A DNA stretch of 34,697 nucleotides from an uncultured Clostridia bacterium (GCA_946626015.1 CAMOTT010000001.1:1-34697), one strand, 5' to 3'; shown: positions 1-34,697, counted from the first letter of the stretch. The notes: generated by a model from the letters alone, not told the origin. Translations and numbers: made by a program.

Positions 1-20
1 TTTCGGTTGGATTTTGTTCG

Positions 21-551
21 TTAGTCTTGCGCTGCGTCCGCCGACGTTTCCCCGGGAAGAGCCGCGCCGTAGTTCCGCACAACAAGCATAAGCTGATTTT
101 CGTCCGCTTTGCCGCTGGAGGGGTTCACGTAGGCGGGGCTGTTCCAAGTGCAGGTGATCCACAATTTGCCGTTGTCGGCGGCCCATTCGATCTTTTTGCC
201 CAGGGTCTGGGTCTCAAGATCCGGGATCAGATTTATGCCCGGATAATTGAAGCCCTGCGCCTCAAGCTCGTAGATGTAATCATAGAACTTGCTGTAGGAA
301 ATGCTTTTAACGTATATGATGTAATACTCGTTGCCCTGCGCAGGCTGATCCAGCTCGTGCTCTATTGAGTCCGCGTCATCCACAAGCACGGGGAGGTCTG
401 CCATGATCGAAGTTCTGGGCCAGTTGCCCGTAAAAGACGCCTTTGTTGTCTCGGCGGTGGTGGTTTCGGTTGTTTTCGAGCCTCCTCCGCAGGCGGCAAA
501 GGAGAAAAGTATGGCAAAAATAAGCAGCGCCGGCAAAAGTTTCCTTCTCAT
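21..551 (-). CDS. Putative lipoprotein, function unknown
   Basis: 176-aa ORF. The N-terminus MRRKLLPALLIFAILFSFAAC has a basic n-region, a hydrophobic core and a lipobox-like FAAC, followed by a Gly/Ser/Thr-rich linker. Its ATG overlaps the stop of the upstream dehydrogenase gene (ATGA at 548-551), suggesting translational coupling. No family recognised. Confidence 0.7.
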   Translation of the reverse strand: MRRKLLPALLIFAILFSFAACGGGSKTTETTTAETTKASFTGNWPRTSIMADLPVLVDDADSIEHELDQPAQGNEYYIIYVKSISYSKFYDYIYELEAQGFNYPGINLIPDLETQTLGKKIEWAADNGKLWITCTWNSPAYVNPSSGKADENQLMLVVRNYGAALPGETSADAAQD

Positions 552-1765
552 TGTTGATCGCCTTCCTTTATCTTTTTGATGATAGACGCCAGCTCGTCTT
601 TGTTTAATATCTTCGGCACGGGGTAAAGCGGATTTGCCTCTTTTTCGGCGCGCCCGGCAATGAGGGGGATATCCTCCTCCTTTATCTGGGGCAGGGCGTC
701 CGGGATGTTCATGCGCCTGTTCATTTCCCGGATCTCCGCGATAAAAGCCTTTGCCTTCTTCTCGCTGGTCATGGCGTCGTTCCCCAGCCCGGCCGCGTCT
801 GCAAGCCCGGCAAGGCTGACGTAAACAGATGAGCCGAAGGCATCCAGAACATAGGGCAGGATCACCGCGTTGGCAAGCCCGTGGGCAATGCCGTATATGC
901 CTCCCAGGTTGTGAGCGATGGCATGGACATAACCAACATAAGCCCTTGTAAAGGCTATTCCGGCATAATGGGCGGCATGGAGCATATTGTTCCTGGCTTC
1001 TATATCGCTGCCGTTGTTGTAGGCTTTTTCGAGGTTTTCAAAGATCATCTTGACCGCCTTTTCGGCGTTGTACCTTGTGTCGCTCGTGTTGCTGCGGCCG
1101 ATATACGCCTCCACCGCGTGGGTAAGGGCGTCCATACCTGTGGTGGCGGTGACGCTCCCGGGCAGGCCTGTTGTAAGCTCCGGGTCAAGCACCGCGTATC
1201 CGGGACGGAGTTTAGGGTCGTTCACAGCATATTTTTCATGAGTCTCCGGATCCGTAATAACGGCGGCAACGGTGGTCTCCGACCCTGTGCCTGCCGTTGT
1301 GGGCACAGCAAAAAGCGGCGGAAGCTTTTTGCCCACCTTAAGCTGCCCCCTCATTTGGGGCACGGTCTTTTTTGGATTAACAGCTCTTGCCGCGGCGATC
1401 TTCGCGCAGTCCATGGGAGAACCGCCGCCGAAGGCAATAACGGAATCGCACCTGTTCTCCACAAAAAGTCTGCGCGCCTCTTCGGCGTTGCCGATAGTCG
1501 GGTTCGGCCGGGTCTCGTCATAGACGAAATATTCCACTCCGGCGTTTTTAAGCCCCTCTAAGAGGCTGTCCAGAAGCCGGAGCCTCATCAGCTCCTTGTC
1601 CGTTACCACAAGCACCCTTTCAAGCCCCTTGTCATGAATAAACGCAGGCAGTTTTTTTATGCTGCCGGCGCCTGTAAACACCCTTGGCTGAGACCAGTCA
1701 AGAAACCTTGCCAGCGCCCTGAAAGCAAGCTGATGCGCCCGGCAATATGCGTTGAAAGCGCTCAT
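548..1765 (-). CDS. Iron-containing (group III) alcohol dehydrogenase
   Basis: 405-aa ORF with the Fe-ADH hallmark GGGSPMDCAKIAA and conserved His-rich segments (THAVEAY, YVHAIAHNLGG). RBS AAAGGAGAA lies upstream of the ATG at 1765. Substrate cannot be assigned from sequence. Confidence 0.9.
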   Translation of the reverse strand: MSAFNAYCRAHQLAFRALARFLDWSQPRVFTGAGSIKKLPAFIHDKGLERVLVVTDKELMRLRLLDSLLEGLKNAGVEYFVYDETRPNPTIGNAEEARRLFVENRCDSVIAFGGGSPMDCAKIAAARAVNPKKTVPQMRGQLKVGKKLPPLFAVPTTAGTGSETTVAAVITDPETHEKYAVNDPKLRPGYAVLDPELTTGLPGSVTATTGMDALTHAVEAYIGRSNTSDTRYNAEKAVKMIFENLEKAYNNGSDIEARNNMLHAAHYAGIAFTRAYVGYVHAIAHNLGGIYGIAHGLANAVILPYVLDAFGSSVYVSLAGLADAAGLGNDAMTSEKKAKAFIAEIREMNRRMNIPDALPQIKEEDIPLIAGRAEKEANPLYPVPKILNKDELASIIKKIKEGDQQ

Positions 1766-1793
1766 AATTTTCTCCTTTTATAAGGCCTTGTCT

Positions 1794-2333
1794 TTAATAC
1801 AGACTCCACGCCCTTATCTCCAGTATAATATCAGCTATTTTTCCGATTATTCTCTGGAACAAATTACCGTCAACACGCACCTCCGTGGTCACGTAAAGCA
1901 ACGGTATCTGCGGAACGTGGGCGGGGAGATTGTCAATATACCGGCAGGAGTAAACCTTGCAGCCTTTATCACAGGTGAAGTCCAGCTCGTCCCCGGTAAA
2001 ATCCTTTGGCAGCACATAACCCTCCGCCGCGACAAATTCATAGTCGATCTCATAAGTTCTGCCCGGTTTGAATTCACCGTTGTATGGCGTGCCCACACAA
2101 TCATGGATGCCGACGCGGACTTTGCCGTCCAGCACGCGGAACTCAAGATTGCCGGAGGAAATATCCGCCAGCTTATCATAATCTTCTCCGGTCAGGCCTG
2201 CGATATCGCTGTGGAAACAGGCTGAGATATTTGCATAGTTTTGACCCTCTGCGGCCTTATCCGCCGACACGGGGATAACGAAAACGGAAAAAGCAAACAA
2301 AAGCGCAAATAAAACCGAAATCGTTTTTTTCAT
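1794..2333 (-). CDS. Secreted hypothetical protein (cleavable signal peptide)
   Basis: 179-aa ORF. N-terminus MKKTISVLFALLFAFSVFVIPVSA|DK looks like a Sec signal peptide with an AxA-like cleavage site. RBS AAAGGAGAA lies 7 nt upstream. No family recognised. Confidence 0.65.
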   Translation of the reverse strand: MKKTISVLFALLFAFSVFVIPVSADKAAEGQNYANISACFHSDIAGLTGEDYDKLADISSGNLEFRVLDGKVRVGIHDCVGTPYNGEFKPGRTYEIDYEFVAAEGYVLPKDFTGDELDFTCDKGCKVYSCRYIDNLPAHVPQIPLLYVTTEVRVDGNLFQRIIGKIADIILEIRAWSLY

Positions 2334-2380
2334 AATAAGTTCTCCTTTGAATTTTAAAAAATCCGTTTGCTGACAGGCAT

Positions 2381-2409
2381 ATTATACAATAATCTCCCCG
2401 AAAAATCAA
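2381..2409 (-). promoter_or_regulatory. Sigma-A type promoter for the 2333->21 operon
   Basis: Read on the minus strand: TTGATT (2404-2409), 17-nt spacer, TATAAT (2381-2386), about 45 nt upstream of the ATG at 2333. Confidence 0.6.
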
Positions 2410-2426
2410 GGCGGACACAATGCCGC

Positions 2427-2462
2427 AAAAGATCCCGCCGGGTCGTTTGACCAGACGGGATC
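2427..2462 (-). terminator. Probable intrinsic terminator ending the polysaccharide operon
   Basis: Imperfect GC-rich hairpin GATCCCGcCgGGTC-GTTT-GACCaGaCGGGATC (2431-2462). On the minus strand it is followed by TTTT (2427-2430). It lies 30 nt after the stop of the initiating transferase. The T-tract is short. Confidence 0.5.
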
Positions 2463-2492
2463 GGACTTATTTGCTTATAACGGCAAAGGATC

Positions 2493-3923
2493 TTATTTTG
2501 CTCCGGAGCCGGTAAACATATTCTTCGCTGTCTTGAGTATCAGCTTGATGTCAAAAGCTATGTTCATGTTCCTTATGTATTCCATATCCAGCTCAACGAC
2601 CTTTTCAAAGTCGGTTATATCGCTCCTGCCGTTTGCCTGCCACATTCCCGTCAGACCCGGGCGAATCGCCATACGCGCCCTGTGTTTGGGGCCGTATTTT
2701 TCCCACTCGTCCAGCGTGGGGGGGCGTGTGCCAACAAGGGACATATCGCCCTTAAGCACCATAAAGAACTGGGGAAATTCGTCTATGGAGAACTTGCGTA
2801 TGAACCAGCCGATGCCTTTCTTTGTGCCGTCCTTTCCGCTGCCGAGGATCCTGGGGTCGTTGTCCATTTTGAACATCATGCCGTCCGCTATCCGGTTTTG
2901 GCTCATCAGCTCCGCCTTGTGCGCCTCGGCGTCCTTGTACATGGAGCGAAATTTGACCATTTTGAACACTCTGCCGCCCTTGCCTATACGCTTCTGTGAG
3001 AAGAAAATGGGGCCGGGATCGGTGATAAAGATCAGCGGTCCGACTATCAAGGTAAGGAGTATGGTTATAACCGAGCCGATCAGGCCGCCGATAATATCTA
3101 TGACGCGCTTGACAAAATACTGATAGGTGGGCATTATGCTGACGCTTTCGGTGAGGCAGGTGTAACCGTATATTTTTTCGATGATCTTGTTTCTGTGATA
3201 ATCCATGTCGAAATCTATCACTCTGTGTACCACGATACCCATTTCCAGGATCTTGTCTACCACCTCTCTGGGCGCCCTGGTATTGGGCAGGTTCATGTAG
3301 ACTTCATCCAGCCAGACGTTTTGGATCAGATCGGGTAGATCCTCCACTTCGCACAGGACCTTGTAGCCTTTGACCTCATCCCCGACTTTGTATTTCTGGC
3401 TTGCGAAGGCAACGACTCCCGCTATCTCAAACTGCCTGAAGGAATGTTCGCTCATGCGTTCTATCATGCCCTCCAGAACTTCGTCGGTAGCCACAAGGAC
3501 TATCTTGCTCTTTCTGTCGGAGGCGCTCAGACCCTTTTTGACAAGCCACTTGAGAGCAAGCTTTATCAGAAAATCGAGCACTATGCCCGCGGCAAATAAT
3601 ATGCAGATATTCAACGTGCGCGGAACCACGCCCTCAACGAGCGCCAGGTACAGCAGAGCAACGGCATCACAGACGCCGACATAGACCACGGAGATAACAA
3701 GCTCCATTATCTTGCTGCGGTACAGCAAGTATCTGTAAAGCCTGGGAACTGTTCCCGCGAACATACTGAAAAGGGCAAGAATGATCGCCCCGCTCAGATA
3801 TGGTCTGAACAGAGAACTGTCCTTTGGAGTAAGTATCACTAAATAGACTGCCAGCATTGTGACCGTTTCCATGATCCTGAAATCTAAATGTGACAGCCAG
3901 CCGTGCTTGCTTTTTTTATACAT
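2493..3923 (-). CDS. Polyprenyl-phosphate sugar-1-phosphate transferase (WbaP/CpsE-like initiating enzyme)
   Basis: 476-aa ORF with N-terminal TM helices, a central soluble region and the C-terminal bacterial sugar-transferase signature (KRIGKGGRVFKMVKFRSM, DEFPQFFMVLKGDMSLVGTRPP, RPGLTGMWQANGRS). Confidence 0.9.
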   Translation of the reverse strand: MYKKSKHGWLSHLDFRIMETVTMLAVYLVILTPKDSSLFRPYLSGAIILALFSMFAGTVPRLYRYLLYRSKIMELVISVVYVGVCDAVALLYLALVEGVVPRTLNICILFAAGIVLDFLIKLALKWLVKKGLSASDRKSKIVLVATDEVLEGMIERMSEHSFRQFEIAGVVAFASQKYKVGDEVKGYKVLCEVEDLPDLIQNVWLDEVYMNLPNTRAPREVVDKILEMGIVVHRVIDFDMDYHRNKIIEKIYGYTCLTESVSIMPTYQYFVKRVIDIIGGLIGSVITILLTLIVGPLIFITDPGPIFFSQKRIGKGGRVFKMVKFRSMYKDAEAHKAELMSQNRIADGMMFKMDNDPRILGSGKDGTKKGIGWFIRKFSIDEFPQFFMVLKGDMSLVGTRPPTLDEWEKYGPKHRARMAIRPGLTGMWQANGRSDITDFEKVVELDMEYIRNMNIAFDIKLILKTAKNMFTGSGAK

Positions 3924-3964
3924 TATCTTTGCCCCCGTTTTTGTTATCGGAACAACGCCGTGTC

Positions 3965-5749
3965 TTATTTGAGCTTCAATTTCTCAAAGGTGCGGTGGAT
4001 AAGCTCTCTGACGTTGTAGTTATTATCGTCCGTTGAATTGAGGTAAACCACCGAATATTTTATCTTCATTTCGATCTGCTTGTCGTTATAGTCTTCAACG
4101 CTGTTGTTGAGCATTCCGATAAACAGATCCGCTTTTTGGGAACTGCACTGGTCAAACAGACCCAGGAACTGGCCTGCGCCGTTGTAGGCCATAAAGCCGT
4201 AATTCCTTGAAAGGGATTTTATTATACGGCCGAAATCGCCCAGCAGGGTGTCCGCCGCGGTGCGTCCCATAGTTGCGTTCAGATCGAACAGATTGTCCAG
4301 CTTTATTATGATGCAGGTAAACTGTTCTCCCAGATCCTTCTCGCTCAACAAGCTTATGTGTATATCGCACATCTGACGATTGGGAAGCTGAGTGTTTTTA
4401 TCTGTATAGATTATGTACTGGATAAAGTCCTTGAGCCTGCCTATGACCACAGCGCCCACGCAGCCGAAGAACAGGAAGAACACAAGCGCAAGAGCAAGGT
4501 AAAGCTTGATGTTCACCTTTTGCGAGGTAACAACTGAATTAAGGATGTTGAGGTAGCTTGCGCCGATGTATTCGTTGAGCTCTCTTGCGGTTTCTTTGAC
4601 GATTTTATACTGGTTGCCAAGGGTGTTCACAAGATCCCCTATATCGTTCTCCACCTCAATGCTGAGAACTTGGTTTTGCTGATTGTCCACAAACACCGAT
4701 CTGATGTATTCCGCGTGTTCTTTGTCTATCTGATCGTTTTTGATGGATTGATTGATGCCGACATATTCCTGAATGAGGTCATCGTAGGTGGTTATGACGT
4801 TTATATCTCTGTCGTAACCATCCACGTCCATTATGACTGACGCACCGGAGCTCTCGTTTGAGGAGTCCTGATTTTCGATCTTGGTGCTGTTGATGCCCTT
4901 CTCGCTGTAATTGTCGATAAGAGCCTTGAGCTTGTCGGCCTTTTCGGTGTTGTTCGCGATGTTGATATCCAGATTTTCAATGCGGTTCTGCTGCTTTTTC
5001 AGGAGCAGGTCGTTGTCCTTTGTATATTTCCCCTGCAGGATGCTTGCGTACAGGTGAGGCACCTTGTTTTTTATGATGTAGCCGTAAATATTCTCCAGGT
5101 CGGCAAAGGTGTAGCCTGTTGCGGAGGCTCTGAACTCCGGGTATGAGGATCTTTTCTGCAAAAGATAGTCGTCTATGCTCTTGACCGATTCCTGAATGAC
5201 CTCGGCGCTCTCTATGTAGTCGTAATCATTTGAGCTGATGTTTGCCGCATTGTTGGGGAGGATAAGCTGGTCGATGTACCTTTCGCTGTAAAACATATAG
5301 TAGTTTTTGATAACGGCATCCAGCATATTTCCAACATAGTTCATGGATTTTTCCGAATCGGCCTCAAAGGTTATGGCGTAGTCCGTGGGAAAGTAGAAAT
5401 ATTCCTCACCCTTGCTCAGGACGGTCTCTTTTTTCTGATCCTCCTCTTCGGGTATGATGGGGCGGACCTTGATCTTTGAGCGCACCTCGTCCACCGAACT
5501 GTTCAGACCCAGATCCTCGATAGCGCCCTTGATGACCGTTGAGGAATATATCTCTGAAACGTCCAGCTTTGAACCGTTGGGGGTAAGACCCTCGCTGATG
5601 GCTCCATTGGCGTAGCGTATGACCGTTGTGGCCGTGTACACCTGCTGAGAATTGGCGTAGGAATAGACCCAGACGGCTCCCAGAAGAGCCACAATGAGAA
5701 TGACGATCCTACCTTTGTAAAGGTAACGTAAGAGTTGAAACTCCTTCAT
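3965..5749 (-). CDS. Wzz-like polysaccharide co-polymerase fused to a degenerate C-terminal GGDEF-fold domain
   Basis: PCP topology: TM1 IVILIVALLGAVWVYSY, a ~380-aa coiled-coil-rich outside domain, then TM2 LYLALALVFFLFFGCVGAVVIG. The last 146 aa (nt 3968-4405) follow the GGDEF domain pattern: TDKNTQLPNR (cf. D-LTGLxNR), IIIKLDNLFDLNATMGR (cf. iDiDhFKxiNDxxGH), AADTLLGDFGRII, then NGAGQF (nt 4166-4183) where GG(D/E)EF would be. Start chosen at ATG 5749, with GGAGG 8 nt upstream; the ORF track starts at an in-frame GTG at 5758. Confidence 0.75.
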   Translation of the reverse strand: MKEFQLLRYLYKGRIVILIVALLGAVWVYSYANSQQVYTATTVIRYANGAISEGLTPNGSKLDVSEIYSSTVIKGAIEDLGLNSSVDEVRSKIKVRPIIPEEEDQKKETVLSKGEEYFYFPTDYAITFEADSEKSMNYVGNMLDAVIKNYYMFYSERYIDQLILPNNAANISSNDYDYIESAEVIQESVKSIDDYLLQKRSSYPEFRASATGYTFADLENIYGYIIKNKVPHLYASILQGKYTKDNDLLLKKQQNRIENLDINIANNTEKADKLKALIDNYSEKGINSTKIENQDSSNESSGASVIMDVDGYDRDINVITTYDDLIQEYVGINQSIKNDQIDKEHAEYIRSVFVDNQQNQVLSIEVENDIGDLVNTLGNQYKIVKETARELNEYIGASYLNILNSVVTSQKVNIKLYLALALVFFLFFGCVGAVVIGRLKDFIQYIIYTDKNTQLPNRQMCDIHISLLSEKDLGEQFTCIIIKLDNLFDLNATMGRTAADTLLGDFGRIIKSLSRNYGFMAYNGAGQFLGLFDQCSSQKADLFIGMLNNSVEDYNDKQIEMKIKYSVVYLNSTDDNNYNVRELIHRTFEKLKLK

Positions 5750-7157
5750 CCCTGTCACCTCCGCTGAAATACCTGAGTCTTAACCAGATTACGGCAAAAA
5801 TACCCGCGAGCATCAACGCCGCAAGGGTTATGAGCGTGTCAAGACTGATTTTTTGTTTTATTGACGGATTTGAATTCTTAAAGGTCACGTAATCCTTTGT
5901 TCTGTACTTTACGTACGCCTTGTCCACCAGCTCTATTTGCTTGGAAAGCTCTGTGAATTTGCGGCGTATGTCGTTTATCATATCTTTGGCTTTTTGGATG
6001 TTCCCGGCGCTGTTTGTGCTCGCGTTCATCTTGTTGATTATATCCTCGTTTGTGGCGATCTCCTTTGAGGTCTCCTGCGCGGTAAGCAGATAATCGTCAG
6101 CCTGACCCGCCATATAGTCCATGCCGGTTTTCGTCTTGGCCATATAGTAAGTGCTCTTGCTCTTGTCGATGGAGGGGATCATGACCACGCTGATCATGGA
6201 CTCGTCGTAAAGCTTTATGCCATCGTTGCGGACGTCGTAGGCCGCCATATCCTTTTTGTAGTCGATGCCCTTTATCAGGTTGACATAGGAGAGAGCCTTT
6301 GTGTACTTTGCCTTGTCGTAAGAAGGCCCTGCCTGTATGACAAAGGTGCGGTATTTGCTGATATCGTAAGTCCGCAGATCCTCGACCTTTTGGGCAAGGG
6401 ATTTGAAGGATTCGTCAGACTCCTGCTCTGTAAAGGTCTTGTTCTGCTTTGCCCTTGTGTTGAGGTATTTTTCGATCTGCTGCGCCTTAAGGTCAAGCAG
6501 GTCGGCTATCTGCAGGAATTCATCGTCGTGGAACTCGTCTATATCAAAATCAAGTATAGAGCGGTTCTCGGTATATTTTGAGTAGAGATTATCCTTGTAA
6601 GCCTTGCACAGGAGAGAAAGCAGATCCTTTGCGCTCATGTCTTTTATCTCCGGAGGTTTTTTCAAGGTTATCCTGTAGGATGTGGATATATAATAATTAT
6701 CCTCGGAGAAAGCCTTCGCGTTGGTAGGTCTGATCGAAATGGAGCGCATAATGCTGTTCACGTCCACGCTTTTCTTGTCGATACCGGCGTAGGCGAGCAT
6801 ATTCTCCACAACCTCCTGACTGGCGAAGTCATAGGCGTTGAAACGGGTCGAATTTGGATTCAATCCTTTGGCGCTTTCTTCATAATTCAAACTCATTTCC
6901 GTTGTCGCAGAGCTTTCACTTTTTATAAAAAACCAGCCTGCCGCCACCGTCAACACCAGCACAAGCACAACGAGTATCGGCGTCCTCAGCTTGAGCATGG
7001 AGATAAGGGCTTTTCTGGCATAGGAGCGATCCGCGAAATCGGAGTTGATCCCGTCAATCACATTGGTGAGGGGAGAAAATATTTTTCTGACAGTTCTTTT
7101 GTAAAGATTTTCGCGTTTTCTTTTGAGATAAATGTTGTTGTTATAATCTTCTTCCAT
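5709..7157 (-). CDS. Wzz-like polysaccharide co-polymerase / chain-length determinant paralog (no cytoplasmic domain)
   Basis: 482-aa ORF with one TM near the N-terminus (ILVVLVLVLTVAAGWFFI) and one near the C-terminus (LITLAALMLAGIFAVIWL), flanking a large hydrophilic helical domain. The post-TM1 segment SATTEMSLNYEESAKGLNPNSTRFNAYDFASQEVVENMLAYAGI is paralogous to YTATTVIRYANGAISEGLTPNGSKLDVSEIYSSTVIKGAIEDLGL in the next gene. RBS AAGGAGGAG. Its 3' end overlaps the next gene by 41 nt. Confidence 0.65.
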   Translation of the reverse strand: MEEDYNNNIYLKRKRENLYKRTVRKIFSPLTNVIDGINSDFADRSYARKALISMLKLRTPILVVLVLVLTVAAGWFFIKSESSATTEMSLNYEESAKGLNPNSTRFNAYDFASQEVVENMLAYAGIDKKSVDVNSIMRSISIRPTNAKAFSEDNYYISTSYRITLKKPPEIKDMSAKDLLSLLCKAYKDNLYSKYTENRSILDFDIDEFHDDEFLQIADLLDLKAQQIEKYLNTRAKQNKTFTEQESDESFKSLAQKVEDLRTYDISKYRTFVIQAGPSYDKAKYTKALSYVNLIKGIDYKKDMAAYDVRNDGIKLYDESMISVVMIPSIDKSKSTYYMAKTKTGMDYMAGQADDYLLTAQETSKEIATNEDIINKMNASTNSAGNIQKAKDMINDIRRKFTELSKQIELVDKAYVKYRTKDYVTFKNSNPSIKQKISLDTLITLAALMLAGIFAVIWLRLRYFSGGDRDEGVSTLTLPLQR

Positions 7158-7206
7158 TTACCGCTCCTCCTTTCTTTATGTTTAGGTATAAAACTTCGTT
7201 ACGGGA

Positions 7207-8109
7207 TCAGTACCAGCATATATCGACGACCACAAGCTCCGGCTGGTTGTTGATCCTGGGGATCTTTGTGGAATCCCCCAGGCCTCTGCTTATTACCACC
7301 TGGGTCCCGTCATCCACGGTCTTGACACCCTCTGTGAGTTTGGGAAACAAGCCTTCGCCGCCGCTGTAAAGTCCACCCACCTTCGGGATACGGATCAGGC
7401 CGCCGTGGGCGTGACCGGTAAAGGCGATATCAATGCCCCTGTTCAGCAGATATTCGCAGAACAGCTCCGGATAATGGGTTAGGCAGATCCGGCAGTTGTC
7501 CGTTGGCTCAAGGGAGTTGAGGAATTTCTGGGCGTTGTTGGTTTTAACGTCGAATTGATCTCTGCCCTCCGAAATGGCGATGAGCTGAATGGTGGAACCG
7601 TTCACCTCAATGTCAGCCGCCTCGTTGCTCAGGATATTGATGTTATGCTCTTTCATTTTATCTTTAAAGGTCTTATCCCTGAAAAGATACTGATCCAGCT
7701 CGTTGTTGCCGAAGCAGGCGTAGATGGGCGCCGTCTTGCAAAGCTTGTCCGAGAGATCGAACAATACGGAATAATCGTCCACCTTGTAGTTCATCATATC
7801 CCCGGCGTAAAAGATCAGATCCGGTTTGAGGGACTGTATCCGCTTTACAAGCTGCTCGTTTTTCGCGCCGTACTCCTTATTGTGGAGATCTGCCAGCTCG
7901 ACGACCCTTATATTGTCCGAGATCTTAAGGGAACGAACCTGATAAAATGTAACAGTAAAGTTTTTGTTCAGCACAAAAATGTTATAGGCAACATAGGAAG
8001 CCGCCAATGCGATAATAAACAGCAGCACAAGCAGCAGGGCTATGAGCTTTGAATGCTTCTTCTTGGGGCGTTTTATTTTCTCTGCTCCATCTTTGGTTTT
8101 GCTCATCAT
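7207..8109 (-). CDS. Membrane-anchored calcineurin-like metallophosphoesterase (YkuE/YaeI-like)
   Basis: 300-aa ORF. A basic N-terminus (KIKRPKKKHSK) and a single TM (LIALLLVLLFIIALAASYVAY) precede the metallophosphoesterase motifs ADLH, GDMM, GNNE and GHAHGG. RBS AAGGGAGG. Confidence 0.8.
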   Translation of the reverse strand: MMSKTKDGAEKIKRPKKKHSKLIALLLVLLFIIALAASYVAYNIFVLNKNFTVTFYQVRSLKISDNIRVVELADLHNKEYGAKNEQLVKRIQSLKPDLIFYAGDMMNYKVDDYSVLFDLSDKLCKTAPIYACFGNNELDQYLFRDKTFKDKMKEHNINILSNEAADIEVNGSTIQLIAISEGRDQFDVKTNNAQKFLNSLEPTDNCRICLTHYPELFCEYLLNRGIDIAFTGHAHGGLIRIPKVGGLYSGGEGLFPKLTEGVKTVDDGTQVVISRGLGDSTKIPRINNQPELVVVDICWY

Positions 8110-8144
8110 ACCGCCTCCCTTTCATTTTGTATAATGTTGAACCC

Positions 8145-8723
8145 TCAGTCCAGGTTGAGCTCCTTTGCAAGGTTTGAGTGGGAATTGTTGTCGCTTATTT
8201 TTTTTGCGGGGTTGCCCGCGATGGTTATGCCGTCATCGGTAAAGCTTTTTGTCACAACGCTGTTGGCGCCGATGGCAATGTCGCTGCCGATGGTTATTTT
8301 GCCGATTATCGAAGTGCAGGGACCGATAAACACATTGTCCCCCAGAACAGCGGCCTCGCTCTGACCGTTGGTGGCGCCGATGGTGACGCACTGATGTATT
8401 CGGCAGTTTTTGCCGATGCGCGCCGAGGGGTGCACAACGATGGGCCCCCAGTGGGCGATGGAAAGTCCCTCCTCAAAGGTATTGGGCGGAATGTGAAATC
8501 CGCAAAGCTTCCTGCCCTTTTTGCGGAGCCTGTAATGATACCAGACCGCTATTGCCTTGCCCAGCGGACCTTTTTTGCAGTTCATGTAATACTCGGTCTT
8601 TCTGAGCATTATCTCATACTGCCATATCTCGTCCCCGGCAAGTCTGGGTTTTTTCCTCTTTTTATAAAGAGCTATCCTGTCCTGTTCCAGATAACGCTTC
8701 AGGTCGGCTTTGCTTTTTATCAT
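8145..8723 (-). CDS. Hexapeptide-repeat O-acetyltransferase (serine acetyltransferase-like, EPS-type)
   Basis: Left-handed beta-helix repeats (ARIGKNCRIHQCVTIGAT, LGDNVFIGPCTSIIGKITIGSDIAIGANSVV) follow an N-terminal helical region MIKSKADLKRYLEQD that is typical of CPS acetyltransferases. Start placed at ATG 8723 (RBS GGGGAAAGAG); the ORF track uses an upstream GTG at 8750. Confidence 0.8.
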   Translation of the reverse strand: MIKSKADLKRYLEQDRIALYKKRKKPRLAGDEIWQYEIMLRKTEYYMNCKKGPLGKAIAVWYHYRLRKKGRKLCGFHIPPNTFEEGLSIAHWGPIVVHPSARIGKNCRIHQCVTIGATNGQSEAAVLGDNVFIGPCTSIIGKITIGSDIAIGANSVVTKSFTDDGITIAGNPAKKISDNNSHSNLAKELNLD

Positions 8724-9798
8724 TGACTCTTTCCCCTTTGATTTTTTCACCGCTCACGGCGCGCAGCAGATAATCGCCGCTGTCCTGGCGGATGCTGTCG
8801 ATGTATTTATAAACTTTATCGTAATCTATTTTTTCATCGCTTTCGGCGGTGATATCCCTGTTGCCTATGCCGAACTGGTCAAGCAGGGCGGCGATTTTTC
8901 TGACCCTGCTGTCGATGGAGGCGTAGACCCGGAAATCCTTTCGGTTCAGGATGGAGAAAACCACGCCGTGGAACGTTCCGGTGTAAACGTACTCCGCTCT
9001 TCTGAACAGCTCCGCCCACTCAAAGGGGTCAAGCCTTACCGACATCTGAGAATACAGTTTATCGTATTCCCCGGCGCCCAGGACCTCATACCCTTTTTCT
9101 CTGGCGCTGTCCGCCAGCTTCTTTTTAAGCTCACGGGGTATGCCGTTGCAGTAGTAGAACAGCACGTAGGGCTTTTCGGTGAGCCGGTTTATCTTCTCGT
9201 TGTCTATCTTCGGCGTAGGTGTGAGGAAGGTTGGGTCGCACACAAGCTGCGGCGTGACGCCTAAGGCGTTCCGGCACAAAGCCTGGGCGCTTTTATCTCT
9301 TGCGGAAAGGGCGGTAAAGCCGCTCATGGCTTTGAGCACCTTTTCCGGCGCGTCCCCACCGGAGGCTTTGCCCGCGCTGGGGGCGTAGGCTACTATTCTT
9401 TCGCAGTCAAGACCGCCGCTGAATTTTATCATTGAAAAGCCTTTGGGGTCAAGATAATTCCAGACCTCGTCGCTGCCGATCACTATGCAGTCAAGTCCAA
9501 GGGAATTTATCTGCCCTGCGTTGTAGACTTTTTTTGTAAGATTAAGATACTTTTTCCGGTTCTTGGAAAAAATAGCAGGCTGGGTGATTTTGTTGAGCCA
9601 GGAAACCGGAGTCTCCGTTCCCGGATAAAACCTGAAAAAACCGCCCACGTTTATTATGTTCTGTTTGGGAATTATGTAGTTGATGATAAAGACCTGATCC
9701 TCCGGGAAAAGAGCCTTGAGTTTTTCCTGCAAAGCCCAGCCCTGAAGAAACGCGCCGAAATTATTTATGGTGTGATGAGTCAAAATACCTATCTTCAT
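8662..9798 (-). CDS. Polysaccharide pyruvyl transferase family protein
   Basis: N-terminus MKIGILTHHTINNFGAFLQGWALQ and overall length match my recollection of CsaB/WcaK-type pyruvyl transferases; needs HMM confirmation (PF04230). Start at ATG 9798 with RBS AAAGGAAA; the track start is 9819. The 3' end overlaps the acetyltransferase gene by about 62 nt. Confidence 0.7.
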   Translation of the reverse strand: MKIGILTHHTINNFGAFLQGWALQEKLKALFPEDQVFIINYIIPKQNIINVGGFFRFYPGTETPVSWLNKITQPAIFSKNRKKYLNLTKKVYNAGQINSLGLDCIVIGSDEVWNYLDPKGFSMIKFSGGLDCERIVAYAPSAGKASGGDAPEKVLKAMSGFTALSARDKSAQALCRNALGVTPQLVCDPTFLTPTPKIDNEKINRLTEKPYVLFYYCNGIPRELKKKLADSAREKGYEVLGAGEYDKLYSQMSVRLDPFEWAELFRRAEYVYTGTFHGVVFSILNRKDFRVYASIDSRVRKIAALLDQFGIGNRDITAESDEKIDYDKVYKYIDSIRQDSGDYLLRAVSGEKIKGERVNDKKQSRPEALSGTGQDSSL

Positions 9799-9836
9799 AA
9801 TTGTTTTCCTTTGCGTCATCGGCTGTCAGGCCGGTT

Positions 9837-10940
9837 TCATTTTATTCCGTTATACAGCTCCAGATAGAGCTCCTGCATCCGCGCCGCCTCAAACCTGATA
9901 TCGTAACCGGCGGCTTTCAGCTCGGCGCCCCGGTTCACCCTCTCCCTTTGCTCAAAATCAAGTATGGCCTTTGCCCATTTGAGAGGCTCCTCGTTTATGC
10001 TCATAAACTTGACGTTGTCCGTCACCTTGACCTCGGGGGTGATTGAGCCGGACATGGCGCAGGGAAGATCCGCCGCCTGAGCCTCCACGGCAACCACCGG
10101 CAGACCCTCGTTTTTGGAGGTCATGATAAAAACGTCAAAGGCGCTGTACCACTCGTTGACGTTGGTCTGCACCCCGGTGTAAGTCACGTGATCCGCTATC
10201 CCCAGCTCCGCCGTGTGTTTTTTCATCTCTTCCTCAAGCTCACCTGTGCCCACCATGACAAGATGGGTGTTGGGGTTGAGCCGGTGCATCTCGGCGAAGA
10301 TATCCAAAATCATTTTCTGGTTCTTTTGGGGCGTGAGTCTGCCCACGTGACCCAAAATGAACTTGTCGCCAAAGCCGTACTGTCTGCGGATAGCCGCCCT
10401 GGCCTCACTGTTGAAAGCAAAATCATCCACGTTTATGGCGTTATGTATGAGCTGATGTTTTTCGTTCCAGCGTTTTTCGGAAAAATAGAATTTGCCTGCC
10501 GCCTCAGAACAGCCCCAATAGTCTGTGGCAACGTATTTTATCATCGGGCGCATCAGCTTTTTAAGCTCGTTTTTAATGCCGAAGGGCACCGCGGTGGCGT
10601 GGGCGTGGGCTATCCGCACCGGGATATTATTCTTTTTTGCGGACTCCAGCGCGTAGAGCATAAGGGCGCCGTTGTGGGTGTGTATGATCTTGTACTCCGG
10701 GTGCTCCCTGAACAGCCCGGTCATGTAGTCAAGATATTTGCGGTAGCTCATAAATCCGGGGGATATAAAGATCCTACCGCCCATGGCTCTGATCTCTTCA
10801 TCATAGTCGCCGGGAGCCGGTTTGTTGGCAAGGAAGTCAAACTGGACCTGTTCCCTGTCCACGTTCCGGTAGAAATTCATCAGCATCGTTTCAATGCCGC
10901 CCCTATCCATATTGCTCACCGAATGTAAAATCCTGATCAT
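9837..10940 (-). CDS. Glycosyltransferase, GT4 family (GT-B fold)
   Basis: N-terminus MIRILHSVSNMDRGGIETMLMN, and C-terminal E-x7-E motif NEGLPVVAVEAQ. ATG 10940 is preceded by AGAGGTG; the track start is a TTG at 10961. Confidence 0.85.
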   Translation of the reverse strand: MIRILHSVSNMDRGGIETMLMNFYRNVDREQVQFDFLANKPAPGDYDEEIRAMGGRIFISPGFMSYRKYLDYMTGLFREHPEYKIIHTHNGALMLYALESAKKNNIPVRIAHAHATAVPFGIKNELKKLMRPMIKYVATDYWGCSEAAGKFYFSEKRWNEKHQLIHNAINVDDFAFNSEARAAIRRQYGFGDKFILGHVGRLTPQKNQKMILDIFAEMHRLNPNTHLVMVGTGELEEEMKKHTAELGIADHVTYTGVQTNVNEWYSAFDVFIMTSKNEGLPVVAVEAQAADLPCAMSGSITPEVKVTDNVKFMSINEEPLKWAKAILDFEQRERVNRGAELKAAGYDIRFEAARMQELYLELYNGIK

Positions 10941-10968
10941 ATCCACACCTCTGAAGCGCAAGCTTTTG

Positions 10969-12372
10969 TTACTTTTCTATCCTCATTTTGGGTTCTCTCC
11001 GCCATTCTTTCTCCTTTTGCCTTTTCCTGTGCAGCCATCTTTCAAACCTGTTCATCCTGAACACGTCTGTTTCTTTTAAGACTATACTCTTTACCGGGGC
11101 AAAGAAGAACGAAAGCGGTATCATTCTGATAACCATGCTGGACCAGTAATAGAACATGGTGTTGTCCGTCATATAAGTGACGAGCATATAGATGTTTATT
11201 ACAATAAAACATACGGCTGTTTTTTCCCCGCACCTGTCTATATACCAACGGGTCTGGTAGATATAGTAGCCCAATATCCATGCGGCAAAGCCCCAGAAGC
11301 CCATTTCAACGTACATCTTAAGGATGTCGTTATGGACAGCGTTGATGTTGACCACCTGATCCTTGGTTCCCTTCATGCTTTTGAGCAGGTGGACGCAGAA
11401 CTCATAGCCCTTGCCCCGGTAGGAGGGGGATACTTTATAGAAGTTGGAGATGTAATCGTAGATCCTCTCTCTGCCGTTGAGCTCGATATCGTGCTCGATG
11501 CAAAATTTTGTAAAAGTGCCGTCTTGTATGATAACGATATAAAAATAACAGAATATAACGATGATGACGGCTGACAGCATCAGGGTGACTCTCTTGCCCC
11601 TTGGCCCCAGGAGCATACAGAAGCACGCAAACAGGGCAGCCACAAGCAGGCTCAGGAAAGCTATTCGTTTCAAGCCCGCGAAGAAAAAGAACAGCGCAGT
11701 CGCGGCGTAAAGATACCTGTATTTTTCGCCGGGAGTGAAAAACAGGAAATAAAGCACATACACGCCCATAACAAAGGTGATGTCGTGTATCTCAATGGCC
11801 CTTATAAACTTTGAGTTGACTATAACGTCGTTGGCGCCGAAGGAGGTGATATTGGCTATCAGATCCCTGAGCGCGCCGACCGGACCGGTGCTGGCCATAC
11901 CCAAAAGTATTATCACAAAATTGGCGGCCGCAAGGCCGAAGAAGGTGTATTTCGCCGCTTTATCCTCAAACATATATACGGCGCACAAAACTATGGCGAT
12001 ATTCAAAAACTGATAGGATATTTTTGAGACGCCTTTAACGATATAACCGATGGTTTGAAAATCAATGATCCATGTGAGGATCGAGCACAGGATTATGCCG
12101 ATTATTATTGAGGAAAACAGCAGTCCGAAACGGGACAGAAGCTTAAAATTCCTGAAATTCCCGGTCCACAGCACATATGCCGCCGCAAGCCCGACAACTC
12201 CCACGGAAACAACCTTGGGCAGAGCGCCTAAAGCGATGTTGAGCACTTTCCAGTCTCCCATGGCGGCACCGAAAATAAAGAATATGTACAGACCGATAAA
12301 TATTTTGGAATTTTTTGTGTATAGCTCTTTCATTTCGCCCTGCTTTCGTATCTTTTTCGTGTTTGATACCAT
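10969..12372 (-). CDS. Wzy-like polysaccharide polymerase / O-antigen-ligase-family membrane protein
   Basis: 467-aa polytopic membrane protein with about 10-12 hydrophobic helices and one larger loop, located among glycosyltransferases in a locus that also has Wzx. The family call rests on topology and context, not a diagnostic motif. Alternative start at MKELY (12333). Confidence 0.6.
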   Translation of the reverse strand: MVSNTKKIRKQGEMKELYTKNSKIFIGLYIFFIFGAAMGDWKVLNIALGALPKVVSVGVVGLAAAYVLWTGNFRNFKLLSRFGLLFSSIIIGIILCSILTWIIDFQTIGYIVKGVSKISYQFLNIAIVLCAVYMFEDKAAKYTFFGLAAANFVIILLGMASTGPVGALRDLIANITSFGANDVIVNSKFIRAIEIHDITFVMGVYVLYFLFFTPGEKYRYLYAATALFFFFAGLKRIAFLSLLVAALFACFCMLLGPRGKRVTLMLSAVIIVIFCYFYIVIIQDGTFTKFCIEHDIELNGRERIYDYISNFYKVSPSYRGKGYEFCVHLLKSMKGTKDQVVNINAVHNDILKMYVEMGFWGFAAWILGYYIYQTRWYIDRCGEKTAVCFIVINIYMLVTYMTDNTMFYYWSSMVIRMIPLSFFFAPVKSIVLKETDVFRMNRFERWLHRKRQKEKEWRREPKMRIEK

Positions 12373-12411
12373 CGCCGGATTTTTTGATCGTTATTTATTG
12401 AAAAATTTATC

Positions 12412-13521
12412 TTATTTTTTTATTTTCAAAATTCGTTTGTATAGGCCGCAGCACACGTTGTACCGTTTATCGCCGGTCAGAAGCCAATCCATTTTTCCGA
12501 ATTTTTTCTTTTTGATGAGGATGGCGGGCAGAGCCCATTCCTCCCTGTGGCTCTTTTGGGCGTCAAAGCATTTTATCGCGCTCTTGTACGGCTCGGTTTC
12601 GATTATATTCAGAAAATCCTGTTTTCTTTCTTCTTTGCTGTGGGGGTTATCCTTGTGGAAAACGTTCAGGCGCATACAATCGATAAGCATGGACATCACC
12701 CGGTTGTTGAGGTACCTCTCCTCCACCTCCGCGTCTCCCGGAAAATATTCGTTTTTGCAGGCTTCAAGATGCCCGTGGAGGGATTGCAAGACGGGAACAA
12801 GGTCTTTGCTGTATCTGCGGGTTATCCCCTGAGGATTGTTCCTGTAATAGTACATAACATAGGGCAGGTAGGCAACCTTCTGCGCGTAATAATATGCCCT
12901 TGTATTAAAAACGCTGTCCTGGGCTTTTTTCTGCCCGTCCGGGAACAGCAGGTCGTTGCCGGTCAAAAAATCTTTTCTGTAAAGAGCCGCCCATGCCGCG
13001 TGGTAGAAGGCAGTTGAGGGCAGGCCGATTTTTCCGGCTATGCTGGTATCAAGGCAAAGGCAGGAGATGCTGAGCTCCCTGCCTGCCTCGCGGGGCAGCT
13101 CCGTCAGTTCAGTAACGGCGCAGGGCTGTTCCTCCTGTTTTTTCTCCGCGAACTTCAGCCTGTCGTAAATTATGATATCGTAATCGGTTTCGCAGAGCTT
13201 ATCAAGGGCGGTCGCAACAAAATAGTCGGAGAGCAGGTCGTCGCCGTCCGCAAAAAGGATCCACTTGCCCGCGGCCTCCTCGATGGTGCGGTTCCTGACA
13301 CGGCTGAGTCCGCCGTTTTGTTCCATTTTTATGTACCTGACCCTGCTGTCCTGCGCGGCATATTCCCGGCACACCTCGCCGGAATTGTTGGTTGAGCAAT
13401 CGTCAATGAGGAGCAGCTCTGTTTCGTCGGTGAGCTGCCTTACGGTGCTTTCGATGTTCTCTCTCAGGAGGTTCTCTTCAATATTGTAGATCGCCGTTCC
13501 GATGCTCAGTTTGACAGCCAT
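12412..13521 (-). CDS. Glycosyltransferase, GT2 family (GT-A fold)
   Basis: N-terminal GT2 pattern LSIGTAIYNIEENL...LLLIDDCSTNNSGE...LFADGDD (DxD). RBS GGGGAAAGAGAG. Confidence 0.85.
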   Translation of the reverse strand: MAVKLSIGTAIYNIEENLLRENIESTVRQLTDETELLLIDDCSTNNSGEVCREYAAQDSRVRYIKMEQNGGLSRVRNRTIEEAAGKWILFADGDDLLSDYFVATALDKLCETDYDIIIYDRLKFAEKKQEEQPCAVTELTELPREAGRELSISCLCLDTSIAGKIGLPSTAFYHAAWAALYRKDFLTGNDLLFPDGQKKAQDSVFNTRAYYYAQKVAYLPYVMYYYRNNPQGITRRYSKDLVPVLQSLHGHLEACKNEYFPGDAEVEERYLNNRVMSMLIDCMRLNVFHKDNPHSKEERKQDFLNIIETEPYKSAIKCFDAQKSHREEWALPAILIKKKKFGKMDWLLTGDKRYNVCCGLYKRILKIKK

Positions 13522-13760
13522 AATTTGTTTCTCTCTTTCCCCTGTGCTTCATACGCTTTGATTTTCCGCCGTTTGCGTTATAGGTGCAACAAAGCAGTCC
13601 TAATATTTGCCTTTTTTGCAAAAAAAGAATACACAAAAGACAAAATACTTGGACTTTAACCTTTAGTATAGTAAAAAATTGCGGAAAAATCAACAAAAAA
13701 AACAAAAAATCTTTAAAATATCAAGTATTTTTTCTTGTAAGGCATTATCATGTGCTCAAC

Positions 13761-13789
13761 TTGACAAGCAAACCGCCGTACTGTATAAT
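13761..13789 (+). promoter_or_regulatory. Consensus sigma-A promoter for the TagF-like gene
   Basis: TTGACA (13761-13766), 17 nt, TATAAT (13784-13789). Both hexamers are perfect. It lies 40 nt upstream of ATG 13829. Confidence 0.75.
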
Positions 13790-13828
13790 TTAGACAATTA
13801 TAAACATAAACAAGGAACAGTGAAAAAT

Positions 13829-14998
13829 ATGTATAAAATCAAACGATTGTTCATCTATATCCGCGTTTTTCTTATGATGCTGGCAGCTGAGACAGCCGGG
13901 CTTTTCCTCCGGCGCAGCAAAGCCTTCAAGGATCTTTGGATAGTTGCCGAAAGGGGCATTGACGCCCGGGACAACGGCTACCACTTTTTCAAATTTTTGA
14001 AAAGGGAGCACCCGGAGATAAACTCTGTCTACATCATCACAAAGGACTCCCCCGACAGGGGCAAGGTGGCCGCCTGCGGCGAAACGGTGAACTACGGAAG
14101 CTTCCGGCATTATTTATGTTTTGCCCTTGCAACGGTCAGGGTGAGCACCCATATTGACGGATACTCCCCGGACATCCTGTTCTTCAACAAATTCGGCAGG
14201 CTCTTCCCCTGCAAAGCAAAAAATATTTTCCTGCAGCACGGCATCATAAAAGACGACCTGACCTTCTGCCACGCCGACAACACGAACATAGATATGTTCG
14301 TCTGCTCCGCCGTGCCGGAATACGAATACATCGACAAGGTTTATGGGTATAAGGAGGGCGTATTGCAGCTCACCGGTCTGTGCAGGTTCGACAACCTGAA
14401 AAAGCCCGAACAGCCTTCCCGCAAAATTCTTTTTATGCCCACATGGCGCGCAAGCCTGCGCACCTGCAACAGGCAGACCTTCCTTGCAAGCGAATATTTC
14501 AAAAAATACAACTCGTTCCTCAACAGCCGCAAGCTCTCCGGGCTCCTTGAGAAATACGGCTACGGGCTGGTGTTCTACCCCCACTACGAGGTACAGCGTT
14601 TTATCGATTGCTTCAATACAGAGCTCCCCGGGGTGCAGATAGCCGATTTCAAGCACAACGACGTGCAGGAGCTGCTCATAAACAGCGATATACTTCTGAC
14701 CGATTATTCCAGCGTATATTTTGATTTCGGATATATGAGGAAGCCCATGGTATTTTACCAGTATGACGAGGCCGCGTTCCGCGCGGAGCAATACGGCAAA
14801 GGGTATTTCGATTACAAGCGCGACGGCTTCGGCGCCGTGGTGGAGACAGAGGATGAGGTGATCGAAAGCCTTGAGCACATACTCAAAAACGACCTGCGCC
14901 CCGATGACGTTTACCTCGGGAGGATGAACGCATTTTTCAAATTCAACGACGCAAACAACTGCCGCAGGGTCTACGAGGCGATCTGCAGGCTGCTTTAA
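13829..14998 (+). CDS. CDP-glycerol (or CDP-ribitol) glycerophosphotransferase, TagB/TagF family
   Basis: C-terminal TagF-type catalytic pattern (FMPTWR, LLINSDILLTDYSSVYFDFGYMRKPMVFYQYD, YGKGYFDY). Start at ATG 13829 (AAGGAA upstream); the track's upstream extension to 13679 would run through the promoter. The stop codon overlaps the wzx stop. Confidence 0.85.
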   Translation: MYKIKRLFIYIRVFLMMLAAETAGLFLRRSKAFKDLWIVAERGIDARDNGYHFFKFLKREHPEINSVYIITKDSPDRGKVAACGETVNYGSFRHYLCFALATVRVSTHIDGYSPDILFFNKFGRLFPCKAKNIFLQHGIIKDDLTFCHADNTNIDMFVCSAVPEYEYIDKVYGYKEGVLQLTGLCRFDNLKKPEQPSRKILFMPTWRASLRTCNRQTFLASEYFKKYNSFLNSRKLSGLLEKYGYGLVFYPHYEVQRFIDCFNTELPGVQIADFKHNDVQELLINSDILLTDYSSVYFDFGYMRKPMVFYQYDEAAFRAEQYGKGYFDYKRDGFGAVVETEDEVIESLEHILKNDLRPDDVYLGRMNAFFKFNDANNCRRVYEAICRLL

Positions 14999-16545
14999 TC
15001 CCGTCCCTTTTTCACCGTCAGCTTTTTGAGCCCAGTCACCTTAAGCGCAAAAGCTATCGAAGGCTTGAACTCCGGCAAAAAGCTGCTCCCCGCCAGGAAG
15101 AACACGTTGGCCACGACCGTGGCTATTATGCCGTAAACTATGATAGCCGGTATGCCCTCCAGCTTTATCCTGCCGCAAATAAAATAGCAGACAGCGCCGG
15201 AGAAGACGGTTATCGCAGAGTAAAGCCCCAGCTTGAGCATATATTTCCACTGCTTTTCCTCTGTGAAATAGTGCTTGAAGAGGGTTCTTGTACCCCAGGT
15301 GCACTCGATGAAGACTATGCAGAATATTGTTGAAAGCATTACGCCGCTGACCCCTATGAAGCGGACAAGGACGATGTTCAGCACAAAGTTGGTCACAGTC
15401 TCCGCTATCGGCCTGAACCTGTCCTGCCACCAAAGCCCTGCCGCCTGACGGTACATATAACACATCCTGCTGAAATGGGTGGTAAAGAAATACAGGCAGA
15501 AAATGAACATTATCCCATCGCCGAACATCATCTTTTGACCTACCCACAGCTTTATGAAGGGCTGAAGACAGGCCGCCATGCCCACGGTAAGCCAGGAGGA
15601 AAGCCACATATAAAGAAGCTGCAGCTTTTTGAAATCCTTGTAGTTTTTCTCCTTGGTCTCAATAACTATTGAATTGCCCACCGAGGCCGTAACGCTGTTG
15701 GAGATCAGGATCATTATGCCGGAAATTGAATTTATGACGTAATAGTAACTGTTGTATTTCGCAAGCTCGGTCAAGCCCAAAAACGCCGAAAGTACAATGC
15801 TGTCCAAAGAGTTCCGGAACACAAAGCTCAGCTTGCTAAGGAACATCCCGGCCACGCGCTTTTTGATCTGCTCTATATCAGACTTGGGCACCGAGCCCTC
15901 GCATTTGTACTGGGGGTACATCTTGTTTGAGATGATGTAGGTAGTGACGTTCTTAGCTATGGTGATCAGAGGCAAAACAATGGAGTAAACATAATAGTTT
16001 TTGAAGAGTATTATAACCGCCACCTGAACAACGGTGGAAACGATTTTGAACACGGAATAAATATTGTTGTTGATCGAATATCTCTGATCCGCAGTAAACA
16101 GGGAAGACCTGTACGCGAAAAAGATATACGAAAGCACCGTGTTGAAAAGATTTATATAGAAAAGGATGTATAGGTTCATCCCGTCCGGCAGATCCTTGTT
16201 GACGATCAGCGGCAAAAACGGTGAGATCGCAAGGCCGAGAACGGTCATTATAAGAGCTATCCACCTGTACACGGTCCGGTACAGCTTGAGCAGAGCGCAC
16301 ACCGCCGGGGTATCGTTCTCCGCAAGGGGTTTATACATACTGTAAACCATTGCCGAGCTTATGCCCAGCTCAGTCAAAGACAAGATCTGCAAAATCGAAA
16401 CAAACAGGCTGTCCAGGCCGAGGTAGACCTCGCCCAGACAACGGATGAGTACCGTCCTCATAACAAAGTTGGCCAGCATTATGACCAGCTTGTTTACGAC
16501 CGATGTTATTATGTTCCTTTTCGCGTGCTGTGTTCTTGTTGCCAT
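14995..16545 (-). CDS. wzx: Wzx-type oligosaccharide flippase (MOP superfamily polysaccharide biosynthesis protein)
   Basis: 516-aa protein with about 14 predicted TM helices. The N-terminus (KRNIITSVVNKLVIMLANFVMRTVLIRCLGEVYLGLDSLF) is typical of Wzx/RfbX flippases. Confidence 0.8.
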   Translation of the reverse strand: MATRTQHAKRNIITSVVNKLVIMLANFVMRTVLIRCLGEVYLGLDSLFVSILQILSLTELGISSAMVYSMYKPLAENDTPAVCALLKLYRTVYRWIALIMTVLGLAISPFLPLIVNKDLPDGMNLYILFYINLFNTVLSYIFFAYRSSLFTADQRYSINNNIYSVFKIVSTVVQVAVIILFKNYYVYSIVLPLITIAKNVTTYIISNKMYPQYKCEGSVPKSDIEQIKKRVAGMFLSKLSFVFRNSLDSIVLSAFLGLTELAKYNSYYYVINSISGIMILISNSVTASVGNSIVIETKEKNYKDFKKLQLLYMWLSSWLTVGMAACLQPFIKLWVGQKMMFGDGIMFIFCLYFFTTHFSRMCYMYRQAAGLWWQDRFRPIAETVTNFVLNIVLVRFIGVSGVMLSTIFCIVFIECTWGTRTLFKHYFTEEKQWKYMLKLGLYSAITVFSGAVCYFICGRIKLEGIPAIIVYGIIATVVANVFFLAGSSFLPEFKPSIAFALKVTGLKKLTVKKGRD

Positions 16546-16562
16546 AAACTCTCAACCACTAA

Positions 16563-17693
16563 TCAATTATTTTTAAGCGACTTATATAACTCCAGAGTTT
16601 GATCTGTGATGTTGTTCCAATCGTATTTTTCCATAAGCTCGGCGCGCTTCTGCTGAACCTTTTCAGGGGAGCAGTCCTGCTTGAAGTCGCAGTCTTTCAG
16701 CTCGCTGTGGGCAAGGCAAAACTCCAGAGCTTTTTTAAGGGACTCCGCGTTGCCGTGCTCAAAGGAGTTGCCGTAACCCTCAAGGCAGTCTATGTTCTCC
16801 GGGATGTCGCTGACTATTACCCGGGCATCGTATCCCACAGCCTCAAGCAGGCTCATGGGCATACCCTCGATGTCGCTGGGCAGAACATAAACGTAACAGT
16901 TTGAGAACAGCTCCGAGAGGGTCTTGCCGCTGACAAAATCCGTAAAGATTATATTCTCGCAGCCTGCGGCTTTTTCCAGTACGGACTTTATGTAGTCCGT
17001 TTTCGGCTCTATGCTGCCTGCCACCACCAGCTTTTTGTCGGTGTCCAGAGCTTTGTAGGCCTCAATAAGGTAATCGAGCCCCTTTTCCGAGGTGATCCTT
17101 GCCAGGAACAGGATGTATCCGTCCTTATCCAGACCGAATTTGGTCTTGATCAGCTCCGGCTCCTCCCTTGTCACCGGGTTTATGCCGTTGGGGATGAACA
17201 CCGCTTCGCAGCCGTAGGTTTCCTTAAAATAATTTTTCACGTTCTGTGAGAGCACGATGACTTTATCCGCGTGTTTGGCCGCCATCTTCTCGCCAAACAT
17301 TATGTATTTTGAGGCAAAGCCGCCCCATTTGTTTCTCTGCCAGTCAAGGCCGTGGATAGTTGCCACCACCTTTTTGCCGAAGAGCTTCGCAAGGGGGATC
17401 ATAACACAGGGGCCCTCGGCGTGGTAATGCACCACGTCATATCGCCTGAAAACGCATCTCAGCGTGGCAAAGAAGGAGTACACCATGGCGTTAAGGGATT
17501 GTTTCTTGAAGGTTCTGACCTCAACGATCTTTGCGCCTTCGTACTCTTTGAGCCGCTCCTCGCCGCAGTAGCGGTTGTAGACAACGACCGCATGACCTTT
17601 TTCCGCCATTCTTTTTGACAGTTCTTCCACCACGACCTCAATGCCGCCGCTTCTGGATGGTATTCTTTTGTGTCCGATCATTGCAATTTTCAT
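16563..17693 (-). CDS. Glycosyltransferase, GT4 family (first gene of the minus-strand operon)
   Basis: N-terminus MKIAMIGHKRIPSRSGGIEVVVEELSKRM (a DUF1972-like start as I recall it; unverified). C-terminal E-x7-E motif EGMPMSLLE. RBS GGAG. Confidence 0.85.
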   Translation of the reverse strand: MKIAMIGHKRIPSRSGGIEVVVEELSKRMAEKGHAVVVYNRYCGEERLKEYEGAKIVEVRTFKKQSLNAMVYSFFATLRCVFRRYDVVHYHAEGPCVMIPLAKLFGKKVVATIHGLDWQRNKWGGFASKYIMFGEKMAAKHADKVIVLSQNVKNYFKETYGCEAVFIPNGINPVTREEPELIKTKFGLDKDGYILFLARITSEKGLDYLIEAYKALDTDKKLVVAGSIEPKTDYIKSVLEKAAGCENIIFTDFVSGKTLSELFSNCYVYVLPSDIEGMPMSLLEAVGYDARVIVSDIPENIDCLEGYGNSFEHGNAESLKKALEFCLAHSELKDCDFKQDCSPEKVQQKRAELMEKYDWNNITDQTLELYKSLKNN

Positions 17694-17762
17694 AAAACAA
17701 GCTCCGGATTTCTGAAAATTTCAAAATAAGTATAGTTTGCCTTTTTTCACATAGATAATGTA

Positions 17763-17791
17763 ATAATAACATATTAGTGTACAAAAATCAA
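17763..17791 (-). promoter_or_regulatory. Candidate sigma-A promoter for the polysaccharide operon
   Basis: Read on the minus strand: TTGATT (17786-17791), 17 nt, TATTAT (17763-17768), preceded by TGn (extended -10). About 70 nt upstream of ATG 17693. Confidence 0.5.
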
Positions 17792-17796
17792 CATAA

Positions 17797-17817
17797 TTTG
17801 ATGATTAGATCATCAAA
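17797..17817. promoter_or_regulatory. Inverted repeat (candidate operator or 5'-UTR hairpin) in the divergent control region
   Basis: TTTGATGAT-tag-ATCATCAAA: perfect 9-bp arms with a 3-nt spacer. It ends 10 nt before the GGAGGAAA RBS of the FrhB-like gene and starts 6 nt beyond the -35 box of the divergent operon promoter. Confidence 0.4.
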
Positions 17818-17836
17818 TCGTGTTTTTGGAGGAAAC

Positions 17837-19036
17837 ATGAAAGATTTTATCAAAATTGAAAACCCCAAAAGCTGCTGCGGCTGCGGAGCCTGTGTCAGCG
17901 TCTGCCCCCGCGACGCCGTCGCAATGAAGGAGGATGAAGCCGGTTTCATTTACCCAAGCGTGGACGAAGCCCTGTGCGTAAAGTGCGGAAAATGCGCGGA
18001 GGTCTGCGTGTTTACCCAAAAAAACAAGGGAGCCAACGGCGACCCGGCTGTATATGCCGCCGCCACAGAAGACAAAGACGTGCTGCTGGAATCCTCCTCC
18101 GGGGGGATATTCACCGAGTTAGCCAATGCCGTCCTCGACAAGGGCGGAACGGTGTTCGGCGCCGCGTGGACAAATGAAATGTCAGTGTCTCACATCCCTG
18201 TTGAATCCAAAGCGGAGCTTGAAAAGCTCAGGGGCTCAAAATATGTGCAAAGCGTCACGGGCGACACCTTCCGTCAGGCTAAAAAGCTTTTGGAGGGCGG
18301 CAGATACGTCTGCTTCTCCGGCACTCCCTGCCAGATAGCAGGACTGAAAGCATACCTTGGCCGGGATTACGAAAAGCTCCTTACCATAGATATAATATGC
18401 CACGGCGTGCCGAGTATGAAAATGCTCCGGGACGATCTTGCCTATGTTTACGGCGGCGATCTTTCTGAAATAGACAGAATAAAGTTCAGAGATAAGCGCT
18501 ACGGCTGGGGCACAAAGGGTTCCATTTTATCCGGCTCATCAAGAACAAAATATGATCCGGGCACATCGCCATATTATTTCTACTTTCTCAAGGGCGAGGT
18601 CTACCGTGAAAGCTGCTATAATTGCAGATTTCCCTCCGAGGGGCGGCAGGGTGATATCACCCTGGGCGACTACTGGGGGATACGGCAGGAGCTTATAAAG
18701 CTTATGGGCGAAGCGGATCCGGACAAGGGTATCTCCTGCGTGCTGGTCAACACCGGGAAGGGCGCCCAATGGTTCAAGTCCATAGAGAACAACTTGCATC
18801 TGACCCTTTCCGACAGAAAAAGCGTGGAAAAGCACAACAAACAGTTGACCGCCCCCAGCGCCCCCCTGCCCGAGCACCGGGAGCTGCTGGAGGGCTACCT
18901 GAAAAACGGTTATTCCGCTTTCAGGGAGGGCTACAAAAAGCATTTTAAGGATCACGTCATACGCACCGCAAAAAATATGATCCCCCCAAAGGTCAAGCGC
19001 GGCCTGAACGACTTTTTGAGCAAGGTCAAGGGCTGA
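17837..19036 (+). CDS. FrhB-family (coenzyme F420 hydrogenase/dehydrogenase beta-like) Fe-S flavoprotein
   Basis: N-terminal 2x[4Fe-4S] ferredoxin motifs CCGCGACVSVCP and CVKCGKCAEVC, followed by an FrhB-like body (SSSGGIFTELA, GTPCQIAGLK, ICHGVPS). Start at ATG 17837 with RBS GGAGGAAA; the track start is 17777. Confidence 0.75.
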   Translation: MKDFIKIENPKSCCGCGACVSVCPRDAVAMKEDEAGFIYPSVDEALCVKCGKCAEVCVFTQKNKGANGDPAVYAAATEDKDVLLESSSGGIFTELANAVLDKGGTVFGAAWTNEMSVSHIPVESKAELEKLRGSKYVQSVTGDTFRQAKKLLEGGRYVCFSGTPCQIAGLKAYLGRDYEKLLTIDIICHGVPSMKMLRDDLAYVYGGDLSEIDRIKFRDKRYGWGTKGSILSGSSRTKYDPGTSPYYFYFLKGEVYRESCYNCRFPSEGRQGDITLGDYWGIRQELIKLMGEADPDKGISCVLVNTGKGAQWFKSIENNLHLTLSDRKSVEKHNKQLTAPSAPLPEHRELLEGYLKNGYSAFREGYKKHFKDHVIRTAKNMIPPKVKRGLNDFLSKVKG

Positions 19037-19113
19037 GCAGATTTCGATTTTGAATTTTTACGCGGTAAAGGAAGCCATTGCCGGATTTGGGGAATAAAAG
19101 GGCGGAAAAGACG

Positions 19114-19150
19114 TTAAGGAGGCGGCAGATGCCGCCTCCTTAAGATTTAG
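19114..19150 (+). terminator. Intrinsic terminator after the FrhB-like gene
   Basis: Perfect 13-bp stem TTAAGGAGGCGGC-agat-GCCGCCTCCTTAA (19114-19143), followed by a T-rich but interrupted tract GATTTAGTTGTT. Confidence 0.7.
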
Positions 19151-19231
19151 TTGTTCACGTATTTTGGCAGGATAAAACATTTCAGCCCGGGTAATCATAT
19201 TTATTTAAGGTCGTTTTTATTAAGTTTTTTA

Positions 19232-19260
19232 TTGAATTACTTTCTTCTATATGTTAGAAT
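19232..19260 (+). promoter_or_regulatory. Sigma-A promoter for the HAD-mfd-pgm operon
   Basis: TTGAAT (19232-19237), 17 nt, TAGAAT (19255-19260), with TGn extended -10 (atgtTAGAAT). Confidence 0.6.
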
Positions 19261-19312
19261 GATAAACTGTAATAATATCTTTACCACTAAGCAGATGACA
19301 GGTGACATATAT

Positions 19313-19933
19313 ATGACACAGAAGAACATAGTTTTTGATATGGGCGGCGTGCTGATAGAATTCGATCCCGAGAAGCTCCTTGCCGCGAATTTTGAGCCGG
19401 AATATCTCCCGGCGGTGCGCCGGCTGCTTTTCGGCAGCGATATCTGGCGCGATTTCGACCGGGGGCTTGCGGATGAAAAGGAGACCGCGGCGAAGGTCTG
19501 CGCAGTGCTCCCCGAAGATCTTCACGGCAGGGTATATGAGATGTTCCAAAACCTTTGCGAGCAGCTGCCCCCCTATGAGGATATGTACGAATTTCTCAAG
19601 GAGTTAAAAGCTCAGGGCTACAAGCTCTATCTCTTATCCAACGCGGCTCAGCAGTTCTATGACAAGCGGGATCAGATCCCGGCCATGGGTCTGCTGGACG
19701 GCATCTTCTTCTCCTATATGTGTCACTGCATAAAACCGGAAAAAGAGATCTACCGGCTGTTTTTTGAAAGGTTCCGTCTTAAACCGGAGGATTGTTTTTT
19801 CATTGACGATCAGCAAAGGAACATTGACGGCGCCGCAGCCATGGGAATGGACGGCTACTGCTTTGCCGACCACGATATAACCAAGCTCAGAGAGGTAATC
19901 AAAGCTAAATGTCCTGTTTTACCGAAAAACTGA
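19313..19933 (+). CDS. HAD-IA family phosphatase (YihX-like motif I)
   Basis: Motif I FDMGGVLIEFD (compare E. coli YihX FDLGNVIV), and motif IV FIDDQQRNIDGA. Start at ATG 19313 (AGGTGA 8 nt upstream); the track's upstream extension is AT-rich and spans the promoter. The 3' end overlaps mfd by 25 nt. Confidence 0.8.
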   Translation: MTQKNIVFDMGGVLIEFDPEKLLAANFEPEYLPAVRRLLFGSDIWRDFDRGLADEKETAAKVCAVLPEDLHGRVYEMFQNLCEQLPPYEDMYEFLKELKAQGYKLYLLSNAAQQFYDKRDQIPAMGLLDGIFFSYMCHCIKPEKEIYRLFFERFRLKPEDCFFIDDQQRNIDGAAAMGMDGYCFADHDITKLREVIKAKCPVLPKN

Positions 19934-22900
19934 AAACCGCCCCGGAGTATTCCACCGTGCTCAAGGGCATATTTTCCGGCCGCCTGCCCATGGGCGTGCT
20001 GGGGCTTTCTCATATCCATAAGGCGAATTTCACCGCCGCCCTTTGCGAGGATACAGGCAAATCGGCTCTTGTTATTACCCCGGACGAATCTCAAGCCACA
20101 AGACTTGTGCAGGATCTCACCGCCATGGGGGTGACCTGCGCTGTGTACCCTGCCCGTGATTTTGTTTTTCGCACAACGGAGGGGCACTCCCGGGAATACG
20201 AGCACATAAGGCTGGGCATCCTTTCCCATATGTCGGACGGGGATTACGACGTTGTTGTTGCCTCCGTTGAGGCGGCAATGCAGCTGACCATGCCCATCGA
20301 GGAGCTTGACCGCCACAGCTTTACAATAACCGCCGGGGATGAGGTCAAAATAGACGTCCTTTCGCACAGGCTCATTGCCGCCGGGTATTCCAGAGCCCAG
20401 CAGGTGGACGGCGTGGGTCAGTTTGCCGTAAGGGGCGGAATAATCGATATTTTCTCCCCCAACCGTCCCAAACCGTCAAGGATAGAGCTCTGGGGAGATA
20501 CCGTTGACAGCATCGCGGATTTTGACCTTGCCAGCCAGAGGCGGACAGAAAACCTCCAAAGCCTTCGGATCATTCCTGCGGCGGAGGTGATCTTTGACGA
20601 TGGCAGTCTTTCGGACTTTTTGGAGAATTTTTATCTGACGATAAAAGGCAAGGGCTCCGTCAAGGCAAAGAGCGTCCTCCGGGATGAAATAGAAAAAATA
20701 AACTCGGGCATGACCCTTTCCTCGCTGGACAGATTTATGCCCCTGATATACAAAAGGCCTTCCACACTTTTTGATTATATTTCCGGCGGTATGCTACTCG
20801 TCAGCGAGAGCTTTTCCGTCAGCGAGAGGGCAAAGGCCTGCGAGGAGCTTTTGTACGAGGATATAAAACTGCTCCTTGAGGAGGGCTTTATCACCCGCGG
20901 CCTTGACCGCTTTGCCCTCACCAGAAACGAGCTTATAGATATTTACAATTCCGTCGGAGCGGTTTACCTTGACAACCTCACCCGGGGCAGCTTTGACACC
21001 CCGGTGAAGGAGCTTGTAACCGTGACCGCCCGTCAGATCTCCCCCTGGAACGGCTCCTTTGCCCTGCTGCTGGATGATCTTTCCTCCTACAAGGGCAAAG
21101 GCGATTGGACAATAGCCATCACCGCAGGCACCGAGAAGGCGGCCTCCGCCCTGAGCTCCGACCTTGTGGCCGAGGGCTTTAACAGTATGTTCCTGCCCGT
21201 TATGCCAAAGAACCTGCCTGCCGGTATAATCTGCATCCTGCCGGGCACCCTCTCCTCAGGTTACGAATACCCCAACCAGCGGTTCACCGTTATGACCTAT
21301 GGGGCAAGGTACGCCATGCCCTCCCGCCAAAAGAAGAAAAGCGTCAGCAAAAAGAACGCCTTCAACAGTCTGGAGGAGCTTCACAAGGGGGATTATATCG
21401 TCCACACCATCCACGGCATCGGCATTTTTGACGGCATAACAAAGCTGGAGGCCGGGGGCACAGTTAAAGACTACATCAAGATAAAATACAGCAAGGGCGA
21501 TATCCTTTACCTCCCCGTAGCGCAGCTGGATCAGGTCTCAAAATACATCGGCCCCAACAGCAACGGCACGGTCAAGCTCAACCGGCTGGGTGGCAAAGAG
21601 TGGCAAAAGACCAAAAACAAGGTAAGCTCCGCCGTCCGTGATATGGCGCAGGAGCTTATCACCCTGTATTCTCGCCGTATGGCTCTGAGCGGCCATGCCT
21701 TCTCCCCGGATATCGATATGCAAAGCGACTTTGAGCGCCGTTTTGAGTTTGACGAGACCGAAGATCAGCTCCGCTGCATAAACGAGGTCAAGGCGGACAT
21801 GGAAAAGCCCTGCCCCATGGACAGACTGCTCTGCGGGGACGTGGGCTTCGGCAAAACGGAGGTGGCTCTGCGCGGCGCCTTCAAATGTGTGGCGGACGGC
21901 AAGCAGTGCGCCGTTCTGGTACCCACTACAATACTTGCCCTTCAGCACTACCAGACAATCAAGCGCAGGTTTGAGGGCTTCCCCATCGAGGCGGCAATGC
22001 TCTCCCGTTTCAGCTCCGCAAAGGAGATAACCTCCACAATAGAGGCTCTGCGCAGGGGCACGGTTGATATCGTCGTGGGCACCCACAGGATGATCTCAAA
22101 GGACGTCAAGTTCAAAGACCTTGGTCTTATAATAATAGATGAGGAGCAGCGTTTCGGCGTGGCTCAAAAAGAAAAGCTCAAGGAGCTCTACCCCACGGTG
22201 GACGTGCTCACAATGACCGCCACGCCCATACCCAGGACGCTCAATATGTCCATGTCCGGCATAAGGGATATGTCTGTGCTGGAGGAGGCTCCCCAGGACA
22301 GACGCCCCGTCCAGACCTACGTCATAGAGCACGATATGGAGGTCCTGGTTCAGGCAATGACGGCGGAGCTCCGCCGAGGCGGCCAGGTCTACTACCTGCA
22401 CAACAAGGTGGACTCCATCGAACACTGCGCAGCTCAGATAAAAGAGCTTCTGCCTGATGCAAGGGTGGCCATCGCCCACGGTCAGATGCACGAGGATAAA
22501 CTCAGCGAGATCTGGCGGAGCCTGCTGGAGGGCGAGATAGATATACTTGTCTGCACCACCATAATTGAAACAGGCATAGATGTGCCCAATGTGAACACTC
22601 TTATAATAGAAGATGCGGACAAATTAGGCCTTGCCCAGCTACATCAGATAAGAGGCCGGGTGGGGCGCTCCGCAAGGCGGGCAAACGCCTACCTGACTTT
22701 TAAAAAGAACAAGGAGCTTTCCGAAATAGCGACACGAAGGCTGGAAGCGATCAGGGAATACACGGAATTCGGCTCCGGCTTCAAGATCGCCATGCAGGAT
22801 ATGGAGCTGCGCGGCGCGGGCAACCTTTTGGGCGCCCAGCAGCACGGCCACATGGAGGCAGTGGGCTACGATATGTATATGAAGCTCCTTCAGCAGGCCA

Positions 22901-23385
22901 TAAGCGAGGAAAAAGGCGAGCCTGTTGAAACCGGCTCGGAGAAGGAATGTCTCATCGACCTGCCCATTGACGCCTATATCCCCCCTGAATACATCTCCAG
23001 CGTTCCACACAAGATCAGTATGTACCGGCGCATTGCGGATATCCGCACCCGGGAGGATGCGGAGGACGTTATCGACGAGCTTGTGGACAGGTTCGGGGAG
23101 CCGCCGGAGAGCGTACTGGGGCTTATCACCGTCTCCCTGCTCCGTGGTATCGCCATCCGCCACGGTATTTATGAGATCGGCAAAAAGGCCGACAGGCTGG
23201 CTCTTTATATAGACGATCTTGATATGAAGAAAATAACCCTGCTCGCACAAAAGCTGCCGGGCAGAATATCCGTCAACGCAAGCGGCAAGCCCCATATCGC
23301 GGTAACGGTACGAGGCGGCGAAAATCAGCTTGAACTGCTTAAAAAGGTATTTGATTATCTGGATGAAAATTCCATTGAGACCTGA
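19909..23385 (+). CDS. mfd: Transcription-repair coupling factor Mfd
   Basis: 1158 aa. UvrB-homology N-terminus, an RNAP-interaction (CarD-like) region (GDYIVHTIHGIGIF), superfamily-2 helicase motifs (GDVGFGKTEVA, IIDEEQRFG, MTATPIPRT, QLHQIRGRVGRS) and a TRCF C-terminal domain. Confidence 0.97.
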   Translation: MSCFTEKLKTAPEYSTVLKGIFSGRLPMGVLGLSHIHKANFTAALCEDTGKSALVITPDESQATRLVQDLTAMGVTCAVYPARDFVFRTTEGHSREYEHIRLGILSHMSDGDYDVVVASVEAAMQLTMPIEELDRHSFTITAGDEVKIDVLSHRLIAAGYSRAQQVDGVGQFAVRGGIIDIFSPNRPKPSRIELWGDTVDSIADFDLASQRRTENLQSLRIIPAAEVIFDDGSLSDFLENFYLTIKGKGSVKAKSVLRDEIEKINSGMTLSSLDRFMPLIYKRPSTLFDYISGGMLLVSESFSVSERAKACEELLYEDIKLLLEEGFITRGLDRFALTRNELIDIYNSVGAVYLDNLTRGSFDTPVKELVTVTARQISPWNGSFALLLDDLSSYKGKGDWTIAITAGTEKAASALSSDLVAEGFNSMFLPVMPKNLPAGIICILPGTLSSGYEYPNQRFTVMTYGARYAMPSRQKKKSVSKKNAFNSLEELHKGDYIVHTIHGIGIFDGITKLEAGGTVKDYIKIKYSKGDILYLPVAQLDQVSKYIGPNSNGTVKLNRLGGKEWQKTKNKVSSAVRDMAQELITLYSRRMALSGHAFSPDIDMQSDFERRFEFDETEDQLRCINEVKADMEKPCPMDRLLCGDVGFGKTEVALRGAFKCVADGKQCAVLVPTTILALQHYQTIKRRFEGFPIEAAMLSRFSSAKEITSTIEALRRGTVDIVVGTHRMISKDVKFKDLGLIIIDEEQRFGVAQKEKLKELYPTVDVLTMTATPIPRTLNMSMSGIRDMSVLEEAPQDRRPVQTYVIEHDMEVLVQAMTAELRRGGQVYYLHNKVDSIEHCAAQIKELLPDARVAIAHGQMHEDKLSEIWRSLLEGEIDILVCTTIIETGIDVPNVNTLIIEDADKLGLAQLHQIRGRVGRSARRANAYLTFKKNKELSEIATRRLEAIREYTEFGSGFKIAMQDMELRGAGNLLGAQQHGHMEAVGYDMYMKLLQQAISEEKGEPVETGSEKECLIDLPIDAYIPPEYISSVPHKISMYRRIADIRTREDAEDVIDELVDRFGEPPESVLGLITVSLLRGIAIRHGIYEIGKKADRLALYIDDLDMKKITLLAQKLPGRISVNASGKPHIAVTVRGGENQLELLKKVFDYLDENSIET

Positions 23386-23402
23386 CAGAAAGGAATGTTT
23401 TT

Positions 23403-25124
23403 ATGAACAATGTAAAGGAGCTTTATGACCTTTGGCTCAACAACACCGGGAACAACCGGGATATCTACGATGAACTTCTGAGCATAAAGGGCAAGGACGA
23501 GGAGATAACAGACCGTTTCTACCGAAACCTTGAATTCGGCACAGCCGGTCTCAGGGGCGTGCTGGGAGCCGGAACAAACCGCCTTAACTCCTACACGGTC
23601 AATCAGGCAACACAGGGGCTTGCCACCTACCTTAACAGCGAATTCAAAACCCCCTCCGTCGCCATCGCCTACGACTCCAGAATAAACTCGGACGTTTTTG
23701 CCATAGGCTCCGCCTGTGTGCTCGCGGCAAACGGGATAAAGACCTATCTTTACCCCGAGCTTGTACCCACGCCCATGCTTTCCTTTGCCGTCAGAGAGTT
23801 GAAGTGCAGCGCCGGTATAAATATCACCGCCAGCCACAATCCGGCAAAATACAACGGCTACAAGTGCTACGACGCCAACGGCTACCAGATAACCGACGAG
23901 GCCGCCGCAAAGATCTACGGCTTTATTCAGGATACTGATATCTTCAAGGATATAAAGCTCGCGGATTTTGACAAGGCTCTGGCCGAAGGCATGATAGAAT
24001 ACATCGGCAAAGAGGTCTACGAAAAATTCTACTCCGCGGTGATCAGCAGGCTTGTCAACCCGGAGGTTTGCAAAACCGGCGGTCTTAAGATAATCTACAC
24101 GCCCCTCAACGGCACGGGTAATATCCCCGTAAGGGAGGTGTTGAGCAGGATCGGCTTCAAGGATGTAAAAGTGGTGCCCGAACAGGAGCTGCCCGACGGC
24201 AACTTCCCCACCTGTCCCTTCCCCAACCCGGAGATACGTCAGGCCTTTGAGCGCGCCATAAAACTGGCGGAAAACGACAGAGCGGATCTGCTCCTTGCCA
24301 CCGACCCGGACTGCGACAGAGTGGGCATCGCCGTGCCGGACAAGGGCGAATACAAGCTCCTCACAGGCAACGAGGTGGGCGCCCTGCTCACCGAATACCT
24401 TCTTTCCTGCCGCAAGGCCAACAATACCCTGCCAAAAAACGGAGTTATCCTTAAATCCTTTGTTACCACCAAACTCATCGACGCCATTGCAAAGGATTAC
24501 AACTGCGCCGTTGTAAACCTGCTCACCGGATTTAAATATATCGGCGAATATATCACAAAGCTGGAGCAGGCAGGCGAAGCTGACAGATTTATACTGGGCA
24601 CGGAGGAGAGCTACGGCTACCTTTCCGGCACCCACGCCAGAGACAAGGACGCGGTTGTTGGCTCAATGCTCATCTGCGAAATGACCGCTTATTACAGATC
24701 GAAGGGCAAGACCCTGATACAGGTGCTTGACGAGCTGGCGAAGAAATACGGCGTTTACCTGAACACCCTGCTCAACTTCACCTTTGAGGGCGCCGACGGT
24801 ATGGAGCGCATGAAGCAGATCATGTCCAATCTGCGCAAAACAGTTCCGGCAAAGATCGCCGGCAAAGACATTGTTTCGGTTTCGGATTACAGCAGCAGCG
24901 AGACGCGGAACACAGCCACCGGCGAGGTAACACCCATAAATCTGCCAAAGTCCAACGTGGTGGAGTTCATTTTGTCAGACGGCAGCGGAGTTATCGTACG
25001 CCCCTCCGGCACCGAGCCTAAGATAAAGCTCTATATCACCTCGGTATCGGACAGCAAGGCTGCCGCCGCTGAAACCGCCGACAGCATCGGCGAAGAGATG
25101 AAAAAACTGATGGGTATTTGCTGA
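23403..25124 (+). CDS. pgcA: Phospho-sugar mutase (alpha-phosphoglucomutase, PgcA-like)
   Basis: 573 aa. Active-site loop TASHNPAKYNGYK, metal-binding loop TDPDCDRVG and sugar-binding GTEESYGY. Size and architecture resemble Firmicute PgcA. PGM versus PMM specificity is not provable from sequence. Confidence 0.85.
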   Translation: MNNVKELYDLWLNNTGNNRDIYDELLSIKGKDEEITDRFYRNLEFGTAGLRGVLGAGTNRLNSYTVNQATQGLATYLNSEFKTPSVAIAYDSRINSDVFAIGSACVLAANGIKTYLYPELVPTPMLSFAVRELKCSAGINITASHNPAKYNGYKCYDANGYQITDEAAAKIYGFIQDTDIFKDIKLADFDKALAEGMIEYIGKEVYEKFYSAVISRLVNPEVCKTGGLKIIYTPLNGTGNIPVREVLSRIGFKDVKVVPEQELPDGNFPTCPFPNPEIRQAFERAIKLAENDRADLLLATDPDCDRVGIAVPDKGEYKLLTGNEVGALLTEYLLSCRKANNTLPKNGVILKSFVTTKLIDAIAKDYNCAVVNLLTGFKYIGEYITKLEQAGEADRFILGTEESYGYLSGTHARDKDAVVGSMLICEMTAYYRSKGKTLIQVLDELAKKYGVYLNTLLNFTFEGADGMERMKQIMSNLRKTVPAKIAGKDIVSVSDYSSSETRNTATGEVTPINLPKSNVVEFILSDGSGVIVRPSGTEPKIKLYITSVSDSKAAAAETADSIGEEMKKLMGIC

Positions 25125-25140
25125 GGAAAGGAAAATCAAA

Positions 25141-25236
25141 ATGAACAGAAAAGTAGTCAGAGTTATAGCCTTGATAATGGCCATCCTTATGTTCGGCAGC
25201 GTTCTGACAGTTGCCCTCACGTCATTTTTGAAATGA
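25141..25236 (+). CDS. Candidate 31-aa single-pass membrane peptide
   Basis: Not in the ORF track. ATG at 25141 is preceded by GAGGAAAGGAAA and encodes MNRKVVRVIALIMAILMFGSVLTVALTSFLK, with a basic N-terminus followed by one TM helix. It sits 17 nt after pgcA and before the operon terminator. It resembles DUF4044-type small Firmicute proteins from memory (unverified). Confidence 0.45.
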   Translation: MNRKVVRVIALIMAILMFGSVLTVALTSFLK

Positions 25237-25287
25237 TAACCCCGGCCGGGTTTTAAGGGTATCTGCCATTGACCCAATAATAAAATC

Positions 25288-25333
25288 AAGAGTTTCTCTC
25301 CCGCAATAATTGCCGAAGAGGAACTCTTTTTAT
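25288..25333 (+). terminator. Intrinsic terminator of the HAD-mfd-pgm operon
   Basis: 12-bp stem AAGAGTTTCTCT / AGAGGAACTCTT (one G-U pair) with an inner GCAA-taa-TTGC helix, followed by TTTTTATT. Confidence 0.8.
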
Positions 25334-25372
25334 TAGCGCATTTTAATTTTTATATATTGATTTGAAACGGTC

Positions 25373-25932
25373 GGTCGTGCCCGCCCCTGCACAGGTTAGG
25401 GCTTGACTTTGCTGTGTTTTAAATCACGCGCCGTAGGGAACGCCGCCCTCGGTGTTCCCATATAAAAATCCGTACTCGCAAAATTTGACCAAACAGAAAA
25501 ACAATTAAAAAAACGGTTCTTCACGAGAAATTGTGGGATGGCACTACATTTTTATGTACTGTTTTGTGTGCTGATATAAAGCAGAAGGCAAAAAGATCCG
25601 GCTCCCTTGTGTAAAGGGAACTGTCATGCGTCAGCATGACTGAGGGATTGTTTATAAAAATTGCTGTTTCAGATAGGGACAAGTTCTGACTTTTCAGCCT
25701 GACAATCCCCCCCGAGTTGCCTTGCGGCAACCCACCTCCCTCATTGAGGGAGACTGAAATTGGGCTCCCTCCCGGAGGGAGCTGGCACGAGCAACGCGAG
25801 TGACTGAGGGAGTATCGTGCAGGGGACGGTTCCCACACCGAGAACAATTATGCCTCCCTTTACACAAGGGAGGCTGTTGTCAGAGCTTTTTGAAGTCAGC
25901 AAATTTGTTTAAGAACTCCCACAAAAATCCGT
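25373..25932. repeat. Cluster of short GC-rich hairpin modules (GGGAG/CTCCC-core intergenic repeat mosaic)
   Basis: Hairpins: GGGAAC..GTTCCC 25436-25459; TCCCTT-gtgta-AAGGGA 25603-25619; GTCATGC-gtca-GCATGAC 25623-25640; GTTGCC-ttgc-GGCAAC 25716-25731; CTCCCTC-att-GAGGGAG 25736-25752; GCTCCCTC-ccg-GAGGGAGC 25764-25782; GCCTCCCTT-tacac-AAGGGAGGC 25852-25874. An 18-nt exact inverted match links 25602-25619 and 25855-25872. Direct repeats: TGACTGAGGGA (25637-25647 / 25801-25811) and AAAAATCCGT (25464-25473 / 25923-25932). Inverted 9-mer: CCCCTGCAC (25384-25392) / GTGCAGGGG (25817-25825). Confidence 0.75.
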
Positions 25933-25940
25933 GAAGATCG

Positions 25941-25968
25941 AAAAAACAGCCACGGCGAACCGTGGCTG
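25941..25968 (-). terminator. Intrinsic terminator of the surface-protein gene
   Basis: On the minus strand: CAGCCACGG-ttcg-CCGTGGCTG (perfect 9-bp stem) followed by TTTTTT. It lies 35 nt after the stop at 26004. Confidence 0.9.
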
Positions 25969-26003
25969 TCCTGATTAGTTCAATTATTTAGTCAGACTTT
26001 AAA

Positions 26004-26714
26004 TTAGTCTTCCTTCTTGCCGCATACGAAAGCTGCTGCAGCTGCTACTGAAAGAACTGCGAAAACAGCGATAGCTGCTGTTGAACCGGTCTTGGGGTTG
26101 TCGGGAAGTGAGGGAGCGGGAGCTGCGCCGTAGGTGTAAAGCTTTGCGCCGGCGTTGAGGATCTTGGAAGCCTGGAGCTTCTTAACAACGTCGTCTCTGC
26201 TTACGCCAGCCTTCTCAAGGCCTGCGAAGAAAGCGTCAGCAACTGCGGGCATACCAGCTGAAAGATCGGTATCCTTGAGAGCCTCTCTGATGCCGTCAAG
26301 GCCGCCGTCAAGGTTAAGCTTGCCGCCGGAAAGCTTGTTGATGGACTCTGCTGTGGTCTTAAGAACGTTGTTGAGCTGCTCGGGATTAACATCGCTGAGC
26401 ATAGCCTTAAGGCCTTCGAAATCTGTAGCTGTGTTAAGGAGCTCGGAGAAGATTGACTTTGCCTTCTCGCCGACTTCTGCTACCTTCTCGTCATCGACTA
26501 AATCCTTAGCCTTCTCGATAGCTGCGCCAACGGTATCGCTGATCTCTGATTTTACGTCCTCAGCCTTATCTTCGATGGTTGCTGCTGCGTCCTCAAGCTC
26601 GCTTGCGACTGCGACTGCGGGATCTGCTGTTTCTTTTGCGTCCTCTGCGAATGCCATAACAGACATTGAAAGGCACAGAACAAGTGCAAGAATGATGCTC
26701 ATTGCTTTTTTCAT
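26004..26714 (-). CDS. Small sortase-anchored cell-wall surface protein (Ala/Asp/Glu/Lys-rich, helical)
   Basis: Signal peptide MKKAMSIILALVLCLSMSVMAFA|ED. The C-terminal sorting signal is LPDNPKTG, then hydrophobic STAAIAVFAVLSVAAAAAFV, then the charged tail CGKKED. Start taken at ATG 26714 (GAAAGGA upstream); the track start is 26726. Confidence 0.75.
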   Translation of the reverse strand: MKKAMSIILALVLCLSMSVMAFAEDAKETADPAVAVASELEDAAATIEDKAEDVKSEISDTVGAAIEKAKDLVDDEKVAEVGEKAKSIFSELLNTATDFEGLKAMLSDVNPEQLNNVLKTTAESINKLSGGKLNLDGGLDGIREALKDTDLSAGMPAVADAFFAGLEKAGVSRDDVVKKLQASKILNAGAKLYTYGAAPAPSLPDNPKTGSTAAIAVFAVLSVAAAAAFVCGKKED

Positions 26715-26760
26715 GGTGAAAAACATCCTTTCATTTCAATAATGTATTCTTTGCTCGTCT

Positions 26761-26790
26761 ATGATAACACAGACGCATCGGGTTTGTCAA
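26761..26790 (-). promoter_or_regulatory. Sigma-A promoter of the surface-protein gene
   Basis: Read on the minus strand: TTGACA (26785-26790), 18 nt, TATCAT (26761-26766), with TGn extended -10. Confidence 0.6.
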
Positions 26791-26874
26791 TAGAAAATAC
26801 AATAAAATCGTTATATTTTTTACAGGTATTTTTTAACAAACCCGATGGGAAATTTTATTATGTTTTTGTCGATA

Positions 26875-28929
26875 TTACTCTTCTTCGTTTGCTTTGGACT
26901 CTTCAATGACCTTCTGCGCCACGTTCTGAGGAGCGTCCTCGTAACGGGCAAACTCTATTGAGAAGTAGCCTTTGCCTGCGGTTATTGAACGAAGGACAGT
27001 GGCGAAATCGCCCATTTCAGCCATGGGGACTTCGGCTACAAGCTCCTGCATCTTGGGCTCGTCTGCGGGTCCCATGCCAAGCACGCGGCCGCGGCGCTTT
27101 GTAACGTCGCCCATGATGTCGCCCATTTTGTCGTCCGGAACATAAGCCTTAAGGGTGCCGATAGGCTCAAGGATCGTGGGCTGAGCGTTGGGGATACCGT
27201 TCTTGAAAGCGATGGCGGCAGCCGTCTTGAACGCCATTTCAGAGGAGTCTACGGGGTGATATGAGCCAAAGTAAAGGGTCGCCTTGATGCCCACCATGGG
27301 GTAACCTGCGATAAGACCCTTTGCCACGCACTCGCGAAGACCTTTTTCAACTGCCGGGAAATACTGCTTGGGCACTGAACCGCCGACGATCTCCTCGCAG
27401 AATTCCAGACCGTCGCAATCACAGGGCTCAAAGCGGATGTAAACATCGCCGAACTGGCCGTGACCGCCGGACTGCTTCTTATGGCGGCCCTGAACCTCGA
27501 CCTTCTTGCGAATGGTCTCTCTGTAAGCGACCTTGGGAACGGTCAGATCGACCTCAACGCCGAACTTGTTCTTGAGCTTGGAAACGATAACATCAAGATG
27601 CTGCTCGCCCAGGCCGGAAAGTATCTGCTCACGGGTCTCCGTGTTGGTCTCGAACTTGATGGTAAGGTCTTCTTCCGCAAGACGTGAAAGACCTGATGCT
27701 ACCTTCTCCTCCTCGCCCTTCTTGCGAACCTTGACCGCCATTGAAAGGCAGGGCGCCGGGAAGGTGATGCCCTCAAGGTTGATGACGTTCTTGGCGCTGC
27801 AGAGGGTGTCGCCGGTGTTGATGCCGTTGAGCTTGGTAACAACGCCGATGTCGCCTGCGGGGATAGAGCCTGCGTCCTCCTGCTTGCCGCCGCGGACGGT
27901 GACTATCTTGCCCATTCTCTCGCTCTCGCCTGTACGGGCGTTATACGCGGGCACGTCGGAGGTGATCTTGCCGGAAACTACCTTGAAGAATGACATTCTG
28001 CCAACGAAGGGGTCGGCGATGGTCTTGAAGCAGATCGCCGCAAGGGGGCCGTTCTCGTCACAGGGAACGTCCTTGTCCCCTGCCTTTTCGCCGGCATATT
28101 CAGCCGCCGAGGGGGCGCTGGCAACAATGCCGTTGAGCAGGAGGTCTACCGCGTCCGTCGTGTAACCGGCGCAGGCATATACGGGGTAGATCAAGCCGTT
28201 GGCTATACCGATGGAAAGACCCTTTGCTATCTCCTCGGGGGTGAACTCCTCGCCCTCAAAGAATTTTTCCATAAGCTCGTCATCCGCTCCTGCGACTGCT
28301 TCCTTGAAAGCGTCCTGCAGCTCTGCCAGATGATCGTCGGCAGGGATGGCAACCTCAGAGGCCTTGCCATTATCGTATTTGTACGCCTTGTTTGCGGAAA
28401 GGTCGATGTAGCACTCCACCTTGTCACCGTTCATGTGGGGAACGACTACGGGGCAAAGGGATGTGCCCACTTCTTCTTTAAGAGCCTCAAAGGTCTTGAA
28501 GAAATCCGCGTTCTCGCTGTCGCACTTCGTGACTACGAACATCTTTGCGATGCCGCGCTTGTCAGCAGCCTTGCAAGCCTTCTCGGTGCCCACGCTGTAG
28601 CCTGAACCGGCTGAGGTGACAACAAGGGCGCACTCTGCCGCGCGCATACCCTCGCTGATGCCGCCTGCGAAGTCAAAAAGACCGGGAGTGTCTATTATGT
28701 TGATCTTGGTGTTTTTCCATTCGATGGGAGCCACTGCCGTGGATACTGTGGCTTTGCGCTTCTTTTCCTCCGCGTCAAAGTCCATTACTGTGTTGCCATC
28801 CGCAACTCTGCCCAGTCTGTCGGTGGCCTTTGCTATGAAAAGCATTGCCTCCGCCAAAGTGGTTTTACCCCTGCCGCCGTGTCCGGCAAGGACAATATTT
28901 CTGATGTCTTTTGCGTTGTAGGCCTTCAA
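26875..28929 (-). CDS. Elongation factor G-family translational GTPase (stand-alone EF-G paralog)
   Basis: 684 aa. G1 GHGGRGKTT, G3 DTPG, G4 TKCD, and EF-G domains II-V inferred from length and conserved blocks (e.g. GKQEDAGSIPAGDI, HPVDSSEMAFK). TTG start at 28927-28929 with a perfect AAGGAGG 7 nt upstream. It is not in an rpsL-rpsG-fusA-tuf context. Confidence 0.85.
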   Translation of the reverse strand: MKAYNAKDIRNIVLAGHGGRGKTTLAEAMLFIAKATDRLGRVADGNTVMDFDAEEKKRKATVSTAVAPIEWKNTKINIIDTPGLFDFAGGISEGMRAAECALVVTSAGSGYSVGTEKACKAADKRGIAKMFVVTKCDSENADFFKTFEALKEEVGTSLCPVVVPHMNGDKVECYIDLSANKAYKYDNGKASEVAIPADDHLAELQDAFKEAVAGADDELMEKFFEGEEFTPEEIAKGLSIGIANGLIYPVYACAGYTTDAVDLLLNGIVASAPSAAEYAGEKAGDKDVPCDENGPLAAICFKTIADPFVGRMSFFKVVSGKITSDVPAYNARTGESERMGKIVTVRGGKQEDAGSIPAGDIGVVTKLNGINTGDTLCSAKNVINLEGITFPAPCLSMAVKVRKKGEEEKVASGLSRLAEEDLTIKFETNTETREQILSGLGEQHLDVIVSKLKNKFGVEVDLTVPKVAYRETIRKKVEVQGRHKKQSGGHGQFGDVYIRFEPCDCDGLEFCEEIVGGSVPKQYFPAVEKGLRECVAKGLIAGYPMVGIKATLYFGSYHPVDSSEMAFKTAAAIAFKNGIPNAQPTILEPIGTLKAYVPDDKMGDIMGDVTKRRGRVLGMGPADEPKMQELVAEVPMAEMGDFATVLRSITAGKGYFSIEFARYEDAPQNVAQKVIEESKANEEE

Positions 28930-29010
28930 AGTGTCTACCTCCTTGTAATGTATAAGTGAAGATTAGCAGATACAGTAAGTTAAATACCAAATCATACACT
29001 AACAAAGACC

Positions 29011-29039
29011 ATTGTAACACAACAGTTTTGCATTTACAA
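29011..29039 (-). promoter_or_regulatory. Sigma-A promoter of the EF-G paralog
   Basis: Read on the minus strand: TTGTAA (29034-29039), 17 nt, TACAAT (29011-29016), with TGn extended -10. This gives a 5' UTR of about 75 nt. Confidence 0.55.
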
Positions 29040-29106
29040 TGATTTTTTTCTCAATTAAACAAACAAACCCGGGTTTTGTGCAATTTGTTGAACACAGTGT
29101 CCGAAA

Positions 29107-30285
29107 TTACAGCAAAATCACGTTACCGGCCTGCTCCAAGCCGCAGATATCGGGCTTTGGCATGGCCATTGTGAACATATCCTCCAGCGCGCATTCCGCG
29201 GCAAAGACCTGCCGCGCCTCCGGGCTGAGACCCTGAACGTCAGAGAACCTCATAACTACGGGCAGCTCCGCGGCGTTCCTTGCCTCGCGCAGTATCTCCC
29301 TTCCCCTCCCGTTCAGCGCCAAAGGCTGAATGTACGGGGGCAGACCCGCCGAAAGCTCCCGGGTCAGCCCCAGAAAGCTGTGCAAAACCACCCTGCGGAT
29401 ACGGGCATGGGTATAGCGTTTTGTTTTTGCTCCGTCATAAAGCTCCTCCAGAGTCACCGACGACCGGACGGCTGAATATATCCTGTTTTCTATGCCCTCG
29501 GAAATATCCGGCGCCTTTGCGATATCTTCCGGGCTCAGTCTGCGCAGGGCGCACAGCGCCGCCCTCTCTATGTTCTTCAGGGAGACCGGCGCCCTGCCTG
29601 CCTCTATTTCTTCCTTTAATATTTCGGCGGAGGACAGATATTCCTCCGGGAATTCCCCGGCAAACAGTTTTTCACGTATCTCCGCGCCGCTGGAAAAGCC
29701 CCCCTCGGCAGGCCGGTCGTGCCCGGCGCCCTGCCTTTTGACGGCATAGGGAACAATGGAGGAGCCAAGGGCGTTGAGTGCCTTGACGTACTCCACGCCC
29801 AGTATATCATTGGGGGATCTCAGCACCGCAGAGGCCTCCGGCCGCAGGTTTTCCAGCGCCCTTTCCCGGGCGGCGGCAAAGGTCATGGACAGCTCAAGTC
29901 CTTCTTTTAAAAGTCCGGGGTACTTTTCGTCGTTTTCCCCTGCGGCGGCCGCTTTTATCGCCTCAACATCCCCCGACTCGCTGCCAAAGCACAGGGTATC
30001 CACGCAACCGAGGGAGTCCAAAAGCCTCACTCCACCCACAGCAAACCTGTTTGCCCCGGCGCTTGACCATGGGGCGGGCAGACCCAGCACCAGATCCGCT
30101 CCGTTGAGCACCGCCGCCTTTGCCCGGGCGCGCTTTTCGGCAACGGCGAAGTCCCCCCGCTGCACCGCGTTGCCGCTCATCACTACCACTATCCTCTCAG
30201 CCCCCAGCTCACGGAGCCTTTTGAGCTGATAGGCGTGGCCAGTGTGGAAGGGATTGTATTCCGCAATAATTCCTGCCGTTTTCAT
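29107..30285 (-). CDS. tmcAL: tRNA(Met) cytidine acetate ligase TmcAL (YlbM/UPF0348 nucleotidyltransferase)
   Basis: 392 aa. The N-terminus MKTAGIIAEYNPFHTGHAYQLKRLRE is the characteristic YlbM/TmcAL HxGH-type nucleotidyltransferase start, and length and downstream blocks (GSESGD, ILGVEY) are consistent. Confidence 0.85.
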   Translation of the reverse strand: MKTAGIIAEYNPFHTGHAYQLKRLRELGAERIVVVMSGNAVQRGDFAVAEKRARAKAAVLNGADLVLGLPAPWSSAGANRFAVGGVRLLDSLGCVDTLCFGSESGDVEAIKAAAAGENDEKYPGLLKEGLELSMTFAAARERALENLRPEASAVLRSPNDILGVEYVKALNALGSSIVPYAVKRQGAGHDRPAEGGFSSGAEIREKLFAGEFPEEYLSSAEILKEEIEAGRAPVSLKNIERAALCALRRLSPEDIAKAPDISEGIENRIYSAVRSSVTLEELYDGAKTKRYTHARIRRVVLHSFLGLTRELSAGLPPYIQPLALNGRGREILREARNAAELPVVMRFSDVQGLSPEARQVFAAECALEDMFTMAMPKPDICGLEQAGNVILL

Positions 30286-30391
30286 GTTGAAATATCCTTT
30301 CGGTCAATCGGCGTCACGCCGAAAAAGTTTATATCACACATAAATGATAACATAAAAAGCGAAAAAGTAAACACAAACACCCTTATTTCCG

Positions 30392-30420
30392 TTGCCTGAA
30401 AAACAACTCTATGTTATAAT
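30392..30420 (+). promoter_or_regulatory. Sigma-A promoter of the MFS transporter gene
   Basis: TTGCCT (30392-30397), 17 nt, TATAAT (30415-30420), with TGn extended -10. Confidence 0.65.
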
Positions 30421-30458
30421 GTTAAAAAATCAACGTTTAAAAATTTTTGGAGCAAAAA

Positions 30459-31709
30459 ATGGAAACGAAAGAAAGCAAGGCTCTTGTAAAAAAACAATAT
30501 ATATCCATACTGCTCGCCTGGGCGGTGTACGTTTCCGCTTATTTCGGCAGATACAGCTACAGCGCGAACATCGCCCTTATGGAACAGGGCTACGGCGGAG
30601 CGGCTCACACAAACGCCGAGGCCGGGCTTGTGATGACCTTCTTTGCCATCACCTACGGCGCGGGGCAGATCATCCACGGCATTTTGTGCAGACGGTACTC
30701 CCGCAGATTTGCGGTGCCGGCGGTGCTGACTGTCTCCGGTGCGGTCAACCTGCTGATATTCATCGGCGTCCCCTTCGGGGCTGTCAAATATCTCTGGATG
30801 CTCAACGCCGCCTGTCAATCCGTCCTGTGGTCGCTGATAATGCAGATCATCAGCGAAAACGTGGGGGAACGGCTCATGCATAAAGCCGTGCTGGCCATGA
30901 GCACCACCACCTCCTTCGGCACCCTGTTTATCTACGCCATGAGCGCCTGGTTTGCAAAGAGCAATTATCTTATGACCTTTTTTGTCAGCTCTATCGTGCT
31001 GGTCTCTTCGGCAGTGATCTGGATGCTTTTTTACCGCCCCGGCGATTTTCTCAAAAACGCCGCTCACGGGGACGAACCCGGCTCGGCTAAAAAGCCTTTT
31101 GACAAGGCCTCCCTTCTTGCGCCCATAATACTGCTTCTGATCTTCTCCTTCCTTGTCAACTTCAACAAAGACGGGCTCCAGACCTGGGTACCGGTGATAC
31201 TCAAGAACCTCCACGGCATGAGGGACGAGCACTCCATCCTGCTGACCCTGATCCTGCCCCTGTTCGGGGTCTTCGGCTCGTCGGCGGCGGTGCTTACGAA
31301 CAAAAAGATAAAGAGCATACTGGCCATCATCCTGATTTTTTCCGGCTTTACCGCCCTGTTCAACACAGCGGTCATTCTGTTCAAGAACAGCCTTGTGATC
31401 ACCCTTGTCTGCTTCGGCTTCCTTGAGCTGTTCCTTCACGGCGCCTCCAGCGCCATAGTGAGCATCTTCCCTCTGGCGATGCGCGAGAAAATAAGCTCCG
31501 GCCTGCTGGCGGGCATCCTTGACGGCAGCGCGTACCTTGGCAGCGGCATAAGCTCCTACGCCCTGGGCAAGATAGCGGACGTCACCGGGGGCTGGAACAG
31601 CGTGTTCGCGACCCTGCTGGGCTCCGCCTGTTCCATACTGATCTTCGGGGGCGTTTATATGATAGCGTCAAAACACAAGGCCGTTAATGCCCGCGCTTCA
31701 CACTTGTAA
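30459..31709 (+). CDS. MFS transporter (possibly organophosphate:Pi antiporter-like)
   Basis: About 12 TM helices in a 6+6 arrangement with a central hydrophilic loop. The N-terminal region YISILLAWAVYVSAYFGRYSYSANI resembles GlpT/UhpC-type MFS proteins, but the substrate call is tentative. ATG 30459 has GGAG 6 nt upstream; the track start is a TTG at 30447. Confidence 0.75.
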   Translation: METKESKALVKKQYISILLAWAVYVSAYFGRYSYSANIALMEQGYGGAAHTNAEAGLVMTFFAITYGAGQIIHGILCRRYSRRFAVPAVLTVSGAVNLLIFIGVPFGAVKYLWMLNAACQSVLWSLIMQIISENVGERLMHKAVLAMSTTTSFGTLFIYAMSAWFAKSNYLMTFFVSSIVLVSSAVIWMLFYRPGDFLKNAAHGDEPGSAKKPFDKASLLAPIILLLIFSFLVNFNKDGLQTWVPVILKNLHGMRDEHSILLTLILPLFGVFGSSAAVLTNKKIKSILAIILIFSGFTALFNTAVILFKNSLVITLVCFGFLELFLHGASSAIVSIFPLAMREKISSGLLAGILDGSAYLGSGISSYALGKIADVTGGWNSVFATLLGSACSILIFGGVYMIASKHKAVNARASHL

Positions 31710-31713
31710 TTTG

Positions 31714-31742
31714 TTGACTTTTTGTGTTGTAAATGATATAAT
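31714..31742 (+). promoter_or_regulatory. Near-consensus sigma-A promoter for the GT-C/GT2 pair
   Basis: TTGACT (31714-31719), 17 nt, TATAAT (31737-31742). It begins 5 nt after the MFS stop codon, at the point where base composition drops. Confidence 0.7.
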
Positions 31743-31779
31743 TTTTAAGCAAATTCACATATGTGGCAGGGGGATTTTC

Positions 31780-33507
31780 GTGAAAGCAAAAACTTCTGAC
31801 GTTTCCGTAAAAGATATGCTTATTTTGGCAGCATCTTTTTTGCTCGTTTGTCTTAACGCTTACACAAAAATTTTCGTTGGTTTAGCATTAGCTCTTTTAC
31901 TTGTTTTTATAATCAGGCAAAGAAACTCTATAAAAGATAATCTCGAAACCGCAAAAAAAGCCAAATCAGGGTTGCTTTTCTGCTTGCTTGCGGCCTTATT
32001 GTTTTCGTCAGGCATTGTGCTTAACGGCAGCGTATCGGAGGCTTTTTCTTCCGTCAGGCAGGCGGTCGCCTCCGGGCTGATGATACTTGTCGTTTTCCTG
32101 TTTGTGTTTCTCATCTTTTCATTTGCGTTAAAACAATTTGATCGCCAATGGGAAAAAGCGAACGCTCCCAGAGAACATACGGGGATAATGTTTGCGCTGT
32201 TTCTTTGTGTGTTCGGGCTTTATTTTCTGCTGTACTATCCCGGCATTTTTACCCCGGACAACGCCGCTCAGATGCAGCAGTGCGCAGATCTTTCAACGCT
32301 GAACGGACACCATCCGGTTTTGCATACGCTGCTGTTGTATGCGCTGGTCTACGCTCTCGGCAGAGGGAGCCCGGTACCCTACATTATTTTTCAGATCCTG
32401 TTGTCCTCCGCGATATACTCCTATTGCTGTCACTGGATCGCGGTACGGATAAAGAACAACGTCATTTACCTGTTATCATTTTTGTTTTTGCTTCTTCACC
32501 CGTATTTCGGTCTGTCTTCGGTCAGCCTGTGCAAAGATTATATTTTCGGTCCGATCCTTTTACTGTTTGTTGTTTTGCTGGCAGACGCAGCCATTGCGGG
32601 AGAAGAGTCGCTGAAATCAAAAAAGAACCTTTTCCTTTTGACGCTTTCCGCGATCCTTGTCTGTATGCTCCGCAATAACGGCATCGCCATAATCGCGCTG
32701 CTTATAGTCGCGGCTGTCGTTAGAATAAAAACCTTTGGCAAAAAGTTTTTGGGCGCGCTTGTTGTTTCTTTCGCCCTTGTGCTTGCGTTTCAGTTTATCC
32801 TGACGCCTCTGGCAAGCATAAAAAAAGGGAGCATAGTCGAAGCTCTCGGAGTGCCCCTTCAGCAAATCGCAAGAACAGTGTATGACGGCGGCAACTATGA
32901 GTCGGAAAGGGAATATGTGACCTCCCTGCTCCCTGAGGAAACGATCAAGGAGGTTTTTTCCGAAAAAAGCGTCGATCCGATCAAATTTAACGAAAATTTC
33001 AACAAAGAGATCATAGAGAATGACGTTCCCGGCTTCCTTAAAGTCTGGGCTAAGCTGCTGCCGAAAAATCTGCTCTCCTATTGCCGCGCGTATTTTGTTT
33101 TGTCCGAATCCGTTTGGAATCCTTTTTCAAACACGGCGATGATAGAGCCGCACAGCGACTCGGTGAATTTTACGAAAACAAATTTTTCTCCGGTATTTCC
33201 CGGACTCACCGAAAAATTCGAGCTGATCTTGAATTTCTGGCAGTTCAGCCGCTACACCCCGGGGCTTAAAATGCTTTGGAACCCCGCGGCGTACTTTATC
33301 TTTTATCTGTTATGCTGCGCCCGGATATGCCTGCGCAAAGGCAAGGGGTATTTAATGCCTTTTATTCCCTGCTTTTCCGTGTGGATGATCGTAGCTCTGA
33401 TGACACCCGCGGCGCTGGTGGGCAGGTATTTGAACTGTATGATAGTATGTTTCCCTGTTTATATTTCGCTTTTGGCTTACAACGAAAAACAAATTGACAG
33501 AGGGTGA
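31780..33507 (+). CDS. Large polytopic membrane protein, putative GT-C-fold (polyprenyl-phosphate-sugar dependent) glycosyltransferase
   Basis: About 575 aa. More than 10 TM helices fill the N-terminal ~370 aa, followed by a hydrophilic ~130-aa segment and two further TM helices. An early extracytoplasmic loop reads YYPGIFTPDNAAQMQQ (acidic residue after TM). The gene lies immediately before a GtrB-like GT2. The function is a topology and context inference. Start proposed at GTG 31780 (GGGGGA RBS); alternative ATG at 31816; the track start 31687 overlaps the MFS gene and the promoter. Confidence 0.5.
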   Translation: MKAKTSDVSVKDMLILAASFLLVCLNAYTKIFVGLALALLLVFIIRQRNSIKDNLETAKKAKSGLLFCLLAALLFSSGIVLNGSVSEAFSSVRQAVASGLMILVVFLFVFLIFSFALKQFDRQWEKANAPREHTGIMFALFLCVFGLYFLLYYPGIFTPDNAAQMQQCADLSTLNGHHPVLHTLLLYALVYALGRGSPVPYIIFQILLSSAIYSYCCHWIAVRIKNNVIYLLSFLFLLLHPYFGLSSVSLCKDYIFGPILLLFVVLLADAAIAGEESLKSKKNLFLLTLSAILVCMLRNNGIAIIALLIVAAVVRIKTFGKKFLGALVVSFALVLAFQFILTPLASIKKGSIVEALGVPLQQIARTVYDGGNYESEREYVTSLLPEETIKEVFSEKSVDPIKFNENFNKEIIENDVPGFLKVWAKLLPKNLLSYCRAYFVLSESVWNPFSNTAMIEPHSDSVNFTKTNFSPVFPGLTEKFELILNFWQFSRYTPGLKMLWNPAAYFIFYLLCCARICLRKGKGYLMPFIPCFSVWMIVALMTPAALVGRYLNCMIVCFPVYISLLAYNEKQIDRG

Positions 33508-33511
33508 AGAG

Positions 33512-34465
33512 ATGGATAAGATAGCGGTTTTGATCCCATGTTACAACGAGGAAAAAACCATCGGGAAAGTGGTAAGCGATTACCGGCATTATCTTCCCGA
33601 CGCGACCATTTATGTGTACGACAACAATTCAAAGGATCTGACCGCAAAGGTCGCGGAAGAAGCCGGAGCGATCGTCAGATATGAGCATATGCAGGGCAAG
33701 GGCAACGTCATTCGCAGGATGTTCAATGAGATCGACGCGCAGTGCTATCTGATGATCGACGGAGACGACACCTATCCTGCGGAGAATTCTCCCGAAATGG
33801 TGAAATGCGTGTTGGAAGAACAGGTGGATATGGTCATTGGTGACAGGCTGTCGTCAACGTATTTTACCGAAAACAAAAGGCCGTTTCACAATTTTGGTAA
33901 CTCGATAGTCCGTCTTTTGATAAACACTTTTTTCAAATCCAACGTAAAAGATATCATGACCGGATACAGGGCGTTCAGCTACAGGTTTGTAAAGACTTTT
34001 CCCGTGTTGTCCAAGGGCTTTGAAATAGAAACTGAAATGACCATCCACGCCATTGACAAAAATATGTCGATGAAAAATGTTGTGGTAAATTATCGCGACA
34101 GACCCGACGGCAGCGAATCCAAGCTGAACACCTACTCGGACGGAATAAAGGTTTTGAGAGAAATAATAAAACTTTACAGGAACTACAAGCCGGCGGTGTT
34201 TTTCAGCTTGATAGCCGTACTGCTGGCGCTTGTTTCCACCGCGTTTCTCATACCGGTTCTGATCGCTTATTTTAAGACGGGGCTTGTTGAACGGTTCCCC
34301 ACGCTGATAGTCTGCTGCTTTGTTTATGTGGCGGCGCTGCTCTCATTCTTTTGCGGCAGGATACTGTCCTGTATCGTACAAAAAAACAAACAGGATTTTG
34401 AGATATGTCTTCGCACGGCAACGGATAAATATAAAAGTCTGATGAACGGTTCCGAAGACAAATAA
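33512..34465 (+). CDS. GtrB/CsbB-like GT2 polyprenyl-phosphate glycosyltransferase
   Basis: GT-A motifs IPCYNEEKTI, YDNNSKD and IDGDDTY (DxD), plus two C-terminal TM helices (VFFSLIAVLLALVSTAFLIPVLI and LIVCCFVYVAALLSFFCGRIL) as in GtrB/DPM1-type enzymes. ATG 33512 has GAGGGTG 5 nt upstream. Confidence 0.8.
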   Translation: MDKIAVLIPCYNEEKTIGKVVSDYRHYLPDATIYVYDNNSKDLTAKVAEEAGAIVRYEHMQGKGNVIRRMFNEIDAQCYLMIDGDDTYPAENSPEMVKCVLEEQVDMVIGDRLSSTYFTENKRPFHNFGNSIVRLLINTFFKSNVKDIMTGYRAFSYRFVKTFPVLSKGFEIETEMTIHAIDKNMSMKNVVVNYRDRPDGSESKLNTYSDGIKVLREIIKLYRNYKPAVFFSLIAVLLALVSTAFLIPVLIAYFKTGLVERFPTLIVCCFVYVAALLSFFCGRILSCIVQKNKQDFEICLRTATDKYKSLMNGSEDK

Positions 34466-34481
34466 CAAAATAAAAAACGAT

Positions 34482-34527
34482 CACGGCCGAGTCGGGAACA
34501 TCTCCCTGCTCAGCCGTGTTTTTTTTG
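34482..34527. terminator. Bidirectional intrinsic terminator between the convergent GT2 and asnS genes
   Basis: CACGGCCGAG...CTCAGCCGTG: a 10-bp stem with one mismatch, flanked by an A-rich tract upstream (AAAATAAAAAACGA) and T8 downstream (34519-34526). Confidence 0.8.
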
Positions 34528-34530
34528 ATT

Positions 34531-34697
34531 TTAAAAATCCGCAGAGCCGGTGGTTCTGGGGAAGGGGAGCACGTCCCGGATATTTGAAATGCCCGTCAGG
34601 TACATTACCATCCTCTCAAAGCCAAGGCCGAAGCCGCAGTGCTTCGTGCCGCCGTAACGGCGGAGGGCAAGATACCACCAGGAGGCGTCCTCGTCCA
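34531..34697 (-). CDS. asnS: Asparagine--tRNA ligase, C-terminal fragment (truncated by the window edge)
   Basis: Not in the ORF track. The reverse-strand translation [54 protein letters not shown] matches the class IIb motif 3 and the characteristic AsnRS C-terminus (...GFGLGFER...IRDV-PFPRT...F). Stop TAA at 34531-34533. Confidence 0.85.

What the first reader, a model, noticed from the sequence alone, without database searches (positions are those of the whole stretch)
3965..7157. Tandem Wzz-like co-polymerases, the second fused to a degenerate cytoplasmic GGDEF domain, in a locus with no tyrosine kinase
Seen in sequence:
- Two adjacent, 41-nt-overlapping genes encode proteins with PCP topology (TM, large helical outside domain, TM).
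- Their post-TM1 segments are paralogous (GLNPNST... versus GLTPNGS...).
- The second protein continues after TM2 into a 146-aa cytoplasmic domain (nt 3968-4405). Its sequence tracks the GGDEF fold block by block: TDKNTQLPNR, IIIKLDNLFDLNATMGR, AADTLLGDFGRII.
- The catalytic signature reads NGAGQF (nt 4166-4183), and the residues aligned to the RxxD I-site read RNYG.

Established knowledge: in Gram-positive Wzy-dependent loci the co-polymerase works with a BY-kinase (CpsC/CpsD), or is fused to one (PCP-2a), plus a CpsB phosphatase. Degenerate GGDEF domains (PelD, PssE) can act as c-di-GMP receptors that switch on EPS synthesis.

Inference: the BY-kinase module has been replaced here by a non-catalytic nucleotide-binding or dimerising GGDEF module. 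That would be an undescribed way to couple polymerisation or chain length to a nucleotide signal. I found no Walker-A kinase, PHP phosphatase or LCP gene anywhere in 2493-19036. Because the canonical I-site is also degenerate, the ligand (GTP, c-di-GMP at a non-canonical site, or none) is open.
Basis: partly seen in the sequence, partly recalled or inferred. Interest (0 to 1): 0.82.

Follow-up and report, generated by a model that had tools for sequence, protein, structure and literature searches.

The report
Kinase-free co-polymerase pair with dead GGDEF
In a sugar-polymer gene cluster of an uncultured rumen-type Clostridium, two related membrane proteins that look like chain-length regulators sit side by side, and one carries an inactive copy of the enzyme domain that normally makes the signal molecule c-di-GMP, suggesting an undescribed, kinase-free way to control polymer assembly.

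Summary
Gene A (3965-5749, minus) and gene B (5709-7157, minus) overlap by 41 nt. Both encode TM / about 380-aa helical outside domain / TM proteins and are remote paralogs (hhalign 95%, E 3.5e-8). A ends in a genuine GGDEF fold (Pfam E 1.9e-11; Foldseek TM about 0.75). That domain is catalytically dead (GAGQF) and has no RxxD I-site (RNYG).

New here: the Metallophos-B-A order is identical in 28 orthologous loci. The three genes, beside Wzy, recur in five far more divergent loci. In a library clustered at 50% identity, 79 of the 150 best relatives of A's N-terminal part carry the same degenerate domain. It has its own conserved Y-N-G-x-G-Q-F motif, never GG[DE]EF or RxxD. Three relatives carry an EAL domain instead, about 45 carry nothing, and one is fused to the Metallophos. 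Seven orthologous loci have DGC/PDE/HD-GYP genes just downstream of A. No BY-kinase, PHP or LCP gene was found.

Sequence evidence that A and B belong to the PCP family is only borderline. The ligand is unknown.

Verdict: a real, unreported variant, a kinase-less PCP-like module with an add-on c-di-GMP-type cytoplasmic domain.

The parts
3965..5749 (-). Gene A: PCP-like membrane protein with a C-terminal degenerate GGDEF domain. 594 aa from ATG 5749; residue numbers in this report use the 597-aa GTG frame starting at 5758.
   Evidence: ORF and translation. Start codon and SD sequence. More than 120 orthologs at 66-98% identity, about 590 aa long. Pfam GGDEF above cut-off and Wzz below cut-off.
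5648..5707 (-). A, TM1 (aa about 18-37), preceded by a K/R-rich cytoplasmic N-terminus
   Evidence: Hydropathy. AF2 helix 17-37. The sub-threshold Wzz PF02706 match covers aa 8-53.
4511..5647 (-). A, extracytoplasmic domain (aa about 38-416): an alpha/beta base plus long helices
   Evidence: AF2 secondary structure. Paralogous to B over aa 18-227. A profile of this part finds 959 clusters at E <= 1e-3.
4433..4510 (-). A, TM2 (aa about 417-442), with a G-x-x-G-x-x-x-x-G pattern and no proline-rich motif
3992..4408 (-). A, cytoplasmic degenerate GGDEF domain (aa 451-589)
   Evidence: PF00990 E 1.9e-11. PDB profile hits. Foldseek TM 0.7-0.77 to GGDEF domains. Model pLDDT 80-89.
4166..4186 (-). 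Y-N-G-A-G-Q-F (aa 525-531), at the position of R-x-G-G-[DE]-E-F. This is a family-specific conserved motif: Y in 67/80, N in 74/80, F in 66/80.
4196..4207 (-). R-N-Y-G (aa 518-521), at the position of the RxxD inhibitory site. No RxxD in any of the 80 sequences aligned (the window protein and 79 relatives).
5709..7157 (-). Gene B: PCP-like paralog without a GGDEF domain. It has a 57-aa basic cytoplasmic N-tail, TM1 at about 58-80 and TM2 at about 439-464. It has no Pfam or NCBIfam match.
   Evidence: Always immediately upstream of A. Best structural matches are Wzc/Wzz, but they are weak.
7207..8109 (-). Membrane-anchored calcineurin-like phosphoesterase (Metallophos, YaeI/LpxG-like), predicted N-in with the catalytic domain outside. 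It is the third conserved member of the module.
   Evidence: Pfam and NCBIfam. TM at 17-48. Adjacent to B-A in all 26 orthologous loci that reach that far (the other two hold only B-A) and in five divergent loci. Fused to an A-type protein behind an extra TM in P0293.
2493..3923 (-). Initiating phosphoglycosyl transferase (Bac_transf), 41 nt downstream of A
   Evidence: E 9e-57
10969..12372 (-). Wzy-type polymerase (Wzy_C)
   Evidence: Conserved next to the module in relatives.
14995..16545 (-). Wzx-type flippase (Polysacc_synt)
8145..19036 (.). Rest of the polysaccharide locus: hexapeptide acyltransferase, pyruvyl transferase, GT4, GT2, glycerophosphotransferase (+ strand), GT4 and an FrhB-like protein (+ strand)
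   Evidence: Same gene order in orthologous loci.

Best explanation
A and B are a conserved pair of divergent, kinase-less co-polymerase-like (PCP-like) membrane proteins. Together with the outward-facing, membrane-anchored Metallophos enzyme and Wzy, they form the assembly and length-control end of a Wzx/Wzy-dependent pathway in a rumen-type Clostridium (Oscillospiraceae-like). The product appears to be a pyruvylated, acylated, glycerol-phosphate-bearing polysaccharide.

A's C-terminal 146 aa are a GGDEF fold that cannot make c-di-GMP and cannot bind it at the classical I-site. The domain is kept under selection with its own Y-N-G-x-G-Q-F motif.

The most likely role is a cytoplasmic regulatory and oligomerisation module. 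It would set the assembly state or activity of the A/B complex in response to the guanine-nucleotide / c-di-GMP network. It could do this by binding a guanine nucleotide in the remnant substrate pocket, or by pairing with the GGDEF domain of a neighbouring active cyclase. In that sense it would be a functional analogue of the BY-kinase ring of Wzc or CpsCD.

Shown: architecture, fold, degeneracy, conservation, gene neighbourhood.
Inferred: PCP function, hetero-complex formation, nucleotide or partner sensing.
For: - Architecture and fold.
- Catalytic death: on the HMM alignment to solved cyclases, GGDEF becomes GAGQF and the first Asp of the D-x-D strand becomes K487. None of the 80 sequences aligned (the window protein and 79 relatives) has GG[DE]EF.
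- Selection on the domain: 63% mean pairwise identity among orthologs, the same as for protein B. Across the 80 aligned sequences (the window protein plus 79 divergent relatives) these residues are kept: D453, N460, R461, G498, D503, Y525, N526, F531, R584, L586.
- Base-contacting residues: the Asn and Asp of the N-D-x-x-G-H-x-x-G-D block are retained. From my memory of PleD (N335, D344) these contact the guanine base. Here they are N494 (57/79) and D503 (64/80).
- Link to c-di-GMP: three relatives of the N-terminal domain carry an EAL domain at the same position. One of them has EAL, DDFG, KID and EGIE motifs. They cluster apart from the GGDEF-bearing group, which points to two separate acquisitions. 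An intact GGDEF cyclase, an EAL phosphodiesterase and an HD-GYP gene lie within 10 kb downstream of A in seven orthologous loci.
- Role in EPS assembly: the Metallophos-B-A order is strict in 28 orthologous loci. The B/A/Metallophos trio sits beside Wzy in five divergent loci.
- PCP-likeness: Wzz is the only recurrent Pfam hit for the N-terminal part (22 of 84 relatives; P0304 is above the cut-off). The best Foldseek hits for B are Wzc, WzzE and FepE.
- No kinase.
Against: - No RxxD I-site anywhere in the family. Every characterised degenerate-GGDEF c-di-GMP receptor I know of uses it.
- The metal- and phosphate-binding residues are gone, and the protein ends before the usual K-x-x-G-R-N helix. 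GTP binding is therefore far from assured.
- The window itself, and its closest relatives (74-81% identity), have no c-di-GMP gene next to the locus.
- About 45 of the 150 best relatives lack any cytoplasmic domain, yet P0304, the one whose locus was examined, keeps B, Metallophos and Wzy. The domain is therefore dispensable for the core job.
- PCP membership by sequence is weak. A scores 18.9 bits against a cut-off of 25.5, and B scores nothing. hhalign against E. coli WzzB/WzzE/FepE gives 33% probability, for the first 95 residues only. No solved PCP is found by sequence profile. There is no proline-rich TM2 motif. Foldseek E-values are all >= 1.9e-3 with TM <= 0.36.
- The AF2 models are of moderate quality (pLDDT 64 and 73.5).
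- A BY-kinase elsewhere in the genome cannot be excluded.
Confidence: 0.5

Rival explanations
1. The GGDEF-fold domain is a ligand-free structural module. It would be a dimerisation or docking surface that organises the cytoplasmic face of the A/B oligomer, or recruits the initiating transferase or glycosyltransferases. It would have no nucleotide input. The GGDEF ancestry would be historical only.
For: There is no I-site, no metal ligands and no GG[DE]EF in any of the 80 aligned sequences. The domain is absent from about a third of the family without loss of the conserved partners in the one domain-less locus examined. The window has no c-di-GMP gene nearby. Precedents from my own knowledge: the degenerate GGDEF domains of LapD and CsrD bind no nucleotide.
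Against: An EAL domain was acquired independently at the same position in sister proteins. c-di-GMP turnover genes cluster next to A in seven loci. The guanine-contacting Asn/Asp pair and a sharply conserved Y-N-G-x-G-Q-F loop at the former active site are retained. A pure scaffold would not obviously need to keep these.
Confidence: 0.28
2. A and B are not chain-length co-polymerases. They would be a different envelope scaffold that positions the outward-facing Metallophos phosphodiesterase. That enzyme might cleave the lipid-pyrophosphate or glycerol-phosphate linkage to release or trim the polymer. The cytoplasmic domain would gate this step.
For: The Metallophos gene is as tightly linked to A and B as they are to each other. 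It is fused to an A-type protein behind an extra TM helix in P0293. The Metallophos resembles the pyrophosphatases LpxG and YaeI. The PCP sequence hallmarks are weak or missing. There is no LCP ligase in the locus.
Against: Topology, size, helical outside domain, best structural neighbours (Wzc, Wzz, FepE) and adjacency to Wzy all fit a PCP. The two roles are not mutually exclusive. There is no biochemical evidence for the Metallophos substrate.
Confidence: 0.15
3. The protein is what public databases call it: an active diguanylate cyclase whose outside domain senses something.
For: NCBI names the orthologs 'diguanylate cyclase'. Pfam GGDEF scores above its cut-off.
Against: The signature is GAGQF. 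The metal-binding Asp is Lys. None of the 80 aligned sequences has GG[DE]EF. The score against the TIGR00254 GGDEF model is below its cut-off (24.3 against 37.4).
Confidence: 0.02

Closest known systems
PCP-2 co-polymerases with BY-kinase (E. coli Wzc; CpsC/CpsD, CapA/CapB, TkmA/PtkA of Firmicutes)
   Same: Two-TM protein with a helical outside domain in a Wzx/Wzy locus, carrying a nucleotide-binding-fold module on the cytoplasmic side of TM2. Wzc chains are the best Foldseek matches of B.
   Different: There is no P-loop kinase, no tyrosine cluster and no phosphatase. The cytoplasmic module is a GGDEF fold. The outside domain (about 380 aa) is much larger than I recall for Gram-positive PCP-2b proteins. 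Two paralogs work in tandem. No NCBIfam/TIGRFAM PCP model matches.
PCP-1 Wzz proteins (WzzB, WzzE, FepE)
   Same: Size and topology. A Q-x-Y-T-A-like motif follows TM1, which is the region matched by PF02706. No kinase.
   Different: Similarity is confined to about 95 N-terminal residues at 33% hhalign probability. There is no proline-rich motif at TM2. The host is a monoderm. A cytoplasmic domain is present.
Degenerate-GGDEF c-di-GMP receptors that switch on exopolysaccharide synthesis (PelD, Listeria PssE, B. subtilis YdaK)
   Same: A membrane-anchored, catalytically dead GGDEF domain encoded inside an EPS operon.
   Different: Those receptors bind c-di-GMP through an intact RxxD I-site and serve synthase-dependent systems (own knowledge; PelD GGDEF* is mentioned in PMC8892547). 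Here RxxD is missing in every member, the pathway is Wzx/Wzy-dependent, and the membrane part is PCP-like.
Degenerate GGDEF domains that bind GTP allosterically (Caulobacter PdeA/CC3396 type)
   Same: Loss of catalysis, with the guanine-contacting Asn and Asp retained.
   Different: Those domains regulate an attached EAL domain and keep most phosphate and metal ligands (own knowledge). Here there is no EAL, and the metal ligands are lost.

Membership tests
Polysaccharide co-polymerase (PCP / Wzz superfamily) | Two TM helices flanking a large, mainly alpha-helical extracytoplasmic domain with an alpha/beta base | tested here: met
   Hydropathy. AF2 models of A and B.
Polysaccharide co-polymerase (PCP / Wzz superfamily) | Significant match to the Wzz N-terminal model PF02706 | tested here: inconclusive
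   A scores 18.9 bits against a cut-off of 25.5. B has no match. 22 of 84 relatives match at E <= 0.01. The relative P0304 scores 28.8 bits, above the cut-off.
Polysaccharide co-polymerase (PCP / Wzz superfamily) | Proline/glycine-rich motif next to and running into TM2 (feature recalled from the PCP literature) | tested here: not met
   There are 0 prolines in A aa 380-445 and 1 in B aa 400-465. No conserved Pro appears in the ortholog alignment. Only a G-x-x-G-x-x-x-x-G pattern is present in TM2 of A.
Polysaccharide co-polymerase (PCP / Wzz superfamily) | Fold or profile similarity to solved PCPs | tested here: inconclusive
   Foldseek of B: the top five hits are Wzc, with WzzE, FepE and 6rbg also listed. 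However, E >= 1.9e-3 and TM is 0.13-0.36. hhalign against WzzB/WzzE/FepE gives 33% probability, and against Wzc 6%. A PDB sequence profile finds no PCP.
Polysaccharide co-polymerase (PCP / Wzz superfamily) | Encoded with Wzx and Wzy in a polysaccharide locus | tested here: met
Polysaccharide co-polymerase (PCP / Wzz superfamily) | Controls polymer chain length or polymerisation | not testable with these tools
   Needs genetics and polymer sizing.
PCP-2 (BY-kinase-coupled co-polymerase) | Walker A/A'/B tyrosine kinase fused to the PCP or encoded next to it, with a cognate phosphatase | tested here: not met
   No such Pfam domain in the window or among 84 relatives. None appears in the gene lists of seven relatives' loci. 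tblastn with a CpsD sequence recalled from memory gave no hit in the window or in the 34 related loci fetched by then (L001-L034).
GGDEF domain (PF00990) | HMM match above the gathering score, and the GGDEF fold | tested here: met
   44.4 bits against a cut-off of 23.8. Foldseek TM 0.7-0.77 and rmsd 2.5-3.5 A to solved GGDEF domains.
Active diguanylate cyclase | GG[DE]EF signature and metal-binding acidic residues | tested here: not met
   The signature is GAGQF, and the first Asp of D-x-D is K487. 0 of the 80 aligned sequences have GG[DE]EF.
I-site type degenerate-GGDEF c-di-GMP receptor (PelD / PssE / YdaK / PopA) | RxxD five residues upstream of the signature | tested here: not met
   RNYG in the window. 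The motif is x-Y-G-F across the family, with no RxxD in any of the 80 aligned sequences.
I-site type degenerate-GGDEF c-di-GMP receptor (PelD / PssE / YdaK / PopA) | Binds c-di-GMP | not testable with these tools
   Needs DRaCALA, ITC or MST.
GTP-binding degenerate GGDEF (PdeA/CC3396-like) | Guanine-contacting Asn and Asp retained | tested here: met
   N494 and D503 align to the N and D of N-D-x-x-G-H-x-x-G-D. They are conserved in 57/79 and 64/80 sequences. The assignment of these residues to base binding is from memory of PleD.
GTP-binding degenerate GGDEF (PdeA/CC3396-like) | Phosphate and metal ligands retained; regulates an attached EAL domain | tested here: not met
   Metal ligands are lost. 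The protein ends before the usual K-x-x-G-R-N segment. A has no EAL domain.

The most novel reading that the evidence does not exclude
A three-part, kinase-independent machine controls the end of Wzy-dependent polymer assembly in gut and rumen Clostridia. It consists of a hetero-oligomer of two PCP-like paralogs, an outward-facing PCP-tethered metallophosphoesterase that cuts the lipid-pyrophosphate or phosphodiester link, and a cytoplasmic c-di-GMP-network module on one paralog. That module is either a Y-N-G-x-G-Q-F GGDEF variant with a non-canonical guanine-nucleotide or cyclase-partner site, or an EAL domain. This would be the first post-translational c-di-GMP (or GTP) checkpoint acting on a co-polymerase in a Wzx/Wzy pathway.
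Probability: 0.25. Interest if true: 0.85.

Novelty: new variant of a known kind. Interest (0 to 1): 0.68.

Why it matters
Post-translational c-di-GMP control of exopolysaccharides is established for synthase-dependent systems (cellulose, alginate, Pel, PNAG, Pss, YdaK). In Wzx/Wzy-dependent systems the known cytoplasmic regulator of the co-polymerase is a tyrosine kinase.

Here a PCP-like protein has been joined to c-di-GMP-type domains, apparently twice and independently. No kinase is in sight, and a fixed ecto-phosphoesterase partner is always present. This offers a testable route to three questions:
- how kinase-less Gram-positive loci regulate polymerisation;
- what a GGDEF fold can do without either its A-site or its I-site;
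- how polymers are released where no LCP ligase is encoded.

The finding also flags a systematic misannotation ('diguanylate cyclase') across many rumen and gut MAGs, whose capsules matter for host-microbe and phage interactions. In the full-text library searched I found no paper describing a Wzz/PCP-GGDEF or PCP-EAL architecture.

Tried and rejected
- Single-sequence search of A against the PDB: no hit. Only the family profile found GGDEF chains.
- PDB profile of B and of the domain-less relatives: only spurious coiled-coil hits.
- Foldseek of the whole A model: swamped by GGDEF hits, so it says nothing about the N-terminal part.
- hhalign of the family against E. coli WzzB/WzzE/FepE and Wzc: weak (33%, 7% and 6% probability).
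- NCBIfam: no PCP, MPA1 or BY-kinase model matched A or B.
- Homolog search with the GGDEF part alone: only three fragments, so it does not show whether this GGDEF subtype occurs in other architectures.
- Rfam scan for c-di-GMP (or any other) riboswitches in the window and four orthologous loci: nothing.
- Pfam scan of 72 unlabelled flanking ORFs from the orthologous loci: no recurrent kinase, PHP or LCP family. Only the top 25 of 134 families are displayed, so single occurrences cannot be excluded.
- Six literature searches: no description of the architecture.
- Rejected: active cyclase (signature and metal ligands lost).
- Rejected: classical I-site receptor (no RxxD).
- Rejected: chance ORF or pseudogene (hundreds of conserved orthologs).
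- Rejected: 'replacement of a kinase' as a demonstrated event (no kinase-bearing relative found).

Full report
**What is in the window**

The minus strand between 2493 and 13521 carries one gene string. In order of transcription it is:
- GT2 (12412-13521)
- Wzy-type polymerase (10969-12372)
- GT4 (9837-10961)
- pyruvyl transferase (8662-9819)
- hexapeptide acyltransferase (8145-8750)
- calcineurin-like phosphoesterase, 'Metallophos' (7207-8109)
- gene B (5709-7157)
- gene A (3965-5758 as listed)
- Bac_transf initiating transferase (2493-3923)

Further upstream lie a glycerophosphotransferase on the plus strand, a Wzx flippase, a second GT4 and an FrhB-like protein. This is a Wzx/Wzy-dependent polysaccharide locus.

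Pfam scans of every sizeable ORF of the 34.7-kb window found no BY-kinase-type P-loop protein, no PHP phosphatase and no LytR-CpsA-Psr ligase.

**Check of the observation**

- A's true start is the ATG at 5749, behind GGAGG. This gives 594 aa and a 41-nt overlap with B (the database copy is 594 aa).
- Hydropathy and AlphaFold2 models give both proteins the same layout: cytoplasmic N-terminus, TM1, a beta-strand, an alpha/beta region, several very long helices, a beta-strand, then TM2.
- A and B are not significantly similar pairwise (E 0.31). Profiles built from 29 orthologs of each align with 95% probability, E 3.5e-8, over TM1 and the first about 200 outside residues. HMMs of one family detect members of the other. 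They are remote paralogs.
- Residues 451-589 of A match Pfam GGDEF above the gathering score (E 1.9e-11). The family profile finds 46 solved GGDEF chains at E <= 1 (31 at E <= 0.001). The modelled domain (pLDDT 80-89) superposes on GGDEF structures with TM 0.7-0.77.
- On the HMM alignment to solved cyclases, GG[DE]EF corresponds to G-A-G-Q-F and RxxD to R-N-Y-G. The first Asp of the D-x-D strand is Lys487. The domain cannot be a cyclase and lacks the canonical inhibitory/receptor site.

**How widespread it is**

A has more than 120 listed orthologs (66-98% identity, about 590 aa). B has a matching set on the same contigs.

A scan of one genome per species found 26 loci. Nearly all are titled as uncultured Clostridia, Oscillospiraceae or Ruminococcaceae MAGs; one is titled 'uncultured Bacteroides sp.'. 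Many are from goat or sheep rumen and gut.

In all of these loci plus two metagenome loci the order Metallophos-B-A is the same, and the rest of the locus is largely syntenic. Among orthologs the GGDEF-like part is 63% identical on average. That is lower than the outside domain (74%) but equal to protein B, so it is maintained by selection.

**The wider family**

A profile of A's N-terminal 445 residues was run against 1.84 billion representatives clustered at 50% identity. It found 959 clusters at E <= 1e-3 and 184 at E <= 1e-30. The best 150 break down as follows:
- 79 end in the same GGDEF-like domain;
- about 45 are complete proteins of 440-535 aa with no cytoplasmic domain;
- three carry an EAL domain instead (P0356 and P0373 at E 4e-59 and 3e-59; P0388 at E 1e-20);
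- one (P0293) continues after the GGDEF-like domain through an extra TM helix into a Metallophos domain.

In all 80 aligned sequences (the window protein plus these 79) the former active site reads Y-N-G-x-G-Q-F or close variants. It is never GG[DE]EF. The I-site position reads x-Y-G-F, never RxxD.

The best conserved residues are D453, N460 and R461 (the canonical D-x-L-T-G-L-x-N-R start), G498, D503, Y525, N526, F531, R584 and L586. N494 and D503 align to the Asn and Asp of N-D-x-x-G-H-x-x-G-D. From my memory of PleD (N335, D344) these contact the guanine base.

Clustering of the N-terminal parts puts the GGDEF-bearing proteins in one group. The three EAL proteins fall in another group, next to domain-less ones. 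The scaffold therefore seems to have acquired a c-di-GMP-type domain twice.

P0356 has EAL, DDFG, KID and EGIE motifs and may be an active phosphodiesterase. P0373 and P0388 are progressively degenerate. P0356's cluster includes WP_216424180.1 from the cultured Acetivibrio sp. MSJd-27.

**Gene neighbourhoods**

Five divergent loci were examined: L029 (EAL type), L031 (fusion), L032 (no cytoplasmic domain), and L033 and L034 (GGDEF type). In each:
- a B homolog (E 1e-32 to 1e-125) lies immediately upstream of the A-type gene;
- a Metallophos gene, or the fused domain, is adjacent to the B-A pair (in L033, immediately upstream of B);
- a Wzy gene is within a few genes;
- no kinase is listed.

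The core module is therefore B + A + Metallophos beside Wzy, and the cytoplasmic domain is an accessory.

About 19 orthologous loci have at least 3 kb of sequence downstream of A. In seven of them (L001, L002, L013, L017, L018, L020, L028) c-di-GMP turnover genes start right after A. These include AA_permease-GGDEF proteins with intact GGDEF, response-regulator/GGDEF/EAL proteins with EAL and DDFG, an HD-GYP protein, and Hpt and hybrid kinase genes.

In the window and its closest relatives (L003, L006) the PGT gene occupies that place and no c-di-GMP gene is nearby. The seven loci may be related by descent, so this is supportive evidence and not a statistical proof.

**Are A and B co-polymerases?**

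In favour:
- topology, size and a helical outside domain;
- position next to Wzy;
- Wzz (PF02706) is the only recurrent Pfam hit of the N-terminal part (22 of 84 relatives; P0304 is above the cut-off);
- Wzc, WzzE, FepE and 6rbg are the best structural neighbours of B.

Against:
- A's own Wzz score is below the cut-off and B has none;
- there is no proline-rich motif at TM2;
- Foldseek E-values are >= 1.9e-3 with low TM scores;
- hhalign against E. coli WzzB/WzzE/FepE reaches only 33%, for the first 95 residues, and against Wzc 6%;
- sequence profiles find no solved PCP.

I call them PCP-like. I rate true PCP function at roughly 0.8. Strict family membership is unproven.

**Most likely mechanism**

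A and B probably form a hetero-oligomeric, kinase-less co-polymerase-like assembly around Wzy. The Metallophos enzyme would be tethered at its outer face. This orientation is inferred from its N-terminal basic stretch plus single TM, and from the extra TM in the fusion protein.

A's cytoplasmic GGDEF-fold domain is catalytically dead yet conserved, with a new motif at the old active site. The EAL-bearing sisters and the cyclase/phosphodiesterase neighbours argue that it connects the assembly to the c-di-GMP / guanine-nucleotide network. It could do so in two ways:
- by binding a guanine nucleotide in the remnant substrate pocket (the base-contacting Asn and Asp are kept);
- by pairing with the GGDEF domain of an active cyclase.

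This would make it a functional analogue of the BY-kinase ring of Wzc or CpsCD.

The weak points are these. No I-site is present, the metal and phosphate ligands are lost, no c-di-GMP genes lie near this particular window, and a third of the family does without any such domain. A ligand-free scaffold role is the main rival (0.28). A role centred on positioning the Metallophos for polymer release is a second rival, and the two are not mutually exclusive (0.15). An active cyclase, the name in public databases, is essentially excluded.

**Comparison with known systems and novelty**

The closest known systems are:
- PCP-2 co-polymerases with BY-kinases: same place and logic, different cytoplasmic fold, no phosphorylation apparatus;
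- Wzz-type PCP-1 proteins: same topology, no cytoplasmic domain, only borderline sequence similarity;
- the degenerate-GGDEF receptors PelD, PssE and YdaK: same idea of a dead GGDEF inside an EPS operon, but they depend on the I-site and serve synthase-dependent systems.

Six full-text literature searches returned nothing on Wzz/PCP-GGDEF or PCP-EAL fusions.

I classify the finding as a new variant of a known kind, with an interest of about 0.68. The architecture is real, conserved and apparently undescribed, and it points to a kinase-free control point in Wzy-dependent synthesis. Against that, the ligand and even the PCP function are inferred, and most carriers are uncultured.

Noticed in passing
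window 7207-8109 (-); L031 8001-10754; L029 10279-11115: A single-TM, probably outward-facing calcineurin-like phosphoesterase (YaeI/LpxG-like; motifs DLH, GD, GNNE, GHAH). It accompanies the B-A pair in every locus that extends far enough. In one relative (P0293) it is fused to the A-type protein behind an extra TM helix. It may be a polymer-release or trimming enzyme in loci that lack an LCP ligase.
   Followed up: partly
L001 11869-21773; L002 11800-21773; also L013, L017, L018, L020, L028: In seven orthologous loci, gene A is followed directly by a cluster of c-di-GMP genes. These include AA_permease-GGDEF with intact GGDEF, RR-GGDEF-EAL, HD-GYP, Hpt and a hybrid histidine kinase. In the window the PGT gene sits there instead.
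   Followed up: partly
L029 8001-10295 (P0356; WP_216424180.1 of Acetivibrio sp. MSJd-27): Relatives of A carry a well-preserved EAL domain (EAL, DDFG, KID, EGIE) in place of the GGDEF-like domain. They keep the same B-like neighbour and Metallophos gene. One of them is from a cultured isolate and could serve as an experimental entry point.
   Followed up: partly
window 5709-5749: B's reading frame runs 41 nt into A here, adding a tail ...GGDRDEGVSTLTLPLQR. In L001 and L002 the two genes overlap by only 4 nt. The extension looks lineage-specific and its significance is unknown.
   Followed up: no
window 8145-8750 / 8662-9819: The listed hexapeptide-transferase ORF (201 aa, GTG) overlaps the pyruvyl-transferase gene by 89 nt. 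Relatives have a 192-aa product with a small overlap, so the real start is probably further downstream.
   Followed up: no
window 8662-9819, 13679-14998 (+), 17777-19036 (+): The pyruvyl transferase, the FrhB-like Fe-S protein and the oppositely oriented CDP-glycerol glycerophosphotransferase are conserved across the orthologous loci. The polymer is therefore probably pyruvylated, acylated and glycerol-phosphate-substituted.
   Followed up: no
window 31687-34465 (+): A DUF6020 membrane protein (606 aa) is followed, with an overlap, by a GT2 glycosyltransferase, next to an MFS transporter. This is a second, separate glycan-related pair at the far end of the window.
   Followed up: no
window 1794-2333 (-) and 21-551 (-): There is a 179-aa protein with a signal peptide and no family match, and a 176-aa lipoprotein-like protein with no family match. 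Both lie just downstream of the locus.
   Followed up: no
P0003, P0017, P0026, P0042 and others: NCBI names the orthologs of A 'diguanylate cyclase', although none of the 28 aligned has a GG[DE]EF signature. This is a systematic misannotation in rumen and gut MAGs.
   Followed up: yes
L034 8001-10445 (P0243, 814 aa): Some A-type proteins carry a low-complexity tail of more than 200 aa, rich in Pro, Lys, Glu and Ser, after the GGDEF-like domain. B orthologs vary from 447 to 602 aa, apparently through a poorly conserved N-terminal cytoplasmic tail (36% mean identity).
   Followed up: no
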